Origin: an uncultured Gammaproteobacteria bacterium
GTDB lineage: Bacteria; Pseudomonadota; Gammaproteobacteria; Chromatiales; Chromatiaceae
NCBI GenBank assembly: GCA_963824085.1
Contig: CAWGNT010000026.1
Span: 32,180 to 96,179, forward strand
Reading direction: 5' to 3'
Length of the DNA stretch: 64,000 bases
Shown here: positions 1 to 64,000 of the stretch, piece after piece
How positions within the stretch are numbered: position 1 is the first letter of the stretch
Layout of the letters: each line of letters begins with the position of its first letter
Notes under the pieces: generated by a model
What the model saw: the letters and a program-made list of their open reading frames with translations, nothing else
Database searches by the model: none
Told to the model about the DNA's origin: nothing
Position numbers and translations under genes: made by a program

Positions 1-270
1 GGGCCGCGGGAAAGGGCGAGGCACCGGCGGCCAGCGGCTCTTGACGCGGGCTGAGGGGGCGCGATCGGTCCCCCCGTCCAGGGTTCCCCCTTCGCGCCCC
101 TGTGCCCGATCGTCATGAGCTCATGCCATCAGCCGCTAGCTTCCAGCCTCCAGCAACTGTGGTGTGGTCGTCGCGTCGGGACCTGTGGTGCAGTCGCTCA
201 GCGCACCCGCAACAGGTTGACTAGGTCCGACGCCACGTGATTCTGGGTTGCGGGGGCTGGCGGCTCGTTC

Positions 271-810
271 CTAGGATACAGGGTGGTGCAGCGCCGCCTC
301 CTCCGGCATCACCTTGGCCTGCGCATTGGGAAAGCGTTCTACCACCCAGCTTGGGAGCTTGGCCTGATTGGCATGGTAGAGGGCGTCCGACTCGATGATG
401 ATCAGGACCAGGACAGTCACCATCACGGGCAGGATGCCTACCCCGCCGATGAGCGCCCACACCGCCTCCCTCATCATGCCTCCGTAGGTGTAGCCGACCC
501 ATCCAAGCACCATGATCATGAGCAGCAGGGTGAGCATGAAGATGAATATCTTGCTTCGGCGTGCACAAACCTGCCAGTGGCACATGACGTACCAGGGATC
601 GCGTCCGATGGAGCGTCGCGCGCGCCACAGCGTGAAGCCGAGGATGCTGAACGAAATGGCTGGGATCATGGCCATGACCCAGGGGAAGGTCCCGGCGATG
701 CCGCCGGCGGCGACTGCCATGAGTACGTGGTTTCCGATCAGGTTGGTGAGGAACAGCTCATGGGGGACGTTGGCCTTCTTGATCTCGTCGTGACTGACTT
801 CGAAGCGCAT
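271..810 (-). CDS. hypothetical integral membrane protein (about 4 TM helices)
   Basis: ORF 271..909 (-) with hydrophobic segments (LMAVAAGGIAGTFPWVMAMIPAISFSILGF, IFIFMLTLLLMIMVLGWVGY, ALIGGVGILPVMVTVLVLIII). Start placed at internal ATG (MRFEVSHDEI); GTG at 909 is an alternative. No family recognised. Confidence 0.45.
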   Translation of the reverse strand: MRFEVSHDEIKKANVPHELFLTNLIGNHVLMAVAAGGIAGTFPWVMAMIPAISFSILGFTLWRARRSIGRDPWYVMCHWQVCARRSKIFIFMLTLLLMIMVLGWVGYTYGGMMREAVWALIGGVGILPVMVTVLVLIIIESDALYHANQAKLPSWVVERFPNAQAKVMPEEAALHHPVS

Positions 811-1107
811 GAAATTCCGTGCCTGGGCTGGGGAAAATAAGCGCGCAACGATACACCATTCGAGGCCAGCGGTGCCAAGGCGGCGACTTCGCTCGTTTGG
901 TGCCTTCACGGTTGTTCGGGCGCGATGGACCGACGTGCGGCCAATCGTCTGGTGTGTCCTCTTGGGCTATTGCCGTTGGTGGGCGTCTGGTACAGCCGCG
1001 CCGCAATCCCGGCAACGACACGATTCTCGTCTCGGTTGTCAGGCTAGAGCCGAAAAGTTGTAGCCGGTAGATACGGCGCTGTTAACGGCATCTTCGGTGC
1101 CGCTCTA

Positions 1108-1860
1108 CTAGGGTTTGCTGAGCGGACCGCAGACCGGACAGCTCGGGTCGGGTGGGAGACGGACGGTTCGCCACTCCATGCCCATAGCATCGAGCAGCAG
1201 TAGTCGGCCGTAAAGGGGCTCTCCGGCGCCGACCAGCACCTTTATGGTTTCCGTAGCCTGGATGCTGCCGATAATCCCCACGATCGGGGCCAGTACCCCA
1301 TTCGCGGAGCAGGTCTCGTCCAGGTCGGCCTGGCGCGGATAGAGGCATTGGTAGCAGGGACCGCCAGCCCGCCCCGAGAAGACGGCGACTTGCCCCTCGG
1401 TGCGGATTGCGGCACCTGAGATCAGGGGGATTCCGGCGTGGAAACAGGCGGCGTTGATCGCAAAGCGGGTGGCGAAATTGTCGCTTCCGTCCACGACTGC
1501 GTCCACGTCGGCTAGGAGAGTTGGAAGGGTCGACTCGGTAATGCTGCCTTTGTAGCCTTCGACGCGGGTGTCCGGGTTGAGGGCGGCGAGGGTCAGTCGC
1601 GCGGAATCCACCTTTGGCATGCCGATGCTTGCGGTCGTGTGCAAGATCTGGCGTTGCAGATTCGAGAGGTCCACCGCGTCGAAGTCGGCGACCACCAGGG
1701 TGCCAACTCCGGCCGCGGCGAGATACATGGCGACCGGGGACCCGAGTCCGCCGAGCCCGACGACGAGTACACGGGATTCCAAGAGCCGCTCTTGTCCCTC
1801 GACACCCACGGCCGGCAGCATGATCTGACGGCTGTAACGCAATAGTTGGTCGTCGGTCAT
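1108..1860 (-). CDS. moeB: molybdopterin-synthase adenylyltransferase (MoeB/ThiF family E1-like enzyme)
   Basis: 250 aa: RYSRQI, Rossmann loop VVGLGGLGSPVAMYLAAAGVG, two CxxC pairs (CYQC, CPVC). 4-nt overlap with prmC. Confidence 0.8.
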   Translation of the reverse strand: MTDDQLLRYSRQIMLPAVGVEGQERLLESRVLVVGLGGLGSPVAMYLAAAGVGTLVVADFDAVDLSNLQRQILHTTASIGMPKVDSARLTLAALNPDTRVEGYKGSITESTLPTLLADVDAVVDGSDNFATRFAINAACFHAGIPLISGAAIRTEGQVAVFSGRAGGPCYQCLYPRQADLDETCSANGVLAPIVGIIGSIQATETIKVLVGAGEPLYGRLLLLDAMGMEWRTVRLPPDPSCPVCGPLSKP

Positions 1861-2738
1861 CGCCCGAGCCTACCGGTTTGCGTCCCCGTCCTCCGGGGCC
1901 AATGAGCGAGTGTCGCGCGCTCGTGACCCGCGAGGTCGCGATGGGTCTCGATGTCCACATAGCCGGCAGCGGCGAGAATCCCTCGTACCGCAGGGCCCTG
2001 GTCGTAGCCGTGCTCCAGGACGACCAGTCCTCCCGGATGTAGACGGGTGGTGGCCTCGGCGGCAAGACGACGGATCGTACCGAGACCGTCCGGCCCGCCA
2101 ACGAGGGCGGAGCGCGGCTCGAAGCGGAGGTCGCCTTGTGTCAGGTGCGGGTCCGCCTCCGCGATGTACGGGGGATTGCTGATCACCGCGTCGAGGGACC
2201 CGGGTGCGATAGCTTCCAGCCAATCGCCGCGCACGACCGGGGCGTTGCCGGGAGCGAAGCGGCGGAGGTTGTCCTGGGCGATCAGTGCAGCGGCCGCACC
2301 GTGCTCGGTAGCGATGAGCCACCAGTTGGGCCGCTCGTGGGCGATAGCCGCCGCGATCGCCCCGCTGCCGCTGCCGGCATCGGCGACCTTCAGCGGCCGT
2401 GCCGCCGGCAGCCGCGCAAGGACGAGCGCCACCAGCAGCTCGGTCTCCGGGCGAGGGATCAGGGTATCGGGCGTCACGCGCAGCTGCAGCGACCAGAAGT
2501 CCTGGTAACCCCGAATATAGGCGATAGGCTCACCGTTGCGGCGCCTATCCACCAGCGTCCAATAGGCTCCGAGGGTCGCCGGCTCCAGTGCTCGGTCCGG
2601 CCAGGTGAGGAGCCGGGTCCTCGAGAGGCCGGTTGCCTGCGCGAGGAGGAGCTCTGCTTCGAGGCGAGGCGCCGCGTCCGGAAGATGCGCGAGCCGGTCA
2701 GCCGCCTTGCAGAGGGTGGTGCCGATGCTCGGGTCCAC
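1857..2738 (-). CDS. prmC: release-factor glutamine N5-methyltransferase
   Basis: 293 aa with SAM motif DAGSGSGAI and catalytic NPPY; sits downstream of prfA as in many proteobacteria. Confidence 0.9.
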   Translation of the reverse strand: MDPSIGTTLCKAADRLAHLPDAAPRLEAELLLAQATGLSRTRLLTWPDRALEPATLGAYWTLVDRRRNGEPIAYIRGYQDFWSLQLRVTPDTLIPRPETELLVALVLARLPAARPLKVADAGSGSGAIAAAIAHERPNWWLIATEHGAAAALIAQDNLRRFAPGNAPVVRGDWLEAIAPGSLDAVISNPPYIAEADPHLTQGDLRFEPRSALVGGPDGLGTIRRLAAEATTRLHPGGLVVLEHGYDQGPAVRGILAAAGYVDIETHRDLAGHERATLAHWPRRTGTQTGRLGR

Positions 2739-2862
2739 AGGTGCAGAGCTCCTCGTGAATGCCCTTCTCCTTGTTGAATAGCCGGAACGCCGAGCGGCGA
2801 CCCGGTCGCTGTGAGGCGCAGCCGAGATTGGGTGCCAATCGCTTTATTTCCCGCGGGAGGGG

Positions 2863-3942
2863 TCAGTCGGACATCATCGCAGCCAGCTGGTCTGCCTGAT
2901 ACTCCCTTGAGAGCGGGTCGATCACTTGGTCCAGATGGCCTAGCATGATTTCTTCAAGCTTATAGAGGGTGAGATTGATGCGGTGGTCCGTGACCCGGTT
3001 CTGCGGGAAGTTGTAAGTACGGATGCGCTCCGAGCGATCGCCGCTGCCTACCTGGAGCCGTCGGGACTGGGCCTGCTCCGAAGTTTGCGCTTCCTGGGCC
3101 TGCGATAGGAGCTTGGCTTGAAGCAGTGACAGGGCGCGAGCCTTGTTCTTGTGTTGGGAACGCTCGTCTTGACACTCGACGACAATCCCGGACGGTAGGT
3201 GGGTGATGCGTACTGCAGAGTCCGTCTTGTTGACGTGCTGACCCCCCGCACCGGAGGAGCGGTAGGTGTCGACACGCAGGTCGTTGCCGTTGATCTCGAC
3301 CTCGTCGATGGCCTCCACTTCGGGCAGCACGGCAACCGTGCAGGCGGAGGTGTGGATGCGGCCCTGCGACTCGGTCTCCGGGACCCGCTGCACGCGATGG
3401 GTGCCGGGTTCGAACTTGACCCGTGAGTACACGCCGTCGCCCGCGATCCGGAGCACCAGCTCTTTGTACCCGCCGAGCTCGCCCTCGCTCTGGCTGATCG
3501 ACTCGACCCGCCAGTCGCGGGCCTCCGCATAGCGCATATACATCCGTGCGAGGTCGGCGGCGAACAGGGCCGCCTCGGCTCCCCCGGTGCCGGCCCGAAT
3601 CTCGAGGAAGACGTTGCGGTGGTCGTTGGGGTCGGGAGGCACCAGCAGGCGGTGCATTTCCGGTTCCAGCGCGTCCCGTCGAATGCGGGCGGCCGCGATC
3701 TCCTCGCGGGCGAGGGCTGCCATCTCCGGGTCTGCCAGCATCTCCTCAGCGCCCGCGATCTCTTCCTCGATGGCCCGGTAGCGGCGATAGGTGTCGACAA
3801 GGGCCTCGATCTGGGCATACTCCCTGCTCAGCTCGCGGAATCGCCGTTGATCCCCCTGCGTCTCAGGCTCGGCCAGCAGCGCCGTGATCTCGCTGAAGCG
3901 CTCTGACACCCGCTCCAGCTTGTCCTGAATGGAGGGGTTCAT
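2863..3942 (-). CDS. prfA: peptide chain release factor 1
   Basis: 359 aa with GGQ motif ([11 protein letters not shown]) and a PxT-type recognition tripeptide ([14 protein letters not shown]). Confidence 0.95.
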
Positions 3943-5210
3943 GACCGGACGTCGGCGCTCTTGGTGAGCTGCAACAGCTCGTTGGCCGCCTCGAGGAGCT
4001 CCGCGCGCCCTTCTCTCCCCGCTTGGCGAAGGCGCTCGCTGGGGGTGTGCAGCAGCTTGTTGGTCAAGGTGTGGGCGAGAAAGCCGATGACCTCCTCGGG
4101 CGCCTTGCCCGACTGCAGCTGGCGCAGGGCGCGCGCGACCACCTCATCGCGGATCAGCTCGGCGCCGCGGCGGTAATCCTGGATGAGGGTGACCGCGTCC
4201 AGGGAGCGCAGCCATGCCATGAACTCCTCGGTGTGGAAGTCCACGATCTCCGCCGCCGCCTCGGCCGCCGCCTGACGCGAGCGCATGCCTTCGTCTACGA
4301 CCCCCTGCAGGTCGTCGACCGTGTATAGATAGACGTCGTTCAGGTCCGACACCTCGGGCTCGATATCCCGCGGCACCGCAATATCCACCATGAAGATGGG
4401 GCGGTGCTTGCGTCGCTTGAGCGCACGTTCCACGGCGCCCTTGCCGAGGACAGGCAGGGGGCTGGCGGTCGAGGAGATGAGGATGTCGGCCTCGGGCAGG
4501 TGGTTGGCGAGCTCGGTGAGCGCAATGGCGTAACCATTGAACTGCGCAGCCAGGGTATGGGCACGCTCCACGGTGCGGTTGGCGACGACGATACGGCCGA
4601 CGCCGTGCTGGTGGAGGTGACGGGCGGCGAGCTCGATCGTTTCGCCGGCGCCGATGAGCAGTGCGGTCTGATCGGAGAGGTCGCTAAAGATTTGGCGTGC
4701 CAGGCTGACCGCAGCGAAGGCGATGGAGACCGGGCTGTTCCCTATTGCGGTGTCGGTGCGTACCTGTTTGGCGACGGAGAAGGCGTGCTGGAAGAGGCGG
4801 CCGAGCAGCTTGCCGGTGGCCCCGCTGTCGCAGGCCGATAGGAACGCCGCTTTCACCTGGCCAAGGATCTGCGGCTCGCCGAGGACCATGGAATCGAGAC
4901 CGCAGGCGACTCGTAGCAGGTGTGCAACGGCGTTACGGTCCAGGTACGTGTAAAGATACGGGTCGAGGCGCTCCGGGTCGAGGCCGTGAAAGTGTCCGAG
5001 CCAGGGCGCTACCGGTGCGTCCTCGGTGGCATTCAGCGCACAATAGATCTCGGTCCGGTTGCAGGTCGAGACGATCACTCCTTCGCGGACATGCGGATGC
5101 TCCGTTAGGCTTCGCAAGGCGCCCACGAGGATGTCCGGACCAAACGAAATGCGCTCGCGCACATCTACGGGTGCAGACTTGTGGTTGAGACCGAGGACGA
5201 GAATCGTCAT
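3939..5210 (-). CDS. hemA: glutamyl-tRNA reductase
   Basis: ORF 3939..5306. Start moved to ATG at 5210 ([19 protein letters not shown], the typical HemA N-terminus). Active-site region VSTCNRTE. Overlaps prfA by 4 nt. Confidence 0.9.
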
Positions 5211-5396
5211 GGATTCGTGCGGGTGAGTTGAACCAGTCAATTGTTTTTCATCGCCGAAGCGGATGCAAGCCGTAGCGAGCGTGCAGTTATGGCGATCCGG
5301 TAACACGAATCCCCACTCAGGGCGATTTTAGCCGCGGAACTGTGCGGTTATACTTGAGTCAATTCTTTAGTTGTTTTGCACTCGCTCCTCAGTCCT

Positions 5397-7181
5397 ATGA
5401 AGTCCCGTGCGCGACTCTCTGGTCTTTCCGCCGTCCTGTTTGCGGCAGCTCTCGCGTCGGCTACGTGTGCGACCGATGCCGTTGCGGACAGCTCGACAAC
5501 CGTTAAGCAGACGGCCGTCCCAGATGGCTCGGTGCAGCCCGCCCCAGTGCAAGCTCGCCCTAAGCTGAAGCCGCCTAGGGAGCTGACTCCTGATCTGGTC
5601 TATTCCGTGCTGGTTGGTCAGATTGCCGCACAGCGCGGCGACCAGCGCATGGCGTTCACCCATTTCCTCCATGCAGCACAGCTGGCGGTGTCTCCGGATC
5701 TCGCCGAGCTTGCGACGCGCTCTGCCCTCGCGTTAGGCGACCGGGACGCGGTGCAACGGTCGCTCGACATCTGGCTCGAGCTCGCCCCCGAATCCCTCGC
5801 GGCACATCAGATTGCGGCCTACGCGTACTTGGAGGCCGACGACGTCCCCGGCGCCTTGAAGCACCTGCGGCAGGTCATCACGCTAGCCGGTAAGGAGGGG
5901 CGCGACGGCTTCATGCGGGTCGCAAGGCTCATCTCAAAGTTGCCCTCGCCCGAGCGACGTCTCGAGGTCATGAAGGCGCTGACGGCCGACCAATCTCAGA
6001 ACGCCGACGCCTGGTTTGCAACCGCGATGGTTGCTGCGGGAGCGGAGCGTTACGACGAGGCGGTCGAGGCGGCACGACGGGCCTCCGACTTGCGTCCGGA
6101 TTGGAACGAGCCGCGTGTCTTTCTGGTGCGCGTCCTCGTGGCTCAAGGCAAGAGCGACAAGGCGCGGGAAACCGCTGAGGCCTTTGTGGCCAAGAACCCG
6201 GACGACCATGCGCTGCGCCTTCTGTACGCTCAGCTCCTCGTTGAGGAGCAGGACTTCTCCCACGCTCGCAACGTCTTTGAGTACTTGCTTCGGGACAAGC
6301 CAAAGGAGCCGGATGTTCTCTTCGCCCTTGGCGTGCTCTCGCTGCAGCTCGACGATCTGGCCGCCGCACGGCAGTACTTCACGCGACTTCGGGACACTGG
6401 CAAGCGGCAGGGGGACTCCGCTTATTACCTGGGTCAGGTCGAAGAGATGGCCAAGAACGTGGAGACGGCGGTGTCGTGGTACGGCCGCGTCGAGGGTGAG
6501 CACGCCCTGGATGCCCAAGTGCGGATCGCCAGGGTACGTGCCGAGCAGGGCGATGTCGGGCGGGCGCGAGAGATCCTGCAGCAGCTGCGTGATCAGTACC
6601 CGGATGATGCGGTCAGCCTCTACCTGGCGGAGGCGGAGATCCTGCGCGGTATCAAGCAACCCCAAGAGGCGATGCGGGTATACGACCAGGCTATCGCAGC
6701 GAATCCCGGCGACGCAGACCTCCTTTATGCGCGCGCCTTACAGGCGGTCGCAATCGATCGAATGGACATCCTGGAGAGGGACCTGAAAACGATCATCGAG
6801 AATGACCCTCAGCACGCGGACGCCCTCAACGCGCTAGGCTACTCGCTGGCCGATCGCACTGAGCGCTACGACGAGGCGCTTTCCTATATCAAGCGGGCGC
6901 TGGCCCTCAAGCCCGATGATCCGGCCGTGCTGGATAGCATGGGTTGGGTGCAATTCCGCCTGGGCCACAAGAAGGAGGCGCTGAAGTACCTGCGCAGGGC
7001 TGCCGACAAGATGCCGGACGGTGAGATCGCAGCGCATCTGGGCGAGGTCCTGTGGTCGATGGGCCAGCACGATCAGGCCCAGGCCGTTTGGGACAAGGCG
7101 CTGACCGAGAATCCGGATCACGAATACCTGCTTAAGGTGATCGGTCGCCACCGCGTGACCAAGTCCGACGCCCAGCCTTGA
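5397..7181 (+). CDS. secreted/lipoprotein-like TPR-repeat protein
   Basis: ORF 5376..7181 with signal-like N-terminus (MKSRARLSGLSAVLFAAALASATC) and many TPR-like repeats. Occupies the position of the TPR gene that precedes lolB-ispE in pseudomonads. ATG at 5397 preferred over TTG at 5376. Confidence 0.75.
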   Translation: MKSRARLSGLSAVLFAAALASATCATDAVADSSTTVKQTAVPDGSVQPAPVQARPKLKPPRELTPDLVYSVLVGQIAAQRGDQRMAFTHFLHAAQLAVSPDLAELATRSALALGDRDAVQRSLDIWLELAPESLAAHQIAAYAYLEADDVPGALKHLRQVITLAGKEGRDGFMRVARLISKLPSPERRLEVMKALTADQSQNADAWFATAMVAAGAERYDEAVEAARRASDLRPDWNEPRVFLVRVLVAQGKSDKARETAEAFVAKNPDDHALRLLYAQLLVEEQDFSHARNVFEYLLRDKPKEPDVLFALGVLSLQLDDLAAARQYFTRLRDTGKRQGDSAYYLGQVEEMAKNVETAVSWYGRVEGEHALDAQVRIARVRAEQGDVGRAREILQQLRDQYPDDAVSLYLAEAEILRGIKQPQEAMRVYDQAIAANPGDADLLYARALQAVAIDRMDILERDLKTIIENDPQHADALNALGYSLADRTERYDEALSYIKRALALKPDDPAVLDSMGWVQFRLGHKKEALKYLRRAADKMPDGEIAAHLGEVLWSMGQHDQAQAVWDKALTENPDHEYLLKVIGRHRVTKSDAQP

Positions 7182-8053
7182 TGGGGGCGGAGGCCCCTTG
7201 GCCGGCGCCCGCCAAGCTCAATCTTATGTTGCGGGTGCTCGGTCGCCGGCCGGACGGCTACCATCGGCTGCAGACGGTTTTCCAATTCGTCGACCGGGCG
7301 GATCTGCTGCGTTTCGAGCCGCGGTCCGACGGACGCATCCGGCGCGTGTCGCATCTTCCAGAAGTCCCAGCGGCGGCAGATCTGGTCGTGCGGGCCGCTC
7401 GGCTGCTGAAGGAGCACTCCGGCTGCTCGCTCGGTGCCGACATTTGGGTGGACAAGCAGCTGCCCATGGGCGGGGGCCTTGGGGGCGGCAGCTCGGACGC
7501 GGCGACCACCCTGGTGGCGCTCAACCGTATCTGGGACACCGGGTTCTCGCTACGGGACCTCATGGGCCTCGGCCTTTCCCTGGGTGCGGACGTGCCGGTC
7601 TTCGTGCGCGGCCTCGCTGCCTGGGGGGAAGGGGTGGGCGAGGAGCTGTCACCAATCGAGCTGCCAGACTCTTGGTATCTGGTGCTCGTCCCTCCCTGCC
7701 ATGTCTCAACGGCCGCGGTGTTCTCGGATGTGCGTTTGACAAGGGATTCGCTGCCCATCAGAATTGCGGACTTCTTTGCGGGCGACGACCGCAACGACTG
7801 TCTGTTGGTGACGCGTGCACGCTATCGGCCAGTGGCGGAAGCATTGGATTGGCTTGCGAACGTCGGGCGGGCGCGTCTGACGGGCACCGGCGGTTGTGTG
7901 TTCGCGGCCTTCCCGACGTTCGAAGAGGCCCGAGCGGCCTTTGATGAGGCGCGGCCGCGCTTCGATTGCTTCGTCGCCAGCGGGTTGAACCGCTCGCCGC
8001 TCTTGGAGCGTGCGCAAAGCCGACGTTTCACTGGGGCGTCGCCAAGCGGTTAA
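7181..8053 (+). CDS. ispE: 4-diphosphocytidyl-2-C-methyl-D-erythritol kinase
   Basis: GHMP kinase motif PMGGGLGGGSSDAA and N-terminus PAPAKLNLMLRVLGRRPDGYH. ATG at 7181 overlaps the upstream TGA (TGATG). Confidence 0.9.
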   Translation: MGAEAPWPAPAKLNLMLRVLGRRPDGYHRLQTVFQFVDRADLLRFEPRSDGRIRRVSHLPEVPAAADLVVRAARLLKEHSGCSLGADIWVDKQLPMGGGLGGGSSDAATTLVALNRIWDTGFSLRDLMGLGLSLGADVPVFVRGLAAWGEGVGEELSPIELPDSWYLVLVPPCHVSTAAVFSDVRLTRDSLPIRIADFFAGDDRNDCLLVTRARYRPVAEALDWLANVGRARLTGTGGCVFAAFPTFEEARAAFDEARPRFDCFVASGLNRSPLLERAQSRRFTGASPSG

Positions 8054-8116
8054 GGCACTGGGTTTTGATCCCAGCATTCCCAGGTTCGAATCCTGGCGCC
8101 CCAGCCATTCGCAAGG
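8041..8116 (+). tRNA. tRNA-Gln (anticodon UUG), CCA encoded
   Basis: Cloverleaf read by eye: acceptor TGGGGCG/CGCCCCA, anticodon stem CTGGG/CCCAG with loop TTTTGAT, T-arm CCAGG-TTCGAAT-CCTGG. Overlaps the ispE 3' end by 13 nt. Confidence 0.9.
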
Positions 8117-8293
8117 AGTCTCGCTTCAATCCGTGAAACGGCAGGGACGGGCTGTATTGCCTGGTCGCTGTGTTTGCGCCCACAGCGGCGTTCCCGCCAA
8201 TGGCGGGCGGGCTTCAGCCGGGTGAGGCGCGCCGCTGTTGCTGAGTCTATGAAAACGGAGTTGACGGAGAGATCGGCCGTGTCCGCCACTCAG

Positions 8294-9232
8294 ATGATGG
8301 TGTTCTCCGGGAATGCCAACCCGGACCTTGCGGCCGAGATCGTGTCTCATCTCAGCATCCCGCTTGGCAAGGCCGTGGTGGGACAGTTTAGCGACGGCGA
8401 GGTGATGACCGAGATTCAGGAGAACGTCCGCGGGCGGGACGTCTTCGTGCTTCAGTCGACCTGCGCGCCCACCAACGACAACCTAATGGAGTTGTTGGTC
8501 ATGATCGACGCGCTGCGCTGGGCATCCGCCAAGCGCGTGACGGCGGTCATTCCGTATTTCGGTTACGCGCGCCAAGATCGCCGACCGCGCTCCGCCCGAG
8601 TGCCCATCACCGCACGACTGGTGGCGAAGATGATCGGTCAATCCGGTGCCGATCGAGTGCTCACGGTGGACCTGCACGCGGATCAGATCCAAGGGTTCTT
8701 CGATATTCCCGTGGATAACGTCTACGCGTCGCCTATCCTGCTAGGCGATGTATGGCGCCAGAAGTATCCCGATCTCATGGTGATCTCCCCCGACGTCGGC
8801 GGCGTGGTTCGTGCCCGAGCGCTGGCGAAGCGTCTCGACGATGCGGACCTTGCGATCATCGATAAGCGCCGGCCGCGAGCCAACGAGGCCAAGGTGATGA
8901 ACATCATCGGTGATGTCGAGGGACGCTCCTGCGTGCTCATCGACGACCTGGTGGATACTGCGGGGACCTTGTGTCAGGCGGCGGCTGCGCTTAAGGCGCA
9001 CGGGGCCGAGAAAGTGGTTGCTTACTGTACCCATGCGGTCCTGTCCGGCCCCGCCGTGGCAAACATCTCCGCCTCGCAGCTCGATGAGCTGGTGGTGACC
9101 AATACCATCCCGCTACGGCCGGAAGCCCATGCGTGCAGTCGAATTCGACAGCTGAGCATCGGCGAGCTCTTGGCGGAGACCATGCGCCGGGTATCGAATG
9201 AGGAGTCGGTCAGCACCCTCTTCGTGGACTGA
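8294..9232 (+). CDS. prs: ribose-phosphate pyrophosphokinase
   Basis: ORF 8174..9232. Start set at [13 protein letters not shown], which aligns with E. coli MKLFAGNATPELA. Conserved [10 protein letters not shown] and PRPP-binding loop. Confidence 0.9.
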
Positions 9233-9256
9233 CTGGTCTCTTTGTATTTTGAACGC

Positions 9257-9297
9257 GGCGCCGGAGTCCTGGTCGCGGGTCTCCGGCGCCTTTTGTT
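9257..9297 (+). terminator. candidate rho-independent terminator after prs
   Basis: 10-bp stem GGCGCCGGAG / CTCCGGCGCC (9257-9266 / 9281-9290) followed by TTTTGTT. Confidence 0.55.
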
Positions 9298-9321
9298 GAC
9301 AGCTCGATAGGAGAACGTCAC

Positions 9322-9957
9322 ATGAGCGAGAGCTTCGAGATTGATGCGAGGTCCCGCGCCGACGCAGGAAAGGGTGCGAGCCGCCGCCTGCGCCGCGAGG
9401 GCCTGGTCCCGGCCATCGTATACGGTGGTCATCAGGAGCCGGAAATGATCAGTCTGGTCCACAATGACCTCGTTCGTCACCTCCAGCACGAGGCATTCTA
9501 TTCCCACGTGCTGGACCTGAAGGTGGGAGACAATGCCTCCAAGGTGGTGGTCAAGGACCTGCAGCGACACCCGGCGAAGCCGTTTATCCAGCACGTGGAT
9601 TTCCAGCGGGTCAGCGCCGACGAGAAGATCCGGATGCTGGTGCCCCTGCACTTCCTGAACCAGGACACCGCCAAGGGGGTGAAGATGGGCGGAGCGGTGT
9701 CGCACAATGTTACCGAAGTCGAAATCGCCTGCCTGCCTAAGGACCTGCCGGAGTACATCGAGATCGATATGGCCGAGATGGTTATCGGCGACATCGTGCA
9801 TCTCTCCGAGATCCCGATGCCCGACGGCGTTGCGCTCGCGCATGACCCGGATCCTGACCTGCCGGTCGTGATCCTCCACGGTGGGCACGCCGCCGGTCCC
9901 GAGGAGGGCGAGGGTGGCGAGGCGGCTCCCGGTGGAGAGACCCCGGCCTCGTCTTAG
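9322..9957 (+). CDS. rplY: 50S ribosomal protein L25 / general stress protein Ctc (long form)
   Basis: 211 aa. N-terminus RxxxGKGASRRLRREGLVPAIVYG is typical of L25/Ctc; acidic/Gly-rich tail. prs-rplY-pth synteny. Confidence 0.9.
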   Translation: MSESFEIDARSRADAGKGASRRLRREGLVPAIVYGGHQEPEMISLVHNDLVRHLQHEAFYSHVLDLKVGDNASKVVVKDLQRHPAKPFIQHVDFQRVSADEKIRMLVPLHFLNQDTAKGVKMGGAVSHNVTEVEIACLPKDLPEYIEIDMAEMVIGDIVHLSEIPMPDGVALAHDPDPDLPVVILHGGHAAGPEEGEGGEAAPGGETPASS

Positions 9958-10202
9958 GCGGGACCAGCCCCGACGGAGCGCCGACTCGCCGGGGACGTAA
10001 AGCTTGAAAACGGCAGACCCGCCATCGTAGGAAGAGCCGCTGACCGACAAGGATCCGGCGTCGGCGGCGCGGCGTGGCCGGCATTTGCCGGTTGCGGCAC
10101 CCACGGAGCGGCTGAACAACCAAATGGATAGCCCCGACGGGAGGTGGTTAGCCGTGACCTGCTGGTGGCTGGCGGCTGAAAGTTGATCGCCTTTCTTGCG
10201 TC

Positions 10203-10787
10203 ATGGCAGACCAGGGCATCCGTCTCATCGTCGGCTTGGGTAACCCCGGTCCAGAATACGCGCAGACGCGCCACAACGTCGGCTTCTGGTTCGTTGATGC
10301 GTTGGCGGCCCGCAACGGGTGCCAATTCCGTCTCGAGAGCAAGCTGCATGGCCTGCTCTGCCGCCTTTTTGTCGGTACGAGAGATCTTCGTCTGCTGAAG
10401 CCCTCCACCTTCATGAACCGCAGCGGCCAATCTGTCGCGGCGGTGGTGCGTTACTTCGATATCCCCCCTGCCCAGATGCTGGTAGCGCATGACGAGCTGG
10501 ATCTGCCAGTGGGAACCGTGCGGCTCAAGGAGGGCGGGGGGCATGCCGGCCACAACGGCCTGCGGGACATCACCAACGTACTCGGTACTCGGGACTTCTG
10601 GCGTCTGCGCATCGGCATCGATCATCCGGGCGATAGGCGGCAAGTGGTGGGCTACGTGCTAAGCCGTGCGTCCAAGGAGGACGAGCAGCGTACACTCGAT
10701 GTTCTCGAGAATGTGCATCTCGCCTTGCCCGATTTGCTTGAAGGCCACTTTCAGAAGGCCATGAACCGCCTACACACGGCGCGCTAG
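10203..10787 (+). CDS. pth: peptidyl-tRNA hydrolase
   Basis: 194 aa with LIVGLGNPGPEYAQTRHNVGF signature. Confidence 0.95.
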   Translation: MADQGIRLIVGLGNPGPEYAQTRHNVGFWFVDALAARNGCQFRLESKLHGLLCRLFVGTRDLRLLKPSTFMNRSGQSVAAVVRYFDIPPAQMLVAHDELDLPVGTVRLKEGGGHAGHNGLRDITNVLGTRDFWRLRIGIDHPGDRRQVVGYVLSRASKEDEQRTLDVLENVHLALPDLLEGHFQKAMNRLHTAR

Positions 10788-11025
10788 GCCGGGCGTCGTT
10801 GGCTCCGTGGGCCCTGTCCGAGCGGTGTTCCGAGAGCGCCTGAGCGTCCCCTCCTAATTTCGCCCCCCCAGCCGTAGGTACCGGTCCTGCGGTATTGCGA
10901 CGCCCGCACGTGTGCGTGTTCTCGAGCCTTGTCTACAGCCACGGTGTGGTCCCCCTGCTTGGCCGGTGCGTGGCTGCTACATTTTTCGCACGGGCAGTCG
11001 TCGAGCAATGCAGCGACGCAGCACA

Positions 11026-11047
11026 TTAGCATTCGCTGAAATGCTAA
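11026..11047. repeat. perfect 8-bp inverted repeat TTAGCATT-N6-AATGCTAA (candidate operator)
   Basis: Read directly in the lower-GC 516-bp gap upstream of the porin gene. A TTGACA hexamer follows at 11061-11066, but I found no convincing -10. Confidence 0.3.
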
Positions 11048-11303
11048 CGTAACGAAAAGATTGACAATTCTTAACACGTGGGCGACCATTGGCGCAAAGC
11101 ATACAGCGTAGGTTGCACGCAACATATACAGCCCTTCGATTCCACCGGCATGTGTGTACGTGCGCGGTGTAGCGCGGCAAGGGATTTGTTTCACAGCAGT
11201 AACGTCTTGGGGATTCCGCACGTCGGGCCGGAAACATGGGTACCCATAGACGCGAGGCGACAGGCCCGTAACTCGTTTAGTCCTTCCGGGGAGGAAAATT
11301 GGT

Positions 11304-12833
11304 ATGAAAGCAACGCTCAGACATTCGATTGCAGTCGCGCTGGCGGCTGGTATCACTGTGCCGGTTTCTGCACTGGCAACCAATGGTTACTTTTCGCACG
11401 GCTGGGGCACCAAATCCAAGGCCATGGCCGGTGTGGCCACTGCGCTGCCGCAGGATACATTGGTGTCCGCCACCAACCCGGCGGGCATGGCGTTCGTGGG
11501 AAACAGTATGGACATCGGTGTTTCCTTCTTCCATCCGTCTCCCCGGGGCTACGAGGCGAATGCCGATTTCCCGACCCAACAGGTGCCCGCTACGGATCCG
11601 TCCGGCACTGCGAACTTCAACGTCCCGTTCCCGACCGGTCCGTACGTGACGCCAGGAAAATACGACAGTAACAGGGACTGGTTCTACATTCCGAGCTTCG
11701 GCTACAACTACGAGATCGACAGTCGCCAAACCATCGGCGTCAGCATCTTTGGCAACGGCGGTATGAATACGAAGTATGCCGACCGGGCCGTGTGGGAGAA
11801 CTTTGCGGTGGCGCCGAATCAGCGCGTGACGGCTGCCGGCCAGCCAGTCGTCGCAACGAACCCGCCGGTGCCGCTGGACCAGGGAGGGCGGGTCATCATT
11901 CAGAACGGACGGCCGATACCGGTGACAACACCGATCCCCGGTACCGTAAACGGCAACCCCGGGGGGATATTCACGGCCACCACGCCGACCGGCGTGGACC
12001 TGGAGCAGCTGTTCATCGAGATTCCGTACACCTACAAGCTTGGCAACGGGATGCAGTCGCTCGGTATTGCACCCGTGTTCGCCATTCAAAGGTTCAAGGC
12101 GGAAGGGCTGGAGCCGTTCCGCCAGCTCTCAACCGATCCTGAGAACGTGACGAACAACGGGTACGATTACAGCTACGGCGGTGGCGTACATCTTGGTTGG
12201 TACGGCCGGATGAACGATCAACTGGCCTTCGGCCTCTCCTATCGCACGACCGTGTGGATGACCAAGCTTAACGACTATGCAGGGCTGTTTGCGGACAGCG
12301 GAAGCTTCGACATCCCCCCGATGTTCAACGCTGGTGTCGCCTACAAGGTGCAGCCGAGACTCACGGTCGCCTTCGACTACCAGCACATCTTCTATGACGA
12401 GAGCCATTCGATTTCGAATCCGAACAACGTGGACATCACTCAATGCCAAGGGGCCGTGGTCAAGCCCTCCTATTGCCTGGGCGGCAACAGCGGGTTGGGC
12501 TTCGGCTGGGAGAGCATGGACGTCCTGAAGCTGGGTGTGCGCTGGGATCAGAGCGACAAGCTGAAGTTGTTCGGTGGTGTGAGCTGGAACACCAATTTCC
12601 TGAAGACGGATACCCAGAGTCTGTTCAACGTATTGGCGCCGGCGACGGTCCGTTGGACCCTGACCCTAGGGGCGACCTACGTTCACAGCCCAAAGGATGA
12701 GTTCAATCTTGCCTTTGCGTACATGCCGAAGGAGACCGTCGACGGGACGAGTCCCACCATCACCTCTAGCCAAACCGGCAGCCTCTATATGGAGCAGATG
12801 GACATCGAGGTGAGTTGGAGCCATCACTTCTAA
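11304..12833 (+). CDS. outer-membrane transport protein, OMPP1/FadL/TodX family
   Basis: 509 aa: signal peptide, family-typical N-terminus NGYFSHGWGTKSKAMAGVATA, C-terminal aromatic residue (SWSHHF). SD GGAGG upstream. Confidence 0.8.
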   Translation: MKATLRHSIAVALAAGITVPVSALATNGYFSHGWGTKSKAMAGVATALPQDTLVSATNPAGMAFVGNSMDIGVSFFHPSPRGYEANADFPTQQVPATDPSGTANFNVPFPTGPYVTPGKYDSNRDWFYIPSFGYNYEIDSRQTIGVSIFGNGGMNTKYADRAVWENFAVAPNQRVTAAGQPVVATNPPVPLDQGGRVIIQNGRPIPVTTPIPGTVNGNPGGIFTATTPTGVDLEQLFIEIPYTYKLGNGMQSLGIAPVFAIQRFKAEGLEPFRQLSTDPENVTNNGYDYSYGGGVHLGWYGRMNDQLAFGLSYRTTVWMTKLNDYAGLFADSGSFDIPPMFNAGVAYKVQPRLTVAFDYQHIFYDESHSISNPNNVDITQCQGAVVKPSYCLGGNSGLGFGWESMDVLKLGVRWDQSDKLKLFGGVSWNTNFLKTDTQSLFNVLAPATVRWTLTLGATYVHSPKDEFNLAFAYMPKETVDGTSPTITSSQTGSLYMEQMDIEVSWSHHF

Positions 12834-12880
12834 CGCAGGCGCGGCGCACCCCGACCAGGGTGCGCTCTGACGACCATCGA

Positions 12881-12916
12881 GGCGACGTGTTGGGACCCAG
12901 CACGTCGCCTTTTTCG
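12881..12916 (+). terminator. rho-independent terminator after the porin gene
   Basis: Long stem GGCGACGTGTTGGG / CCCAGCACGTCGCC followed by TTTTTCGTT. Confidence 0.75.
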
Positions 12917-13150
12917 TTGCTGTTCCATCGGCGACGCTCAGCTCTCCCCGAGTTGCCTGACGATGTCAGCCGCGTCGGGGAGAGGTGGTGTGGAGGTGCG
13001 GCTATCCCGCAAACAGCATGTGAACCGCCAAGAGTGCCAAGGTTTTCAGATGGGTGAGGACGTTCATGACCTCACGTGACGGGCGAGGACGGCCGTCAGC
13101 GTAACTTGGCGTCCTTTGTGTCTTGGCGGTTCGAGCTGCTCTTCGTGAAA

Positions 13151-13666
13151 CTATGGGCAGGAAGCCTTATCGCCGGGAACCTTTCCCGTGAGCACCAGGA
13201 AGCTGTCGAACGGACCCATGACGGTCATGGCCTCGCCCTTGGGACCCTCGAACTTGAGCTTACCGGTCATCATGGCCCCCATGGCCCCGCAGCCGAACTT
13301 GCCTTCGCCCATGCAGATCCAATCCTCGTCCGTGGCATGCATGACGTAGTCGACGTCGGAGTTGAGGTCGGTATGCTTAACGGCGCCGCCGTAGGTGCAC
13401 ATCGCCTTCCCGTCCTTGTCCGCAATGTCTATCTCGACCTTGCTCTTCTCGCCGCACTTGGTGCGGTAGAGCTGGATCACTTTGTACCCTCGGCCGGCGT
13501 TGTTCTCCGCCCATTTACCACCGAGCTTCGTGGTCAAGGTGTCGGACTTGTTCCAGGCGTCGCACAACGAGGATGCCCACTGTGCGTCCATGAAGGTCGC
13601 CGACTGAGCGCCGGCCGAGAAGGCAACCGAGAGCACTGCGACGGCGGGGGTTAACTTTCGGATCAT
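13151..13666 (-). CDS. secreted SCP2 (sterol-carrier/lipid-binding)-like protein
   Basis: Only the C-terminal 171 codons of ORF 13151..14077 look coding. ATG at 13666 is preceded by AGGAGA; signal peptide MIRKLTPAVAVLSVAFSAGAQS; SCP2-like MTGKLKFEGPKGEAM. Confidence 0.6.
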   Translation of the reverse strand: MIRKLTPAVAVLSVAFSAGAQSATFMDAQWASSLCDAWNKSDTLTTKLGGKWAENNAGRGYKVIQLYRTKCGEKSKVEIDIADKDGKAMCTYGGAVKHTDLNSDVDYVMHATDEDWICMGEGKFGCGAMGAMMTGKLKFEGPKGEAMTVMGPFDSFLVLTGKVPGDKASCP

Positions 13667-13807
13667 TTCGTTCTCCTCTTTCTCTCCAGCGGTTGAGCGC
13701 TTAAATCGCGCCGGTTTGGGGTTTGTTGTAGTCGAAAATGCGCCAATCGTAGCGGCGCGGACAGCGCTCGCGCAACTGACATTGCGGCGATCGCCCACAC
13801 GGTATAC

Positions 13808-13960
13808 GGCTTTCCGAGGTCGGGTTGCGCGCGCCGGGGGACGCCGTGGATTCTTCCCTGAAGGCTTGACGGCCGCCTCCCTGCGACCGACACCCCCGGC
13901 GCGCGCAACCCGACCCCTTCGGGCGAAAGGCGAAAAAAATCGCGTGAGCTGAGTAGAGCT
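13808..13960 (+). repeat. palindromic repeat element, copy A (perfect 23-bp stem, 52-nt core)
   Basis: GGTCGGGTTGCGCGCGCCGGGGG (13818-13840) pairs perfectly with CCCCCGGCGCGCGCAACCCGACC (13893-13915). The core between them is homologous to copies at 52.9, 54.1, 56.9, 59.4 and 60.1 kb. Confidence 0.75.
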
Positions 13961-14048
13961 GCTTGCCTTCCTAACCTCGGGAATTGTCAGCCGAGCGCGA
14001 TCGGAGGGATGACGCGGGACGAACGACAGGCCACCCCACGTCGGAGAC

Positions 14049-15386
14049 TCAGTCCGGACGCGCCGCCGACCGGCCAATGGAGTAATAGGTTAGTCCGCTC
14101 GCGGTGACCAGCTTCGGGTCGAACATGTTGCGGCCGTCGAACAGGACGGGATGCTTCAGCTTCGCCTTGATCGTTGGGAAGTCGGGACTGCGGAACTGGG
14201 TCCACTCGGTGAGGATGGCCAGGGCATCGGCGCCCTCCAGCGCGGTCATTGCGTCGTCGCACAGGACGAGCCCCGAACGCTCGCCATAGATGCGGCGGGT
14301 TTCCTCGATGGCGACCGGGTCGAAGGCATGGACACGGGCTCCGGCCTTCCAAAGCGACTCCAGGAGGCGGCGGCTGGATGCCTCCCGCATGTCATCGGTG
14401 TTGGGCTTGAACGCCAGACCCCAGACGGCGATGGCGCGCCCGTCGAGGTCGCCAGCAAAGTAGTCGCTGATCTTTTGAAACAGGACGTCCTTCTGGCGGT
14501 CGTTCACCGCCTCGACCGCCTGCAACAGCTGCGGGGAGTAGCCGATGGTGCGTGCCGTGTGCTCCAGTGCCCGCACGTCCTTGGGAAAGCAGGATCCGCC
14601 GTACCCGCAGCCGGGGTAGATGAATTGATAGCCGATACGCGGGTCGGACCCGACGCCGACGCGCACCCTCTCGATGTCCGCGCCAACAGCCTCGGCGATG
14701 TTCGATAGCTCGTTCATGAAGCTGATCTTGGTCGCCAGGATGGCGTTGGCGGCGTATTTCGTAAGCTCCGCGGAGCGCACGTCCATCACCATGACGCGAT
14801 CGTGGCTGCGGTTGAACGGGGCGTAGAGCGCACGCAGCAGCTCAGCGGTGCGCGGGTTTTCAGTACCGACGATGATGCGGTCGGGACGCATGAAGTCCTC
14901 GATGGCGGCGCCTTCTTTAAGGAACTCCGGGTTCGAGACCACGTCAAATTCTACGTTCAACCCGCGGGCGATCAGGGCGGAGCGCACGGTCTCGCCCACC
15001 TTGTCGGCCGTGCCGACCGGGACGGTGGACTTGTCGACCAGGATTCGGTACGCGTCCATGTGCTCGCCGACTGTGCGCGCCACGGCGAGGACGTGTTTGA
15101 GGTCGGCGGAGCCGTCTTCGTCGGGCGGGGTTCCCACGGCGATGAACTGAAAGAGGCCGTGCTTGACACCCTCGGAGGGGTCGGTCGAAAAGGACAAACG
15201 GCCCGCCTCGCGGTTCGCTCGCACCATCGCTTCGAGTCCGGGCTCGTAGATGGGGACGCCGCCGCTGTTCAGGGTCGCAATCTTGTCTGAATCGACGTCG
15301 ATACACAGCACGTTGTTGCCGACCTCGGCGAGACAGGCGCCGGTGACCAGGCCCACATAGCCGCTGCCGAAGATGGTTACGTCCAT
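14049..15386 (-). CDS. ugd: UDP-glucose 6-dehydrogenase
   Basis: ORF 14049..15428. Start at [23 protein letters not shown] (NAD fold); catalytic GGSCFPKD. Confidence 0.9.
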
Positions 15387-15531
15387 CGAGATCTCCAGGT
15401 GTGGGTGATACTTGCCGCGAGTAGCCAACCGAGGCGCTTAGCTCAGAGGCCCCTTGCCTTTTGTGCCGGGCGGGATGGTAGCAGCATTGGCGGGAGCCCG
15501 CCCAGGACGCGTCGCTGGCCGGGAAAGCCCG

Positions 15532-15560
15532 TTGACAGGGTCTCCCTCGCTTATTACGAT
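15532..15560 (+). promoter_or_regulatory. candidate sigma-70 promoter of the tRNA-tuf operon
   Basis: TTGACA (15532-15537), 17-nt spacer, TACGAT (15555-15560), then a GC-rich discriminator AACGCGC. tRNA-Tyr starts at 15575. Confidence 0.45.
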
Positions 15561-15574
15561 AACGCGCTTGTTTC

Positions 15575-15659
15575 GGAGGGGTTCCCGAGCGGTCAAAGGG
15601 ATCAGACTGTAAATCTGACGGCTCAGCCTTCGGAGGTTCGAATCCTCCCCCCTCCACCA
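15575..15659 (+). tRNA. tRNA-Tyr (anticodon GUA), long variable arm, CCA encoded
   Basis: Acceptor GGAGGGG/CCCCTCC, anticodon loop CTGTAAA, T-arm GGAGG-TTCGAAT-CCTCC; 85 nt. Confidence 0.9.
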
Positions 15660-15706
15660 GCAGCGTATCGCCCGGGTCTGGCGGATCGGCACGCATCGGG
15701 TTGAAA

Positions 15707-15780
<74 letters not shown>

Positions 15781-15799
15781 GCACGGCGACTAAGGCTCC

Positions 15800-15875
15800 G
15801 CCCATGTAGCTCAGTTGGTAGAGCACACCCTTGGTAAGGGTGAGGTCATCGGTTCAATTCCGATCATGGGCTCCA
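15800..15875 (+). tRNA. tRNA-Thr (anticodon GGU)
   Basis: Acceptor GCCCATG/CATGGGC, D-arm TAGCTCAGTTGGTAGAGCA, anticodon loop TTGGTAA; 76 nt with CCA. Confidence 0.9.
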
Positions 15876-15945
15876 CATTGTTGTCGCTCGGGAGCGTGCC
15901 TACAAGCGCGCGGAACGCCACTTAAGCATTTGCGGGGAGACGTCC

Positions 15946-17136
<1,191 letters not shown>

Positions 17137-17205
17137 TTTCGCGGCCTAATGCCCCGGAGCGATTGGGACCGGTTGCCCTCGCTCCCGGCGCTCGGCCCTT
17201 GTTTT

Positions 17206-17281
<76 letters not shown>

Positions 17282-17315
17282 CTTTGTACCTCGGCGTACA
17301 TAGCGCATCAAGTTA

Positions 17316-17693
17316 ATGAATGTACGAGCTGAGGCTGGCGCCACTAGTTTGGATACGATCAAGCTGGTGGTGGCGGCCGTTTTGCTAGTTTCCGGTATCT
17401 ACGGCTTTTACTACTTCGCGGCCTATTCGACCTTGCTGCGGGTGATCGGCCTGCTCGTGATTGGCGGCGTCGCTGCGGCCGTGGCGATGCAGACCGATCC
17501 CGGGCGGCGACTGTGGCAGTTTGGCGTCGATTCCCGCAACGAAGTGCGCAAGGTCGTCTGGCCTAGTCGTCAGGAGACCGTTCAAACTACGCTCGTGGTC
17601 CTGGTCATGGTGCTCATCCTGGGCATCGTCCTCTGGCTGTTCGACATGGTGCTGATGGGAATACTACGGTTGCTGACCGGGCACGGGGGCTGA
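17316..17693 (+). CDS. secE: preprotein translocase subunit SecE
   Basis: 125 aa, 3 TM segments, conserved [13 protein letters not shown]; precedes nusG. Confidence 0.9.
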
Positions 17694-17695
17694 GG

Positions 17696-18229
17696 ATGGC
17701 CAAGCGCTGGTACGTGATCCACGCTTACTCCAGCTTTGAAGGGCACGTAAAGCGCTCGTTGGAGGAGCGCATCAAGCGGGCCGGGATGGAAGACCTCTTC
17801 GGGCCCATTCTGGTCCCTACCGAAGAGGTCGTGGAGATGCGGGGGGGACAGCAGCGCAAGAGTGAGCGCAAGTTCTTCCCGGGGTACGTCCTGGTCAACA
17901 TGGAGTTGACGGACGACACCTGGCATCTGGTCAAGAGCGTTCCAAAGGTTATGGGCTTTGTCGGCGGTACCGGCGACCGGCCCGCGCCGATTCCCGACAA
18001 GCAGGCCGAGGCGATTCTCCGGCGCGTGGAAGAGGGCGGGGAAAAGCCCCGGCCGAAGGTGCTCTACGAGCCGGGAGAGGTCGTTCGAGTTGTCGAAGGG
18101 CCGTTCACGGACTTCAACGGCGTTGTGGAAGAGGTCGACTACGAGAAGAGCCGGCTGAAGGTGTCGGTGCTCATCTTCGGCCGGTCCACCCCCGTGGATC
18201 TGGAGTTCGGTCAAATCGAGAAGGGCTGA
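17696..18229 (+). CDS. nusG: transcription termination/antitermination factor NusG
   Basis: 177 aa with [14 protein letters not shown]-terminus and KOW region. Confidence 0.95.
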
Positions 18230-18357
18230 TGCCCGGGAAAGGCTTGGGGTGCCGTCAGGCACCCGAGCAGACGCGGTCAAAGATACTTCGGGCAGTCCGC
18301 CCGGAGAAGGGGAGCCAGGCTTAGAGTCTGGCGTTTGGACCCACAGGAGCAGCAGAG

Positions 18358-18792
18358 ATGGCAAAGAAGATCACGGCCTACATCAAGTTGCAGGTCAAGG
18401 CGGGCGAGGCGAACCCGAGCCCGCCTGTCGGGCCCGCGCTCGGCCAGCACGGCGTCAACATCATGGAGTTCTGCAAGGCGTTCAACGCCAAGACGCAGAA
18501 CCTGGAGAAAGGGCTGCCTACTCCGGTTGTCATCACCGTGTACTCGGATCGCAGCTTCACGTTTATCACCAAGACGCCCCCCGCCTCGGTCTTGCTGAAG
18601 AAGGCGCTTGGGCTCGGCAAGGGGAGCAGCGTGCCCAATACGAACAAGGTCGGCACGGTCACCCGGGCTCAGCTCGAGGAGATCGCCAACGCGAAGATGC
18701 CGGACCTGACGGCCGCGGACCTGGATGCGGCGGTGCGCACCATCGCCGGGAGCGCCCGTGCTATGGGACTTGAAGTAGAGGGGGTGGTTTGA
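18358..18792 (+). CDS. rplK: 50S ribosomal protein L11
   Basis: [40 protein letters not shown]. Confidence 0.97.
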
Positions 18793-19487
18793 TGGCCAAG
18801 CTGTCCAAACGGATACGGAGCATCCGGGAAAGGGTCGAGAGGAGCAGGGTTTACGGTGCGGAAGAGGCTTTTCTCCTCCTCAAGGAACTGTCATCCGTGA
18901 AGTTCACCGAGAACGTGGACGTCGCGGTGAACCTCGGCGTCGATCCCCGCAAGTCGGATCAGGTGGTGCGCGGCTCCACCGTGCTGCCCCATGGCATTGG
19001 CAAGGAAGTGCGCGTGGCTGTCTTCGCGCAGGCGGCGGCTGCGGAGGCGGCGCTTGCCGCGGGCGCTGAACGAGTCGGAATGGAGGATCTGGCCGAGGAC
19101 GTGAAGGCTGGAAACCTCGACTTCGACGTTGTCATCGCGGCGCCGGACGCGATGCGGGTGGTGGGTCAGCTCGGAAAGATACTCGGGCCGCGCGGCCTAA
19201 TGCCAAATCCGAAGGTAGGCACGGTCACCCCGGATGTGGCTCAGGCGGTGCGAAACGCCAAGGCCGGCCAGGTGCGGTACCGCACCGACAAGGCAGGCAT
19301 CATCCATTGCCCATTGGGGAAGGCGAGCTTCGAGACGCCGGCCTTGCGGGAGAATTTGGAGGCCTTGCTCGGAAACCTGATGAAGGCCAAACCGAGCACG
19401 TCGAAGGGTGTCTACATGAAGCGGGTTACGGTGTCCACGACGATGGGACCAGGGCTCGCAGTTGATCATCAGGCGCTGTCGTTCTAG
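18792..19487 (+). CDS. rplA: 50S ribosomal protein L1
   Basis: [13 protein letters not shown]... ATG at 18792 overlaps the rplK TGA (TGATG); the track ORF starts at TTG 18789. Confidence 0.95.
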
Positions 19488-19856
19488 CGCCGCACGAGCG
19501 GGGCCGTCCAACGCAGGCCCCGCAGATAGACTTGACGGCCTGTGCTCGCGGCGCTGCAAGCCGTGCCAGGCAGATGTTCTTTGGGCACCGGCATGGCTTG
19601 CCGGATGCCGTCAAAGACCGCAGGTGCTTGGGGGCTTCGACGAACGGGTCGGAGTCGTCCGGGCTTAATCCGCGCGGGCCTGCGCAGACGGTGCTCCCGA
19701 GTCGGTTGAGCTCCGCGCCCGAGAGGGGCCGGACTCCCCTGACGACGGTGCACGATTGAACCCGCCGCGCACGGAGATATCGTCTCCGAGGTGCGTTGGG
19801 AAGTGTGGGCAGGGGCCTTTTGGTCCCGCCTAAACCGTAGTCAGGAGGTGACGACT
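19488..19856 (+). promoter_or_regulatory. long untranslated leader upstream of rplJ (candidate L10-L12 autoregulatory leader)
   Basis: 369-nt gap with no credible ORF; contains GC stems such as GCGGGGCC/GGCCCCGC. By analogy with the long E. coli rplJL leader. Structure not verified. Confidence 0.35.
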
Positions 19857-20384
19857 TTGGCACTGAGATTTGCGGAGAAAGAGGCCATTGTCGCCGAGGT
19901 TGCGGAAGTTGCGAAGAGCGCCTATTCGGCCATTGGGGCCGAGTACCGAGGCTTGACGGTGGCGCAGATGACGGCCTTGCGCGTCGAGGCGCGAAAGGCT
20001 GGCGTGTACGTCCGCGTGGTCAAGAACACGCTGGCCCAGCGTGCGCTGGACGGAACCGATTTCGCGTGCATGCGCGAGGCACTTACAGGACCCCTGGTCC
20101 TGGCATTCTCGCAGGCGGATCCCGGTTCAGCGGCGCGCGTAGCGGAGGCTTTCGCCAAGCAGAATGAGCGTTTCAAGGTCAAGCTTGTCTCCATCGGAGG
20201 CAAGCTGCTGGGACCCTCGGACCTCGGCACGCTGGCGAAGATGCCGACCTACGAGGAGGCGATCAGCCTGCTCATGGCCGTGATGAAGGCCCCGGTGCAG
20301 AAGCTGGCCGCCACCCTCAACGAGGTGCCCGGAAAGCTGGTGCGTACCGTCGCTGCGATCCGCGACGCAAAAGAGGCGGCATGA
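19857..20384 (+). CDS. rplJ: 50S ribosomal protein L10
   Basis: ORF 19791..20384. TTG at 19857 lies 8 nt after AGGAGG (19843-19848) and gives (M)ALRFAEKEAIVAEV, the typical L10 N-terminus. Confidence 0.9.
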   Translation: MALRFAEKEAIVAEVAEVAKSAYSAIGAEYRGLTVAQMTALRVEARKAGVYVRVVKNTLAQRALDGTDFACMREALTGPLVLAFSQADPGSAARVAEAFAKQNERFKVKLVSIGGKLLGPSDLGTLAKMPTYEEAISLLMAVMKAPVQKLAATLNEVPGKLVRTVAAIRDAKEAA

Positions 20385-20428
20385 CGATCAGGTATCAACC
20401 CAACAGATTTGGAGCTTAGGAGTTACGA

Positions 20429-20809
20429 ATGGCCGTTTCCAAAGAAGAGATTCTGGAAGCCATCGCCAACATGACCGTCATGGAGGTCGTGGAGCTTATC
20501 AGTGCGATGGAAGAGAAGTTCGGTGTGACAGCGGCAGCCGCGGTGGCGGCTGCGCCTGCCGCGGCCGGGGGCGGCGAGGCCGCTGCCGCGGAAGAGCAGA
20601 CCGAGTTCGATGTGGTGCTGACCTCGTTTGGCGCCAACAAGGTGTCCGTTATCAAGACGGTACGGGCGCTGACCGGTCTCGGGCTGAAGGAGGCAAAGGA
20701 CGCCGTAGAAGGCGTTCCGACGACCGTCAAGGAGGCCGTCTCGAAGGCGGATGCGGAAGACGCCAAGAAGCAGCTTGAAGAGGCGGGAGCGACCGTCGAG
20801 ATCAAATAA
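20429..20809 (+). CDS. rplL: 50S ribosomal protein L7/L12
   Basis: 126 aa with Ala-rich hinge and C-terminal domain [21 protein letters not shown]. Confidence 0.97.
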
Positions 20810-20887
20810 CGGCGCCATTGCGCCGTTCTTCGTACGGTGCGGAAATTGGGCTGGCGGTCTGAGACCGCCGGCCTGTTGCTATTTCTC
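20808..20887 (+). terminator. two hairpins in the rplL-rpoB spacer (candidate attenuator)
   Basis: AACGGCGC-CATT-GCGCCGTT (20808-20827) followed by CTTCGT. GGCTGGCGGTC-TGA-GACCGCCGGCC (20849-20873) followed by a T-rich tract. E. coli has a partial terminator at this position. Confidence 0.5.
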
Positions 20888-21049
20888 TAATGGCCGGTCC
20901 AGGGCGATTCGGCCGTCATCCCGATCGCAGCCGGCCAAATCCGCTAAGGCTTGGCCAGGCGAACCGCTGAGGTCGGCGCAGGGACGCCCAGGGTAGGGCA
21001 GGAACGCGCCGCCCGGCACATTCTCCAAGCATTTCTGAGGAAAGGCAGC

Positions 21050-24000
21050 ATGGCCTATTCGTTCACCGAGAAGAAGCGCATTCGCAAAGACTTCGGGAAG
21101 CGTCCGACGATTTTGGACGTGCCCTTCCTGCTCGCGACGCAGATCGATTCCTATCGGGACTATCTTCAGGACCAAGTGCCTCCTGGCCAGCGCGCCGAGG
21201 TCGGTCTGCACGCTGCCTTTCGGAGTGTCTTCCCCATCGAGAGCTACTCCGGCAACGCGGTGTTGGAGTACGTCAGCTACCGCCTTGGTGAGCCGGCGTT
21301 CGACGTGCGTGAGTGCCACCTGCGCGGTGCAACCTACGCCGCGCCCTTGCGTGTGCTGCTTCGGTTGGTGATCTACGACAAGGAGGCACCTGCCGGCTCC
21401 AAGGTCGTCAAAGACATCAAGGAGCAAGAGGTCTACATGGGTGAGCTCCCGCTCATGACCGAGACCGGCACCTTCATTATCAACGGGACCGAGCGAGTGA
21501 TCGTCTCCCAGCTGCACCGCTCGCCCGGTGTCTTCTTCGATCACGACAAGGGCAAGACCCATTCCTCGGGCAAGCTCCTGTTCTCGGCCCGTGTGATCCC
21601 CTATCGCGGGTCCTGGCTGGACTTCGAGTTCGATCCCAAGGACAACGTCTTCGTGCGCATCGATCGCAGGCGCAAGCTACCTGCCACCATCCTGCTGCGC
21701 GGGCTTGGGTACAACACCGAGCAGATTCTCGAGCGTTTTTTCGACACGGATGTCTTTCACCTCACCTCCGACGCCATTGAGCTGGAGCTCGTGCCCGAGC
21801 GTCTGAGGGGCGAGACGGTAGGCTTTGATGTCGTCATCGGGGATGAGGTGCTGGTCGAATCCGGGCGACGCGTAACGGCGCGCCACATCCGCGAGCTTCA
21901 GAAGGGAGGCATAGAACGTCTCGCCGTGCCCGGCGAATTCGTAATTGGGCGTACGATTGCGCGCACCTTGGTGGATACGGACACCGGTGAGGTTCTAGCC
22001 GAAGCCAATGCGGTACTGACGGGCGAGTTGCTGGAGACCTTGCGCGAAAAGGGCGTGCAGCGGGTCGAGACCCTTTTCGTCAACGATCTAGATCACGGGC
22101 CCTACATCTCCGAGACACTCCGCATCGATCCGACCACCACCGATCTGGAGGCCCAGGTCGAGATCTACCGGATGATGCGCCCGGGCGAGCCGCCCACGAA
22201 GGAGGCGGCCCAGAACCTCTTTCACAACCTCTTTTTCGCCCCCGACCGCTACGATCTCTCCGCGGTCGGACGCATGAAATTCAACCGCCGTCTGGCGCGT
22301 GGGACGGAAGAGGGACCGGGAATCCTGTATGACGGCTGCTACTTCGGCGGCCGTACCGACGACCTCTCGCAGCAGCTCAATCGCGAGTACGCCGATACCT
22401 CCGATATCATCGATGCGCTCAAGGTGCTGGTTGAGCTGCGCAACGGCCGCGGCAGCGTGGACGACATCGACCACCTCGGCAATCGGCGCATTCGCTGCGT
22501 GGGGGAGATGGCGGAGAACCAGTTCCGCGTTGGCCTCGTGCGCGTCGAGCGCGCCGTCAAAGAGCGTCTCTCGCTCGCCGAGTCCGAGGGGCTGATGCCC
22601 CAGGAGCTCATCAACGCGAAGCCGGTGTCGGCGGCGATCAAGGAGTTCTTCGGTTCGAGCCAGCTCAGCCAGTTCATGGACCAGAACAACCCGCTCTCCG
22701 AGGTAACCCACAAGCGCCGCGTCTCGGCCCTTGGTCCGGGCGGTCTCGCGCGGGAGCGGGCCGGGTTCGAGGTGCGCGACGTGCATCCGACCCATTACGG
22801 CCGCGTCTGCCCGATCGAGACCCCTGAAGGCCCCAACATCGGCTTGATCAACTCGTTGGCGGTGTTCGCCCGCACCAACAAGTACGGATTCCTCGAAACA
22901 CCTTACCGGCGCGTCGAGGACGGGCGGGTGACCAACGACATCGAGTACCTCTCGGCGATCGAGGAGGGCAACTTCGTCATCGCCCAGGCGAACGCGACCC
23001 TGGACGGGGAGGGCAGGCTGGTGGATGCGCTGGTGTCTTGCCGCCACCAGAACGAGTTCACCCTGAAGGCGCCGGAGGAGGTCCAGTATATGGACGTCTC
23101 ACCCCGCCAGATCGTGTCCGTGGCTGCCTCACTGATTCCCTTCCTGGAGCACGACGACGCCAACCGTGCACTCATGGGCTCCAACATGCAGCGTCAGGCG
23201 GTACCCACTTTGCGCGCCGAGAAGCCGCTGGTAGGAACCGGCATGGAGCGGGTGGTGGCGGTCGACTCCGGTGTCACCGTGGTGGCGAAGCGCGGCGGCC
23301 TGGTGGAATCGGTGGATGCCGCGCGCATCGTGGTGCGGGTCAACGACGAGGAGGCAGTTCCGGGCGTCCCGGGTGTAGACATCTACAACCTGACCAAGTA
23401 CACGCGCTCCAATCAGAATACCTGCATCAATCAGCGGCCGCTGGTCAAACCCGGCGATGTCATTGCCCGCGGTGACGTATTGGCGGACGGACCCTCTACC
23501 GACATGGGTGAGCTGGCGCTGGGGCAGAATCTGCGCGTCGCCTTCATGCCTTGGAACGGCTACAACTTCGAGGACTCCATCCTCATCTCCGAGCGGGTGG
23601 TGAAGGAGGACCGCTTCACCAGCATCCACATCGAGGAGCTCACCTGTCTCGCCCGGGACACCAAGCTCGGACCGGAGGAGATCTCGGGGGACATCCCGAA
23701 CGTGGGCGAGGCAGCCCTATCGAAGCTCGACGAGTCCGGCATCGTCTACGTGGGCGCCGAGGTGCGCGACGGCGACATCCTGGTGGGGAAAGTCACCCCG
23801 AAGGGGGAGACTCAGCTGACACCGGAAGAGAAGCTGCTGCGGGCCATCTTCGGCGAAAAGGCTTCCGACGTGAAGGACACCTCGCTGCGGCTGCCGTCGG
23901 GCATGTCCGGTACCGTAGTCGATGTACAGGTCTTTACCCGCGACGGCGTGGAGAAGGACAAGCGGGCGCTCCAGATCGAGGAGCAGGAGCTCGAGCGAGT

Positions 24001-25204
24001 GCGCAAGGACCTCGCCGACCAGCTGCGCATAATGGAGAACGACACCTTCGACCGCGTCGAGCGGATGTTGATCGGCAAGACGGCCGACGGCGGTCCGCGC
24101 GGGCTCAAGGCCGGGGCCAAGATCAGCAAGACCTATCTGCACGATCTCGCCGACAGCGACGGCAAGGACAAGTGGCTCGAGATCCGCTTGCGAAGCGAGG
24201 ATTCAGCAGCGCAGCTCGAGGCGGTCGCGGGCCAGATCAAGCAGCAGCGCGAGGAGTTCCGCGAGCGGTTCGAGGCCAAGAGACGCAAGATTACGAGCGG
24301 TGACGACCTCGCTCCCGGCGTCCTCAAGATGGTGAAGGTCTACGTCGCCGTGAAGCGGCGCGTCCAACCGGGCGACAAGATGGCGGGCCGCCACGGGAAC
24401 AAGGGCGTTATCTCGATGATCGTACCAGTTGAGGACATGCCCTTCTCCGCCGATGGCGAGCCGGTGGACATCGTGCTCAACCCGCTCGGTGTTCCTTCCC
24501 GTATGAACGTCGGCCAGGTACTCGAGACCCATCTCGGCTGGGCCGCCAAGGGATTGGGCTACAAGATCGGTCAGATGCTCCAGGCGCATGCGGCGGTTAC
24601 GGAGCTGCGTGGGTACTTGGAGCAGATCTACAACGGAAGCGGGCGCAAGGAGGACCTAGCGACCCTGACCGAGGACGATCTGCTCGAATTATGCCGACAC
24701 CTGACCGCCGGGGTTCCGCTTGCGACCCCAGTCTTCGACGGCGCCTCGGAGGACGAGATTCGGGCCATGCTGCGTCTGGCCAGCCTGCCCGAGCACGGGC
24801 AGACCGTGCTTTTCGACGGCCGCACGGGTGATCCCTTCGAGCGGCCGGTGACGGTGGGCTATATGTACATGCTGAAGCTCAATCACCTGGTCGACGACAA
24901 GATGCACGCGCGCTCGACCGGTCCATACAGTCTGGTCACTCAGCAGCCTCTGGGTGGCAAGGCGCAGTTCGGTGGGCAGCGCTTCGGCGAGATGGAGGTA
25001 TGGGCGCTTGAGGCCTATGGAGCGGCCTACACCCTCCAGGAGATGCTCACGGTCAAGTCCGACGACGTGAACGGGCGCACTCGCATGTACAAGAACATCG
25101 TCGACGGAGATCACCGGATGGAGGCGGGTATGCCCGAGTCCTTCAACGTGCTGGTCAAGGAGATCCGCTCCCTGAGCATCAATGTGGAGTTGGAGCAGGA
25201 TTGA
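21050..25204 (+). CDS. rpoB: DNA-directed RNA polymerase subunit beta
   Basis: ORF 20951..25204. Start at ATG 21050 ([17 protein letters not shown]), preceded by GAGGAAAGG. Confidence 0.97.
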
Positions 25205-25274
25205 CTACATATGGTTTCGGTCTTCCTCGGCCTTCGGCCCTCGGCCGTAGCCCCTCTCCGCAGGAGACATTGCA

Positions 25275-28200
25275 TTGAAAGATTTACTCAAGATTCTGAA
25301 GCAGCAGGGTCAGGCGCTCGAGTTCGACGCCATCAAGATTGGCCTCGCATCGCCGGACATGATCCGGTCGTGGTCCTACGGCGAGGTCAAGAAGCCCGAG
25401 ACCATCAACTATCGGACGTTCAAGCCGGAGCGCGACGGACTGTTCTGCGCCAAGATCTTCGGGCCCATCAACGATTACGAGTGCCTGTGCGGCAAGTACA
25501 AGCGCCTGAAGCACCGTGGCGTGGTCTGTGAGAAGTGCGGCGTCGAGGTCACGCTGGCGAAGGTCCGCCGCGAGCGCATGGGGCACATCGATCTGGCGAG
25601 CCCGGTAGCCCATATCTGGTTCTTGAAGTCGCTGCCCTCCCGCATCGGGCTGCTGCTGGACATGACCCTGCGCGACATCGAGCGCATTCTCTACTTCGAG
25701 TCCTATGTCGTGGTCGATCCGGGGATGACCCAGCTAGAGCGGGGTCAGCTTCTGACCGACGAGCAATACTTGGAGGCCCTGGAGGAAAACGGCGACGAGT
25801 TCGATGCCCGCATGGGCGCAGAGGCCGTCTACGAGCTGCTGCGCACGCTCGACCTATCGGTCGAGATCCGCAAGATGCGCGAGGACATCGAGGGCACCAA
25901 CTCCGAGACCAAGATCAAGAAGCTAACCAAGCGCCTCAAGCTCGCCGAGTCGCTCGTGGAGTCCGGTAATCGGCCGGAGTGGATGATCCTCACCGTGCTG
26001 CCGGTCCTGCCCCCGGAGCTGCGACCTCTGGTGCCGCTGGACGGTGGGCGCTTCGCGACCTCGGACCTGAACGACCTCTACCGGCGTGTGATCAACCGCA
26101 ACAACCGCCTGAAGAGGCTGTTGGACCTGGTTGCCCCAGACATCATCGTGCGCAATGAAAAGCGCATGCTCCAGGAGTCGGTTGACGCCCTGCTGGACAA
26201 CGGCCGCCGTGGGCGTGCCATTACCGGCACCAACAAGCGCCCGCTCAAGTCCCTCGCGGACATGATCAAGGGCAAGCAGGGGCGCTTTCGCCAGAACCTG
26301 CTCGGCAAGCGCGTGGACTACTCGGGCCGCTCGGTGATCGTGGTGGGTCCGACCCTAAAGCTCCACCAGTGCGGGCTGCCCAAGCGCATGGCCCTCGAGC
26401 TCTTCAAGCCCTTCATCTTCAGCAAGCTGCAGCTGCGCGGGCTGGCCACTACCATCAAGGCGGCGAAGAAGATGGTGGAGCGCGGTGCCCCTGAGGTGTG
26501 GGACATCCTGGAAGAGGTCATTCGCGAGCACCCGGTTATGCTAAACCGTGCGCCGACCCTACACCGGTTGGGTATTCAGGGCTTCGAGCCGGTGCTGATC
26601 GAGGGCAAGGCGATCCAGCTGCATCCGCTGGTGTGTACCGCATTCAACGCGGACTTCGACGGCGACCAGATGGCCGTTCACGTGCCCCTGTCGCTGGAGG
26701 CCCAGCTGGAGGCTCGGGCACTCATGATGGCATCGAACAATATCCTTTCGCCGGCGAATGGCGAGCCCATCATTGTGCCCTCCCAGGACGTGGTGCTGGG
26801 ACTCTACTACATGACCCGCGAGCGAGTGGGCGTGCGCGGTGAAGGCAGGGTCTACTCCGGCATCCAGGAGGCTCGGCGAGCCTACGAGTCGGGTCACGCG
26901 GACTTGCATTCCCGCGCCAAGGTGCGCATCCGCGAGGTCCTGCTCGACGAGTCCGGACAGCGTCGGGAGGTAGTGAGTGTCAAGGACACGACGCTTGGTC
27001 GGGCACTGGTGTTCGATATCTTTCCGGATGGTCTTCCCTTCGAGCTTGCCAATCAGGCCCTCGGGAAGAAGCAGATCTCACGTCTGATCAACACCTGTTA
27101 TCGGGTGCTGGGCCTGAAGGAGACCGTGGTCTTTGCCGACCAGGTGATGTATCTCGGGTTTCGCATGGCCACTCGGGCCGGTATCTCCATCGGCCTTGAG
27201 GATATGGCGGTACCCGAAGAGAAGGCGGAGATTCTCGCGCGTGCCGAAACGGAGGTGAAGGAGATCGAGGAGCAGTACGCCTCGGGTCTCGTCACCAATG
27301 GGGAGCGCTACAACAAGGTGGTGGACATCTGGTCGCACACCAACGATCAGGTTGCGAAGGCGATGATGGGCAAGCTCGGTAAGGACCGGCTGGTCGATCG
27401 CGACGGGAAGGAGGTCGAGCAAGATTCCTTCAACTCGATCTACATGATGGCCGACTCGGGCGCCCGCGGCTCGGCGGCACAGATTCGGCAGTTGGCCGGC
27501 ATGCGCGGACTGATGGCGAAGCCGGACGGCTCGATCATCGAGACCCCCATTACGGCGAACTTCCGCGAGGGGCTCAACGTCATCCAGTACTTCATCTCCA
27601 CCCATGGTGCTCGTAAGGGTCTCGCCGACACGGCCCTCAAGACTGCCAACTCCGGCTACCTGACCCGACGTCTGGTAGACGTGGCTCAGGACATGGTGGT
27701 CCTGGAGCAGGACTGCGGCACGGAGGATGGGCTGCTCATGGCGCCGATCATCGAGGGCGGCGATGTGGTGGAGCCTTTGCGTGAGCGCATTCTCGGTCGC
27801 GTGACGGCGCTCGACGTTTACAAGCCCGGGACCGACGAGGTGTTCTGTCCCGCCAGCACACTCCTCGACGAGGGCTGGGTGAAAGATCTCGAGAGCGCCG
27901 GTATCGACCAGGTACGGGTGCGCTCTCCGATCGCCTGCGAGGCCCGGGTCGGCGTGTGCGCACAGTGCTACGGCCGCGACCTGGCGCGCGGCTATCGGGT
28001 CAATATGGGTGAGGCGGTCGGTGTGATTGCCGCCCAGTCCATTGGCGAGCCGGGTACTCAGCTCACGATGCGCACCTTCCACATCGGGGGTGCGGCGTCC
28101 CGCGCGGCGGCGGTCAACAGCATCGAGATCAAGTCAGCCGGGTCGGTACGGCTGCACAACATCAAGACGGTGCAGCACGGGAGCGGCAACCTGGTTGCGG

Positions 28201-29501
28201 TATCTCGTTCGGGGGAGCTGACCGTGGTCGATGATCTGGGCCTTGAAAAGGAGCGCTACAAGGTGCCTTACGGCGCAACGCTGCGTGTTGCCGACGGCGA
28301 TCACGTCAGGGGCGGCCAGATCGTCGCCACATGGGATCCGCACACCCACCCGGTCGTGACCGAGGTGGCAGGCTCCTTGCGCTTCGAGGATTTCATCGAT
28401 GGCGTCACCGTTCAGGGGCAGACGGACGAGGTGACCGGATTGACATCGCTCGTCGTGATCGATCCCAAGCAGCGTCCAACGGCAGGCAAGGATTTGCGCC
28501 CGATGGTGAAGCTTCTCGACGAGAACGAGCAGGAGCTCAACATCGCCGGCACTGATATGCCCGCCCGCTACTTCTTGCCGTCGGGCGCTATCGTCAGCCT
28601 GGCGGACGGTACCCGAGTCGGGGTCGGTGACGTCCTCGCGCGCATTCCGCAGGAGTCGAGCAAGACGCGCGACATCACCGGCGGTCTGCCGCGGGTTGCC
28701 GACCTCTTCGAGGCGAGAAAACCGAAGGATCCGGCACTGCTCGCAGAGGCCTCCGGCACCATTAGCTTCGGCAAGGACACGAAGGGCAAGCAACGGCTCA
28801 TCATCACGACGGACGACGGTGAGGCGGTGGAAGAGCTGATCCCCAAGTGGCGCCACGTGAACGTCTTCGAGGGCGAGCGCGTGGAGAGGGGCGAGATGAT
28901 CTCGGACGGCGAGCTCAACCTGCACGACATCCTGCGCCTCAAGGGGGTGACAGAGCTCGCCGAGTACCTGGTGAAGGAGATCCAGGACGTATACCGCCTG
29001 CAAGGCGTCAAGATAAACGACAAGCACATCGAGGTTATCGTGCGCCAAATGCTGCGCAAGGTGGAGGTCACGGACCCGGGCGATACCAAGCTCCTGCGCG
29101 GCGAGCAGGCAGAGCACTCGGCGGTTCTCGCCGAGAACGAGCGGGTGCAGGCGGAAGACAAGTATCCGGCAAAGTTCCAGCCGCTGCTGCTGGGGATAAC
29201 CAAGGCGTCTCTCGCGACGGAGTCGTTTATCTCCGCCGCCTCCTTCCAGGAGACCACGCGCGTGCTCACGGAAGCAGCGGTGCGCGGGTCTACGGACCGC
29301 CTCAACGGCCTAAAGGAGAATGTCATCGTGGGCCGTCTCATTCCGGCCGGTACGGGCCTTTCATCCCATAGCGAGCGGCGTCGCCGCCGACAGGCGGAGC
29401 GCGAGCTGGAATCCGAGACGCAGGGTCGGGTCGAGATGGCCGCGGAGGATCTGGAGCAGGCCCTCAAGCAGGCCCTCAATACCTCCGAGGCAGGAGGCTG
29501 A
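25275..29501 (+). CDS. rpoC: DNA-directed RNA polymerase subunit beta-prime
   Basis: TTG start gives MKDLLKILK...[32 protein letters not shown]; catalytic NADFDGD present. Confidence 0.97.
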
Positions 29502-29702
29502 GGGTAGCCACCAGCTTCCAGCCGCCAGCCTCCAGCGGGCAGCACCGCTCGGGGGCCTGCAGCGGCTGGAGCAAGGTCGCACCCTTGAGGTCGGAATTGG
29601 GCGGATGCCTCGCATGTTGGGTGCCTGCACGGGATGCGGTCTGGCGCGGCAACGGGGTTGCCCGCCGACCACTATGCGTTATCGTTTGACGGTTCGTCCC
29701 CG

Positions 29703-29731
29703 TTGACACTCCATAACGCCGTCCTTATACT
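29703..29731 (+). promoter_or_regulatory. candidate sigma-70 promoter of the str operon
   Basis: Consensus TTGACA (29703-29708), 17-nt spacer, TATACT (29726-29731). Implies a leader of about 190 nt before rpsL. Confidence 0.6.
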
Positions 29732-29926
29732 GCCGCGTCTTAGCTCAGCCGGCTTAGTGCCGGCTTGATTGTTTCCTGGGCCGGGCGAGTCATCGTCAGG
29801 TCACCCTCTGGGTCTACCGCGAGAGGCGTGAGCCCGCCGCCGACTGGTGGCTTTGCGGCCAATCGTCTGCTTGCCTCTCGGTCCGTTCGAGTCGAAGGCG
29901 CGAAGGCGCCGGTGGAGATCGTTTGC

Positions 29927-30301
29927 ATGGCCACAGTAAACCAACTGGTGCGTAAGCCGCGGAAGCGGAGGGTCGTGAAGAGCGCAGTCCCCGCGCTGGA
30001 GTCGTGCCCGCAGAAGCGCGGGGTCTGCACGCGCGTTTATACGACGACGCCGAAGAAGCCGAACTCGGCGCTCCGCAAGGTGGCACGTGTCCGCCTCACC
30101 AACGGTTTCGAGGTGACGTCCTACATCGGCGGAGAGGGACACAACCTGCAGGAGCACTCCGTGGTGCTGATCCGGGGTGGGCGCGTCAAGGACTTGCCGG
30201 GTGTGCGCTATCACACCGTTCGGGGCACCCTGGATACGTCCGGTGTCGACAAGCGCCGCCAAGGGCGGTCCAAGTACGGCGCCAAGCGACCCAAGAGCTG
30301 A
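29927..30301 (+). CDS. rpsL: 30S ribosomal protein S12
   Basis: ORF 29765..30301. True start at ATG 29927 ([13 protein letters not shown]); 124 aa. Confidence 0.97.
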
Positions 30302-30335
30302 CTGTTAGTAAGTCCAAGCCCTGGAGCCTTCAGAA

Positions 30336-30806
30336 ATGCCGAGAAGACGCATAGTGTCCCGCCGCCAGGTGCTACCGGATCCGAAGTTCGGGAGCGATCT
30401 GCTGGCCAAGTTTATCAACATGCTCATGGAAGACGGCAAGAAGTCGGTCGCCGAGCGGATCATTTACGGGGCGTTGGACCAGGTGGCGGACAAGAAAGGC
30501 GGGGAGCCGCTCGAGTTCCTCCACCAGGCAATGGAGAACGTCCGCCCGGTGGTCGAGGTCAAATCTCGGCGCGTCGGCGGGGCCACCTATCAGGTGCCCG
30601 TGGAGGTGCGTCCCACGCGCCGCAACTCGCTGGCGATGCGCTGGCTCATCGACGCGGCGAGCAAACGCTCGGAAAAGTCCATGGCCCTGCGGCTCGCCGG
30701 AGAGCTCATGGATGCAGCGGATTCCCGGGGCTCCGCGGTGAAGAAGAAGGAAGATACCCATCGCATGGCGGAGGCCAACAAGGCCTTCTCCCATTATCGT
30801 TGGTGA
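30336..30806 (+). CDS. rpsG: 30S ribosomal protein S7
   Basis: [20 protein letters not shown]...; 156 aa. Confidence 0.97.
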
Positions 30807-30848
30807 CGACCCTCAAGGGTTCTCCATTGATTCAGGGCGGTTAAGGTC

Positions 30849-32942
30849 GTGGCACGCAGTACACCAATCGAGCGCTATCGTAACGTTGGCATCATGGCGC
30901 ATATCGATGCCGGCAAGACCACCACAACCGAGCGCGTCCTCTTCTATACCGGCGTCTCCCACAAGATCGGTGAGGTACACGACGGCGCCGCCACCATGGA
31001 TTGGATGGAGCAGGAGCAAGAGCGTGGGATCACCATCACGTCGGCAGCGACCACCTGCTTCTGGAAGGGCATGGACCTGCAGCATCCGGAGCATCGCATC
31101 AACATCATCGATACGCCCGGCCACGTGGACTTCACCATCGAGGTGGAGCGCTCGCTGCGGGTACTCGATGGCGCGTGTGCGGTCTTCTGCGCGGTGGGTG
31201 GTGTCGAGCCGCAGTCCGAGACTGTCTGGCGGCAGGCCGACAAGTACAGGGTTCCACGGCTTGCCTTCGTCAACAAGATGGACCGCGTCGGCGCCAATTT
31301 TCTGAGGGTGGTCGAACAGGTCAAGCAGCGTCTGGGCAGCTATGCCGTGCCGGTCCAGCTCCCCATCGGCGCGGAGGACCAGTTCAAAGGCGTCGTCGAC
31401 CTGGTACGCATGAAGGCCGTCTACTGGGACGACGAGTCCAAAGGAATTCGATACGACCTCAAGGACATCCCCGCCGACATGCTCGACGAGTGTAACGAGT
31501 GGCGCGAGCTGATGGTGGAGGCAGCCGCGGAGGCCAACGAGGAGCTGATGGAAAAGTACCTCGAAGGTGGCGAGTTGAGTACCGAAGAGATCAAGGAGGG
31601 CCTGCGCGAGCGCACCCTGCGGGTTGAAATCGTGCCCATGCTGTGCGGTTCTGCTTTCAAGAACAAGGGCGTGCAGGCCATGCTCGATGCGATGATCGAT
31701 TACCTTCCGTCGCCGACGGAGGTGCCGCCGATCCGCGGGATGCTGGAAAACGGTGAGACGGAGGCGTCGCGCCCGTCGAAGGACGACGCACCCTTCGCTG
31801 CGCTTGCTTTCAAGATTGCGACCGATCCGTATGTCGGCACCCTGACCTTCTTCCGGGTCTATTCCGGGGTGCTGCGCTCAGGTGACAGCGTCCACAACCC
31901 GGTCAAGGGCAAGCGGGAGCGCATCGGCCGCATCCTCCAGATGCACGCCAACGACCGTAAGGAGATCAAGGAGGTGCGGGCCGGAGATATTGCGGCGGCG
32001 GTCGGGCTAAAGGACGTGACTACGGGCGACACCCTGTGCGCTCAGGACCACGTGATTACGCTGGAGCGGATGGAGTTCCCGGACCCCGTCATCTCGGTTG
32101 CCGTGGAGCCCAAGAGCAAGCGCGACCAGGAGAAGATGGGCATGGCGCTGTCCAAGCTCGCCCAGGAAGATCCCTCGTTTCGGGTCCGCACCGACGAGGA
32201 GTCGGGACAGACCATCATCTCCGGCATGGGCGAGCTCCACCTGGAGATCATCGTTGACCGCATGAAGCGGGAGTTCAGCGTCGAGGCCAACGTGGGCGCG
32301 CCCCAGGTCAGCTACCGCGAGACCATTCGCACCAAGCTCGAGCAGGAGGGCAAGTTCGTCCGCCAGTCGGGCGGCCGGGGCCAGTACGGCCACGTGTACT
32401 TGCGCCTGGAGCCCCAGGAGCCCGGCGCTGGATACGAGTTCGTCAACGAGATCGTCGGCGGAGTCGTGCCCAAGGAGTATATCCCAGCGGTAGACAAGGG
32501 AATTAAGGAGGCCATGATGAGCGGAGTGCTTGCGGGCTTCCCCATGGTGGACATCAAGGTCGCGCTCTACGACGGGTCGTACCACGAGGTGGACTCGAGC
32601 GAGATGGCCTTCAAGATCGCTGGCTCCATGTGCTTCAAGGAGGCTGCGCGCAAGGCCAAGCCCGTCCTGCTGGAGCCCATCATGAAGGTCGAGGTAGTGA
32701 CGCCTGAGGATTTCATGGGTGATGTCATGGGAGACCTCAACAGCCGCCGCGGCATGATCCAGGGTATGGAAGACGCGCCTGCCGGGAAGATCATCCGGGC
32801 CGAGGTCCCGCTCGCCGAGATGTTCGGCTACGCCACGGATTTGCGCTCGGCGACCCAGGGTCGTGCCACCTACAGCATGGAGTTCGGCAAGTACAACGAG
32901 GTCCCGGCCAGCATCGCCGAGGCCATTGCCAAGAGACAGTAA
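30849..32942 (+). CDS. fusA: elongation factor G
   Basis: GTG start; 697 aa with [17 protein letters not shown] and DTPGHVDF. Confidence 0.97.
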
Positions 32943-32964
32943 TCAGCGTCGAGGATAGAGCGGG

Positions 32965-34155
<1,191 letters not shown>

Positions 34156-34160
34156 GTACC

Positions 34161-34472
34161 ATGGCAAATCAGAGAATACGGATCCGCCTCAAGGCGTTCG
34201 ATCATCGGCTGATCGATCAGTCCGCGCGCGAGATCGTCGATACAGCGAAGCGCACTGGCGCCCAGGTACGGGGGCCCGTGCCGCTGCCGTCCAAAAAGGA
34301 GCGGTTTACCGTGCTCGTCTCTCCGCACGTCAACAAGGACGCCCGCGACCAGTACGAGCTGCGGACCCACAAGCGCCTCATGGATATCGTCGACCCGACA
34401 GACAAGACGGTGGATGCACTGATGAAGCTCGACTTGGCCGCGGGCGTCGACGTCCAGATCAAGCTGAGCTGA
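34161..34472 (+). CDS. rpsJ: 30S ribosomal protein S10
   Basis: [21 protein letters not shown]. Confidence 0.97.
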
Positions 34473-34482
34473 GGTAACGACG

Positions 34483-35130
34483 ATGTCGATTGGTGTGATC
34501 GGACGCAAGGCCGGGATGACGCGGGTGTTCACGGAAGAAGGGGCGACAGTGCCCGTGACCGTCATCGAGGTTCCACCGAACCGCGTGAGCCAGCTCAAGA
34601 CTGAGGAGACCGACGGGTACCGTGCCCTTCAGGTGACTGCCGGCGCGCGCAGGGCGTCGCGGGTGACCAAGCCGATGGCAGGCCACTTTCGCAAGGCGGG
34701 CGTGGAGGCCGGTCAATACATCCACGAGTTTCGCCTTGCCGCGGACGAAGGTGCGGACCTGGGAAACGGTGCGGAGATTGGGGTGTCGCTTTTTGCGCCC
34801 GGGCAAAAGGTCGATGTCCGGGGGGTGACGAAGGGCCGGGGATTTGCGGGTGTTATCCGTCGCCATCACTTCCGATCGCAAGACGCTACCCACGGCAACT
34901 CCCTGTCCCATCGGGCACCGGGCTCGATCGGCCAGAACCAGAGTCCCGGGCGCGTGTTCAAAGGTAAGCGGATGGCCGGGCACTTGGGTGATGCCGCTCG
35001 TTGCCAACAGAATCTCGAAGTGTTTCGAGTCGATGCCGACCGCAACCTGCTGCTTGTGCGCGGAGCCGTTCCAGGTCCCAGCGGCGGACGGCTGATCGTG
35101 GTGCCGTCCGTGAAACAGAAGAAGGGTTGA
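34483..35130 (+). CDS. rplC: 50S ribosomal protein L3
   Basis: [20 protein letters not shown]; canonical S10-operon order. Confidence 0.97.
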
Positions 35131-35136
35131 TCAGTC

Positions 35137-35745
35137 ATGGAGCTCGTAGTTCGCAGCGAGAGCGGGGGAACCGTGCAGGTCTCCGATGCGGTGTTCGGCG
35201 CCGAACTCAGGCCGGCCCTCGTACATCAGGTGGTGACCGCCTATATGGCCGGTGCACGCGCCGGGACCAAGGCCCAGAAGAACCGCGCGAGCGTGAGCGG
35301 CGGGGGCGCCAAGCCCTGGAGACAAAAGGGTACGGGACGCGCGCGAGCCGGTACCACTCGCGGGCCTCTGTGGCGGGGTGGCGGCCGCGCGTTCGCGGCG
35401 TCCCCACGTAGCTTTGAACAGAAGGTCAACCGCAAGATGTACCGCGGGGCGGTCCGCGCCATCCTATCGGAGCTGGCCCGCCAAGAGCGGTTGGTGGTGG
35501 TCCCCGACCTCTCGGTCGAGGCGCCGAAGACCAAGACGCTGGTGGCGAAGCTGCGGGCGCTTGGCGTATCCGACACGCTCATATTGACCGAGGGTTTCCA
35601 GGAATCCCTGCTCCTTGCTTCCCGCAACCTTCCGGGTGTGGATGTCTTGACCGTGCAAGAGGTCGACCCGGTGAGCCTGATCGCATTCGAGCATGTGGTG
35701 GTCACCGAAGCGGCGGTGAAGAGGCTTGAGGAGCGCCTGGTATGA
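35137..35745 (+). CDS. rplD: 50S ribosomal protein L4
   Basis: 202 aa containing [14 protein letters not shown]. Confidence 0.95.
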
Positions 35746-36038
35746 ACGAAGATCGGCTGATGCAGGTCCTGTTGGGCCCCGTGGTTTCCGAGAAGGCGGC
35801 TGCCGCGGCGGAGGCAAGTGGACAATACACGTTCCGCGTCCTCCCGGACGCGACCAAGCCGGAGATCGGACGCGCCGTGGAGTCCTTGTTCGGTGTCGAG
35901 GTCGACCATGTACAGGTCGTCAACGTGAAGGGTAAGCGCAAGCGCTTCGGACAGCGGTACGGCAAGCGGAAGGACTGGCGCAAGGCTTACGTTCGGCTCA
36001 AGGCCGGTCACGAGATCGACTTCGGGGGCGGCGCTTAG
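35742..36038 (+). CDS. rplW: 50S ribosomal protein L23
   Basis: 98 aa; S10-operon position; 4-nt overlap with rplD. Confidence 0.95.
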
Positions 36039-36140
36039 GGCTGAAGGATCGATTACACCGCCCGTCGCCCTTTTGACGGCCAGCCTGGCTGGAGAAGTGT
36101 TCGGTGGCGGCGAGGAATCATCTGATTTGGACGACGCAAG

Positions 36141-36968
36141 ATGGCAATCGTTAAGACGAATCCGACCTCCGCTGGGCGACGGTTCATGGTCAAGGTGGTA
36201 TCGCCGGATATCCACAAAGGCGGCCCTCACGAGCCCCTGCTCGACAAGAAGAGCAGGTCGGGCGGGCGCAACAACCATGGACGGATCACCGTGCGACACC
36301 GGGGCGGCGGTCACAAGCAGCACTACCGCATCGTCGACTTCAAACGGTCGAAGGAGGGCGTACCGGCTGTGGTGGAGCGGATCGAGTACGATCCGAATCG
36401 GAGCGCGCACCTCGCCCTGGTAAAGTATCTCGACGGCGAGCGAGCCTACATCATCGCCCCAAAATTGCTCACAGTGGGTCAGCGCATCCAGTCGGGTGAG
36501 GATGCGCCCATAAGCACGGGGAACTGTCTGCCGCTGCGCAATATCCCGGTGGGCACCCAGGTGCATTGCATCGAGATGCGTCCCGGAAAGGGGGCGCAGC
36601 TTGCGCGGGCGGCCGGCAGCTCCGCCCAGCTGATTGCGCGCGAAGGACGGTACGCAACCCTGCGCCTGCGCTCCGGCGAGATGCGTAAGATCCACGCGGA
36701 GTGTCGTGCCGTGATCGGCGAGGTTGGGAATGCCGAGAACAGCTTGCGCAAGCTCGGAAAAGCCGGCGCCGCGCGCTGGCGGGGAATTCGTCCGACGGTG
36801 CGCGGCGTGGTGATGAACCCGGTCGATCACCCGCACGGCGGAGGTGAGGGCCGCACCTCTGGTGGCCGCCATCCGGTCACGCCCTGGGGAGTGCCGACGA
36901 AGGGCCACAAGACCCGCAAGAACAAGCGGACGCAGAAAATGATCGTGCGGCGTCGCGGTCTGAAATAG
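36141..36968 (+). CDS. rplB: 50S ribosomal protein L2
   Basis: [14 protein letters not shown]...; GGGHKQHYR; 275 aa. Confidence 0.97.
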
Positions 36969-36986
36969 TCAATCGAGGTTGAGCCA

Positions 36987-37265
36987 GTGCCACGTTCGAT
37001 TCGAAAGGGACCCTTTGTGGACCACCACCTCTTGAAGAAGGTGGAAGAAGCGGTCGCCCAGAATAGCAAGCGACCGATCAAGACTTGGTCGCGGCGATCC
37101 ATGGTGTTGCCGGAGATGGTCGGACTGACGATCGCGGTTCACAACGGGCGCCAGCATGTCCCCGTCCTGGTCAACGAGAACATGATCGGGCACAAGCTTG
37201 GCGAGTTTGCCCTCACTCGGAGCTTCCGCGGTCACGCCGCCGATAGGAAGGCGAAGAAGCGCTAA
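36987..37265 (+). CDS. rpsS: 30S ribosomal protein S19
   Basis: GTG start gives [20 protein letters not shown]. Confidence 0.97.
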
Positions 37266-37279
37266 GCGAGGACGTGCAC

Positions 37280-37612
37280 ATGCAGGCTGAAGCGAAACTC
37301 AAGTACGCGCGCATCTCGGCGCAGAAGGCGCGCCTGGTTGCGGATCAGATCCGTGGTCTCAAGGTGGAAAAGGCACTCAACGTGCTCTCGTTCAGCGCCA
37401 GGAAGGGGGCCAGCATCATCAAGAAGGTCCTCGAATCGGCGATCGCCAATGCCGAGCACAACGAGGGAGCAGACATCGACGAGCTGAAGGTGGCCGTCGT
37501 CAAGATCGACGAGGGGCCGACGATGAAACGGATTCGCGCCCGCGCCAAGGGCCGCGCCAACCGGGTCATGAAGCGCACCAGCCACATCAGCCTGACTGTG
37601 GCGGAAGAATAG
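37280..37612 (+). CDS. rplV: 50S ribosomal protein L22
   Basis: ORF 37274..37612. ATG at 37280 lies 7 nt after GAGGA; [17 protein letters not shown]. Confidence 0.93.
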
Positions 37613-37630
37613 TTTTCGAGAGAGGCCAGC

Positions 37631-38311
37631 ATGGGGCAGAAAGTACATCCAACAGGGATCCGATTGGGGATCGTCAAGGACTGGACCTCCAAGTGGTATG
37701 CCAGCACGCGCGATTACGCGGATGTGTTGAACAAGGATATGGAGGTGCGGGCCTTCCTGAAGAAGCGGCTGGCTCAGGCCTCCGTCAGCCGCATCCAGAT
37801 CAATCGGCCGGCTAAGAACGCGCACATCACGATTCACACGGCCCGTCCCGGGGTGGTGATCGGCAAGAAGGGCGAGGACATCGATGCGCTGCGCAAGGTG
37901 GTGTCCCAGATGATGGGCATCCCGGTGCACATCAGCATCGAGGAGATACGCAAGCCAGAGCTCGATGCCCAGCTGGTGGCAGAGAGCATCGCGCAGCAAC
38001 TCGAGCGGCGCATCATGTTCCGCCGGGCAATGAAAAGGGCCGTGCAGAACACAATGCGGCTGGGTGCCCAGGGCGTCAGGATCAACATCGCCGGCCGTCT
38101 GAACGGGGCGGAGATCGCGCGCAGCGAGTGGTATCGGGAGGGTCGGGTCCCATTGCATACCTTGCGTGCGGACATCGACTATGGGTTCGCCGAGGCGAAG
38201 ACCACCTACGGCGTGCTCGGTGTGAAGGTGTGGATCTTCAAAGGTGAGGTGTTCCCCGGTCAGGAGGCCGAGGAGCCGGCGATCGCGAAGACGGCCGGAA
38301 GAAGGGGTTGA
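37631..38311 (+). CDS. rpsC: 30S ribosomal protein S3
   Basis: [18 protein letters not shown]. Confidence 0.97.
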
Positions 38312-38314
38312 TCC

Positions 38315-38728
38315 ATGCTGCAACCGAAACGCACCAAGTTCAGAAAGCAACACACGGGTCGCAACCGCGGACTTGCGCAGTCCGGGAACCGAGTCAGCTT
38401 CGGGGAGTTCGGCCTCAAGGCGATTACTCGCGGGAGGCTTACTGCCCGGCAGATCGAGGCGGCGCGGCGCGCGATCACACGCCAAGTGCGGCGCGGCGGC
38501 AAGCTGTGGATACGGGTGTTTCCCGATAAGCCGGTCTCCAAGAAGCCCCTGGAGGTGCGCATGGGCAAGGGCAAGGGCAACGTCGAGTACTGGGTTGCCT
38601 TGGTTCAGCCGGGTAAGGTCCTCTATGAGATCGAGGGGGTACCCGAAGACCTCGCCCGCGAGGCCTTCCGGCTCGCCGCCGCAAAGCTGCCGGTGCAAAC
38701 CACGTTTTCGAAGCGGACGGTGATCTGA
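38315..38728 (+). CDS. rplP: 50S ribosomal protein L16
   Basis: [19 protein letters not shown]. Confidence 0.97.
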
Positions 38729-38928
38729 TGAAGGCCAGAGAACTGAGGCAGAGCTCTCCGGAGGATCTCCGCAAGCAGCTTACGGAGCTGCTGAAGGAGC
38801 AGTTCAACCTGCGGATGCAGAAGGCGACCGGACAGCTCTCGCGGCCGGCGCGAGTGAAGTCGGTGCGTCGTGAGATCGCCCGCATCAGAACCCTGATGCA
38901 CGAACAGAAGGCGGGCAGCGGACTATGA
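38728..38928 (+). CDS. rpmC: 50S ribosomal protein L29
   Basis: 66 aa, [31 protein letters not shown]. Confidence 0.95.
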
Positions 38929-39191
38929 GCGAAGAAGCAAAGAGCAACCGTAGGTTGACCGGGCGTGTCGTGAGCGATGCGATGGACAAGACCATTACCG
39001 TCCTCGTAGAGCGCCGCGTGCAGCATCCCCTCTACGGCAAGTTCATCCGCCGCACCACGAAGATTCACGCCCATGACGAGGAGAATGCCTGTGGGCGCGG
39101 CGACCTGGTGACGGTGGAGCAGTGCCGGCCCTTGTCCAAGACCAAGACGTGGCGCTTGCTCGCGATCGTCGAGAAGGCACGCTTGGCGTAG
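38925..39191 (+). CDS. rpsQ: 30S ribosomal protein S17
   Basis: 88 aa containing [29 protein letters not shown]. Confidence 0.95.
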
Positions 39192-39250
39192 CCTTGGGCA
39201 GCAGCCTTCGAGCGGCCGACCTTGCTTAGCGACCCAACAGGACAATAACG

Positions 39251-39619
39251 ATGATTCAGATGCAGACCAGTCTCAGCGTCGCCGACAACAGCGGCGCCAA
39301 GAGGGTGCAGTGCATAAAGGTGCTCGGCGGCTCGCATCGACGCTATGCCGGTATTGGTGACGTGATCAAGGTGACGGTCAAGGACGCAATCCCCCGCGGC
39401 AAGGTGAAGAAGGGGGACGTGTTCAATGCGGTCGTGGTGCGCACGCGCAAAGGGGTGCGCCGCCCCGACGGATCCCTGATTCGGTTCGACGGCAATGCGG
39501 CGGTGTTGCTCAACAACCAGCTGCAGCCCATCGGTACCCGTATCTTCGGACCGGTGACCAGGGAGCTGCGCAGTGAGCGCTTCATGAAGATCATTTCGCT
39601 TGCTCCGGAAGTTTTGTGA
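39251..39619 (+). CDS. rplN: 50S ribosomal protein L14
   Basis: [28 protein letters not shown]. Confidence 0.97.
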
Positions 39620-39631
39620 GGGTTTTGCGAC

Positions 39632-39949
39632 ATGCGCAAGATTAGAAAGGGTGACGACGTCGTCGTCCGAACCGGCAAGGACAAGGGCAAACGGGGTACC
39701 GTGCTGCGTGTCGTCGATGACGAGCACGTGATTGTCGAGAACGTCAACATGGCGAAGAAGCACCAGAAGCCGAATCCGCAACGCGGTGAGCCGGGTGGCA
39801 TCGTCGATAAGGAGATGCCGTTGCACCTGTCCAATGTGGGCCTTTACAACCCAGTGAAGGGTGGCCCGGACCGGGTAGGATTCAAGGTCTTGGAGGACGG
39901 CCGCAAGGTGCGGGTCTTTCGGTCCGGCGGAGAAACGGTCGACGCCTAG
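39632..39949 (+). CDS. rplX: 50S ribosomal protein L24
   Basis: [24 protein letters not shown] (KOW motif). Confidence 0.97.
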
Positions 39950-39961
39950 GTGAGTGGGGTC

Positions 39962-40501
39962 ATGTCCAGATTGCAGAGTGAATACCGCGAGAAGATCGTC
40001 GGGCAGCTGAAGGAGCGCTTCGGCTACGACAGCATCATGCAGGTACCCAGGATCGAGAAGGTCACCTTAAATATGGGCGTTGGCGAGGCCATCGCGGACA
40101 AGAAGGTGATGGACAACGCGGTGTCGGATCTGCGCCGGATCGCCGGCCAGCAGCCAATCGTGACCAACGCGCGCAAGTCGGTCGCTGCCTTCAAGATCCG
40201 CGAAGGCTGGCCTATCGGGTGCAAGGTTACGTTGCGGCGCGAGCGGATGTACGAGTTTCTCGATCGCCTCATCAACATCGCGATTCCCCGTATCCGTGAC
40301 TTCCGAGGGCTGAATCCCAAGGCATTCGATGGGCGGGGCAATTACAGCATCGGCGTGCGCGAGCAGATCATCTTCCCCGAGATCGACTACGACAAGATCG
40401 ATGCGCTGCGTGGGCTCGATATCACGATCACGACCACGGCCGGGAGCGACGAAGAGGGACGGGCGTTGCTCGATGCCTTCAAGTTTCCCTTTAGGAGCTG
40501 A
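39962..40501 (+). CDS. rplE: 50S ribosomal protein L5
   Basis: ORF 39950..40501. ATG at 39962 gives a 179-aa protein aligning with E. coli L5 ([18 protein letters not shown]); GTG at 39950 is possible. Confidence 0.93.
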
Positions 40502-40510
40502 GAACGGAAC

Positions 40511-40816
40511 ATGGCGAAAAAGAGCATGGTGGCGCGAGATGTCAAACGCGCCCGAATCATAGCCAAGTATGCCGCCAAGCGGGCGGCCTTGAAGGCGGTC
40601 GTCGACGATCGAAGCTCCACCCAGGAGCAAGTCGAAGAGGCGCTGCTTCGGCTGCAAAAGCTTCCGCGGGATGCGAGTCCCACGCGGCAGCAGCGCCGTT
40701 GTCGGGTGACTGGGCGGCCGCATGCCGTCTATCGCAAGTTTGGGCTGTCCCGCAACAAGCTGCGCGAAGCGGTCATGCGCGGTGATGTCCCTGGGGTCGT
40801 CAAGGCCAGTTGGTAG
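40511..40816 (+). CDS. rpsN: 30S ribosomal protein S14 (long form)
   Basis: 101 aa, [14 protein letters not shown]...[19 protein letters not shown]...KASW. Confidence 0.97.
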
Positions 40817-40958
40817 CGCCGTTGGTGCCGGGCCTGTCCAGCCCAGATGCGCGGGCGGATAGGGCGAAGACGCCACACGCGCCTTCGAGGTTGAACGAGT
40901 CATTGTCTGGACAGGTGGGTATCGCGTCGTAACGACGGGCTGACCCTAGGAGTCGCAC

Positions 40959-41354
40959 ATGAGTATGTCGGATCCCATTGCGGATATGCTGACCAGAATC
41001 CGCAACGCGCAGATTCGCGGCAAGGTCACCATCACCATGCCGTCTTCCAAGCAGAAGCTGGCCATCGCCAATCTCCTGAAGGACGAGGGATACGTCTCGG
41101 AGGTGTCCGTTGAGTCGGAAGGCGACAAGCCGCAGTTGGTGATCAAGCTCAAGTACCACCGAGGCAAGCCGGTTATCGAGTATTTGAAACGCGTGTCACG
41201 TCCGGGGCTGCGCGTCTATCGGGGGAAGGACGAGCTCCCGAACGTGTGGGCCGGGCTCGGCGTGGCTATCGTGTCCACCTCCCAGGGTTTGATGACCGAT
41301 CGGGCGGCGCGTAAGGCTGGGCACGGGGGCGAGATCATCGCCTACGTGGCCTGA
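40959..41354 (+). CDS. rpsH: 30S ribosomal protein S8
   Basis: [18 protein letters not shown]. Confidence 0.97.
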
Positions 41355-41371
41355 TCGATAGGAGGCGCGAC

Positions 41372-41905
41372 ATGTCAAGAATTGCGAAGGCACCCATCGC
41401 CGTGCCCACGGCCGTCAAGGTAGACGTCTCCGGACAGGAGGTCACGGTCAGTGGCCCAAAGGGCTCTCTTGGTTGGACTGTGCACCCCAAGGTCAGCGTG
41501 GCGCACGAAGACGGACACCTGAAGGTGGCACCCGCGGTGCAAAGCCACCAGGCTTGGGCGCTGGCGGGGACGACCCGTGCGCTGTTGAGCAACATGGTGA
41601 CCGGGGCGGGCAGCGGATTTGCGCGCAAGCTCACCCTGGTGGGCGTGGGATACCGCGCACAAGCGCAGGGTAAGGTCTTGAATCTGAGTCTCGGTTTCTC
41701 GCACCCGATCAACTATACGGTGCCGGAGGGTATCGAGATCACCACCCCGTCGCCAACGGAGATCGTGGTGAGCGGTGCGGACAAGCAGCGGGTCGGGCAG
41801 GTGGCCTCGGAGATTCGCGGATTTCGCCCGCCTGAGCCTTACAAGGGCAAAGGCGTCCGATACAGCGACGAGCGCGTCCTGCGCAAAGAAGCGAAGAAGA
41901 AGTAA
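41372..41905 (+). CDS. rplF: 50S ribosomal protein L6
   Basis: [31 protein letters not shown]. Confidence 0.97.
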
Positions 41906-41916
41906 GGAGCCGAGAG

Positions 41917-42273
41917 ATGGACAAGAAGCAAGCCCGCATGCGCCGCGCGGCGCGAGCCCGGGCCAAGATTCGCGAGCTCGGTGTCTACCGTCTGTGCGTC
42001 CACCGCACGCCGCGGCACATGTACGCGCAGGTCATCGCTCCGGGCGGGGGCAAGGTAGTCGCGAGCGCATCGACAGTCGAGAAGGAGCTCCGTCCGACCG
42101 CCAAAGGGAGCTCGGGCAATATCACTGCGGCCACGGCCGTCGGCAAGACGATCGCGGAGCGCGCGCGCGCGGCTGGGGTCGAGCGGGTCGCCTTTGATCG
42201 CTCCGGGTTCCGCTACCACGGGCGTGTGAAGGCACTGGCTGACGCGGCACGGGAAGGCGGACTGCAAATCTAA
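41917..42273 (+). CDS. rplR: 50S ribosomal protein L18
   Basis: 118 aa; [16 protein letters not shown]; C-terminal [24 protein letters not shown]. Confidence 0.97.
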
Positions 42274-42283
42274 GGGTTCCAAG

Positions 42284-42790
42284 ATGGCGAGTTACAATCC
42301 GAAGCCGGAAGGCGATGAATTTCTGGAGAAGCTGGTAGCGGTCAACCGCGTCGCCAAGGTGGTGAAGGGCGGTCGCCAATTCGGTTTCTCGGCACTCACG
42401 GTCGTAGGCGACGGCAAGGGTCGCGTCGGGTTCGGTACCGGGAAGGCGCGCGAGGTCCCGGTGGCCATCCAGAAGGCCATGGAAAGTGCCCGCAAGAATC
42501 TGGTCGACATCCGCCTCAAAGGAACCACTCTGCAGTATCCGACGGTGGGTCGGCACGGGGCCGCGAAGGTCTTCATGCAGCCGGCCTCGGACGGTACAGG
42601 CATCATCGCCGGCGGTGCAATGCGCGCCGTGTTCGAGGTGCTCGGCGTGCAGAACGTGCTTGCCAAGTGTATCGGCACCAACAATCCCATGAACGTGGTT
42701 CAGGCTACGATCGGCGGCCTGCAGAACATGTCCGATGCGGAGAGCGTCGCCGCCAAACGCGGTAAGACCGTCGAGGAAATCCTGGGGTAA
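42284..42790 (+). CDS. rpsE: 30S ribosomal protein S5
   Basis: 168 aa containing [27 protein letters not shown]. Confidence 0.97.
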
Positions 42791-42793
42791 CCG

Positions 42794-43000
42794 ATGGCAG
42801 ACAAGAAGACGATGAGGGTTAGTCTGGTGCGCAGCGTCCACGGTCGTTTGGCCTCGCACCAGGCTTGCGTGCGCGGGCTTGGCTTGCGGCGTATGCACCA
42901 GGTCGTCGAGGTCGAGGACACACCCGAGACCCGCGGCATGGTGAACAAGGTCTCCTATATGGTCCGGGTGTTGGAGGAATCCTCACATGCACCTCAATGA
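42794..43000 (+). CDS. rpmD: 50S ribosomal protein L30
   Basis: [29 protein letters not shown]. The tail overlaps the rplO start by 14 nt. Confidence 0.9.
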
Positions 43001-43421
43001 GCTCAAGCCCGCCGCAGGCGGGAAGCGCCCGGCGAAGCGCGTCGGCCGCGGCATCGGCAGCGGCCTCGGCAAGACCGCCGGGCGTGGCCACAAGGGCCAA
43101 AGGGCGCGCGCCGGCGGTTTTCACAAGGTCGGGTTCGAAGGCGGGCAGATGCCGCTACAGCGGCGCCTGCCGAAGATCGGCTTCCGCTCCCGAAAGTCGC
43201 AGGAGCGCGACCAGATTCGGCTGCACGAGTTGCGGCGAGTCGACGGCGACCTGGTGGACATGAAGGCGCTCCTCGCTGCCGGACTCATCGGCGCGGGCAC
43301 CCGCGTGGTGAAGATCATCGCTTCCGGGTCCATCGACCGCGCCCTGACGGTGCGCGGAGTGGGCGTGACCAAAGGCGCTCGCGCCGCCATCGAGGCGGCG
43401 GGCGGTACCGTCGAGGCCTAA
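42987..43421 (+). CDS. rplO: 50S ribosomal protein L15
   Basis: [30 protein letters not shown]. Confidence 0.97.
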
Positions 43422-43442
43422 CGAGAACACCCGCATAATCTG

Positions 43443-44795
43443 ATGGCTCGCAACACCAATTCTATGGTCGGCGCGCTCAGCGGGATGGGGCGGCTCACCG
43501 AGCTGCGCCAGCGGCTGCTGTTCCTGTTGGGTGCGCTCCTCGTTTATCGCATCGGGACATTCATACCCGTGCCGGGGGTGAATCCCGAGGCGCTCGCGAT
43601 CTTGTTCGAGCAGAACCAGGGATCCATCCTTGATATGTTCAACATGTTCTCGGGTGGCGCCCTACAGCGGGCGAGCCTTCTTGCGCTCGGGATCATGCCC
43701 TACATCTCCGCGTCCATCATCGTGCAGCTCATGAGCTCGGTCATTCCGAAGCTTGAGCAGCTAAAAAAGGAGGGGGAGCAGGGACGCCGCAAGATCACCC
43801 AGTACACGCGCTACGGGACCGTCTTCCTCGCGACCTTCCAGGCCATCGGCATCTCGATCGCCCTGCAGGGACAGTCGGCGGGCGGATCCGCTATCGTCAC
43901 TCATACAGGGTACGGTTTCGTATTCACGGCCACCGTGTCGTTGGTCACAGGTACCATGTTCTTGATGTGGCTCGGCGAGCAGATCACCGAGCGCGGCATC
44001 GGCAACGGCATTTCACTCATCATCTTCGCGGGCATCGTTGCGGGCTTACCGCGGGCCATTGGCGGCACCCTCGAGCTCGTGCGCACCGGTGAGATGAACG
44101 CGCTCGCGGTGCTAGCGCTCTTTGCGCTGGTATTGGCCGTCACCGCCTTCGTTGTCTTCGTCGAGCGTGGTCAGCGACGAATTACGGTGAATTACGCACG
44201 GCGCCAGCAAGGCAGGCGAATGCTTGCCGCCCAGAGCACCCACCTCCCGCTCAAGCTCAATATGGCGGGCGTGATTCCGCCAATCTTCGCCTCGAGCATC
44301 ATCCTGTTTCCGGGGACGCTGGGGAAGTGGTTCGGGACATCGGAGAACTTTCGCTGGCTGCAAGACTTCACGAGCAAACTCGCCCCCGGCGAGCCCATCT
44401 ACGTCATCCTATATTCATTGGCCATCGTGTTTTTCTGCTTCTTCTACACGGCACTCGTGTTCAACGCGAAGGAGACGGCGGATAATCTGAAGCGCTCCGG
44501 CGCTTTTGTCCCAGGTATCCGTCCGGGCGAGCAGACGGCCCGCTACATCGACGGAGTCATGACGCGCCTCACCGCGGCGGGTGCCCTCTATATCACTGCG
44601 GTGTGTCTCTTGCCGGAGTTCCTCATCGTGGGCTGGAATGTGCCCTTCTATTTCGGCGGTACCTCGTTATTGATCGTTGTGGTCGTTGTCATGGACTTCA
44701 TGGCACAGGTGCAGGCTCACCTCATGTCACACCAGTACGAGGGGCTGATGAAGAAGGCCAATCTCAAAGCACCGGGTGCGGGGATGATCCGCTAA
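43443..44795 (+). CDS. secY: preprotein translocase subunit SecY
   Basis: 450 aa, 10 TM segments, [25 protein letters not shown]. Confidence 0.97.
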
Positions 44796-44839
44796 CGACC
44801 TGGGGCAACGGATACAAGTAGTTGACGGGAGTAGACGGT

Positions 44840-44953
44840 ATGAAGGTCAGGGCTTCGGTAAAGCGGGTCTGTCGCCATTGCAAGGTCATACGCCGGAATG
44901 GGATTGTGCGGGTGATCTGTAAGGACCCAAAGCACAAGCAACGCCAGGGCTGA
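44840..44953 (+). CDS. rpmJ: 50S ribosomal protein L36
   Basis: Not in the ORF track (37 aa). Translated by hand: [37 protein letters not shown], with the zinc-ribbon Cys/His pattern; canonical position after secY. Confidence 0.93.
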
Positions 44954-45038
44954 CGCCTTTTCGTTGATTTTTCCTGTAGTTCTGGTATTCTGCGCTGTTT
45001 TCGCGCGCCGCGCGTGAACGGACTGGAGATCGTAGAGA

Positions 45039-45395
45039 ATGGCCCGTATTGCCGGTGTCAATATTCCCGATAGGAAGCATGCCGTCATCGCCTTGACGGC
45101 GATTTACGGCGTCGGTCGTACCCGCGCTGCCGAGATTTGCAACGGCGCTGGGGTGGCTCTGGATGCCAGGATTCGGGACCTCACGGAGGAGGAGGTCGAC
45201 AAGCTCCGCGCCGAAGTCGCCAAGCTTAGCGTCGAAGGCGATTTGCGCCGAGAGGTGTCGATGAACATCAAGCGTCTCATGGACCTCGGGTGCAACCGAG
45301 GCATCCGGCACCGGCGTGGGCTGCCGCTTCGCGGGCAGCGCACGCGGACCAACGCGCGCACCCGCAAGGGACCGCGGCGACCGATCAAGAGATAA
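45039..45395 (+). CDS. rpsM: 30S ribosomal protein S13
   Basis: [26 protein letters not shown]. Confidence 0.97.
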
Positions 45396-45432
45396 CAAGC
45401 GCTTGGGCTCAAGAGACCATTGGTAAGATTTG

Positions 45433-45819
45433 ATGGCAAAACCGACCCGTACTCGCAAGAAGGTAAAGAAGCAGGTGGCCGATGGTATTGCCCACGTCCA
45501 TGCTTCCTTCAATAACACCATCATTACCATCACGGACCGTCAAGGTAACGTGCTTGGCTGGGCGACGGCAGGGGGTTCCGGCTTCCGCGGCTCCAGGAAG
45601 AGCACTCCCTTTGCGGCGCAGGTGGCGGCGGATCGGGTTGGACAGGCCGTCAAGGAGTTCGGTCTTCGCAATCTCGATGTCAATGTGAAGGGCCCCGGAC
45701 CCGGACGGGAGTCGTCCGTACGGGCACTCAACAATGCGGGTTTCAAGATCACCAGCATCACCGACGTGACGCCCATACCCCATAACGGGTGTCGACCGCC
45801 CAAGAAGCGGCGCGTCTAA
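45433..45819 (+). CDS. rpsK: 30S ribosomal protein S11
   Basis: ORF 45430..45819. ATG at 45433 gives [35 protein letters not shown]. Confidence 0.96.
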
Positions 45820-45838
45820 GAATCGGGCAGGAATAGAC

Positions 45839-46459
45839 ATGGCAAGGTACACAGGTCCCACCTGCAAGCTGGCGCGGCGCGAGGGGACGGATCTCTCGCT
45901 CAAGAGCCGCGCCCGCTCGTTGGACACAAAGTGCAACTTGGAAAAGCTGCCGGGGCAGTCCGGTGATCGCCGCCGGCGATTGTCGGATTACGGGGGGCAG
46001 CTGCGGGAGAAACAGAAGGTCCGCCGCATCTACGGTGTGATGGAGAAGCAGTTCCGCAACTATTACCAGAAGGCTGCCGGTACCAAGGGCGCTACGGGCG
46101 AGAACCTGCTGCGGCTCCTGGAGCGGCGGCTCGACAACGTTGTTTACCGTATGGGGTTCGGCGCTACCCGTCCCGAGGCACGGCAGCTGGTCAGCCACAA
46201 GGGAATCCTGGTTAACGGGAAGACGGTCAATATTCCCTCTTATCTCGTCAGCGAAGAGGACCAGATCGAGGTCCGGGAAAAGGCCAAGAAGCAGGTCCGC
46301 GTGCAGAATGCCCTGGCCTTGGCCGAGCAATACGGCTTTGTCGACTGGATCGAAGTGGACACGAATGCCCTGAAGGGCGTTTTGAAGCGCATTCCCGACC
46401 GCTCGGACCTCCCGGCAGACATCAATGAATCGCTGATCGTGGAGTTGTACTCCAAGTAA
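45839..46459 (+). CDS. rpsD: 30S ribosomal protein S4
   Basis: [19 protein letters not shown]. Confidence 0.97.
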
Positions 46460-46483
46460 GAAGGGACGGAGAGGGTTTTTTGC

Positions 46484-47494
46484 ATGGCTGATGCTGTTAG
46501 CGACTTCCTCAAGCCGCGGATCGTCAAGGTAGAGCCGGTTGATGGGAAGCGCAGTCATGCTCGGGTTTCACTCGAGCCGCTCGAGCGCGGTTTCGGTCAC
46601 ACCCTGGGCAACGCACTGCGCCGTATCCTTCTGTCCTCCATGTCGGGCTGCGCGGTCACAGAGGTAGAGATCCAAGGGGTCCTGCATGAATACACCACCC
46701 TCGAGGGTGTGCAAGAGGATGTGCTGGAGATCCTGCTCAACCTTAAAGACCTCGCGATCTCGATGAAGGGTAAGGACGAGGCGACCTTTACCCTCTCCAA
46801 GAAGGGGCCTGGTCCGGTGCTGGCGGGGGATATCGCCCTCGACCATACGGCGGAGATCACCAATCCGGGGCTGGTAGTTGCCAACATCACCGGCGACACC
46901 ACGCTCAGCATGACACTCACCGTGCGGCGCGGCCGCGGCTATGAGCCCGCTACTGCGAGGGAAGACGATTCCGCGGACCGTCCGATCGGAAAGCTGCAGC
47001 TTGATGCGTCATTCAGCCCGATCCGGCGCGTCGCAATCGACGTCCAATCCGCCCGTGTCGAGCAGCGTACGGACCTGGATCGACTGGTCATCGACCTAGA
47101 GACCAATGGCACGATCGATCCGAAGGGCGCGATTCAGAAGGCCGCGGCTATCTTGCGAGATCAGCTCTCCAGCTTCGTTGCCCTAGAGGGGTCGGCGCCT
47201 AGTGAGCTTGGCGAGGAGTTGAGCTCCGTCCAGCCGCCGATCGACCCCATATTGTTGAGGCCGGTGGACGACTTGGAGCTGACTGTGCGTTCTGCCAACT
47301 GTCTGAAGGCCGAGAACATCTATCTGATCGGCGATCTCATTCAGCGCACCGAAGTGGAGCTGCTCAAGACGCCGAACCTTGGCAAGAAGTCCCTCACGGA
47401 GATCAAAGACGTGCTGGCGACACGAGGCCTCTCGCTGGGTATGCGTTTGGAGAACTGGCCGCCTGAGAACATCGACGAGCTTGCCGTTAAATAA
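46484..47494 (+). CDS. rpoA: DNA-directed RNA polymerase subunit alpha
   Basis: 336 aa containing [28 protein letters not shown] and the C-terminal-domain motif [12 protein letters not shown]. Confidence 0.97.
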
Positions 47495-47521
47495 GCACGA
47501 CCGTACCCCGGGGACAAGATC

Positions 47522-47914
47522 ATGCGCCACCGCAAGACCGGAAGGCACCTGAACCGAACCAGCGCACATCGCGACGCTATGTTTCGCAACATGGCGTGCT
47601 CGCTTTTCCGCCACGAGCTCATCAGGACAACTGTTCCCAAGGCGAAGGAGCTGCGGCGGGTCGCCGAGCCTTTGATCACGATGGCGAAGACGGACTCCGT
47701 TCATAAGCGGAGGGTTGCCTTCTCCCGTCTGCGAGACAAAGAAGCGGTCGGCAAGCTCTTCGGCGAGCTCGGCCCTCGCTATGAGGCGCGTCCGGGCGGC
47801 TATCTGCGGATACTGAAATGTGGATTCCGAGCCGGAGATGCGGCGCCGATGGCCTATGTGGAGCTGGTAGATCGGCCCGCGCCTGCGGAGGGCGCGGCGA
47901 CAGACGGGGATTAG
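47522..47914 (+). CDS. rplQ: 50S ribosomal protein L17
   Basis: [24 protein letters not shown]. Confidence 0.97.
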
Positions 47915-47940
47915 TGTGCCGCCGCGTCTCAGCAACGACA

Positions 47941-47961
47941 CCGGGCTTTGCCCGGTTTCTT
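47941..47961 (+). terminator. rho-independent terminator of the alpha operon
   Basis: CCGGGC-TTT-GCCCGG followed by TTTCTT, 27 nt after the rplQ stop. Confidence 0.7.
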
Positions 47962-47976
47962 GTCTCAGGGATTAAC

Positions 47977-48724
47977 ATGGAGGGGGTGAGGGGCATAGCA
48001 CTCGTCACCGACTTCGGCGACGGGGGGCCCTATGTAGGACAGATGGAGCTGCGCCTCGCCGAGCTGGCTCCCGAAGTCCCGGTGACGCAGCTCGTATCGG
48101 ACCTGCCGCCCTTTCGTCCCGACCTTGCCGCCTACCTGTTGCCCGCCCTGGCGCGAGACATCGCGGCGCCGACCTTGTATCTGTGTGTCGTCGATCCTGG
48201 CGTAGGCGGCGAGCGCGCGGTGCTGGCCGTGGAAGCGGACGGCAACTGGTTCGTCGGGCCCGACAACGGTCTTCTAGCTATCGTCGTTCGTCGTGCGATA
48301 CGCTGTCAGGTGTTGCGGGTCGGTTGGCGTCCGGAGACCATGTCCGAGAGCTTTCACGGAAGGGATCTGTTCGCCCCGGTGGCGGCAATGCTGACCAAGG
48401 GAGAGTCGCTGGAAGCGCACGCTGTCGGCGACGACGACCATGGAGGGGAGCGGCTGGTCAGATGAGCTGTCGCGCATCGTCTACGCGGATCGCTACGGCA
48501 ACCTGATGACGGGCTTGCGCGCCGCACGCTTGGACTGTCACGCAGCCATTCAGGCCGGCGGGCGAATCCTCCGTTTTGCCCGTACCTTTTGCGAGGTCCC
48601 GAGTGGTGGTGCCTTCTGGTACGAGAACGCTTTCGGTTTGGTCGAGTTGGCGGTCAATCAGGGCCGCGCGGACCGCCTGCTCGGCGTGACAGCTGGCGAT
48701 CCGGTCACGGCCGTCGCCGCCTGA
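47977..48724 (+). pseudogene. SAM hydroxide adenosyltransferase-like (DUF62) gene split by a +1 frameshift
   Basis: N-terminal half is in ORF 47818..48465 (from ATG 47977: ALVTDFGDGGPYVGQM, VVDPGVGG, GPDNGLL, FHGRDLFAPVAA). C-terminal half is in ORF 48440..48724 (VYADRYGNLMTG, FWYENAFGLVELAVNQG). The second frame is open from 48395, so the shift lies in 48395-48463. Confidence 0.6.
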
Positions 48725-49047
48725 GGCTGGTTCCGACACGGCCTCGCTGATGCCCCGCGCTGCGGGGTAGAGTGGCGATGCGCGGCGGCCGTCCCTCGCC
48801 ATCGTGTCGCCCCCAGCTTCGCGACGAGTTGGCACTTTCGCACGTCAAGCCTAGGGTGCGTTCAGCTGCCGTCAAAAGGCGCTCGGCGGTCCCCTCGGTT
48901 AGTCGTCGTCTTGGTCGCTCCGATGACGCCGATGCCAGCGCCGATCATGCCGCCCGCGGCCATGCGAGCCACCGTGGCCGTCCGGGTAGTAGACCACTGC
49001 CGGCGGTCCGCAGGGCTCCACGACCACTGGCGCGGGTGCGTAACGCG

Positions 49048-49296
49048 CTACGACAACCGGGGCGGTGGGTCATAGCGCTCGACAATGACGGGTCGTGTCT
49101 CGTAGACGGTGTAAGGGGGGGCGATGGCCGACCCGATGATGCCGCCAACGACGCCGCCAAGAACACCGCCGAGGACTGCGTCGCCATCGTCGCGCCCGTG
49201 GGCGAAGGCGTGGAGGGGTAGGATAGAGAGGACCGCGCAAGCGGTTAGAGCCACAATCCATTTCTTGATTTCGTTACTTCGTCGAAATGTCCGCAT
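49048..49296 (-). CDS. small secreted glycine-zipper protein (possibly truncated by a frameshift; the frame continues to 48899)
   Basis: ATG at 49296; signal peptide MRTFRRSNEIKKWIVALTACAVLSILPLHAFA; glycine zipper GGVLGGVVGGIIGSA. A protein-like continuation in another frame follows the stop. Confidence 0.5.
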   Translation of the reverse strand: MRTFRRSNEIKKWIVALTACAVLSILPLHAFAHGRDDGDAVLGGVLGGVVGGIIGSAIAPPYTVYETRPVIVERYDPPPRLS

Positions 49297-49419
49297 GCTG
49301 AACGAGCGCCCGAGATGCGTACGCGCTTGCGGACGCTTCCATAAGGGCTGATCGGCTCCTCTATCTATGTCCGGTTGACACGGAAACCGAAGATCACGAG
49401 GAGCCAGCGGGATTTCCAG

Positions 49420-50700
49420 ATGACCTACAGCAAGTCCACGCATCGAGGTCGGCGCAGGTTCGGCGTCCTGGTTGTCTTGGTGTTCGGTGCTGTCTGCGGC
49501 GTATTGCTCGACCGTGTCTTTCTTGCGGGAGTTATCCCTGGCGCCCTGGTGCCGGCGGCCGCAATTGGCGAGTTCCGCCTCATGGCGCTGGCGTGGAATC
49601 TGATCGATGCGCGCTATGTCGACCGGCAGGCGATCAAGCCCGAGAAGATGACTTACGGTGCAATCAGTGGGATGGTGGACGCGCTGGGCGATACCGGCCA
49701 CAGTAGCTTTCTAACCCCGGAGATGGTTGGCCTCGCGCAGGACGTGTCGACTGGCAACTTCGCCGGGATCGGGGCGGAAATCGGGGTCAAGAAGGGGCAG
49801 GTGGTCATCGTCTCGCCGATCGACGGCACTCCGGCGAGCCGAGCGGGGCTGCGGCCGGGCGACGCCATCCTGAAGGTCGATGGCCAAACCGTCGTCAGCC
49901 TGTCTCTGGCCGATGTGGTGGGACGCATCCGCGGCCCCGTCGGCACGCCAGTAACGCTGCAGATCCTCTCGCCCAACGCCGAGCGACCGAAAGAGGTGAC
50001 GCTGGTGCGCGCTGAGATCCCTATCGATACGGTCCATTGGGCGATGATCCCTGGCACCCGCCAGGCCGACGTGCGCATCAGTAGCTTCTCCAAAGGCACC
50101 ACCAGTGCGTTGTCCACTGCGCTGGCTCAGGCAAAGCAGGCCGGTACGACCGGCGTCGTCCTGGATCTTCGCGATGATCCAGGCGGACTGCTCGAGGAGG
50201 CTATCGGAGTGACCAGCCTGCTTGTCGCTCAAGGGAATGTGCTTGAGGACCGGGACCGCGCCGGTAAAATCACCCCTGTTCCCGTCGAGCCTGACCGGCA
50301 GCTGTGGAGAGGTCCAGTGGCCGTGCTGATCAATGGCGGCACGGCGAGCGCCGCGGAGATCGTCGCCGGTGCACTGCGTGACAATCGCAAGTCGGCGCTG
50401 ATCGGTGAGAAGACCTTCGGTACCGGCACTGTGCTCCAGCAATTCCCGCTGCCCGACGGATCGGCGCTGCTGCTTGCGGTGGGCGAATGGTTGACCCCGG
50501 CGGGAGAGAGCTTCTGGCACAAAGGCCTCGAGCCGACCATCAAGGTGGCCCTGGCCGAAGATACCCTGCCGCTGACGCCGGTGGCGATGCGCGATCTGAC
50601 CCCCGGGGAGCTGCGCAAGAGCCACGACGGCCAGCTGCTGGCGGCAACAGCGTGGCTTGACAAGCAGACGTCGTCAGGCAGACAACCGATCGCTCCGTAG
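49420..50700 (+). CDS. S41-family carboxy-terminal processing peptidase with PDZ domain
   Basis: ORF 49375..50700 with an N-terminal TM segment, a PDZ-like region (GIGAEIGVKKGQVVIVSPIDGTPASRAGLRPGDAILKVDG) and the catalytic-Ser region LINGGTASAAEIVAGAL. Start uncertain (TTG 49375 vs ATG 49420). Confidence 0.85.
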   Translation: MTYSKSTHRGRRRFGVLVVLVFGAVCGVLLDRVFLAGVIPGALVPAAAIGEFRLMALAWNLIDARYVDRQAIKPEKMTYGAISGMVDALGDTGHSSFLTPEMVGLAQDVSTGNFAGIGAEIGVKKGQVVIVSPIDGTPASRAGLRPGDAILKVDGQTVVSLSLADVVGRIRGPVGTPVTLQILSPNAERPKEVTLVRAEIPIDTVHWAMIPGTRQADVRISSFSKGTTSALSTALAQAKQAGTTGVVLDLRDDPGGLLEEAIGVTSLLVAQGNVLEDRDRAGKITPVPVEPDRQLWRGPVAVLINGGTASAAEIVAGALRDNRKSALIGEKTFGTGTVLQQFPLPDGSALLLAVGEWLTPAGESFWHKGLEPTIKVALAEDTLPLTPVAMRDLTPGELRKSHDGQLLAATAWLDKQTSSGRQPIAP

Positions 50701-50712
50701 GCAATAGGCGAG

Positions 50713-52311
50713 CTACCGGTAGTCGCCGGCCTTAAGGCGGTACGTCCTGAGCTTCATGTGCACGGCACGGGGCGTGATCCCCATTGCCCTGGCCACGGCG
50801 CTGACGTTGCCGCGAAAGCGTGTCAGCGCGTCTTCGATCACCTTGGCTTCAACGTCGCGCGCCGCGTCCCTCCTTATCTGCCGCAAGGGAATTGATTGGT
50901 CGCTGCCGGGTGGATCGCTTCCCTGTGGGGCCTCGACCGAGAGGTCATCGATAACCTGCCCCTGACAGAACAAGAAGGCGTGCTCCAGCACATTCTCCAG
51001 CTCTCGGACGTTTCCTGGCCAATGGTAGCCGAGCACTTTCCTCCAAGCGCGCTCGCCCAGCGCTTTCGCCGGTTGGTGGTATCGTTCCGAGAGGCGCCGC
51101 AGGACGTGAGTCACCAGGGCGGACAGGTCACTGCGGCGTTCCCGGAGCGGGGGGATATGTATGGGTACGACGTTTACCCGATAGTAGAGGTCCGTGCGGA
51201 AGGCCCCGGAGGCGACGCGATCCTTGATATCCTGATTTGACGCGGCAATGATTCGGACGTCCGTTGTCAGGGGCTGTCTTCCGCCCACCCTCTCGAACTC
51301 ACCCTCCTGCAGCACGCGTAAGAGCCTGGCCTGCGCGGATACGGGCAAAGAGTCGATCTCATCAAGAAACAGAGTGCCGCCGTTCGCACGTTCGAAGAAC
51401 CCATGGTGCACGGTATGGGCATCGGTAAATGCGCCTTTCTCGTGCCCGAACAGCGCGCTCTCGATGAGACTCTCGGGAATCGCCCCGCAGTTGACGGCAA
51501 CGAGATCTCGATCCGCCCGGAGACTCAGAGCATGAATTGCCCGCGCAATGACCTCCTTCCCCACGCCCGTCTCGCCAGTGACCAAGACGGTCGCTGGAGT
51601 TGGGGCCACGATCGCGACGGCCTCGAGGGCGGCCTTCATTGCTGCAGATTCGGCGACGACTGTTGGCCTCTCGCGCCGAGCGGCCGCACCCCGTTGCCGA
51701 GGCGGACACCAAGCGCTTGCGAGCTTCGATTCCACGCGGGCCGTTATCTCCGCCGAGGCGGATCTTGAGATGATGGTGTCCCCGGTGTACTGGTATTCGT
51801 CGCCGTGCTTGTCCTTCGCCATGTCTCGGTCCGTGTACACGCAGACGTCACACGACCCGTCGCCGGTCGCAATCCGCTTGCGCAGCTCGACCTTGGCGTA
51901 GCCGAAGTTCCGGGCCGCGATCGCACCGAACACGCTCGCCGTCATGCGGCACAGCTCGGGGGCTTGACTGACTGTCTCCCCGAACGGGCAGCGTTCATTG
52001 CGGACCCGGATGACGCCAGGGTCGCTCGGCTCCCGCGAGAATTCGCCGCCGATACGATTCTTGATGTTGAGTATGACCGCAGCGTATTCCTCGGGCGTGA
52101 TCTCGCCGGAGAGGCCGAGCTGCTGTCGTGCGACCGCCTCCAGGCAGTGGCTGGAGGCTAGCCCCAGGTGCTCGATATAGGTCCTCTTTTGCTGGGCACT
52201 CTTGAAGCAGTGCTGCTCGGCGGCCCTGATGCTGTGGGCGATGAAGGACTGGAGAAAGGAAACCTGATCAAGGCGGAGCGACGCATCGATATCCATCGAT
52301 TGGACTTCCAT
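50713..52311 (-). CDS. sigma-54-dependent transcriptional activator (NtrC-family EBP) with a Cys-containing V4R-like sensory domain
   Basis: ORF 50713..52467. Walker A GETGVGKE, Walker B GTLFLDEI, sigma-54 contact loop present as GAFTDA, C-terminal Fis-type HTH ([20 protein letters not shown]). N-terminal domain has RCPFGE...PELCRM...[10 protein letters not shown]. Start chosen at ATG 52311. Confidence 0.85.
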
Positions 52312-52580
52312 TGGTAGCGCGGTCTCTTCAACAAGCTTAGCCGAAGCTGAGCGGTACCGAATCCCAGCTATGGCTGTTTGCGGATGGTCGGGTGCGGGTA
52401 GGCGGCCGGGCGCCAACGAGCCTCCACGGACGGAGTCGCGGTGAGTTCCGCAGCTGCCGCCTGGCATCGCAGGGGAGCGTTGGCGCAGGTCGCCTACCCG
52501 AAAAGGCGGGTGATCCTGGTGCCGTATGCGCTACCGTCGGAGATCAGGGCATTCAGTATGATGTGGCTTCCAGCGGCCCA

Positions 52581-52808
52581 TCAGTGGCAACAGGGGCAGT
52601 CCTTGCCATGGCCGTTTTGCTCCGGTTGGAGCGAACGGACGGCCTCTTCACGTCCCCTGGCCATACTTCCGTGGACAGCCGGGGCCGATAGAATTAACCG
52701 ATTCGTTTCGGCACCGCAAGCTGGACATGCCGGCCTGTCGGCATGTAGGGGATGCCAGAGCTCGAAGCGGTTGTTGCACGCGGGGCAGGCGTAGTTGTAC
52801 GTAGGCAT
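52581..52808 (-). CDS. FmdB-family zinc-ribbon protein
   Basis: 75 aa, MPTYNYACPACNNRFE...CPACGAETNRLILSAP; two CxxC pairs plus a C-terminal CPCCH. Confidence 0.7.
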   Translation of the reverse strand: MPTYNYACPACNNRFELWHPLHADRPACPACGAETNRLILSAPAVHGSMARGREEAVRSLQPEQNGHGKDCPCCH

Positions 52809-52920
52809 TCGGTTTCACCTGGCTTTGAGATTGGGGTCGAAGACGGAGGGTGTCGCACGAGGCGATAGGCCCCGCATGCGGGGCGGAGCGCGCATATACA
52901 CGGCTCATATCTCGTTTTCG

Positions 52921-53066
52921 GTTCTCCGCGCTAAGGGGCCCGGAAGCTCGGTCGGGGGTGACGGCGGCACGGAGGATGCCATAAAGCCTACGAGGATGTA
53001 GTTACGGCGTTCCTCGGCGGGCGCAACCCGGCCCCGGAAAAGCGAAAGACCCAAGTACGAAACGTA
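52921..53066 (-). repeat. palindromic repeat element, copy D
   Basis: 52-nt core 52969-53020 is homologous to the reverse complement of the copy A/B cores. Right arm and flank TCCTCGGCGGGCGCAACCCGGCC-CCGGAAAAGCGAAAG; left arm degenerate. Confidence 0.6.
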
Positions 53067-53151
53067 TAACCTCCAAGAGGGTTCAGTGGAAACCGCCCCT
53101 GGATGAGTCGTGCCGGACCCACACCAGGGGCAATCGTCCTGCCTCTAAGCG

Positions 53152-53805
53152 CTATTCCCAACGGGGAGGCTGTTGACCGCTCACTCCGAACTGCGTGGCG
53201 AGGACGTCTGTCCGCGCCCGCTTCTCCGGGTCTTGCGTGGGCGGGCGCAGGCGGCGTGTCTCCACCTCCCAGACCCAGCCGCTGATGGTGACATCCTTTG
53301 GTATCAGGGGATGGTTTCTGAAGGTCTCGATGGTCTTCATGCACGCCGTATCGACGTCATCCATCATGCCGATCCATTTGGCGAACGCACCCTGGTCGAG
53401 CCGGAGCTCGGGTAACGTCGGATCCAGGGTTAGGTTGTCGATGTCGACGCCCTTGTCACGCAGCACCTTTTCTAGATCGGCGGCGTTCGCAGACAACATG
53501 CCGCACTGGGTATGCTGGACGATGACAATCTCCTTCGTGCCGAAGAAGTTGCAGGTCAGCATCGCCGAACGGATCGCATCGTCGGTGACTATGCCGCCCG
53601 CATTACGAAAACAATGCGCATCGCCGCCGCCCACCGGGGTGTCGACGCGAATACCGAGGGCCTCATCGACGGGCAAGCGCTCGTCCATGCAGGCGAGGAC
53701 CCACAAGCGGCGATTGTTGGGTCCCTCAGGTCCGTAACGGCGTCGAGTCGCCCAGTGGTCAAATTGTGTAGTTCTCGCCTCCAGTTCTTGCTTCAGCGTG
53801 GCCAT
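53152..53805 (-). CDS. beta-class carbonic anhydrase family protein, clade-D type (candidate CS2/COS hydrolase)
   Basis: 217 aa with zinc ligand motifs CxDxR (ACMDERL) and HxxC (HTQCG), plus RNAGGIVTDDAIRS, NFFGTKEI and RNHPLIPKDV. SD GAGGAGG upstream. Confidence 0.8.
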   Translation of the reverse strand: MATLKQELEARTTQFDHWATRRRYGPEGPNNRRLWVLACMDERLPVDEALGIRVDTPVGGGDAHCFRNAGGIVTDDAIRSAMLTCNFFGTKEIVIVQHTQCGMLSANAADLEKVLRDKGVDIDNLTLDPTLPELRLDQGAFAKWIGMMDDVDTACMKTIETFRNHPLIPKDVTISGWVWEVETRRLRPPTQDPEKRARTDVLATQFGVSGQQPPRWE

Positions 53806-53879
53806 TCTCCAAACCTCCTCGGGGATCGTGATGTGTCAGGTTCGCGTTCTGTGTTCGGATGCCGAACATCAGCATCTAA

Positions 53880-53895
53880 AGCACGCACTGTGCCA
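53880..53895 (-). promoter_or_regulatory. sigma-54 (-24/-12) promoter candidate for the hydrolase gene
   Basis: Minus-strand sequence TGGCACAGTGCGTGCT against consensus TGGCAC-N5-TTGCW. GG and GC are at the correct 10-nt spacing. It lies 75-90 nt upstream of the ATG, with an A/T-rich tract just upstream. Confidence 0.6.
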
Positions 53896-53952
53896 AAATA
53901 AAACACCTTGAAAAATCGGTAACTTAGGAAGGTGCGAAGCCTGTCCGTGAAG

Positions 53953-53962
53953 CGTTCGAACG
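53953..53962. repeat. 10-bp perfect palindrome CGTTCGAACG (candidate activator site)
   Basis: Read directly; centred about 60 bp upstream of the -24 element. Confidence 0.3.
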
Positions 53963-54084
53963 ACTTTGGCGCATGAGATCTCTGCTAACAGGTTGAAAAA
54001 CGCCAGAAATCGTGATGACGCGGAAACTTCGCAGTGTGAAGAAGAGCTTCGCAGGCTCTTGGACGGACGAAGAATGAGCTAATA

Positions 54085-54256
54085 CCGTTTCGATCTGGGC
54101 TCTTTCGTCTCCAGTGGACTGGCCGCTCCGACCGGGGGACGCCGTAAATACGTCCATGCAGGCTTGACGGCAGCCTTCCTGTTGCCGATACCCCTGGCGG
54201 GACCGGCCAGTCCCCTCTGGTCCGGAAGCGCAAAAGTCGGGCGAGCTCGGAATAGG
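54085..54256 (+). repeat. palindromic repeat element, copy B
   Basis: Arms 54116-54138 / 54191-54213 give 19 Watson-Crick pairs plus 1 GU out of 23. 52-nt core 54139-54190. Both outer flanks present. Confidence 0.75.
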
Positions 54257-54266
54257 ACATCGACAT

Positions 54267-54283
54267 AGTACAAAATTTGTACT
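54267..54283. repeat. 17-bp palindrome AGTACAAA-A-TTTGTACT (candidate operator/UAS)
   Basis: Read directly; immediately right of repeat copy B in the divergent promoter region. Confidence 0.3.
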
Positions 54284-55009
54284 GGCAGGCAGGTGCGCGA
54301 GACCGGTGTTGACGCGGCGCAGCGAGCAGGCGGGGAATCAGACCACAGCTGTTGGAATATGAGGCGGGTGCACGCGTGTCCATGAAGCGCTGATCGATGG
54401 TAGGTGCCAACGCTTCGCGCGGCGCGATGGCATGGAGGTCGTCGGCGTTTGCCATTCGCATGCAGACCACCCAGCGGAGCCATCGGAGCCGGACCGAAAT
54501 TGCGTTGAGGATGGGTTGACGGACGCCAGATCATCGACAGATCGTCGATCGACCCGGGAGAAATGGATTTCTTGGTCTATATTAATTTCGTGGCGTGGGG
54601 TGTGGAATAAGAAGCACGTGTGAAACGCCACACCTGGGGGAAAACGAGAAGATCCATTGCCGACAGACAGGTCCCGTAGGCATCGGGATCGGCGGCGGGC
54701 CCGCGGCAATCCCTCCCCGGGACGAGGAGACCCGGGAACAGTCGGCACGTCGCCGAACACTTTGCGCTCAAGAAGCGAGCAGCGAGCAACGCGATCGTCC
54801 TCTGGCGGTGGCCGCCCAAGGCCCTAATTTCGTTGTGCACGCTCGACGTGCTTGCGGATTGGTCAGTGCTTGCTAAACCGTCGGGAACTGCGCTTTGGGC
54901 GCTGTCTGCAAGGCATCTTGCGCCGTCTGAGGGTGTTTGATCGACGTCCCGACGGTCCTGCAATCTCGGCATGCCACTCACCTGCCGGTGAGGCCGGGAG
55001 AAGGGGCAA

Positions 55010-55025
55010 TGGTGCCGTCGTTGCC
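55010..55025 (+). promoter_or_regulatory. weaker sigma-54 promoter candidate for the exporter operon
   Basis: TGGTGCCGTCGTTGCC has GG and TTGC at consensus spacing, but the -24 box is TGGTGC. It lies 60 nt upstream of ATG 55085; AGGAGA SD at 55071. Confidence 0.4.
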
Positions 55026-55084
55026 CTGTTCCGTGGCATCAAAGGGGAAATCGAAGACCTAACCAACCGAAGGAGAATCGACGT

Positions 55085-56479
55085 ATGGCAAAAAACGTCA
55101 TGGTCGCTGAGGACGAAGAGGCCCTCCAAAGCATGGGGTGGCGGGAGATCTGGTTGAAGGAGGACTGGTGGGCGATCTGGCTCGGCCTGGGTATCGTGAT
55201 CGTGGCCTATCTGTTCTTCGCTAACGGCGCCTCGATCAAGTGGATCGCGATCACGCCGGGGAAATGGTCGACGTTTGATCAGGTGCTCGGCGACTTCAGG
55301 TCGCACATCATCCAATATATCGCCCAGTTCATCCTGTGGCTCGTCGTGTTCAGCGTGAGCATGCGCATCATGGGCCACAAGATGAGCGAGTTCATACCCG
55401 CGTTTGTGTTTATCTACTTGGTCTCGATCCTGATCTTCATGGTCGGGGCCTGGGACCAGGCGCATCACTACAACCTGGAGCCGCCGTTGGTCGCCTTGCT
55501 GCTGGGTATGGTGATCTCCAACCTCATTGGCCTGCCGCGCTGGATGGATACCGGGTTCCGTGTCGAGTACTACATCAAGGTAGGCATCGTGCTGCTGGGT
55601 GCCACCCTGCCGTTCACCCTGGTGATCTGGGCAGGCCCGGTGGCGATCTTCCAGGCATCGATCGTCTCGATCACCACTTTCCTCGTTATCTACTTCGTGG
55701 GGCGCCGCTTGGATCTCGATCGGCGCCTTTGCGCGACGCTCGGCGCCGGTGGAGCGGTCTGCGGAGTGTCCGGTGCCATCGCCATCGCCGGTGCCGTGGG
55801 CGCCAAGAAGGAACATGCACCGATCGCCATCACCATGGTGATCGGCTGGGCGATCGTGATGATCTTCTTCCTACCTCTGGTCTCACGTACGTTGCAGTTG
55901 TCGACCGGCGTCGCCGGTGCCTGGATCGGCACCTCGGAGTTCGCCGATGCAGCCGGTTTCGCCGCCGCTCAGGCCTACGGCAACCTGGCCGGAAACGTGC
56001 CGGGGATCAGCGGCACGGCCGATCAGTCGGTGTGGGCTTTCACCCTGATGAAGGTGGTAGGCCGCGACATCTGGATCGGGATCTGGGCCTTCGTGCTGGC
56101 CATCATCGCGACCACTCGCTGGGAGACCGAGACGGGCAGCAAGCCGCAGGCGGCAGAGATCTGGTGGCGCTTCCCGAAGTTCGTCATCGGTTTCGCGCTG
56201 GCTTCGATTCTGGTCACCTGGGTCACCAGCGGCTACTCCTTCGAGGACTTCAACAAGATCGTCAAGCCGGAGTTCGTGGGGCCGGTGAAGGCATTGCGCA
56301 CCTGGGCCTTCATCTTCTGCTTCTTTTCCATCGGGCTGACCACCCGCTTCCGCGAGCTGGCCAGTGCCACCGGTAAGCCATTTTGGGCGTTCACCGTGGG
56401 TGTGGGATTCAACGTGGCATTGGGCTTCATACTTTCGGCGTTGGTGTTCGGCACGTACTGGACAAACCTCGCCCATTGA
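55085..56479 (+). CDS. YeiH/UPF0324-family membrane protein (putative sulfate exporter family)
   Basis: 464 aa polytopic protein. Family-like motif LGAGGAVCGVSGAIAIAGAV (compare E. coli YeiH IGAGSSICGAAAVLA) and GTSEFADAAGFAAAQ. Confidence 0.7.
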   Translation: MAKNVMVAEDEEALQSMGWREIWLKEDWWAIWLGLGIVIVAYLFFANGASIKWIAITPGKWSTFDQVLGDFRSHIIQYIAQFILWLVVFSVSMRIMGHKMSEFIPAFVFIYLVSILIFMVGAWDQAHHYNLEPPLVALLLGMVISNLIGLPRWMDTGFRVEYYIKVGIVLLGATLPFTLVIWAGPVAIFQASIVSITTFLVIYFVGRRLDLDRRLCATLGAGGAVCGVSGAIAIAGAVGAKKEHAPIAITMVIGWAIVMIFFLPLVSRTLQLSTGVAGAWIGTSEFADAAGFAAAQAYGNLAGNVPGISGTADQSVWAFTLMKVVGRDIWIGIWAFVLAIIATTRWETETGSKPQAAEIWWRFPKFVIGFALASILVTWVTSGYSFEDFNKIVKPEFVGPVKALRTWAFIFCFFSIGLTTRFRELASATGKPFWAFTVGVGFNVALGFILSALVFGTYWTNLAH

Positions 56480-56549
56480 TGGAGTCGACGGAGGTAGCGC
56501 CGGCTCCGCCGGCGCTACCCCAGTTTCCGAAACGAGTGAGACAAATGGG

Positions 56550-56756
56550 ATGGACAAGCTCGCGCACACCTGCCTCTCCTGCCGTCATTTCCGCAACACG
56601 CCGCGCTACCTGGAGTCGGTCTACAAGGGACTGTCGAGCCTCGGCTCCGCCTACGCGTCGGTGCGCAAAGACGACGGAATCTGCCTAGAACGGGACCTGT
56701 ATTTGTCGGCATCGGCATCCTGCGAACGCTATGCGGCACGCAAACCGGCGCAGTGA
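56550..56756 (+). CDS. hypothetical 68-aa four-cysteine protein
   Basis: Internal ATG of ORF 56364..56756: MDKLAHTCLSCRHFRNTPRYLESVYKGLSSLGSAYASVRKDDGICLERDLYLSASASCERY. Starts 70 nt after the exporter stop. Confidence 0.45.
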   Translation: MDKLAHTCLSCRHFRNTPRYLESVYKGLSSLGSAYASVRKDDGICLERDLYLSASASCERYAARKPAQ

Positions 56757-56793
56757 GCCGGCCCTAGCCGGACCAAGCAAACGCCATTGGTTT

Positions 56794-56816
56794 GGTGACT
56801 AGTCTCAGGTGACTAG
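56794..56816 (+). repeat. tandem direct repeat GGTGACTAG-N5-GGTGACTAG
   Basis: Read directly in a locally low-GC patch. Function unknown. Confidence 0.5.
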
Positions 56817-56849
56817 AGTCGTGGCTCAGCAGGAACGTCCAGTAGGCGA

Positions 56850-56950
56850 GTCGGCGGGACGGTCGGCGCGGGCGCCGTCGAGCCTACATGGACGTATTCA
56901 CAAGGAACATCTGCCCTTGGGGCATTGCCGCCCACCGAAAGCCGGACGCC
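56850..56950 (-). repeat. palindromic repeat element, degenerate copy E
   Basis: GGTCGGCGCGGGCGCCGTCGAGCCTACATGGACGTATTCAC resembles the core of copies B, C and D. Arms poorly preserved. Confidence 0.4.
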
Positions 56951-57145
56951 TCGTCTGGTGATGGGTGGTCCCGCCCAGCCTGGCCCCATCGAACGTCACC
57001 TCCAACAAGTGCCCTTTCGTATTGCGCTTGCCTAATGCGCAATGCCGACTAGATTTCTCAGGTATGAGGGAGACGTAACGGAGTCGATTGGGACATCGTC
57101 GCTAGAGCTTATTCGTTCTTCACTTTGGGTCCATTGGAGGCCATC

Positions 57146-57952
57146 ATGAGCATCACACGCAGGTTGTTTGTCGGGGCAGCCGTCAGCGGCGCCGCGGTTG
57201 TGACGAGTGTTGCTGCTGGTGTTCTTACATCCCGCGGGGTTAGAGCAGCGCTCCCGGCCGGGACCTTTTTTGCCGCATCCCCGGCCGAGGCCATCGGTGC
57301 AGTTCTTGGTACTGACCAGAGCACGCCGGACCCGGCCGTACAGCTGGGCATTACAGACACGGTAGAGATGGCGGACATGGTGCCTCTATCCGTGACGACG
57401 ACGTTGGACAACGTGGAATCGATCACCATCGTCGCCGATAAGAACCCCAACCCCATCATTGCATACTACAGATTGGACCCGCAGTTGCAGCCGTACGTTG
57501 CGACGCGCGTGCGCTTGGCCGAGTCGGGCGACGTTCACGCGTTGGTCAAGTCTGGTGGAATTGTCCATCGAGCCACCAAGAACGTGAAAGTTGCCATTAG
57601 TGGCTGCGGCGACCCAGAGCCTGGGCCAAGCGATATCGTGATGTCCAATCGCTTCTTGATTAGGACGGCGAAGGATGGCGACGGCGTCGTAGTCCGTGCG
57701 CTGATCCATCACCCGATGACGCCGCCACGCAAGGACCCGGCGCGAGGGCTTCCGGTGTCCGGCCAGTTCATCCAAGAAGTCAAGGCGCAGGCCAACGGCA
57801 AGACCGTGCTAAACAGCGACTGGAGCGCGGGCGTGTCTCAGGATCCCTATCTGTCGTTCAAGATGCGGCACGCGGCGCAAGGCGACATCATCCGCATCAC
57901 TTGGACTGACAATGCGGGACACAGCGCCTCATCGGAGGTGACGGTCAGCTAG
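57146..57952 (+). CDS. soxYZ: fused SoxY-SoxZ sulfur-carrier protein with Tat signal
   Basis: ORF 57125..57952. ATG at 57146 lies 5 nt after GGAGG. Twin-arginine signal SITRRLFVGAA. The SoxY carrier motif VKVAISGCG is followed by linker DPEPGPSD, then a SoxZ-like domain (VVVRALIHHPMTPPRKD...ITWTDNAGHSASSEVTVS). Confidence 0.8.
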   Translation: MSITRRLFVGAAVSGAAVVTSVAAGVLTSRGVRAALPAGTFFAASPAEAIGAVLGTDQSTPDPAVQLGITDTVEMADMVPLSVTTTLDNVESITIVADKNPNPIIAYYRLDPQLQPYVATRVRLAESGDVHALVKSGGIVHRATKNVKVAISGCGDPEPGPSDIVMSNRFLIRTAKDGDGVVVRALIHHPMTPPRKDPARGLPVSGQFIQEVKAQANGKTVLNSDWSAGVSQDPYLSFKMRHAAQGDIIRITWTDNAGHSASSEVTVS

Positions 57953-58089
57953 TGCGCCGAGTCAGAAACCCAACCGGGGCGGTGACGACGGGCGAGTGTG
58001 ATTTCGCCGTGTCGGGCATTGGCGGTGCAGGATGTCGACACCGCTTCGGCATGAAGGCAGGATCAGACGGTTCGACCTCACGAGGTAGC

Positions 58090-58736
58090 CGCATTGACTT
58101 CTCCAACCAGTGAAAAACCAGGTGCTCTTTGCGTTCTTAAAGGGCCAAATGCTTTTCTTTGGTTCATCGGTTTGGCGACCAGGTTGGCCAGGCGATCAGG
58201 AAGGCCAGCCAGCAGGTGCCGAAGCTGGTTGGCACCGAGCAGGACTCGGAGATCGTTTTCGCCTCGCGCGGCACCGGATCCGACTCGACTGCCATTTTGT
58301 CGGCGCTGAAGGCCCAGCCCGAGCGCAAGGAGATCATCGCCACAGTCGTAGAGCCTCCGGCCGTGCCGAACTGCTTTGTCACGGGTGATCCGGGCCACCG
58401 GTTGCCGAACACCAGCAACGTCGCTTTCGAGTACATCGAGGGCGAGGCTACCTTATTGCTGCTGAACAAGAGAGGGAGTGCCACCTCGTCCGGCTTAGTC
58501 CGCACCTCGGGTTCGCCGGAGCCTTCGCACGTCATGCGTGCTATGGGAGCTCCGTTGACCGTCGCCCACGGGACGATCCGTTTCTCCCTGTCCCGCTACA
58601 ACTGGATGGAGGAGATCGAAAGGGTCATCTCGGCCGTGCCGCCGCTGTTGTGCAACTGCGTAAGCTCTCGCCGTATTGGAGCCAGAATGGACCGCTGGAG
58701 AACCGGCAGACGGCGTTTGTGCCGGCCTATGCATGA
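58090..58736 (+). pseudogene. nifS: decayed nifS-type cysteine desulfurase relic
   Basis: Pieces in three frames align with NifS as I remember it: FGDQVG...SDSTAILSALKAQPERKEIIATVVEPPAV joins directly to FVTGDPGHRLPNTSNVAFEYIEGEA...EPSHVMRAMG...IRFSLSRY. This removes about 240 codons, including the PLP lysine. The catalytic loop reads SSGLVRTSGS (Cys lost). The C-terminal QLRKLSPYWSQNGP is in another frame. Confidence 0.8.
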
Positions 58737-58899
58737 CGGGTTTGAAGGTCAACGGGTATCCCTCCGACCGGACCAGGAGACGTGACGGCGCTCGGCGCCA
58801 AACAGCCTCTCTGGCCCCTTGAATGATGAGGAACCAGGCTTGACTACGGCCTGAGATGAGGGATGAAGAGCGTCCGAGGGGATCATGCGCCACTATTGC

Positions 58900-59330
58900 T
58901 TCATCATTATTCATAGCGAGAGTTGTGCACATTCGTAGTGCAGGAAGGATTGCGGCTACATCATTTCGCGGTACGAGTCAACAGGTGTTAATTAAGCATT
59001 CGGGAATATAGTGTAACGACCTGAAAATCTGACGGAAATCTGCCTGGTTAAATATTGGTCACTTTAATAAGATCGTAACAGTGATCTGGGCTTGGTCGAA
59101 TGAGAAGGCCGGGTATTCACAGACTTATCCACAAGAGCGGTGGATAGAAAATGGTTTCTCGTCACTGACTTGGGCTTGTGAACCTGTTTCGAGAACCAAC
59201 TTTAATAGCGGACTGCAACCCCTTCTGCGAAGCATCTCGCTGGCCCTATCCAACAACTTCCTCCGTTGACCCTTGGAGCAACTTGACGCGATACAAAAGT
59301 TCGCGTTTGCAACAACGGCAATCATGGGGG
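58900..59330. other. low-GC (~40%) non-coding island
   Basis: Hand counts of 38-40% GC for 58981-59100, against about 65% background. Contains TTATCCACA (59125-59133) and an inverted TATCCAC-N7-GTGGATA. No convincing ORF. Confidence 0.6.
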
Positions 59331-59371
59331 TCAGACGCGTTGCGCCCGATATACCCATCTATACCCAACGA

Positions 59372-59520
59372 ACTTGGCTCTTTCGCTTCTCCACCGGAGG
59401 GGTCGGGTCGCACACGCCGGGGTGTCGGCAGCAGGGAGGCTGCGGTCCAGCCTTCAGGACGAATTCACGGCGTCCCGCGGCGGGTGCAACCCGGCCACGA
59501 AAAACGAAACGCCCGAATAG
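59372..59520 (-). repeat. palindromic repeat element, copy C
   Basis: Arms 59401-59422 / 59474-59496. The 51-nt core 59423-59473 is the reverse complement of the copy A core type. Both outer flanks present. Confidence 0.75.
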
Positions 59521-59587
59521 GACCGGCACAACGAGGCGTTGCGGCGAACCTGGTTCTGACGGGGCAGGGTTGTTCCGCCGACTCAGC

Positions 59588-60016
59588 TTACCGCCCTGAG
59601 CGGCGCGCATCGGAGTCTGCCGGTGGCGCCGCGTCGGATGGCCGGCAGGGATAGATCTGCGCGAGCATCTTGGTTACCACCGCGCTCGCATCCGCCGTGG
59701 GATCGGGATAGCGACGCAGCCGAGCAACGACCTTACGGACGGTGAGGTCGATTGTTTCGGTGTCAGGCACACACCAAGTCGGCGCGCCTTGGCCGACAAG
59801 ACGGGCATGACACGCGCACGGAGCGGCATACCACTCGCACATCGCCGCGTCGAGGCCGGTGTTGCCCTGGGCGAATCCGCTGTCGCAAATCGAGACCAGC
59901 TTCGCGACGGTGGGCCCCGCAGCAGCGCTCTGACCGAGCATAGACAAAGGTAGGAGCAAGACCGCTGCCACAGGGGCTGCGCGGCGAAAGGGACTGCGAA
60001 GGTTGCCTATGGTCAT
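59588..60016 (-). CDS. secreted cysteine-rich hypothetical protein
   Basis: 142 aa with a signal peptide (AAVLLLPLSMLGQSAAA) and 6 further Cys, ending in a YPC motif. Loosely reminiscent of Rap1a/Tai4-type periplasmic immunity proteins, but I cannot verify this. Confidence 0.5.
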   Translation of the reverse strand: MTIGNLRSPFRRAAPVAAVLLLPLSMLGQSAAAGPTVAKLVSICDSGFAQGNTGLDAAMCEWYAAPCACHARLVGQGAPTWCVPDTETIDLTVRKVVARLRRYPDPTADASAVVTKMLAQIYPCRPSDAAPPADSDARRSGR

Positions 60017-60071
60017 CTCGATGGTCCTTTCTCTGTTAAGCGGTCGTGTCGTGACCTAAGGGTAGCGAGAG

Positions 60072-60170
60072 CTGGGCGGGGAGCAAAAGCCCTCTGCCAG
60101 GGGGTCGCGTCCAGTACCGGGTGTCCATCCGTCGACCGTGACTTCCCGCCGTGGGGTGCAATACCCGAAG
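60072..60170 (-). repeat. palindromic repeat element, short degenerate copy F
   Basis: CGCCGTGGGGTGCAATACCCGAAGGCGAATCCC matches the right arm and flank of copies C and D. Left part GCCAGGGGGTCGCG matches the left arm. Core shortened. Confidence 0.3.
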
Positions 60171-60531
60171 GCGAATCCCATCGACCCAAAGCCCGCAAGC
60201 GCATGCCGTGAATACGTTCACATTGTCACTTCGGTACCGGCAGCGGCGCTGACTTGCCCCCGACTCCGCGTTGGCCGGCAGTCGACGCCGCTCACCTCGC
60301 GTCAAGAACAGCGTTCGGCCAAGTAACGAGCTGGTTTGTGCGACGGCTATCGCAGTCCGTTGCATCGGCGGATGCTGGCCGGTGTCGCTTCTTGCTAATG
60401 TCCCGCGTAGCTGTCGCCACGTTTTCCATCCCCGGTCATGCAGATCGGCGCGCCGACGACGGGCGCGTTCCCGGGCTGTCCCGGTGACAGGGGAGTGCTG
60501 ACTTCACTTGGTCGAGAGGGACAAGAGTGCA

Positions 60532-61434
60532 ATGAACGCCGCCGCAACCAGAGCCATGCCGCGTCGAAGCGTCTCGCGCCGCTTCAATCTGACCCTGTTG
60601 CTGCTCTATCTGCTGAGTATCGGCATCGGAGCGCCGGCAATATACGTCGTGACCGATCGCGAAGTGAATGCCCAGGCGGATCGAGAGCTCAGACTCCTGG
60701 TCGACATGGCGCGCTCCATACAAGGGTATGTGGCGGGACACATGAGGCCGTTCCTGTTGGAGCGCGGCCTGTTCTACTCCGCGGGCTTTTCCGGAATCGT
60801 CGCAACGTCACTGGTCGCCGAGCAGTTCAAGCGCCTGCAGCCGAGCTATTACATCAAGAGCGTATCCGACAATCCTTTGAATCCGGCGAACCGGCCCCAG
60901 CCGTTCGAGCAGCAGCTTCTGAACCGATTCCGAGGCGATCGCGCCTTAGGTGAAATCACCGGCGTGGGCTCGATAAACGACCGGCGCATGCTGGTCTCGG
61001 CGGCACCGAAGAAGAGTGCAAAGGGGTGTCTACGTTGTCACGGCGAGCCGGACAAGACGCCGCAAGAGATCAAGGACCAGTACGGCGTCACCTCCGGCTA
61101 CCATTACAAGGACGGGGACGTAGTGGGCCTCAGTCTCGTAGGAGTGCCGCTGGAAGACGTCCAGGCGCTGGCGACTCGGCGCGGTCTGATCGCTGTTGGG
61201 TTGCTCACCGGTTTGTTCGCCGTCATCTTTCTCAGCATCAACGTTATGGTGCGGCGGTCCCTGGTACGCCCCCTGTTAGAGATATCCAAGGCCGCGCAGG
61301 ACATCAGTCAGGGCCGCATGGATCGGCCGGTGGAGGTTCATCGGAATGACGAGGTGGGAGATCTGGCCCACTCCATCGAGCTATTGAGGCGGAGCTTCAT
61401 CCAGGCGGTGAAGCGCCTGTCCGGCCGCAAGTGA
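60532..61434 (+). CDS. DUF3365-type c-heme (CxxCH) sensor domain - TM - HAMP protein with no output domain
   Basis: ORF 60508..61434 with an N-terminal TM segment, a periplasmic domain carrying CLRCHG, a second TM segment (LIAVGLLTGLFAVIFLSINVMV) and a HAMP-like region (RRSLVRPLLEISKAAQDISQGRMDRPVEVHRNDEVGDLAHSIELL). It ends 20 aa later. Confidence 0.7.
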   Translation: MNAAATRAMPRRSVSRRFNLTLLLLYLLSIGIGAPAIYVVTDREVNAQADRELRLLVDMARSIQGYVAGHMRPFLLERGLFYSAGFSGIVATSLVAEQFKRLQPSYYIKSVSDNPLNPANRPQPFEQQLLNRFRGDRALGEITGVGSINDRRMLVSAAPKKSAKGCLRCHGEPDKTPQEIKDQYGVTSGYHYKDGDVVGLSLVGVPLEDVQALATRRGLIAVGLLTGLFAVIFLSINVMVRRSLVRPLLEISKAAQDISQGRMDRPVEVHRNDEVGDLAHSIELLRRSFIQAVKRLSGRK

Positions 61435-61535
61435 GAGCCGACTGCCAAAGGTTGAGGGGCAGGACGCCCCGCCGGTTCCGGCGCCTTCAATCTACGGCGC
61501 CGGACACCATATCGCACGGATTTGGGTTCAGCGCC

Positions 61536-61742
61536 GGGTGATTAGTGCTGAACTTCAGCCGGAAAGCTTCGCACTCCATCCGTGGGGCCTAGATCCCGGC
61601 ACTCCCTGCCGGGATGACGCCCAGGCACGGGTCAACTTCGTCGTTCCGGCAGGGAATGCCGGAACCCAGGTGCCACGGACGGCGAGCAGCCCCGTGATAA
61701 AGCAGGCACTTCGGCGTAGCTGAGGAATGGTGCTAATCACCC
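61536..61742. repeat. nested palindromic element between convergent genes
   Basis: Outer inverted repeat GGGTGATTAG (61536-61545) / CTAATCACCC (61733-61742). Inner hairpins CCGGCA-CTCCC-TGCCGG (61596-61612) and CCGGCA-GGGAA-TGCCGG (61646-61662) are also complementary to each other (16/17). Confidence 0.45.
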
Positions 61743-61760
61743 AGTGCCCTGTCAGGCCGC

Positions 61761-62306
61761 TCAATCGAGCAGGTCCTTGAGCGCCTGTTGTGCCACCCCG
61801 CGGAAGCGTTCGGCTTCAGCCGCATCTTCGATCTCCAACGCGAGGTTGTCGATCACCCGTCTCAGCTTCTCGCCGGATTCGATTCCGCCTGCGGCGGAGA
61901 TGGCTTCGCTGCAGACTAGGGGCGCAATAGGTCCCAGATAGTTCGCCAATATCTTGCATAGGGCACCCTGGCCCCAATCGGTGCTGTGCTCGGAGGTATG
62001 CCCGTCCGCGCCCTCCGCGAGCATAGCTAGGAGTGCTTCGCTGGACGGCAGCTGGGCACCGAGCCGCCGGTGGTGCGTTGCTCCTTCCTCAAGACGGTAA
62101 GTCCCGCTCCGCATGCTGCGAATCAGGGGGATGGCCCGCTCGCCCTGCTTCGGTCCGCAGATCAGCGACACGACGTCGCCCGAGTTAAGGCCGATGAGGA
62201 TCAAGTGGTTGTCGTCGGTTCGTACGTACAGGGTGCCGGTCTTCTTCCCCTCGATCAATGTTCTCAGCAATTCGACTAGCTGATTGCGACTGATTTCGCC
62301 GTTCAT
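61761..62306 (-). CDS. DUF4388 (PATAN-like) domain protein
   Basis: ORF 61761..62420. ATG at 62306 gives MNGEISRNQLVELLRTLIEGKKTGTLYVRTDDNHLILIGLNSGDVV, the typical DUF4388 N-terminus as I remember it. The C-terminal half has LANYLGPIAPLVC. Confidence 0.55.
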   Translation of the reverse strand: MNGEISRNQLVELLRTLIEGKKTGTLYVRTDDNHLILIGLNSGDVVSLICGPKQGERAIPLIRSMRSGTYRLEEGATHHRRLGAQLPSSEALLAMLAEGADGHTSEHSTDWGQGALCKILANYLGPIAPLVCSEAISAAGGIESGEKLRRVIDNLALEIEDAAEAERFRGVAQQALKDLLD

Positions 62307-62622
62307 TCGCGTCGGTACCGGCTGGTTGGTGGCTATCAGCCGACGTCGTGGCGTCGGCCTTTGTGGTTCATCTCGCGGGAGCCCATGATACGGCCACCCG
62401 CGGTGGAGCCCTTGCGTCAAGCTGGAGTGCTAATTCTCTTCTCGTACTTTCTCCACACTGGACCCGGCGCCGGGGAATTATTCTCAACGGTTATGCCCAT
62501 GGCCGGTGCGGTCGCCTTGGAATGGTAGCCCTACTTTCCGCTGCACGTCTGCCAACCGACGCACGCAATGGGACTAAGGACTTGGAACCGTTGAACCCAG
62601 TCGGCGAGCCGCGGCGTCGGAA

Positions 62623-64000
62623 CTACGCAATCGATTCGGTCCCCTGAACGAATGCACTTGTGTCTGCCGTGAGCTCCCGCAGCATGGACTCCGGCACGGT
62701 ATCGCCCCCTTGGGCGAGGGCCATCGCACGCATCACGAGCCCGGCCTGCTCTGGCGTGAGGGCACCCTTCGGGAGGGCTTCCCCGTACAGCCAGACGCCG
62801 GCCTGCTGGGGCGCCGGCGGGATCTCCTGTCCGGCACGGACCGCAGCGGCGGCCAGCAGGGCACTAAGCAGCAACTCCATCGCAGGGGCAGGGCATGCCT
62901 GCTGAATCAATACCTCGGCGCCCTGGAGCTTCTCGCGGGCCTGGCGCAGGAGCTGCGGCTCGCGCTGCGCTGCCGTTGTGGGCGGTGCCTCGAATAGGGT
63001 GCGGCTTTCGGCCACCGGAGAGCCGGCGCCCAGGCGCTGGAGTCCGTTGAGGGTGCGTAGGTCGATCAGGGCCACGGGGACCTGTTGAGAGATCGATGAG
63101 GCGGCACGGTCGACCTCTTCATCCACCTGGTCCACGACCGCAAGAAGGCCGCCGCCTGTGCTTAGGATGCGCTCGATACGGGGGCCGAAGGCGTCCTGGA
63201 GCGCCAGGATGGTGCGGCGTATCTCGGCCTCGATCTCGGACTCACCCCCCTGCTCGGGCGCAACGGCGGCAAAGGACGCGGCGGGTGCGACTTCGGGCTC
63301 CGGCCGCTCGTCGGGCGTTCCTCCGGCGTCCTCGGCGGCGCTCCTGGCTGCGGATGGGGCTTCGCCGGCGAGGTCCTCCGCCAGCACCTCCACCAGCTTC
63401 TTGGAGATGCCGACCACGTCCTCCGTCCCTTCCGGGTCCACCACATTGTCGAACAGATCGCGCTTGCCTTGGACCAGGGAAAGGACGCGCTCCTCGTACG
63501 AGCTCGCCGCCACGAGCAACAGGATCTGGACCTTCTCGGTCTGACCGAGCCGGTGGACGCGGGCGATGCGCTGATCGAGCACCGCCGGGTTCCAGGGAAC
63601 GTCGAGGTTGACCAGGACGGAGGCGCACTGGAGGTTGAGCCCGACGCCTCCGGCGTCGGTGGAGATGAATACCTGAACCGAATCGTCCCCGTGAAAGCGA
63701 TCGATGAGGTCGCCGCGCTTCGAGCTGGGGACGCCGCCGTGCAGCCGTACACAGCCGAGTCCCATGCGGCGCAGCCGGTGCTCGACCATCCGGGTCATCT
63801 GCTCCCATTGGGAGAAGACTACGGCCTTGAGGCCGGACTGGAGGCAAAGCTCCTCGAGGATGCTCTCCAGCTCATCGAGCTTGGGCGAGCCGACCGTCTC
63901 CTTGTCCACCAGTCCGGCCGCATCACACACCATGCGGGCCTGCTGGAGGGCGGCCAGCAGACGCTTCTCCTCGGACGGGGTGAGGGGGCGCTTCTTGGCG
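62623..64000 (-). CDS. SNF2-family helicase, C-terminal part (gene runs off the right edge)
   Basis: Helicase C-terminal motifs: VVFSQW, FISTDAGGVGLNLQ, WNPAVLDQRIARVHRLGQ. The frame stays open to 64000 (…AKKRPLTPSEEKRLLAALQQARMVCD). About 270 aa of C-terminal extension has no motif I recognise. Confidence 0.8.
   Translation of the reverse strand, partial: AKKRPLTPSEEKRLLAALQQARMVCDAAGLVDKETVGSPKLDELESILEELCLQSGLKAVVFSQWEQMTRMVEHRLRRMGLGCVRLHGGVPSSKRGDLIDRFHGDDSVQVFISTDAGGVGLNLQCASVLVNLDVPWNPAVLDQRIARVHRLGQTEKVQILLLVAASSYEERVLSLVQGKRDLFDNVVDPEGTEDVVGISKKLVEVLAEDLAGEAPSAARSAAEDAGGTPDERPEPEVAPAASFAAVAPEQGGESEIEAEIRRTILALQDAFGPRIERILSTGGGLLAVVDQVDEEVDRAASSISQQVPVALIDLRTLNGLQRLGAGSPVAESRTLFEAPPTTAAQREPQLLRQAREKLQGAEVLIQQACPAPAMELLLSALLAAAAVRAGQEIPPAPQQAGVWLYGEALPKGALTPEQAGLVMRAMALAQGGDTVPESMLRELTADTSAFVQGTESIA

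Follow-up and report, generated by a model that had tools for sequence, protein, structure and literature searches.

The window analysed in this study is a stretch of 64,000 nucleotides from a metagenome-assembled genome (MAG) of the Chromatiaceae. An earlier note on this DNA had described six open reading frames (ORFs) in two divergent sets, and all six were recovered at those places, with family assignments that held in Pfam, NCBIfam and PDB comparisons. The gene-free region between the sets, given as 1.28 kb, measures 1,279 nt (53806-55084) and contains neither a Pfam-matching ORF nor a public gene call. The features of the locus are as follows:

50713..52296, minus strand: sigma-54 enhancer-binding protein, 527 aa, with MetOD1/V4R-like sensor, AAA+ domain (including a Walker motif) and Fis-type HTH (Pfam/NCBIfam)
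52581..52808, minus strand: FmdB-family zinc-ribbon protein, 75 aa (TIGR02605, PF09723)
52993..53054, no strand: short interspersed repeat copy between the enzyme and FmdB genes
53152..53805, minus strand: CS2-hydrolase-family clade-D beta-carbonic-anhydrase (beta-CA) homologue, 217 aa (3TEN match, tree, invariant residues)
53880..53895, minus strand: sigma-54 -24/-12 promoter TGGCACAGTGCGTGCT, 90 nt upstream of the enzyme ATG
54016..54052, no strand: upstream activator sequence, one full palindrome of the GAAG-N5-CTTC type and a degenerate second site, about 140 bp upstream of the -24 element
55085..56479, plus strand: YeiH-family membrane protein (PF03601, 153 bits), outside the module
56550..56756, plus strand: conserved 4-Cys miniprotein, 68 aa, partner of the YeiH-family gene, outside the module
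57146..57952, plus strand: Tat-signal SoxY-SoxZ fusion, 268 aa, with SoxY and SoxZ domains; orphan, outside the module

These features form two unrelated units, one at 50713-54052 on the minus strand and the other made up of the right-hand genes. The enzyme of the left unit was supported as a relative of the CS2 hydrolases rather than of COSase or ordinary carbonic anhydrases, in line with the earlier note. Its closest known enzymes are the CS2 hydrolase of Acidianus sp. A1-3 (3TEN/3TEO; EC 3.13.1.5) and probably those of Acidithiobacillus thiooxidans. The best PDB match was the Acidianus enzyme 3TEN (E=1.7e-52, 181 bits), the next best scored 85 bits, and the COSase of Thiobacillus thioparus THI115 (3VQJ; EC 3.13.1.7), a member of the same clade of beta-CA-like sulfur-gas hydrolases, scored 69 bits (E=4.5e-18). 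The Acidianus alignment ran from the N-terminal helix to the C-terminal strand with 53% identity over 174 aligned residues, and the neighbour-joining tree likewise grouped the two enzymes. Shared between them are the clade-D beta-CA scaffold, the Cys-His-Cys zinc site (C39/H98/C101) and the Asp-Arg dyad (D41/R43), the zinc ligands and dyad being invariant in the homologue alignment, and the Phe-Phe motif (F87-F88), which COSase and carbonic anhydrases lack and which is diagnostic of CS2 hydrolases (PMC6382920). Identification as COSase was rejected, with 30% identity and NFFGT in place of the HLLNT of COSase. Hydrolysis of CS2 and/or COS is the putative activity. Unlike the Acidianus enzyme, the protein carries a six-residue insertion (VDTPVGGG) close to the metal site and ends in a conserved tail of 26 residues; both differences weigh against a shared activity. 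Its structure model was of poor quality (pLDDT 56). Homologues fell into 962 clusters, with 327 matches in species-representative genomes, and within the subfamily about 80% identity was kept between distant bacterial lineages.

The activator had been taken for an NtrC-type protein with a Cys-rich V4R-like sensor, and Sigma54_activat (229 bits), HTH_8 and MetOD1 were indeed matched in Pfam. Its open frame extends to 52467 (50713-52467), and the extra part is probably not translated; the start is likelier Met58 (50713-52296) because homologues align from residue 57-66 on and the public gene call of 527 aa begins there. The GAFTGA loop was present in 48 of 55 activator homologues and read GAFTDA in the other seven. 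Three cysteines of the sensor (Cys103, Cys116 and Cys149) were invariant in the homologue alignment. Domain architecture, with sensor, AAA+ and Fis-type HTH and no receiver domain, is that of XylR, DmpR, MopR and PoxR, whose V4R sensors detect small hydrophobic molecules. The three-Cys cluster is another likeness, and in the phenol sensors MopR and PoxR it holds structural zinc. A further resemblance is the DNA layout of tandem palindromes 100-160 bp upstream, an IHF site and a -24/-12 promoter. Unlike these regulators, the module targets a sulfur-gas hydrolase instead of an aromatic-degradation operon, and its sensor is MetOD1; V4R itself gave no Pfam match at E<=0.01, and a solved relative of the sensor was not detectable by sequence search. 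MetOD1 is akin to V4R phenol sensors and HNOB gas sensors, and a three-Cys cluster is common to MetOD1 and V4R domains (PMC5847659). The sensor belongs to a small family, which accounts for 359 of 1.84 billion representative clusters. The zinc-ribbon assignment of the small protein stood as well (PF09723; TIGR02605 at 54 bits, cutoff 31); its N-terminus carries CxxC...CxxC, its conserved core reads SAPAVHGxMARGRE and its C-terminal His/Cys tail follows the pattern HG(P/K)xCxCxH. We infer that it may supply the enzyme with zinc as a chaperone or act as a co-regulator with the activator.

The trio of enzyme, FmdB protein and activator recurred in most of 160 independent related loci, i.e., 80 genome loci from the enzyme search and 80 metagenome loci from the sensor search, and its carriers include Nitrosomonas, methanotrophs, Thiocapsa, Sulfuriferula and Acidithiobacillus, the full trio being present in Acidithiobacillus MAGs. 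The activator was found in 65 of the 80 genome loci and FmdB in 61, where its gene follows that of the enzyme or lies between it and the activator gene; besides these two, no gene family recurred across lineages in the 80 loci. Conversely, the enzyme was present in 60 of the 80 metagenome loci, and 12 of the other 20 were too short to tell. Since the enzyme-based and the sensor-based searches each recovered the other gene, the adjacent activator is supported as the dedicated partner of the enzyme. The FmdB partner and dedicated activator set the gene apart from the known CS2 hydrolases, and no description of a regulator of any CS2 hydrolase was found in the literature searched; the earlier note had known of no described CS2/COS-responsive regulator. 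The surrounding short repeat elements are real, with other copies at 13811-13918, 54132-54181, 56874-56901 and 59398-59517. The copy between the enzyme and FmdB genes has widened their gap to 343 nt, compared with roughly 20-110 nt in most relatives, and because it separates the enzyme gene from the FmdB and activator genes, co-transcription is uncertain in this genome.

By itself, TGGCACAGTGCGTGCT is one of 23 matches across the window, where 27 are expected by chance, and its significance comes from the conservation of the equivalent site in relatives. A -24/-12 site (at least 9 of 11 positions) preceded the enzyme gene in 62 of 77 related loci vs 2.4% of 7,440 control windows, which bears out the near-consensus promoter proposed in the earlier note. 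Upstream lies a full palindrome, GTGAAGAAGAGCTTCGC, at 54036-54052, and 20 bp promoter-proximal to it a degenerate second site (54016-54032) of which the CTTCGC half alone remains. At least one GAAG-N5-CTTC palindrome was found in 63 of 66 related loci (10% of controls) and at least two in 43 of 66 (0.6% of controls), with a spacing of nearly always exactly 20 bp. An IHF consensus with at most one mismatch was present in 34 of 69 related loci vs 5.1% of controls; the IHF-like site of the window is weak. Phylogenetic conservation of promoter, IHF-like site and upstream activator site thus supports sigma-54 control of the enzyme gene, and the activator is predicted to bind at the palindromes.

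Some relatives carry this combination of promoter and palindrome also in front of the gene for a COSase orthologue or for an OmpW-family porin. The COSase orthologue (E=9e-117 to 3VQJ; about 80% identical to COSase, by eye from the alignment) stands beside the trio in two lineages with its own activator site and sigma-54 promoter; none is present in the window. OmpW is a channel-forming porin. Genes of this family occurred in 19 loci, and in 11 of the 15 checked a palindrome lay 65-69 bp (85 bp in one locus) upstream of a sigma-54-like promoter. About 15 loci had sulfide:quinone reductase (SQR) genes within the operon or next to it, either type I (E=6e-176 to 3SZ0) or type II together with TusA and DsrE. 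In one locus (L157), the SQR gene is preceded by a tandem activator site and a -24/-12 promoter of its own, and the 5 kb read to each side of it contain no hydrolase gene. In another (L040), a separate PAS-type sigma-54 activator is divergent from sqr beside the trio, and a second sigma-54 activator occupies the equivalent position in L027. These accessory genes fit a route from uptake through hydrolysis to sulfide handling.

Family assignments of the right-hand proteins held as well. The putative exporter belongs to PF03601 but scored 81 against a cutoff of 233 for NCBIfam TIGR00698. The miniprotein has no Pfam family; its four cysteines C8, C11, C45 and C58 are invariant, and it carries an ASVRKDDGIC motif. 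The Tat-exported SoxY-SoxZ fusion has both domains and a twin-arginine signal; its true start is 57146, from which it is identical to a database protein. It shares with the Sox carrier SoxYZ the domains, the Tat signal and the conserved carrier cysteine. Because the domains are fused in one chain, this cysteine is part of an internal GCGD motif and not of a free GGCGG arm at the C-terminus. The protein reached the NCBIfam cutoff neither of true SoxY nor of the known fused type. Unlike in the Sox system, it has no sox partners nearby and is not linked to the hydrolase module.

The earlier note had joined the six genes into one sigma-54-controlled pathway, with CS2/COS first sensed and hydrolysed, its sulfur then passed to SoxYZ and oxidised, and sulfate exported by YeiH. 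Both gene sets do adjoin the same intergenic region, a -24/-12-like site lies 60 nt upstream of the YeiH gene, and relatives link the hydrolase with sulfide-handling genes, albeit other ones. However, while the left trio is conserved, YeiH, the miniprotein and SoxYZ occurred in none of the 160 related loci, and in the nearest relative whose context could be read a GGDEF gene takes the YeiH position. YeiH and the miniprotein form a separate conserved pair seen in unrelated contexts, and a 76% identical SoxYZ paralogue of the same MAG stands alone in a mobile/defence island. The weaker exporter promoter, TGGTGCCGTCGTTGCC (55009-55024), did not hold up: it agrees at 8 of 11 positions, a level reached in 12.5% of control 300-nt windows, it was absent in one of two homologous YeiH loci checked and at chance level in the other, and no palindrome was found within about 840 bp. 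SoxYZ is periplasmic, the hydrolase lacks a signal peptide (N-terminus judged by eye), and no soxAX, soxB or soxCD gene is called in the 10 kb flanking SoxYZ on each side. Sigma-54 activators can act across about 1 kb, and therefore the activator might conceivably affect the YeiH promoter. The single pathway is nevertheless highly improbable, and the right-hand genes are chance neighbours of the hydrolase cassette; the idea of hydrolysis followed by sulfide handling finds an echo in relatives through OmpW, the COSase orthologue, SQR, TusA and DsrE, with no part for YeiH or SoxYZ.

Scarcely more probable is an ordinary carbonic anhydrase that balances CO2 and bicarbonate in autotrophs under a sigma-54 control reflecting carbon or nitrogen status. 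Many carriers are autotrophic, e.g., nitrifiers and sulfur oxidisers, and databases name the homologues 'beta-class carbonic anhydrase', but the Pfam Pro_CA match is weak (35 bits vs 181 bits for the CS2 hydrolase), the protein has the Phe-Phe motif, found specifically in CS2 hydrolases (PMC6382920), those CS2 hydrolases that have been characterised are devoid of carbonic-anhydrase activity (PMC12035519), and the gene shares its type of regulation with a COSase orthologue, SQR and OmpW, not with RuBisCO or carboxysome genes. A more serious, though still unlikely, alternative is that the activator senses the product, with H2S or sulfane sulfur modifying the conserved cysteines or a metal site, so that the trio would be an arm of a sulfide-stress regulon. 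The precedent is FisR (Cupriavidus, Acinetobacter), a sulfide/persulfide-responsive sigma-54 activator whose control of sqr and pdo is sulfide-induced (PMC7315123). The invariant cysteines and the SQR genes, including the one in L157 with its own activator site, speak for such sensing, and with SQR in the regulon sulfide fits as a signal as well as CS2/COS. On the other hand, sulfide inducing its own producer would be a positive loop of no obvious benefit, the three-Cys cluster is common to V4R and MetOD1 domains (PMC5847659), and the OmpW-family porins point to an imported hydrophobic molecule. Compared by targets, FisR has pdo, sqr and tauE at its core, whereas the near-universal target of the module is the hydrolase and SQR an occasional one.

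The explanation we favour, and consider probable as a whole, is that a sensed sulfur compound leads through sigma-54 activation to CS2/COS hydrolysis, the right-hand unit being unrelated. A small sulfur compound, most likely CS2 or COS and less likely derived sulfide, would trigger the MetOD1/V4R-type sensor of the activator, which would bind the palindromes about 140 bp upstream of the promoter and spend ATP to open it, with the DNA possibly bent by IHF as suggested by the relatives. The promoter would drive the zinc enzyme, converting CS2 and/or COS to H2S and CO2, and also the FmdB-type protein with its His/Cys tail. The trio is apparently a widespread and so far undescribed cassette that places a CS2-hydrolase-type enzyme under a dedicated sigma-54 activator, and it appears to be self-contained and to move between lineages. 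As only the core trio is present in this genome, it likely serves here to detoxify or scavenge such compounds and not as a full energy pathway.

All six open reading frames named in the earlier note were recovered from the window, in two divergent sets:

50713-52296 (probable extent), minus strand: sigma-54 activator with PF00158, AAA_lid_14 and HTH_8 domains and an N-terminal MetOD1 domain
52581-52808, minus strand: FmdB-family zinc ribbon, 75 aa, scoring above the NCBIfam cutoff
53152-53805, minus strand: beta-carbonic-anhydrase-like protein, 217 aa
55085-56479, plus strand: PF03601 (YeiH-family) membrane protein, 464 aa
56550-56756, plus strand: four-cysteine protein, 68 aa, without a Pfam family
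57146-57952, plus strand: SoxY-SoxZ fusion with a twin-arginine signal

The extent of the activator gene is probably as listed, since its homologues aligned only from residue 57-66 onward and the publicly annotated gene encodes 527 aa. The open frame runs 57 codons further 5' of the start shared by the homologues and the public call (52297-52467), and this extension showed no conservation. The SoxY-SoxZ fusion starts at the ATG at 57146, 21 nt downstream of a TTG start, and from there its sequence is the same as that of a protein in a Chromatiaceae MAG (ENA ERZ25039500 / GCA_049581905.1). The gap between the two sets (53806-55084, 1,279 nt) was gene-free, as described earlier: a hidden gene was ruled out, as its four ORFs had no Pfam match and the public record calls none, and the Rfam scan of the window returned tRNAs only, with none in the gap.

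CS2 hydrolase (EC 3.13.1.5) converts CS2 via COS to H2S and CO2 and does not hydrate CO2. Its Phe-Phe motif lines the substrate tunnel, its N- and C-terminal arms close the carbonic-anhydrase entrance, and its oligomer is a ring or a catenane. The best match of the enzyme among PDB sequences was the CS2 hydrolase of Acidianus, 3TEN (E=1.7e-52, 181 bits), over query residues 9-191, which take in both terminal arms; the next matches, scoring 60-85 bits, were ordinary carbonic anhydrases of clade D (3LAS 85, Rv1284 70). Orthology with the COSase of Thiobacillus thioparus (3VQJ, EC 3.13.1.7) was rejected, as that protein reached 69 bits (E=4.5e-18) over just 78 residues and shared 30% identity with the enzyme, compared with 53% for 3TEN, in an alignment built from the search outputs. 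In a neighbor-joining (NJ) tree of 80 shared columns, a rough one made with partial PDB sequences and without bootstrap, the enzyme family grouped with 3TEN and was separate from the COSase and from the carbonic anhydrases, Rv1284 among them. In 15 of 15 family members the zinc ligands C39, H98 and C101 and the Asp-Arg dyad (D41, R43) were invariant, and they aligned with the 3TEN motifs CMDER and HTxCG. The Phe-Phe motif (F87-F88, in NFFGT) was also invariant in the family and, among the aligned sequences, was shared only with 3TEN; the COSase has LLNT at this position and the carbonic anhydrases 3LAS, 5ZTP and Rv1284 have QLGT or LLGT. This motif has been named as characteristic of CS2 hydrolase (PMC6382920), and the characterised CS2 hydrolases are without carbonic-anhydrase activity (PMC12035519). 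The 3TEN score, the tree and the motif place the enzyme with CS2 hydrolase and not with the COSase or the true carbonic anhydrases, which agrees with the hydrolase function proposed for it earlier. An AlphaFold2 model from a 15-sequence alignment (pLDDT 56) was too poor to be used for the tunnel or the oligomer.

The bacterial family differs from the Acidianus enzyme in an insertion of six residues adjoining the metal site (VDTPVGGG, residues 53-60) and in a conserved 26-residue C-terminal tail (192-217, RARTDV..QFGV..QPxRW). Its identity stays at ~80% across very distant lineages, which suggests either that the structure is under strong constraint or that the gene spread horizontally in recent times. 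Homologues formed 962 clusters (90% identity) at E<=1e-10, with the best 120 being 78-93% identical, and 327 matches were found among 185,579 species-representative genomes. The best 80 of these 327 loci came from ~21 Nitrosomonas/Nitrosomonadaceae, 8 methanotrophs, 11 Chromatiaceae and 8 Sulfuriferula/Sulfuricella/Thiobacillus, the remainder being Thiohalobacter and others (counts taken from record titles).

The activator lay beside the enzyme in 65 and FmdB in 61 of these best 80 loci, the activator being divergent in Nitrosomonas and downstream in other lineages. Homology of the activator reached into its sensor domain, up to query residue 57-69. All-against-all clustering of the flanking ORFs of the enzyme loci found no further gene family common across lineages. 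When metagenomes were scanned reciprocally with the sensor-domain alignment alone, the enzyme was recovered in 60 of 80 loci; 12 others were too short to judge and 8 had room for the enzyme and did not carry it. The complete trio was also present in Acidithiobacillus MAGs. The sensor family itself is small (359 representative clusters at E<=1e-3 among 1.84 billion). The YeiH-family gene, the miniprotein gene and the SoxY-SoxZ fusion, on the other hand, were present in none of the 160 related loci, i.e., the 80 found by the enzyme and the 80 found by the sensor. Neighborhood conservation thus held for the left-hand genes and not for the right-hand ones. The earlier interpretation, in which six genes under sigma-54 formed one pathway from CS2/COS to exported sulfate, is partly supported and has to be divided in the same way: the six-gene pathway is not supported, and the left half is a genuine regulatory module, widespread and apparently not described before, built around an enzyme of a known kind.

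The -24/-12 site of the enzyme gene (TGGCACAGTGCGTGCT, 53880-53895, minus strand) is by itself without significance, and the case for it comes from three elements conserved in relatives. A -24/-12 site with 9 or more of its 11 positions matched was found in 62 of 77 related loci, against 2.4% of 7,440 control windows. The palindrome GAAG-N5-CTTC, the predicted upstream site of the activator, occurred at least once in 63 of 66 loci (10% of control windows) and at least twice in 43 of 66 (0.6%). An IHF consensus with at most one mismatch was present in 34 of 69 loci (5.1% of control windows), lying between the palindromes and the promoter. Plain k-mer enrichment mainly reflected the Nitrosomonas loci, which are close relatives of one another, and was replaced by the reading of diverse upstream regions, which gave the extended form GSGAAG-N5-CTTCSC, and by the control-window test. 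Paired palindromes were almost always spaced by exactly 20 bp and were located 77-160 bp upstream of the -24 element. In the window there is one perfect palindrome core (54036-54052); a half-site lies 20 bp from it on the promoter side, and the IHF-like match is weak. A scan for sigma-70 promoters and terminators gave counts at or below shuffle expectation. Promoter, palindromes and IHF-like site together form the classical architecture of an enhancer-dependent promoter, and their conservation supports the prediction that the enzyme gene is wired to sigma-54.

The activator protein has a PF00158 AAA+ domain (229 bits) with Walker A and B motifs and a C-terminal HTH_8, and its loop reads GAFTDA, a variant of GAFTGA found in 7 of 55 homologues. 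Its sensor matched MetOD1 in Pfam (E=1.3e-11) and did not match V4R at E<=0.01; the search of PDB sequences with this domain returned no match. Three sensor cysteines were invariant among the homologues. MetOD1 has been described as a relative of the phenol sensors of V4R type and of the HNOB gas sensors, and the three-Cys cluster is common to it and V4R (PMC5847659). Besides its zinc ribbon, the FmdB protein of the trio has a conserved core and a His/Cys tail.

On the right-hand side, the closest relative with a readable context, whose enzyme is 90% identical, has a GGDEF gene in place of the three genes. The exporter gene had been placed behind a weaker sigma-54 promoter, a claim that could not be upheld. 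The -24/-12-like site scores 8 of 11 positions, and 12.5% of control windows score that high; of two homologous loci, one lacked it and the other had a chance-level 8-of-11 match; and no palindrome was found within ~840 bp of it. This promoter was accordingly excluded from the activator regulon. The YeiH-family protein scored above the cutoff for PF03601 (153 bits) and below it for TIGR00698 (81 against 233), and the sulfate export of the family is a database name. The miniprotein belongs to a family of 78 clusters without a Pfam entry, with four invariant cysteines and the motif ASVRKDDGIC. In Sideroxyarcus emersonii and in another MAG it directly follows a YeiH-family gene in unrelated surroundings, and the pair therefore seems to be a unit of its own.

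Fused SoxYZ proteins are rare (43 clusters), and their internal GCGD motif, with the carrier cysteine, is invariant. In the carrier of the Sox system, by contrast, SoxY is a separate protein that ends in a GGCGG arm, and the carrier is co-encoded with soxAX and soxB; no sox genes were present among the called neighbors of the fusion, and it was not accepted as a canonical Sox carrier. It also stayed below the NCBIfam cutoffs (TIGR04488, 100 against 125; TIGR04557, 93 against 140). A second copy in the same MAG, 76% identical (locus L086, 8001-8807), stands alone in an island of reverse transcriptase, HigB-type toxin, recombinase and NTPase genes. Just downstream of the fusion in the window, a 208-aa ORF (58159-58785) matches parts only of a class-V aminotransferase (cysteine-desulfurase-like) and is probably a gene remnant; a gene for a Rap1a-family (type VI secretion immunity-like) protein lies downstream of the region (59588-60016).

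Short interspersed intergenic repeats, REP/MITE-like, occur at 13811-13918, 52993-53054, 54132-54181 (within an inverted repeat at 54113-54216 with 26-nt arms), 56874-56901 and 59398-59517. One copy splits the hydrolase gene from FmdB and repeats lie between several of the six genes, which fits local rearrangement. The window also carries two EF-Tu genes (15946-17135 and 32965-34154), 99.8% identical over 1,190 nt, the usual tuf duplication.

The window contains none of the accessory genes (COSase orthologue, SQR, OmpW) that were found with the module in its relatives. A COSase orthologue stands beside the trio in two lineages (L063, 8583-9251; L141, 8566-9222); the former matched the T. thioparus COSase at E=9e-117, the two are 67% identical, and each stands behind palindrome(s) and a -24/-12 promoter of its own. 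Type I sulfide:quinone reductase (SQR; E=6e-176 to 3SZ0) was found in 9 loci, and type II SQR with TusA and DsrE in 6. SQR, either type I or type II with TusA/DsrE, lies inside or beside the hydrolase operon in L160 (2069-3358), L161 (4420-5709) and L117 (4312-6155), the gene order being enzyme, FmdB, SQR, activator in L160 and enzyme, FmdB, activator, SQR in L161. In L157 the SQR (7228-8717) carries tandem palindromes of its own together with a -24/-12 site, TGGCATATTGTGTGCT, and no hydrolase gene lies within 5 kb on either side. OmpW-family outer-membrane proteins adjoin the module in 19 loci (e.g., L040 12966-13598, L160 6876-7499, L149 7171-7776). A sigma-54-like promoter preceded the OmpW gene in 11 of 15 checked loci, with the palindrome fixed 65-69 bp upstream of the -24 element in 10 of the 11 and at 85 bp in L117. 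OmpW, AlkL and OprG are channels for small hydrophobic molecules. COSase, SQR and OmpW together suggest a route of uptake, hydrolysis and sulfide handling in these relatives: a hydrophobic molecule would be taken up and hydrolysed by the CS2-hydrolase-like enzyme and the COSase, and the released sulfide would then be oxidised or relayed.

Judging from the sequences, the trio is most likely an inducible cassette for CS2 and/or COS hydrolysis under its own activator. The MetOD1-type sensor with its invariant cysteines is consistent with an activator that senses a small hydrophobic molecule directly. The activator may instead sense the product, sulfide or sulfane sulfur; FisR, whose type of sensor gives sulfide-dependent activation of sqr and pdo, is a precedent for such sensing by a sigma-54 activator (PMC7315123), and SQR belongs to the regulon of some relatives. 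The FmdB protein could, as speculation, be a chaperone or co-regulator.

The earlier note knew of no described regulator responding to CS2 or COS, and a non-exhaustive literature search likewise found no report on the regulation of the hydrolases and no link of CS2/COS hydrolases to sigma-54, a regulator, FmdB, nitrifiers or methanotrophs. CS2 and COS are major sulfur gases of atmosphere and soil, and CS2 was reportedly treated by Hyman et al. 1990 as a classic inhibitor of ammonia oxidation. Context for this inhibition is given in PMC6091914. Characterised CS2 hydrolases and COSases are so far few in number (PMC12035519). Returning to direct sensing of the substrate, it is conceivable, if on balance somewhat doubtful, that the activator is the first dedicated CS2/COS receptor, a gas sensor whose MetOD1/V4R/HNOB-like domain holds a three-Cys metal site; that the cassette shields nitrifiers and methanotrophs, which depend on copper monooxygenases, from CS2, gives sulfur oxidisers sulfide and adds to the COS/CS2 sink; and that the FmdB-type protein with its His/Cys tail is a new zinc chaperone or co-sensor.

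Based on these results, the database label "carbonic anhydrase" is corrected for ~1,000 protein clusters, and the activator with a defined promoter and activator site is a candidate biosensor. Cultured carriers include strains of Nitrosomonas, Methylobacter, Methylomonas, Thiocapsa, Sulfuriferula and Thiohalobacter. The occurrence of a highly conserved cassette of enzyme and regulator in 327 of 185,579 species-representative genomes suggests that an inducible response to CS2/COS is widespread.

Follow-up and report, generated by a model that had tools for sequence, protein, structure and literature searches.

A family of TA-flanked intergenic palindromes in a gammaproteobacterial genome whose core appears to be the central module of the Yersinia YPAL/RU-2 repeat

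The YPAL/RU-2 repeat has so far been treated as specific to Yersinia and Pectobacterium, and transcription of YPALs together with the upstream gene has been reported in Yersinia. As summarised in PMC2229807, the YPALs of De Gregorio et al. (2006, J Bacteriol 188:7876) have no TA termini and have target-site duplications (TSDs) of 3 to 26 bp that adjoin dyad symmetries. REPs, another class of palindromic repeat, are defined as short palindromes headed by GT(A/G)G (PMC2817692). Here, we report a family of intergenic palindromes in an uncultured gammaproteobacterium. Judged by alignment, its core is not new: core and inner stem together are evidently the central module of YPAL/RU-2 (Rfam RF02770, Ysr224), and the Y. 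pestis RU-2 sequence as given in Table 1b of PMC2759123 aligns with the copies described below over the whole core.

The window (the whole 64,000-nt stretch of DNA analysed) was searched with a covariance model run with filters off and, in parallel, with an nhmmer profile. The copies recovered were as follows.

Copy A, 13803..13957, plus strand: full element, left outer arm shortened.
Copy D, 52895..53068, minus strand: full element of 174 bp, core about 52958-53010.
Copy B, 54080..54254, plus strand: full element of 175 bp, core 54139-54190, inner stem imperfect.
Copy E, 56850..56915, minus strand: decayed fragment holding part of the core alone.
Copy C, 59360..59519, minus strand: full element, core in minus-strand orientation at about 59423-59474.

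Copies A to D were found by both searches (A, 13829-13904, 88.2 bits; B, 54127-54202, 76.3 bits; and, both on the minus strand, C, 59411-59486, 64 bits, and D, 52946-53022, 50.8 bits). Copy E scored 19.2 bits with the covariance model (E=0.032) and 27 bits with nhmmer (hmm positions 44-101). The sequence-only reading had named six copies; four of these are full members and E survives as a core fragment, while the sixth, F (60050..60200), was undetectable, with no BLAST match beyond itself, no nhmmer match and no covariance-model match at E<=10. The 52-nt core of copy A (13841-13892) sits on a perfect inner stem of 23 bp (13818-13840 / 13893-13915), and the copy folds with an MFE of -73 kcal/mol (z -8.7). 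Relative to A, the arms of copy B show six compensated positions, exactly as first described, besides five one-sided changes. Copy D, which lies in the 3' region beyond a carbonic-anhydrase gene, has the termini TATAC at 52895 and GTATA at 53064-53068. No polymorphism was seen in B or D against five other assemblies from the same population (99.6-99.9% identical, clonal). The dense clustering that had been proposed is real: four members fall within 6.5 kb where 0.35 would be expected (Poisson P=5e-4), and six clusters genome-wide are comparably dense. So is the conserved core, of which a 22-nt pattern had three matches in the window against none in 100 shuffles, and which recurs throughout the genome (~289 matches).

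At 155-175 bp, the element is longer than the ~150 bp first given, both its ends lying about 20 nt beyond those first drawn, at conserved TATAC...GTATA. The 52-nt core stands between complementary inner arms (~25 nt) and these between complementary outer arms (~30 nt); the left outer arm opens with TAC, the right one closes with GTA, and a TA borders the element at either end. The 5.4-Mb genome holds 334 profile matches and 289 core matches, 89% of them intergenic. Terminal inverted repeats (TATAC...GTATA) and outer arms are conserved across 159 full copies; conservation falls steeply just outside, and the flanks beyond are random. At C14:52800-53150, one copy has inserted into another, and the host sequence CCATG-TA-GG now reads CCATG-TA[TAC...GTA]TA-GG, a TA duplication that represents one event, this single nested insertion. 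Among relatives of this genome, no empty orthologous site was alignable (the same-genus relative was too diverged and the other assemblies were clonal), and the search for an empty site of copy A in relatives likewise met intergenic DNA too diverged for alignment. The genome also contains core-less deletion derivatives with different breakpoints, and solitary outer-arm matches proved to be these derivatives and not an insertion sequence (IS).

We think it probable that the copies in the window are members of a MITE family that is non-autonomous, duplicates TA and numbers about 290 copies, with the YPAL/RU-2 module as its core. As generic for MITEs, the element is small, non-coding and present in many copies, with terminal repeats and, in the one event seen, a TSD. 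No parent IS or transposase with matching ends was found in the genome, and its IS630, IS4 and IS5 loci have no termini in common with the element. A parent IS between distant terminal repeats in Methylicorpusculum was considered and rejected, as housekeeping genes alone lie between them. Carriers of the module would be moved in trans by DDE transposases acting on the outer terminal repeats; in this genome, the TA duplication would point to an IS630/Tc1-mariner-like enzyme as the mover. What keeps the module in being may be a requirement for one polarity of the folded single strand (RNA or ssDNA), which would serve to propagate the module itself or would act locally on transcripts.

The core and inner stem fold as a three-way junction, in which a long variable stem (P1) bears two small hairpins, the loop of each having the sequence N-U-C-C-N-U on one strand and thus A-N-G-G-A-N on its complement. 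Covarying arms, with pairing kept under sequence drift, had been claimed from two copies; across 82 sequences, 96.1% of cells were paired against 75.8% in shuffles, none of 500 shuffles reached the observed value, and 12 of 12 arm pairs covaried. The small internal hairpins of the core also covary. Within the core, the GCCGT/ACGGC pairing suggested earlier is not the covarying one; support goes to GCC/GGC and to two further helices of 3 bp and 7-9 bp, both of which are capped by a hexaloop. The cross-genus sample was gathered with a pattern fixing parts of hairpin B, so the invariance of that hairpin is partly ascertainment. No IHF, dif, attC or DnaA-box motif was seen in the core by eye. An integron attC was rejected, since attC has conserved R''/R' sites at the stem base and a variable centre, whereas this element has a conserved centre and variable stems. 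A bidirectional intrinsic terminator was also rejected: in the consensus, T-runs lie upstream of the stem and not downstream, on both strands.

Among the gammaproteobacterial families sampled, the core was present in 37 of 150, and it was found in no other class sampled; collections of plasmids and viral contigs gave no match. It lies inside at least four unrelated MITE backbones, other carriers including a MITE with a 9-bp TSD in Methylicorpusculum and two more backbones in genomes G067 and G112. It also occurs as bare hairpins with stems of ~28 bp and copy-unique arms, most of them 15-45 nt past a stop codon. In one Methylicorpusculum subfamily, a 51-nt insert interrupts one of the hairpin loops. 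Kinship with YPAL was reached solely through a sub-threshold Rfam match: Ysr224 scored 19-29.4 bits on copies from several other genomes (gathering threshold, 70 bits), an Rfam search of the window gave no Ysr224 match at that threshold, and a literature search by sequence string gave no match. In the literature searched, we did not find a description of the class-wide distribution, of four backbones plus bare hairpins, of compensated arm change at orthologous sites, of strand-asymmetric mismatches or of the ANGGAN loops.

At orthologous sites, 15-17 of 28 arm pairs had changed with 0-1 uncompensated, and the core differed by only 2-4 nt. At one Marinobacter locus the element is present in four species, its arms differing between them and its P4 stem fully compensated; where relatives have the site empty, no hairpin stands at that place, so the arms arrive with the core, and insertion of the core into pre-existing hairpins was rejected at this sole testable locus. 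Copying of the arms from target DNA was rejected too, as orthologous sites with the same flanks carry different arms. Arms rewritten by compensated changes around a nearly fixed core are unusual for selfish DNA. Stem mismatches were also strand-asymmetric, with A.C outnumbering G.T by 54:12 in cross-genus copies and 120:20 in the copies of this genome, and their direction was independent of the orientation of the neighbouring gene. The core evolves as if a folded single strand were under selection. Orientation towards neighbouring genes was unbiased in this genome (55 versus 65, the latter with the GGA strand as sense), 3'-UTR copies in other genomes numbered 20 GGA-sense and 34 forward-sense, and replication-strand bias was not significant (OR 1.57, p=0.11). 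A strand-specific function relying on host transcription is difficult to reconcile with this lack of orientation bias.

These patterns bear on several other accounts of the family. That it might be purely selfish double-stranded DNA, in which gene conversion between copies, or template switching in the hairpin, keeps the palindrome complementary and selection acts on no folded strand, would fit the lack of orientation bias and the core-less derivatives, whose varied breakpoints imply a palindrome unstable at the DNA level. We hold it to be very unlikely: upkeep at the DNA level is strand-symmetric, so it predicts no 4.5-6-fold excess of one mismatch class, and it leaves unexplained both the covariation of the small internal hairpins and a non-palindromic core within 2-5 differences beside change-saturated arms at the same locus. 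Strand-specific mismatches that ignore host genes would be expected if the module itself were the mobile unit, moving as folded ssDNA through an HUH/Y1-type or other structure-specific enzyme, with its two mutually similar hairpins serving as the subterminal hairpins do at IS200/IS605 ends, and with the MITE backbones as secondary carriers into which it has moved. Such an account also draws on the presence of one core in at least four unrelated backbones and in bare hairpins with copy-unique arms, on 23 Y1_Tnp matches in the genome, and on reports that the targets of YPAL extend across or lie next to dyad symmetries and that its TSDs vary from 3 to 26 bp (PMC2229807). It is nonetheless unlikely, as no Y1 gene lies systematically beside copies, the association between the module and an abundant 244-aa Y1-like protein is only weak (OR 2.1, p=0.056) and several high-copy genomes gave no match to that protein, replication-strand bias is not significant, and the arms at the Marinobacter locus came with the core. 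An IS200/IS605-derived PATE was rejected on the lack of an adjoining Y1 gene, the replication bias given above and the TA duplication. A REP/REPIN family mobilised by a RAYT is scarcely credible: the element is palindromic, intergenic and abundant and the genome encodes a RAYT (NF047646, 141 bits; C24:274538-275050), but this gene, the one found in a RAYT search of the genome, is flanked on both sides by its own classical GTAG-headed REPs (CCGTAGGAGCGAGCTCGCTCGCGA), unrelated to the element, and that reading was rejected. With no GT(A/G)G head, four to six times the length of a REP, and with conserved terminal inverted repeats and a TA duplication, the element does not bear out the initial view of it as REP-like rather than a MITE.

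A further account gives the module a role as RNA, in that GGA-sense hairpins would offer two ANGGAN loops 23 nt apart to one CsrA/RsmA dimer, and the MITE copies would act as decoys or bring neighbouring transcripts under Csr control. Both reverse-strand loops read A-N-G-G-A-N and vary at the two N positions only; among 78 sequences, 76-78 keep T27, C28, C29 and T31 of loop A. Hairpin A reads UACAGGGAUGU, comparable to the SELEX consensus RUACARGGAUGU with GGA in a hairpin loop (PMC4347634), and the stem mismatches are wobble pairs on the GGA strand. Features of a CsrA site (GGA in hairpin loops, ANGGAN / ACA-GGA context, at least two sites) occurred on the reverse strand only. This genome has csrA, and so do 33 of the 37 genomes positive for the module, the other four being 67-88% complete, but this co-occurrence is uninformative because csrA is so common in the class (81%). 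Against binding, the GGA strand is not preferred as sense either here or among the 3'-UTR copies elsewhere, neither a promoter nor a terminator was identified, Ysr224 is transcribed in Yersinia in the opposite (UCC) sense, one Methylicorpusculum subfamily carries the 51-nt loop insert, and strong sequence conservation of the junction nucleotides and stems is left unexplained. We therefore regard CsrA/RsmA binding as quite unlikely. The fuller proposal, in which the YPAL-type core would be a functional RNA module spread by MITEs and its GGA-sense transcript, with two ANGGAN hexaloops on a stem of ~28 bp, would bind one CsrA/RsmA dimer, is improbable from the sequence features at hand; if true, repeat copies would titrate or recruit this global regulator across many Gammaproteobacteria.

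The YPAL core now extends to about a quarter of sampled gammaproteobacterial families, in several unrelated backbones and in low-copy hairpins that are locus-stable across species. Its strand-specific mismatch bias, two ANGGAN loops and compensated arms make core function testable as CsrA binding, RNase III processing or an ssDNA transposition intermediate. In annotation, the covariance model built for this analysis would flag hundreds of intergenic hairpins per genome, of a kind that can influence mRNA 3' ends.

Among known systems, YPAL/RU-2 has the central module in common with the element, with the same junction nucleotides and loops (GACGCCGTAAATACATCCATGTAGGCTCGA..GCGCC-ATCCTT-GGCGC..ACG), and is comparable in overall size (about 168 bp); both have internal inverted repeats, are not AT-rich and lie between genes, and one subfamily in this genome (GGCTCGACGGCGCC..) is especially near YPAL/RU-2. 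The outer arms of YPAL/RU-2 are unrelated in sequence and, unlike YPALs, the element ends in TATAC/GTATA and duplicates TA. The sRNAs CsrB, RsmY and RsmZ likewise present GGA motifs in hairpin loops in the consensus context (PMC4347634), whereas the element carries just two such sites in each unit, is dispersed in hundreds of copies and has neither an identified promoter nor an identified terminator, and its GGA-sense transcript is hypothetical. REP, BIME and REPIN sequences are likewise intergenic palindromes kept paired by complementary changes (PMC2817692). Correia/NEMIS, ERIC/IRU and RUP resemble the element in size (100-200 bp), in requiring no ORF, in TA termini and TA duplication, in long hairpin transcripts and in intergenic, many-copy occurrence (PMC2229807, Table 1; PMC10969869), and have no sequence similarity to it. 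Unlike these three, the element is most conserved at its asymmetric centre and not at its termini, and that centre is common to unrelated backbones in other orders.

The palindromic intergenic repeat proposed by the sequence-only reading (outer arms, inner arms and a 52-nt core; core and inner stem are termed the module here) is a real family, and its first description was right in outline. When the six proposed copies were searched with BLAST against the genome (5.39 Mb, 27 contigs; the window corresponds to C26:32180-96179), A, B and C each had ~200 matches and D had 103; E matched only over 22 nt, and F had no match beyond itself. An iterated nhmmer profile, with full extents from flank alignment for copies A to D, placed the family in the window as follows.

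13806-13937 (nhmmer), full extent 13803-13957, + strand: copy A
52915-53047 (nhmmer), full extent 52895-53068, - strand: copy D
54103-54235 (nhmmer), full extent 54080-54254, + strand: copy B
56850-56901 (nhmmer): core fragment E
59380-59509 (nhmmer), full extent 59360-59519, - strand: copy C

A covariance model run on the window with filters off recovered A to D again (51-88 bits), scored E at 19 bits (E=0.03) and found nothing at 60.1 kb, the place of F, even at E<=10; Rfam at gathering thresholds returned tRNAs only from the window. Copies A to D thus stand by BLAST, nhmmer and the covariance model, with E as a remnant and F outside the family. Four members fall within 6.5 kb (0.35 expected, P=5e-4), and the genome holds six such clusters. 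The stretch at 52.9-59.5 kb is poor in genes and rich in repeats; a short, low-scoring open reading frame (58159-58785) lies between fragment E and copy C, where a nifS relic had been read. A separate nested palindrome between convergent genes (61533-61656; weak covariance model matches, 9-15 bits) is of another family. A 300-nt direct repeat (15946-16245 and 32965-33264; 100% identical, 17 kb apart), adjoining tRNA and ribosomal-protein clusters, probably represents duplicated tuf genes kept identical.

Element limits were taken from 159 full-length copies in the genome, aligned together with 60 nt of flanking sequence. The 174-nt consensus starts with TATAC, ends with GTATA and gives way to random composition directly beyond these ends; the limits first drawn were too short, as conservation reaches ~20 nt further on each side. 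At C14:52800-53150 (contig C14), one copy lies inside another copy's core, which reads CCATG-TA-GG when uninterrupted and CCATG-TA[TAC...GTA]TA-GG here; the target's single TA now flanks the nested copy on both sides, which indicates, from this one event (n=1), a TA target-site duplication and termini TAC...GTA. No alignable empty orthologous site for copies of this genome was found in a same-genus relative (~78% identity in genes, intergenic DNA unalignable) or in five other assemblies with an identical carbonic-anhydrase gene (99.6-99.9% identity across copies B and D).

The core is repeated genome-wide (core-only profile, 289 instances; strands, 148 versus 141). Of 240 scored copies, 213 were intergenic by a home-made gene caller (4122 genes, 77% coding). 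Where both neighboring genes are co-directional, the core was sense 55 times and antisense 65 times (p=0.41), and core orientation was not significantly associated with local GC skew (OR 1.57, p=0.11). Clustering at 85% identity gave groups of 44, 31, 16, 10 and 9 copies and left 125 singletons, and at 95% the largest group, the youngest subfamily, had 8; the majority of copies in this genome are old. Core-less derivatives also exist, each with its own deletion breakpoint, which fits an unstable palindrome. In one copy (L182; C24:196630-197010), a different ~190-bp MITE is inserted into the core, with an apparent 4-bp duplication (GAAG), ends ATCCTA...TAGGAT and internal CACGAAG repeats.

A structured RNA or a REP-like nature had been preferred to a MITE. 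The genome has 23 Y1_Tnp matches, including one bona fide RAYT (C24:274538-275050, 170 aa; NF047646, 141 bits versus a cut-off of 80), which lies outside the window and is bracketed (C24:274400-275200) by inversely oriented arrays of GTAG-headed REPs (CCGTAGGAGCGAGCTCGCTCGCGA), conforming to the published RAYT-REP unit (PMC2817692). These REPs are unrelated to the studied element, and a REP mobilized by this RAYT was therefore rejected. None of the Y1 genes is found systematically beside copies of the element. IS630-, IS4- and IS5-type loci of the genome had no ends in common with the element, and no mobilizing enzyme was identified among its Y1, IS630, IS4 and IS5 loci. With its TATAC/GTATA ends, its TA duplication and a RAYT tied to other REPs, the element is a MITE rather than a REP and contains the core of the Yersinia repeat YPAL. 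As a separate observation, ~15 loci hold multi-copy Y1/HUH transposase-like genes of 240-300 aa, below the RAYT cut-off (e.g., C26:103281-103982, 7 kb past the window end; C13:322423-323154; C10:58920-59651), some encoding an HTH-like tail at the C terminus; 64 of the 150 families sampled from the class have relatives of these genes.

Helices were assigned from mutual information and pair counts, in core numbering.

P1: the arms
P2': positions 3-5 with 23-25 (GCC/GGC), conserved GUGAA bulge
P3: positions 11-13 with 20-22, hexaloop cap
2-bp extension: positions 27-28 with 51-52
P4: positions 30-36 with 43-49, hexaloop cap

In an 82-sequence alignment, 96.1% of cells were paired versus 75.8% in shuffles (0/500 as high), with a covariation score of 0.509 versus 0.135; slid controls were 30-48% paired. 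Covariation was seen in P1 (12/12 pairs, bearing out the arm covariation first described), in P3 (3/3) and in the fifth pair of P4. The GCCGT/ACGGC pairing suggested earlier competes with P4 and is not the covarying one. Minimum-energy folds of single copies recovered P1 and P4 on both strands (z, -3 to -13). The two hexaloops share the sequence N-T-C-C-N-T. Loop A keeps its T, C, C and T in 76-78 of 78 sequences, with all four bases occurring at each N; loop B behaves likewise, three of its positions being fixed by the search pattern used for collection. TCC was present in the two loops in 115/136 and 109/136 copies of this genome (collected by profile).

A cross-species scan (degenerate 28-nt core pattern, one genome per species) gave at least 106 loci, the listed matches including Marinobacter, Thioalkalivibrio, Methylicorpusculum, other Methylococcales, Aliidiomarina, Saccharospirillum, Ectothiorhodospiraceae, a lucinid-clam symbiont and many other Gammaproteobacteria. 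Among these matches the 52-nt core is near-constant, and the arms are unrelated between copies and always complementary. A covariance model of the module, built on 82 sequences, found it in 37 of the 150 families that were sampled from the class, with 1 to at least 31 copies in a genome. Across a phylum-wide sample it was confined to genomes of the same class, and neither 2.9 million viral contigs nor 72,556 plasmids gave a match. Its carriers differ. A Methylicorpusculum MAG (G031) has ~170 copies between CAGCAATTCYCARTTTGA inverted repeats, and direct duplications of 9 bp are clear (e.g., GTAAAACCG, TAATTAGCC and CTGAAATTC); in a 214-bp subfamily (L134-L139), the loop of the second core hairpin contains an insert of 51 nt. 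The carrier in genome G067 ends in CTAAATACGTGTTCCGAAT..ATTCGGAACACGTATTTAG, and in G112 the module sits within a composite repeat of >250 bp. The module forms a bare hairpin in G139, G081, Thioalkalivibrio and Marinobacter, each copy having its own stem. The median stem length is 28 bp. Copy number is low in Marinobacter salexigens (4), a Thioalkalivibrio MAG (9) and Aliidiomarina (3). At three loci (L001:4300-4500, L028 and L039; Marinobacter salexigens, Exilibacterium and a MAG), an ~80-nt multi-hairpin expansion takes the place of the first small core hairpin, the other core parts and the arms being retained.

Of eleven locus pairs with homologous flanks on both sides, four differ at 10-17 of 28 arm pairs and by 2-5 nt in the core. 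Arm changes were nearly all compensated in three of the four (L014/L022, 15 compensated and 0 single; L075/L083, 17 and 1; L038/L099, 14 and 3); L050/L084 had 10 compensated pairs, yet 9 single changes. One Marinobacter intergenic spacer carries the element in four species with different arms, and in one species P4 has changed from CGGCAGC/GCTGCCG to CAAAAAC/GTTTTTG with the same loop. Several relatives have an empty spacer of 20-35 nt without a palindrome, and therefore the arms arrive together with the core; one relative has a deletion remnant. After arrival, the arms drift at about the rate of unconstrained DNA, while pairing and core are maintained.

Strand-symmetric upkeep of a palindrome at the DNA level does not predict the mismatches found in P1. 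On the forward strand (the strand with UCC loops), A.C/C.A exceeded G.T/T.G by 54:12 in 77 cross-genus copies (p=1.7e-7) and by 120:20 in 73 copies of this genome (p=1.4e-18); the bias had the same direction whether the adjacent gene's sense strand was forward (18:6), the other (12:6) or neither (34:6). Forward A.C mismatches are G.U or G.T wobbles on the opposite strand. The asymmetry therefore points to a single-stranded state, RNA or DNA, of one defined polarity intrinsic to the element. On that opposite strand the loops read A-N-G-G-A-N (hairpin A, UACAGGGAUGU) and resemble the CsrA SELEX consensus RUACARGGAUGU, in which ACA and GGA are invariant and GGA lies in a hairpin loop (PMC4347634); a CsrA role is possible but improbable. 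This genome has a csrA gene, as do 33 of the 37 genomes with the module (the other four being 67-88% complete), but so does 81% of the sample overall. Against such a role, the GGA strand is not favored as sense (65:55 in this genome), 3'-UTR copies in other genomes are GGA-sense in 20 cases versus forward-sense in 34, and a literature search found no paper tying CsrA to such repeats.

The element is of interest for its class-wide reach, unrelated carriers, conservation at fixed loci and strand-specific signals. Short loci scanned permissively against Rfam gave repeated matches to RF02770, "Yersinia sRNA 224" (19-29 bits; gathering score, 70), whose consensus, ...GCcGuaAAuaCauCCaUGUAgGCuCGagccGCGCCaUCCcuGGCGCggACg, corresponds to the core in the forward sense. 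The Yersinia RU-2 repeat is the same as YPAL (De Gregorio et al. 2006). A 168-nt RU-2 repeat of Y. pestis CO92 has been printed by Delihas (PMC2759123, Table 1b); its center, cgtccgcgccaaggatggcgcggctcgagcctacatggatgtatttacggcgtc, reads as the core in reverse complement and is alignable with the window copies throughout, and judged by this alignment the element's core is the YPAL core. YPAL is described as 168 bp long and not AT-rich, with internal inverted repeats, without TA termini, with target-site duplications of 3-26 bp at or beside dyad symmetries, as polymorphic between Y. pestis and Y. pseudotuberculosis and as cotranscribed with upstream genes (PMC2229807); Y. pestis has ~101 copies (PMC2267715). 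The elements described here have the module in common with YPAL but differ in ends and duplication type (TATAC/GTATA and TA, versus no TA termini and 3-26 bp). They are therefore filed as a variant with a known core and not as YPALs proper: the variant element is new, and its YPAL core was already known.

What the first reader, a model, noticed from the sequence alone, without database searches (positions are those of the whole stretch)
53152..53805. Beta-CA-fold enzyme that looks like a CS2/COS hydrolase rather than a carbonic anhydrase
Seen directly: zinc ligands CxDxR (CMDER) and HxxC (HTQC). The protein is 217 aa, which I would expect to be long for a minimal beta-CA. It also has the blocks NNRRLWVLACMDER, FRNAGGIVTDDAIRSA, NFFGTKEIV, LDPTLPELR and RNHPLIPKDVTISGWVWEVETRRLR. 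From memory these blocks closely resemble the archaeal Acidianus CS2 hydrolase and its Acidithiobacillus homologues. In those enzymes, terminal extensions and a Phe-lined tunnel convert a CA fold into a CS2-specific enzyme. My recollection of those sequences cannot be checked here and may be biased by the query itself.
Basis: partly seen in the sequence, partly recalled or inferred. Interest (0 to 1): 0.7.

Follow-up and report, generated by a model that had tools for sequence, protein, structure and literature searches.

The report
Inducible CS2/COS hydrolase gene cassette
This gene, annotated as a carbonic anhydrase in a purple sulfur bacterium, most likely encodes an enzyme that splits the sulfur gases CS2 and COS into H2S and CO2, and it belongs to a self-regulated three-gene module also found in nitrifiers, methanotrophs and sulfur oxidisers.

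Summary
Positions 53152-53805 hold a 217-aa minus-strand ORF with all the quoted motifs.

- The Acidianus CS2 hydrolase (3TEN) is the best PDB match: 181 bits and 49-54% identity. Generic beta-CAs score at most 84 bits and COSase 69 bits.
- A confident AlphaFold model (pLDDT 90.6) matches 3TEN over 198 columns, terminal arms included (TM 0.77/0.83). Minimal beta-CAs match only in the core.
- The Zn ligands, the Asp-Arg dyad and the diagnostic Phe-Phe motif are present. Acidianus Phe96 is Ala here, but Phe at that position is confined to Sulfolobales.

The new result is the context:
- The gene heads a three-gene cassette conserved in most of 80 genomes. The parts are a sigma-54 promoter, the hydrolase, an FmdB-type Zn-ribbon protein with a His/Cys tail, and a sigma-54 activator with a MetOD1 (V4R/H-NOX-like, three-Cys) sensor.
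- Hosts include Chromatiaceae, Nitrosomonas, methanotrophs and Thiobacillus relatives.
- The hydrolase is far more conserved than its partners (81% against 52-54% median identity) even though synonymous sites have diverged heavily.
- Contexts of outgroup relatives are linked to sulfur, not to carbon concentration.

Activity, oligomeric state and inducer remain untested. I could not verify from the sequence that the characterised A. thiooxidans S1p enzyme belongs to this clade.

The parts
53152..53805 (-). CS2/COS-hydrolase-like beta-CA-fold protein, 217 aa. Zn ligands are C39 (53689-53691), H98 (53512-53514) and C101 (53503-53505). The D41/R43 dyad and the Phe-Phe motif F87-F88 (53542-53547) are present. 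Clade-specific insertions are P26-E27 and T56-G61 (TPVGGG). CGMLSANA carries Ala106 where Acidianus has Phe96. The C-terminal tail is longer than in Acidianus and conserved.
53881..53895 (-). Sigma-54 (-24/-12) promoter TGGCACagtgcGTGC. Its -24 end (the T of TGGCAC) lies 90 nt upstream of the ATG.
   Evidence: An equivalent element scoring >=9/11 is found upstream of the orthologue in 62 of 77 loci, against 3.6% of random 300-nt windows.
53814..53820 (-). Ribosome-binding site GAGGAGG
   Evidence: read directly
54037..54051 (-). Candidate activator-binding site (UAS) CGAAGctcttCTTCA, a one-mismatch copy of the palindrome TGAAG-N5-CTTCA, 156 nt upstream of the -24 element.
   Evidence: the palindrome occurs upstream of the sigma-54 promoter in 34 of 58 loci against 1.8% background, often as a pair 20 bp apart. 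This is an inferred site, not a shown one.
52581..52808 (-). FmdB-family Zn-ribbon protein, 75 aa, with CxxC...CxxC and a conserved C-terminal His/Cys tail (H-x-H-G-P-G-C-x-C; here GHGKDCPCCH). It is probably a metal-handling or accessory partner.
   Evidence: Pfam Zn_ribbon_8 at 51.5 bits and TIGR02605 at 54.4 bits. It lies immediately downstream of the hydrolase in 73-77 of 80 loci. In Mycobacterium a fused YHS metal-binding domain takes its place.
50713..52296 (-). Sigma-54-dependent activator (bEBP), about 527 aa if it starts at Met58 of the 584-aa ORF that runs up to 52467. Its parts are a MetOD1 sensor (about 51682-52296), an AAA+ sigma-54 interaction domain with a GAFTDA loop (about 51157-51657) and a Fis-type HTH (about 50740-50859).
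   Evidence: Present next to the hydrolase in 65-67 of 80 loci, either downstream or divergent.

Best explanation
The gene most likely encodes a zinc-dependent hydrolase of the CS2-hydrolase branch of clade-D beta-carbonic anhydrases. I infer the following from the characterised Acidianus enzyme; none of it is shown here. A Zn-bound hydroxide (ligands C39/H98/C101, oriented by the D41-R43 dyad) attacks CS2 to give COS + H2S, and then COS to give CO2 + H2S. The long N- and C-terminal arms build a ring oligomer that closes the normal CA entrance. Access is then left only through a hydrophobic tunnel that includes the Phe87-Phe88 pair, which favours apolar CS2/COS over CO2/bicarbonate chemistry.

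Comparative genomics shows that the gene is the first gene of an autonomous, inducible cassette. A sigma-54 promoter drives the hydrolase and probably also the Zn-ribbon gene that follows it. The promoter is activated by the adjacent bEBP, whose N-terminal MetOD1 domain belongs to the V4R/H-NOX-like group of small-ligand sensors and carries three invariant Cys.

I infer that this sensor detects the substrate (CS2 or COS) or a close derivative. I also infer that the Zn-ribbon protein, with its His/Cys tail, supports metal loading of an enzyme made in large amounts. In the Chromatiaceae host the released H2S would feed photosynthetic sulfur oxidation. In nitrifier and methanotroph hosts the same module would remove a known inhibitor of their copper monooxygenases.
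For: Enzyme identity:
- 3TEN/3TEO is the top PDB hit at E 1.7e-52 and 181 bits. The next hit scores 84 bits and COSase scores 69 bits.
- BLASTP to the full Acidianus sequence gives 49% identity over 194 residues, E 9e-66.
- The AF2 model has pLDDT 90.6. Foldseek gives 3TEN TMq 0.77 / TMt 0.83 over 198 columns, against at most 0.58 for the CAs and 0.52 for COSase.
- The Zn ligands, the dyad and FF are conserved. FF is LL or QL in COSase and the CAs. Published genome surveys use FF as the CS2-hydrolase signature (PMC6382920).
- The tunnel rationale comes from PMC8217695.

Cassette:
- The Zn-ribbon gene and the bEBP are the only neighbours conserved across 80 loci from unrelated genomes.
- A sigma-54 promoter is present in 62 of 77 loci against 3.6% background.
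- A palindromic candidate UAS is present in 34 of 58 loci against 1.8% background.
- MetOD1 is related to the HNOB, V4R and ATC-hydrolase domains and shares a three-Cys cluster with the PoxR/MopR phenol sensors (PMC5847659). Three invariant Cys are seen here.
- The same sensor domain is coupled to outgroup relatives of the enzyme through two different output modules: a sigma-54 AAA+ module (P0233) and a PucR-type HTH (P0188).

Sulfur-linked, not carbon-linked, contexts in the wider family:
- An ssu-like sulfonate-utilisation operon in Gloeothece.
- Rrf2 plus a PALP cysteine-synthase-type gene in Sulfolobales.
- A pyridine-nucleotide-disulfide reductase fused to a rhodanese domain, near the gene.

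Metal link for the second gene:
- A YHS domain is fused to the hydrolase in Mycobacterium.
- ZIP or NicO transporters sit inside or next to the cassette.

Constraint on the enzyme:
- Median identity is 81% for the hydrolase, 52% for the Zn-ribbon protein and 54% for the bEBP.
- 45-63% of codons that encode the same amino acid differ between copies. This fits an enzyme whose surface is largely buried in oligomer interfaces.

CS2 as an inhibitor:
- CS2 inhibits AMO (Hyman et al. 1990, cited in PMC7170481) and soil methane oxidation (Borjesson 2001, cited in PMC9003020).
Against: - No activity, oligomer or inducer data exist for this protein, and nothing here measures them.
- Identity to the only characterised enzyme I could align is about 50%. 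Many uncharacterised bacterial proteins of 195-210 aa are equally close to it.
- Acidianus Phe96, Phe136 and Tyr139 are Ala106, Ile145 and Met148 here, so the tunnel, if present, has a different lining. Which residues line the Acidianus tunnel is from my memory, because the papers are not held.
- Most hosts are autotrophs, for which an ordinary CA would also be useful.
- The link to the characterised A. thiooxidans S1p enzyme rests on my recollection of an abstract (insertions PD at 26-27 and TPAGGG at 56-61) and could not be verified.
- The model of the sensor domain was poor (pLDDT 53), and its fold matches are weak (best E about 0.02).
- In this window the hydrolase and the Zn-ribbon gene are 343 nt apart, so their co-transcription here is uncertain.
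Confidence: 0.68

Rival explanations
1. It is an ordinary beta-carbonic anhydrase that supplies CO2 or bicarbonate to autotrophic metabolism, and the sigma-54 regulator responds to inorganic-carbon supply.
For: It is a Pfam Pro_CA member with a complete CA active site. Every database source names it carbonic anhydrase. Hosts are mostly CO2-fixing chemolithotrophs and phototrophs.
Against: It is about 100 bits closer to CS2 hydrolase than to any CA, and that enzyme does not hydrate CO2 (PMC8217695; PMC8209446). It carries the arms and the FF motif that CAs lack. The cassette is never next to RuBisCO, carboxysome or bicarbonate-transporter genes in 80 loci. Contexts in the wider family are sulfur-linked. 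A V4R/H-NOX-type ligand sensor is an odd choice for sensing bicarbonate.
Confidence: 0.12
2. It hydrolyses a different small linear heterocumulene or related compound, for example cyanate or isocyanic acid, isothiocyanates or thiocyanic acid, or cyanamide or carbodiimide. CS2/COS activity would then be incidental.
For: The tunnel-position residues differ from Acidianus (Ala106, Ile145, Met148). The partner gene belongs to the FmdB family, named after a formamidase operon. Hosts include ammonia oxidisers and Thiohalobacter thiocyanaticus, which could profit from N- or S-containing C1 compounds. MetOD1 also resembles ATC hydrolase, a C-S-cleaving enzyme (PMC5847659).
Against: No characterised relative has such an activity. 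The closest characterised enzymes act on CS2 and COS. No cyanase, nitrilase or amidase gene is linked to the cassette in 80 loci.
Confidence: 0.13
3. It is essentially a COS hydrolase used to scavenge sulfur or energy from ubiquitous trace COS, with little or no physiological CS2 turnover.
For: COS is the obligatory second substrate of CS2 hydrolases (PMC8217695) and is far more widespread in nature than CS2. A cyanobacterial relative sits in a sulfur-scavenging ssu-like operon. A Mycobacterium plasmid carries a clade member, and COS-degrading mycobacteria are known (PMC8209446).
Against: It is much closer to CS2 hydrolase than to the dedicated COSase (181 against 69 bits), and it has FF where COSase has LL. 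This reading overlaps with the best explanation more than it competes with it.
Confidence: 0.25

Closest known systems
Acidianus sp. A1-3 CS2 hydrolase (PDB 3TEN/3TEO; Smeulders et al. 2011)
   Same: Beta-CA fold with Cys-His-Cys zinc site and Asp-Arg dyad. Phe-Phe motif. Long N-terminal helix and C-terminal arm. The inserted segment LDPxLPxxR...W is shared. Identity is 49-54%, TM 0.77-0.83 over nearly the full length.
   Different: The query has a 2-aa insertion (P26-E27) and a 6-aa insertion (TPVGGG), lacks the 5-aa LGVKS loop, and has a longer, conserved C-terminal tail. Phe96, Phe136 and Tyr139 become Ala106, Ile145 and Met148. The host is a mesophilic bacterium, not a thermoacidophilic archaeon. 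The Sulfolobales gene context is Rrf2 plus PALP, with no sigma-54 cassette. Catenane formation here is unknown.
Acidithiobacillus thiooxidans CS2 hydrolases, strains S1p and G8 (Smeulders et al. 2013, J Bacteriol 195:4046)
   Same: From my memory of the abstract (the paper is not held), the S1p enzyme differs from Acidianus by insertions at 26-27 [PD] and 56-61 [TPAGGG] and by a longer C-terminal tail, and it forms octamers only. The query clade has insertions at exactly those positions, and several 217-aa members carry PD and TPAGGG literally. An Acidithiobacillus sp. homologue is 79% identical to the query (P0105).
   Different: The published sequences could not be retrieved, so membership in the same clade is a well-fitting lead and not a test. 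The query comes from a neutrophilic purple sulfur bacterium. As far as I could find, no sigma-54, MetOD1 or Zn-ribbon cassette has been reported for the Acidithiobacillus genes.
Thiobacillus thioparus THI115 carbonyl sulfide hydrolase (COSase; PDB 3VQJ/3VRK)
   Same: A clade-D beta-CA-fold enzyme with terminal extensions that hydrolyses COS to H2S and has little CA activity (PMC12035519 abstract).
   Different: Only 26-28% identity, 69 bits and TM about 0.52. It has Leu-Leu where the query has Phe-Phe, and CMDAR against CMDER.
Phenol- and aromatic-sensing sigma-54 activators with V4R sensor domains (MopR, PoxR, DmpR)
   Same: Architecture of small-ligand sensor, AAA+ sigma-54 module and HTH. 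The sensor carries a three-Cys cluster (PMC5847659). It is encoded next to the catabolic genes it controls.
   Different: The sensor here is the MetOD1 variant (48 bits). It has no detectable sequence match in the PDB and no NCBIfam equivalog. The ligand is unknown.

Membership tests
CS2 hydrolase branch of clade-D beta-CAs | Beta-CA fold with Cys-His-Cys zinc ligands and Asp-Arg dyad | tested here: met
   C39/H98/C101 and D41/R43 align to Acidianus C35/H88/C91 and D37/R39. These columns are invariant in 133 sequences. The fold is confirmed.
CS2 hydrolase branch of clade-D beta-CAs | Phe-Phe motif (Acidianus F77-F78) lining the substrate tunnel | tested here: met
   F87-F88 are present. FF is found in 17/17 of the query clade and 17/17 Sulfolobales. 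COSase and the CAs have LL or QL. The motif is used as a signature in PMC6382920.
CS2 hydrolase branch of clade-D beta-CAs | Long N- and C-terminal arms relative to minimal clade-D CAs | tested here: met
   The protein is 217 aa against 164-172 aa. The model has an N-terminal helix at residues 4-27 and an ordered tail. The alignment with 3TEN covers 198 columns, against about 160 for the CAs.
CS2 hydrolase branch of clade-D beta-CAs | Third aromatic residue, Acidianus Phe96 (its tunnel role is from my memory) | tested here: not met
   The query has Ala106, as do 17/17 of its clade. Phe is found only in the 17 Sulfolobales sequences, and 83 of 99 other family members have Ala. It therefore looks like a Sulfolobales trait and not a family-defining one.
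CS2 hydrolase branch of clade-D beta-CAs | Closer in sequence and structure to a characterised CS2 hydrolase than to CAs or COSase | tested here: met
   181 bits against at most 84 (CAs) and 69 (COSase). TMq 0.77 against at most 0.58.
CS2 hydrolase branch of clade-D beta-CAs | Octameric ring or hexadecameric catenane that blocks the CA entrance and leaves one hydrophobic tunnel | not testable with these tools
   Only monomer prediction is available and no coordinates are exposed. Needs a multimer model, native MS or cryo-EM.
CS2 hydrolase branch of clade-D beta-CAs | Hydrolyses CS2 and COS to H2S and does not hydrate CO2 | not testable with these tools
   Biochemical assay required.
S1p-type bacterial CS2 hydrolase subclade | Insertions at positions 26-27 and 56-61 plus a longer C-terminal tail (definition from my memory of the Smeulders 2013 abstract) | tested here: inconclusive
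   The query has PE at 26-27 and TPVGGG at 56-61. Clade members P0056, P0067 and P0274 have PD and TPAGGG at exactly those positions. The reference sequence and the paper were not obtainable.
COSase (T. thioparus type) | Sequence membership in the COSase subgroup | tested here: not met
   69 bits, 26-28% identity, aligned over the core only, and LL instead of FF.
Canonical beta-carbonic anhydrase (Pfam PF00484) | Match to Pro_CA above the gathering score | tested here: met
   35.2 bits against a 25.7 cut-off. This shows superfamily membership only. The NCBIfam CA subfamily match is far below its cut-off (31.6 against 221).
Sigma-54-dependent regulon | -24/-12 promoter with GG and GC at the right spacing, plus a cognate bEBP with a GAFTGA-type loop | tested here: met
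   TGGCAC-N5-GTGC at 53881-53895, conserved in 62 of 77 loci. The bEBP has Sigma54_activat at 229 bits and a GAFTDA loop. Actual sigma-54 dependence was not tested.

The most novel reading that the evidence does not exclude
The cassette may be a dedicated gas-sensing detoxification and harvesting module. The MetOD1 domain of the bEBP would bind CS2 or COS directly, as a new ligand class for the V4R/H-NOX-like fold, and switch on a very strongly conserved CS2/COS hydrolase. In ammonia oxidisers and methanotrophs the main benefit would be protection of the copper monooxygenases AMO and pMMO from CS2, a classical nitrification and methane-oxidation inhibitor. In sulfur oxidisers the benefit would be H2S as an electron donor. 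If so, CS2 hydrolases are not a rarity of acidophiles but a widespread trait, at least sometimes mobile (one copy is IS-flanked on a plasmid), that affects COS/CS2 budgets and the efficacy of CS2-releasing nitrification inhibitors.
Probability: 0.3. Interest if true: 0.75.

Novelty: new member of a known kind. Interest (0 to 1): 0.5.

Why it matters
CS2 hydrolases have been characterised only from thermoacidophilic archaea and acidophilic Acidithiobacillus. Here a close, extremely conserved relative is mislabelled 'carbonic anhydrase' in purple sulfur bacteria, Nitrosomonas, methanotrophs, Thiobacillus relatives and even a Mycobacterium plasmid. The scan of one genome per species returned 192 relatives, of which I examined the best 80, and the gene travels with its own sensor-regulator.

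If the activity is confirmed, four things follow:
- Many 'CA' annotations should be corrected.
- A bacterial sink for COS and CS2 would be added to sulfur-gas budgets, which currently attribute microbial COS uptake to CAs and to COSase-type clade-D enzymes.
- There would be a candidate transcription factor that senses CS2 or COS.
- Nitrifiers and methanotrophs would have a possible resistance mechanism against CS2-type inhibitors.

All of these can be tested directly with cultured strains that carry the cassette, such as Thiocapsa roseopersicina DSM 217, Methylobacter luteus, Nitrosomonas ureae Nm13 and Sulfuriferula multivorans.

Tried and rejected
- Primary papers: Smeulders 2011 and 2013 are not in the library by DOI or by PMC id. 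A full-text search for 'TPAGGG' found nothing relevant.
- A source name 'CS2 hydrolase' for an Acidithiobacillus member: cluster look-up and a third homology search seeded with P0105 returned only 'carbonic anhydrase' labels.
- Window neighbours as functional context: the YeiH-like gene, the SoxYZ fusion and the two ORFs downstream of the bEBP are not conserved next to the gene elsewhere. An apparent ABC-ATPase cluster in 8 loci was generic ABC homology at varying positions.
The single-sequence model was poor at pLDDT 53. Its Foldseek hits (Bet3/TRAPP, H-NOX; best E about 0.02) are only a hint. Sequence and profile searches of the PDB found nothing.
- Other scans: no Rfam family in 50000-57500. 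Sigma-70 promoter and terminator scans were at chance level. There is no GC anomaly marking an island.
- Recent horizontal transfer as the reason for about 80% identity across phyla: rejected, because synonymous sites have diverged heavily, although one plasmid copy is flanked by IS elements.
- Papers linking CS2 hydrolase with sigma-54, Nitrosomonas, methanotrophs or Chromatiaceae: none found in the library.
Full report
OBSERVATION

Positions 53152-53805 are a complete ORF on the minus strand: ATG at 53805, stop included, 217 aa. A GAGGAGG ribosome-binding site precedes it. The identical protein is in NCBI as MGA7981251.1, 'MAG: carbonic anhydrase [Chromatiaceae bacterium]', so the window comes from a purple sulfur bacterium MAG.

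WHAT THE PROTEIN IS

Sequence:
- A phmmer search of all PDB sequences puts the Acidianus A1-3 CS2 hydrolase (3TEN/3TEO) first, at E 1.7e-52 and 181 bits, covering residues 9-191.
- The best generic clade-D beta-CAs score 60-84 bits, and the T. thioparus COSase scores 69 bits over the core only.
- Identity to Acidianus is 95 of 175 aligned residues, or 54%. BLASTP against the full sequence P0121 gives 49% over 194 residues.
- Pfam sees only a weak Pro_CA match at 35 bits. No NCBIfam model reaches its cut-off.

Structure:
- An AlphaFold2 model built on a 133-sequence alignment is confident, with pLDDT 90.6 and pTM 0.86.
- Foldseek against the PDB again ranks 3TEN and 3TEO first, with TMq 0.77-0.78 and TMt 0.83 over 198-204 columns.
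- Minimal beta-CAs reach TMq 0.53-0.58 over about 160 columns, and COSase about 0.5.
- The extra length is therefore not disordered padding. It corresponds structurally to the arms of the CS2 hydrolase.

Residue level:
- The zinc ligands (C39, H98, C101) and the Asp-Arg dyad (D41, R43) are invariant.
- The Phe-Phe pair (F87-F88, equivalent to Acidianus F77-F78) is present in all 17 sampled members of the query clade and all 17 Sulfolobales sequences. It is nearly invariant across the wider family.
- Rv1284, COSase and CafC have Leu-Leu at that position, and 3LAS has Gln-Leu.
- A published genome survey uses this 'characteristic Phe-Phe motif' to call putative CS2 hydrolases (PMC6382920).
- The published rationale is that a long hydrophobic tunnel makes a beta-CA-like active site specific for CS2/COS and unable to hydrate CO2 (summarised in PMC8217695, and PMC8209446).
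- One difference matters. Acidianus Phe96 is Ala106 in the query. Phe at that position is confined to Sulfolobales, while the query clade and 83 of 99 other relatives have Ala.
- Acidianus Phe136 and Tyr139 are Ile145 and Met148 here. They remain hydrophobic but are no longer aromatic.

THE CLADE

The query belongs to a monophyletic group with a long stem branch in an NJ tree. The group is defined by:
- a 2-aa insertion at positions 26-27;
- a 6-aa insertion [TS]P[VA]GGG at positions 56-61;
- an invariant CGMLSANA motif;
- Met148;
- a longer, conserved C-terminal tail.

From memory, the abstract of Smeulders et al. 2013 describes exactly such insertions in the octameric A. thiooxidans S1p CS2 hydrolase: 26-27 [PD], 56-61 [TPAGGG], and a longer C-terminal tail. 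Several 217-aa clade members carry PD and TPAGGG at precisely those positions. An Acidithiobacillus sp. protein is 79% identical to the query. I could not obtain the paper or the sequences, so this remains a strong lead and not a test.

The wider 'long' family is large: 2126 proteins at E<=1e-10 in a search seeded with Acidianus. Many uncharacterised bacterial members of 195-210 aa are as close to Acidianus as the query is.

DISTRIBUTION AND CONSTRAINT

- A scan of one genome per species found 192 relatives. The best 80 are all 79-91% identical.
- By my tally of the record titles of those 80, the hosts are: 21 Nitrosomonas or Nitrosomonadaceae; 11 Chromatiaceae; 8 methanotrophs (Methylobacter, Methylomonas, Methyloglobulus); 8 Sulfuriferula, Sulfuricella or Thiobacillus; Thiohalobacter thiocyanaticus; 2 Nitrospirales; and assorted MAGs.
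- This is not recent transfer. Nucleotide identity is only 70-80%, and 45-63% of codons that encode the same amino acid differ.
- The hydrolase (median 81% identity) is far more constrained than its two partner proteins (52% and 54%) in the same loci. This is what one would expect if most of its surface is buried in a ring oligomer. That reading is an inference.

THE CASSETTE

A tblastn search with the window's neighbours, and an independent de novo clustering of all ORFs in the 80 loci, agree that only three gene families are conserved:
- the hydrolase, in 80 loci;
- a small FmdB-type Zn-ribbon protein immediately downstream, in 73-77 loci;
- a sigma-54 activator, in 65-67 loci, with many of the remainder cut by contig ends.

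The activator lies downstream on the same strand in sulfur oxidisers and most methanotrophs. It is divergent and upstream in Nitrosomonas. Flanking genes are otherwise unrelated.

In the window the series on the minus strand is:
- candidate UAS at 54051-54037;
- sigma-54 promoter TGGCACagtgcGTGC at 53895-53881;
- hydrolase at 53805-53152;
- Zn-ribbon gene at 52808-52581;
- bEBP at 52296 (or 52467) to 50713.

A -24/-12 element scoring at least 9 of 11 lies within 300 nt upstream of the hydrolase gene in 62 of 77 loci, against 3.6% of random windows from the same loci. A palindrome TGAAG-N5-CTTCA lies upstream of that promoter in 34 of 58 loci against 1.8% background. In Nitrosomonas it occurs as a pair 20 bp apart.

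The regulator:
- The bEBP has a full Sigma54_activat domain (229 bits) with a GAFTDA loop, and a Fis-type HTH.
- Its N-terminal 200 residues match Pfam MetOD1 at 48 bits, and three Cys are invariant.
- Galperin et al. relate MetOD1 to the H-NOX, V4R and ATC-hydrolase domains. They note the three-Cys cluster it shares with the phenol sensors PoxR and MopR (PMC5847659).
- Alignment with homologues indicates the true start is Met58 of the 584-aa ORF.

WIDER CONTEXT

- The NJ sister of the query clade (P0233, about 60% identity) has the same cassette plus a NicO metal transporter.
- Another relative (P0188) is next to a regulator that combines MetOD1 with a PucR-type HTH instead of the sigma-54 module. 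The same sensor with a different output is good evidence that MetOD1 senses something tied to this enzyme.
- In Gloeothece the homologue sits inside an ssu-like operon: SsuA-like binding proteins, an SsuD-like monooxygenase, ABC components and an FMN reductase.
- In a Sulfolobales-type locus it directly follows Rrf2 and a PALP (cysteine-synthase-type) gene.
- In another lineage it lies near peroxiredoxins and a disulfide reductase fused to a rhodanese domain.
- None of these contexts is a carbon-concentrating one.
- On a 349-kb Methylobacter plasmid the cassette is bracketed by IS3 and IS1 transposases. That copy also contains a ZIP zinc transporter and a cupin.
- On a Mycobacterium paragordonae plasmid the clade-type hydrolase (71% identity) is fused to a C-terminal YHS metal-binding domain. 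There is no Zn-ribbon gene and no bEBP, which fits the absence of sigma-54 in Actinobacteria (established knowledge).
- ZIP genes occur in or near three further loci.
- Together with its conserved H-x-H-G-P-G-C-x-C tail, this points to a metal-handling role for the Zn-ribbon protein. This is an inference.

MECHANISM PROPOSED

Shown:
- the fold, the active-site residues, the arms and the FF motif;
- the conserved sigma-54 promoter, the bEBP with a ligand-sensor domain, and the conserved partner gene.

Inferred:
- a zinc-hydroxide attack converts CS2 to COS + H2S and COS to CO2 + H2S inside an oligomer whose arms close the CA entrance;
- the MetOD1 sensor detects CS2, COS or a derivative and activates transcription;
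- the Zn-ribbon protein helps metallate the enzyme.

In the Chromatiaceae host the H2S would be an electron donor. In nitrifiers and methanotrophs, removing CS2 would protect AMO and pMMO. CS2 inhibits AMO (Hyman et al. 1990, cited in PMC7170481) and soil methane oxidation (Borjesson 2001, cited in PMC9003020).

RIVALS

- An ordinary CA for autotrophy is possible, because the hosts are mostly CO2 fixers and all annotations say CA. The sequence and structure ranking, the FF motif, the lack of any link to carbon-fixation genes and the sulfur-linked contexts argue against it.
- A different heterocumulene substrate cannot be excluded, because the tunnel positions differ from Acidianus.
- A COS-only physiological role overlaps with the main explanation.

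NOVELTY AND VERDICT

The enzyme is best filed as a new member of the known CS2-hydrolase kind, probably of the S1p-type subclade, mislabelled as carbonic anhydrase. Two things appear to be unreported in the literature I could search: the conserved cassette (sigma-54 promoter, MetOD1 activator, Zn-ribbon protein) and its prevalence in nitrifiers, methanotrophs and phototrophic sulfur bacteria. Confidence that the protein is a CS2/COS-type hydrolase and not a working CA is about 0.7. The roles of the sensor and of the Zn-ribbon protein are hypotheses.

Noticed in passing
window 57125-57952 (+): A single ORF carries both SoxY and SoxZ domains (a fusion; 93 and 88 bits). It lies on the strand opposite to the cassette, after a YeiH-like membrane protein (Cons_hypoth698, 55085-56479). 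Neither gene is conserved next to the hydrolase in other genomes.
   Followed up: partly
window 53806-55084: About 1.2 kb upstream of the hydrolase has no convincing ORF and no Rfam match. It holds the sigma-54 promoter and the candidate UAS, but most of it is unexplained.
   Followed up: partly
window 52809-53151 (-): The gap between the hydrolase and the Zn-ribbon gene is 343 nt here, against roughly 25-110 nt in most other loci. It contains a weak second sigma-54-like element, TGGCATcctccGTGC, at 52967-52981. That match has two mismatches and is at chance level on its own.
   Followed up: no
window 50713-52467 (-): The mechanical ORF of the sigma-54 activator is 584 aa. Alignment with 64 homologues (median 527 aa) indicates the real start is Met58 (window 52296).
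   Followed up: yes
L082:6001-6843 (Mycobacterium paragordonae plasmid NZ_CP025547.1): A clade-type hydrolase is fused to a C-terminal YHS/TRASH metal-binding domain (280 aa). There is no Zn-ribbon gene and no sigma-54 regulator nearby.
   Followed up: yes
L081:3068-10378 (Methylobacter sp. YRD-M1 plasmid NZ_CP091425.1): The cassette, with an added ZIP transporter and cupin, is bracketed by IS3 and IS1 transposases, with an IscB RNA-guided endonuclease gene nearby. The arrangement looks like a composite transposon.
   Followed up: partly
L091:4630-5895: A regulator combining MetOD1 with GGDEF_2 and a PucR-type HTH_30 lies next to a 196-aa relative of the hydrolase. This is the same sensor domain with a different transcriptional output.
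   Followed up: partly
L092:685-6885 (Gloeothece verrucosa CP002198.1): A 208-aa relative is embedded in an ssu-like sulfonate-utilisation operon: two SsuA-like binding proteins, a luciferase-like monooxygenase, ABC permease and ATPase, and an FMN reductase.
   Followed up: partly
L039 (MAG labelled Planctomycetaceae) and L054 (Rhodopirellula MAG): The promoter and the divergent bEBP in L039 are of the Nitrosomonas type, and the promoter is nearly identical in sequence to those. The short contig may be mis-binned, so it may not be evidence for the cassette in Planctomycetes.
   Followed up: no
window 58159-58785 (+): A 208-aa ORF whose best match covers only the N-terminal part of the class-V aminotransferase (cysteine desulfurase-type) profile: positions 34-101 of 371 in the better of two matched stretches. 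It may be a truncated gene or a mis-called frame.
   Followed up: no
window 43443-47494 (+): secY (43443-44795) and rpoA (46484-47494), the end of the ribosomal-protein gene cluster, lie just beyond the cassette. A SAM hydroxide adenosyltransferase-like gene follows at 47818-48465.
   Followed up: no

Follow-up and report, generated by a model that had tools for sequence, protein, structure and literature searches.

Positions 57146–57952 of the window, by which we mean the whole 64,000-nt stretch analysed here, hold a gene in which SoxY and SoxZ are joined in a single exported chain. In textbook SoxYZ the carrier cysteine lies on a free C-terminal swinging arm, and in the SoxB-SoxYZ complex of Thermus (PDB 4UWQ) this arm reaches into the enzyme with its chain end free. 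In the protein described here the cysteine is placed on a loop between the two domains. On balance, we favour the view that the fused protein is an uncleaved periplasmic sulfur carrier, for which we do not name a partner.

The frame 57146–57952 on the plus strand is continuous through a Tat signal, the SoxY domain, one cysteine and the SoxZ domain. The features to which we refer in the following are:

57135–57139, plus strand: Shine-Dalgarno sequence GGAGG, about 6–7 nt 5′ of the ATG, seen in the sequence
57146–57952, plus strand: soxYZ fusion gene, 268 codons and a TAG stop, from the open frame and its translation
57146–57247, plus strand: Tat signal peptide, residues 1–34 (TRRLFVG ... VRA/ALP), from the sequence, with a putative cleavage site
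57299–57607, plus strand: SoxY domain, Pfam residues 52–154, ending at the carrier cysteine (PF13501, 93.5 bits, E 1.2e-26)
57605–57607, plus strand: codon TGC of Cys154, the sole cysteine of the protein and invariant in 28/28 clade members
57608–57652, plus strand: arm tail and linker, residues 155–169, GDPEPGPSDIVMSNR, the shortest in the clade (range 15–21)
57662–57940, plus strand: SoxZ domain, Pfam residues 173–265 (PF08770, 88.5 bits, E 2.5e-25)

The ATG at 57146, and not an upstream TTG, is taken as the start since Met1 is invariant in all 28 aligned full-length homologues; a GGAG-like block is also common to the upstream regions of the relatives (alignment A3). The good Shine-Dalgarno sequence and the Tat signal reported in the initial annotation are both readily recognised. 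The N-terminus (MSITRRLFVG...) is a twin-arginine signal of the kind found in canonical SoxY, and the SoxY_true model aligns from residue 4 and so takes in the signal region, which is present in canonical SoxY too. Export of the fused protein by the Tat pathway is predicted from these residues.

The proposal of a SoxY-SoxZ single chain, made from the letters alone, is borne out by family models, by the fold and by the uninterrupted frame. Both halves score above the Pfam gathering thresholds (28.4 bits for PF13501 and 25 bits for PF08770), and PDB SoxY and SoxZ chains match them by sequence at 27–36% identity. Foldseek pairs the SoxY half with 2OX5_Y and 2NNC (TM 0.81–0.83) and the SoxZ half with 2OX5_A, 2OXH_A and 1V8H (TM 0.75–0.77). 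In an AlphaFold2 model built from a 28-sequence alignment (mean pLDDT 81, pTM 0.78), both beta-sandwich domains exceed 90, pLDDT falls below 50 only at residues 1–34 (the signal) and 153–163, and residues 150–169 are without assigned secondary structure. Against narrower models, the SoxZ half reaches 95.2 bits with TIGR04490 (SoxZ_true, cut-off 76) over residues 172–266, as part of the fused chain and not as a separate polypeptide. The fused protein scores 100.6 bits with TIGR04488 (SoxY_true_GGCGG), below its cut-off of 125, and lacks the free C-terminal GGCGG by which canonical SoxY is recognised.

An assembly or frameshift artefact, the circumstance under which the fusion was to be abandoned, is ruled out by a second genomic copy and by independent MAGs and metagenomes with the same uninterrupted frame. 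The second copy, on another contig (C21:12774–13577), is intact and 76% identical. A search of 5.8 billion proteins recovered about 35 full-length fused homologues (55–78% identity) from independent metagenomes and MAGs; they keep the same SoxY-Cys-SoxZ architecture, and the fused frame is uninterrupted in four loci (L014, L016, L017 and L018). Pairwise dN/dS across the whole gene lies between 0.16 and 0.36 for all pairs and is low in both domains. Given the independent fused copies and these dN/dS values, the fusion is real and maintained by selection.

The window and C21 copies resemble each other in DNA only across 57129–57964 (78.7% nucleotide identity), the homology ending at the ends of the open reading frame. 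Of a third copy, on C13, only decayed remains are left: the SoxY half is missing, the linker survives as a relic (GIGGYGDPEPGP) in which Tyr replaces the cysteine, and the SoxZ half follows a frameshift. That one of three copies in this genome has decayed with loss of the cysteine is in keeping with a quite different reading, in which the protein no longer serves sulfur metabolism and its Cys-Gly-Asp-x-Glu loop binds a different ligand (metal ion, organic electrophile), or in which the gene drifts as a barely useful paralogue carried on an island. The window copy is an orphan set among decayed genes and dispersed repeats, the uninterrupted gene is rare (3 of the 151 genomes, from 83 genera, sampled from the same GTDB family), and it has been argued that other fused clades may serve carbon rather than sulfur metabolism (PMC11237559). 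However, both domains are under purifying selection with the cysteine invariant, every known holder oxidises sulfur and has dsr genes, sox genes or both, and nothing points to any specific non-sulfur ligand. We regard this reading as improbable.

Cys154 lies within ISGCGDPEPGPSD (ISGCGDPEPGP) and the chain runs on for 114 residues beyond it. The initial annotation was right to place the cysteine inside the protein; its position is residue 154 and not about 161. Conservation after the cysteine in the clade (n = 28) is confined to a few positions, Gly+1 (28/28), Asp+2 (26/28), Glu+4 (26/28) and, to a lesser degree, Gly+6 (18/28), and the rest of the linker is rich in Pro, Gly, Ala, Asp and Glu, unconserved in sequence and such that the length ranges from 15 to 21 residues. 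Since only the cysteine, Gly+1, Asp+2 and Glu+4 are kept while the rest varies, the linker has the character of a flexible tether rather than of a conserved protease site.

The nearest unfused relatives are SoxY proteins of 161–163 aa (P0036, P0038–P0042 and that of L015), with 63–73% identity in the SoxY part. They terminate in GGCGD(N/S/A)ER followed by 2–4 residues, and thus carry an acidic tail of 6–8 residues past the cysteine. In L013 the SoxY gene (P0042) is followed, after 54 nt, by an in-frame gene for a 103-aa SoxZ starting MVNNILIKTTK, and a single stop codon read as sense would join the two frames; in L015 the SoxZ (MSDSIRIKTTK) is in frame as well, beyond two stops. The SoxZ part of the fused members starts ..(M/I)S(D/N)x(I/L)x(R/K)T.K, which in the window protein reads V-M166-S-N-R-F-L-I-R-T-A-K. 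Alignment with the unfused SoxZ starts thus points to a further feature:

57641–57643, plus strand: codon of Met166, probably a relic start codon from a formerly separate soxZ

In a SoxY-domain tree of 98 rows, the 'GCGD' clade, with 34 fused and 7 unfused members, is monophyletic (SH-aLRT 100) and stands on a long stem among canonical-type gammaproteobacterial SoxYs. A wider SoxY tree (152 rows) gives the clade a support of 97 and, as its sister, the unfused P0046 (support 98), which ends GGCGADEGE. Within the clade, the unfused subclade falls inside the fused members, though this nesting is weakly supported (110 columns), and both a single fusion and a fusion followed by fission may fit SoxY-domain trees on these 110 columns. 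To judge from the sequences, fused and split forms can be interconverted by a few mutations. Because the sister SoxYs and P0046 are unfused yet tailed, the clade accepts residues past the cysteine without fusion, and the free GGCGG end was given up before the fusion or apart from it. With the free terminus already given up in the clade, an uncleaved loop is favoured and cleavage need not be invoked. The ancestor would have been an ordinary gammaproteobacterial soxY-soxZ pair whose SoxY was already acidic-tailed (GGCGD-x-ER...), and loss of the stop codon and spacer would have left the old SoxZ start in place as Met166.

Cleavage, which the initial annotation gave as one alternative beside a loop that presents the cysteine differently, nevertheless has to be weighed. 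A periplasmic protease might cut the linker after export, releasing a short-tailed SoxY and a free SoxZ, so that the sole benefit of the fusion would be 1:1 synthesis and co-export of the halves. The products would equal the SoxY (GCGD-x-ER..) and SoxZ (MSD..) of the unfused sisters, the linker is disordered and exposed in the AlphaFold2 model, and Met166 and the following S(D/N) are often retained. On the other hand, there is no conserved motif past C-G-D-x-E-x-G, the linker varies in length between 15 and 21 residues, no protease gene is linked, and many independent fused lineages have unrelated linkers. That split sisters keep the D-x-E-R tail, that no processing site is conserved and that linkers are unrelated in dozens of lineages all argue against obligatory cleavage, and we consider processing of the protein to be quite unlikely.

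The initial annotation had found no other sox genes nearby, and this holds: the contig carries no further SoxY or SoxZ domain and neither soxAX nor soxB lies near the gene, so that the clustering with soxZ, soxAX or soxB seen as typical of canonical soxY is absent, soxZ being fused. The neighbours of the gene and its relatives are:

Window locus: a YeiH-type membrane protein, a unique 4-Cys ORF and a nifS relic
C21 copy: STAND NTPase-like genes
L014: a flavoprotein disulfide reductase and a rhodanese
L016: a helicase and a glycosyltransferase
L017: a LysR regulator
L018: phospholipase D genes

No neighbour of the fused gene is conserved across these loci and the partner enzyme therefore cannot be named. 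Both L014 (fused gene) and L013 (unfused pair) have an adjoining rhodanese gene, but these rhodanese genes share 28% local identity and are not orthologues. The 4-Cys ORF (68 aa) was considered as a conserved partner and rejected, as it lacks homologues both next to the other copies and in the rest of the genome.

Two tentative features lie upstream of the gene:

57028–57055, plus strand: possible own promoter, TTGCCT-16 nt-TAGATT, weak (8/12 consensus matches), a block in alignment A3
57021–57043, no strand assigned: perfect 7-bp inverted repeat ATTGCGC-N9-GCGCAAT across the putative −35, a possible operator

A gene-specific promoter is suggested by the −35/−10-like upstream block that fused and unfused relatives share. 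A sigma-70 consensus scan reported no promoter at its threshold, the 57028–57055 block included, and the inverted repeat is not conserved in relatives. An Rfam search of the flanks gave no match. The sole sigma-54-like site near the gene (53880–53895, minus strand) precedes the beta-CA gene; none is present on the plus strand upstream of yeiH or soxYZ, and the total of such sites in the window is at chance level. Since no sigma-54 site precedes it, we do not link the fused gene to the adjacent sigma-54/CS2-hydrolase module; membership of this module is also made unlikely by the unrelated contexts of the paralogue and relatives and by homology that ends at the open reading frame.

The assembly (5.39 Mb, 97% complete) was searched for sox genes as a whole and, besides the gene of the window, yielded a canonical soxYZ, a TIGR04557 copy, the second fused copy and the decayed third. 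The canonical SoxY, with its GGCGG end and 169.5 bits against TIGR04488, lies with its SoxZ on C7. Canonical SoxYZ is likewise present in all holders of the fused gene, of which this genome and G120 have two copies each and G047 one; in G041, a genome of the same genus, only an ordinary soxY-soxZ pair is present. Two dsrAB loci were found in the present genome and photosynthetic reaction-centre families gave zero matches in the assembly. SoxB was not found anywhere in the assembly, and SoxA only as a weak SoxA-like match. This absence of SoxB is not general to the holders, because other holders have it: SoxB is intact in G047 and the L018 genome, as it is in G041, and split in G120.

These genes bear directly on a further reading, that the uncleaved protein serves the ordinary Sox pathway as an alternative carrier. 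SoxAX would load it and SoxB would hydrolyse it, with the carboxylates of Asp156 and Glu158 replacing the C-terminal carboxylate of GGCGG. The presence of SoxB in other holders and in the same-genus genome agrees with it, as do the passing score of the SoxZ half with SoxZ_true, SoxY_true as the closest model for the SoxY half and the position of the clade among canonical-type gammaproteobacterial SoxYs. By analogy with GGCGG, Asp+2 would sit where the terminal Gly-COO− is found and its carboxylate might replace the missing C-terminus. Yet the genome has two intact copies of the gene while neither SoxB nor a true SoxA was found in an assembly that is 97% complete, and the fused gene never adjoins soxAX or soxB. 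Moreover, all holders keep canonical SoxYZ, which would make a second carrier for the same enzymes redundant, and the SoxB channel may not accommodate a loop that is anchored at both ends. We hold a role in the ordinary pathway to be possible but unlikely.

We return to the reading that we prefer, an uncleaved periplasmic carrier. The Tat system would export the folded single-chain SoxYZ, whose SoxY and SoxZ beta-sandwiches would be arranged as they are in the known heterodimer. The domains would be joined by ~17 flexible residues, acidic and rich in Pro and Gly, that begin with the arm I-S-G-C154-G-D-P-E, and the protein would stay one chain in the periplasm. Cys154 would carry sulfane sulfur as persulfide, polysulfide or thiosulfonate adducts and would be presented by the tethered loop in place of a free C-terminal arm. 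In the cell, the fused protein would supplement the canonical SoxYZ as an additional carrier. The genomic setting speaks for this explanation, with two dsrAB loci and canonical SoxYZ in this genome, SoxB in other holders and the rhodanese genes of L014 and L013. Points that count against it are the score of the SoxY half below the SoxY_true cut-off, the lack of a conserved neighbour, the failure to find SoxB in the assembly, with SoxA represented by a weak match, and the free chain end with which the arm enters SoxB in 4UWQ.

What the doubly tethered C-G-D-x-E arm may mean can be put forward only as a tentative suggestion: it could mark a sulfane-sulfur carrier that does not thread into SoxB and serves another partner, or Asp and Glu could mimic the C-terminal carboxylate so that Sox enzymes accept the loop. 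If the carrier does not thread, candidate partners would include a rhodanese-type transferase of the periplasm or polysulfide handling feeding into the rDsr route, and tailed and fused SoxYZ would constitute a Sox-independent branch of carrier-based sulfur trafficking. If the carboxylate is mimicked, the rule of the free swinging arm would need revising. The clade is a convenient test case, being close to canonical SoxY and SoxZ, coexisting with canonical SoxYZ and having unfused sisters from which it is separated, in essence, by a single stop codon and a spacer. A comparison of fused and split forms could distinguish a tethered arm that enters SoxAX or SoxB from a separate route of sulfur transfer. 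In other respects this is an ordinary paralogue carried by a gammaproteobacterium that oxidises sulfur.

Fusions with an internal cysteine are common in the databases and have already been described (TIGR04557, PMC11237559, PMC8190135), and the novelty implied by the initial annotation was set too high. Two fused clades, SoxYZ-S2 and SoxYZ-S4, comprise hundreds of sequences, and SoxYZ-S4 is linked to xoxF/fdh (PMC11237559); that fusions in Alphaproteobacteria had been reported before is credited there to Ghosh et al. 2009. Phage auxiliary genes include fused soxYZ with a 'ggCs' cysteine motif (Kieft et al. 2021, PMC8190135). Among the best 150 matches of an exhaustive HMMER search of 1.84 billion cluster representatives, one represents the clade of the window, and 59 of the other 149 are fused (248–285 aa, 23–37% identity). 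In 57 of these 59 the cysteine is internal, within (G/S/A)GC(G/A/S/V), and leads into a linker rich in A/P/G/S/D/E (median 16 residues), which indicates that a loop-borne cysteine is a widely maintained solution; 7 of the 59 match TIGR04557 with an E-value ≤1e-38, roughly its cut-off score. Natural single-chain SoxYZ proteins with the cysteine on an internal loop are thus numerous, in contrast to the free-arm picture of the textbooks. We found no biochemistry of any natural fused SoxYZ in the literature searched. The window protein is of this general kind, with SoxY and SoxZ in one frame, an export signal and a conserved internal cysteine at the junction. As far as sequence comparison goes, its clade is a separate fusion lineage within the kind, and the fusion probably arose independently of the others.

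The folds are those of SoxYZ of Paracoccus pantotrophus (2OX5, 2OXG, 2OXH) and of SoxY of Chlorobium limicola (2NNC), with TM values of 0.75–0.83. Like canonical SoxYZ, the window protein has the Tat signal of SoxY and a single cysteine after V-x-I-(S/G)-G, which closes the last SoxY strand. Canonical SoxYZ consists of two polypeptides with the cysteine in a free C-terminal GGCGG, whereas here there is one chain with G-D-P-E and a 15-residue tether, and the fused gene, unlike canonical soxYZ genes, lies outside any sox cluster. The quinoprotein dehydrogenase-associated SoxYZ-like carriers of TIGR04557 (SoxYZ-S2 type of PMC11237559) share with it one exported chain and a single internal cysteine. 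The window protein is ruled out as a member of that family, scoring 92.9 bits against a cut-off of 140. This genome has such a carrier elsewhere (G000:C15:539345-540208, SGGCSAPS, 261.8 bits), adjoining genes for a SoxH-like 'quinoprotein relay zinc metallohydrolase 2' and a PQQ-system ABC binding protein. The window locus, in contrast, has neither a PQQ dehydrogenase system nor a SoxH-like zinc hydrolase, and its protein falls in another part of the SoxY tree. The soxYZ of phages (PMC8190135) and SoxYZ-S4 (PMC11237559) are also fused, with a conserved internal cysteine and purifying selection described; they have a 'ggCs' arm and a viral or methanol-dehydrogenase context, whereas the window gene is a chromosomal orphan with a GCGD-x-E arm. 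The unfused sister pairs (P0042 with its SoxZ in L013; P0036, P0038–P0041 and L015) have the same GCGD-x-E arm and promoter-like upstream block, with a SoxZ that begins at the position of Met166, and differ from the window gene in the stop after 6–8 tail residues and a spacer of at least 54 nt before SoxZ.

The genome that carries the soxYZ fusion also encodes a canonical soxYZ and has two dsrAB loci (C24:172854-175177 and C13:291393-293687). Neither SoxB, a true SoxA nor a photosynthetic reaction-centre gene was found in its 97%-complete assembly. SoxB is present in a genome of the same genus (G041). The fusion lies among the following elements of the window:

53880-53895, minus strand: sigma-54-type promoter-like site, TGGCACAGTGCGTGCT
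56804-56901: short dispersed repeat, family 1, ~95 nt, hairpin-bearing
56842-56856 / 56873-56887: arms of the hairpin inside this repeat
58159-58785: open reading frame with a class-V aminotransferase (NifS-type) domain, in fragments only
59360-59530: short dispersed repeat, family 2, ~150 nt

The repeats flanking the fusion look like REP- or MITE-like elements. Roughly 50 copies of the ~95-nt family occur across the genome, and the ~150-nt family is present in more than 150 copies (70-87% identity) on nearly all contigs; neither has an Rfam match. The open reading frame directly downstream of the fusion fits the picture of a cysteine desulfurase gene that has decayed. Upstream, a perfect 7-bp inverted repeat, ATTGCGC-N9-GCGCAAT (57021-57043), spans the putative -35 element of the fusion promoter and may be an operator; it shows no conservation in the upstream regions of relatives. 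The sigma-54-type site is directly upstream of a beta-carbonic-anhydrase-like gene (53152-53805, minus strand) and close to a sigma-54 activator gene (50713-52467), and the count of matches to such sites across the whole window is at chance level.

Three further loci of the same genome are located outside the window:

C7:140776-141201: rhodanese-domain gene; the canonical soxYZ lies ~1.2 kb upstream of it
C13, about 260130-260500, minus strand: decayed third fused soxYZ copy
C15:535269-541574: 'quinoprotein relay' gene set (L103)

The C7 rhodanese is 32% identical to that following the fused soxYZ of another genome (locus L014). In the C13 copy the SoxY half is gone, and the linker relic, GIGGYGDPEPGPDARPLSGVIPDHF, carries a Tyr in place of the Cys. 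There is a frameshift 5′ of the SoxZ half (63% identity to residues 175-267 of the window fusion), which itself still looks intact.

The set at L103 is complete: it comprises a fused SoxYZ-like carrier (TIGR04557, 261.8 bits), a SoxH-like zinc metallohydrolase 2 (410.8 bits) and, from a PQQ-dehydrogenase system, the ABC substrate-binding protein (482.3 bits). This carrier belongs to the quinoprotein dehydrogenase-associated family TIGR04557, of which the window protein is not a member, and the genome therefore contains two unrelated kinds of fused SoxYZ.
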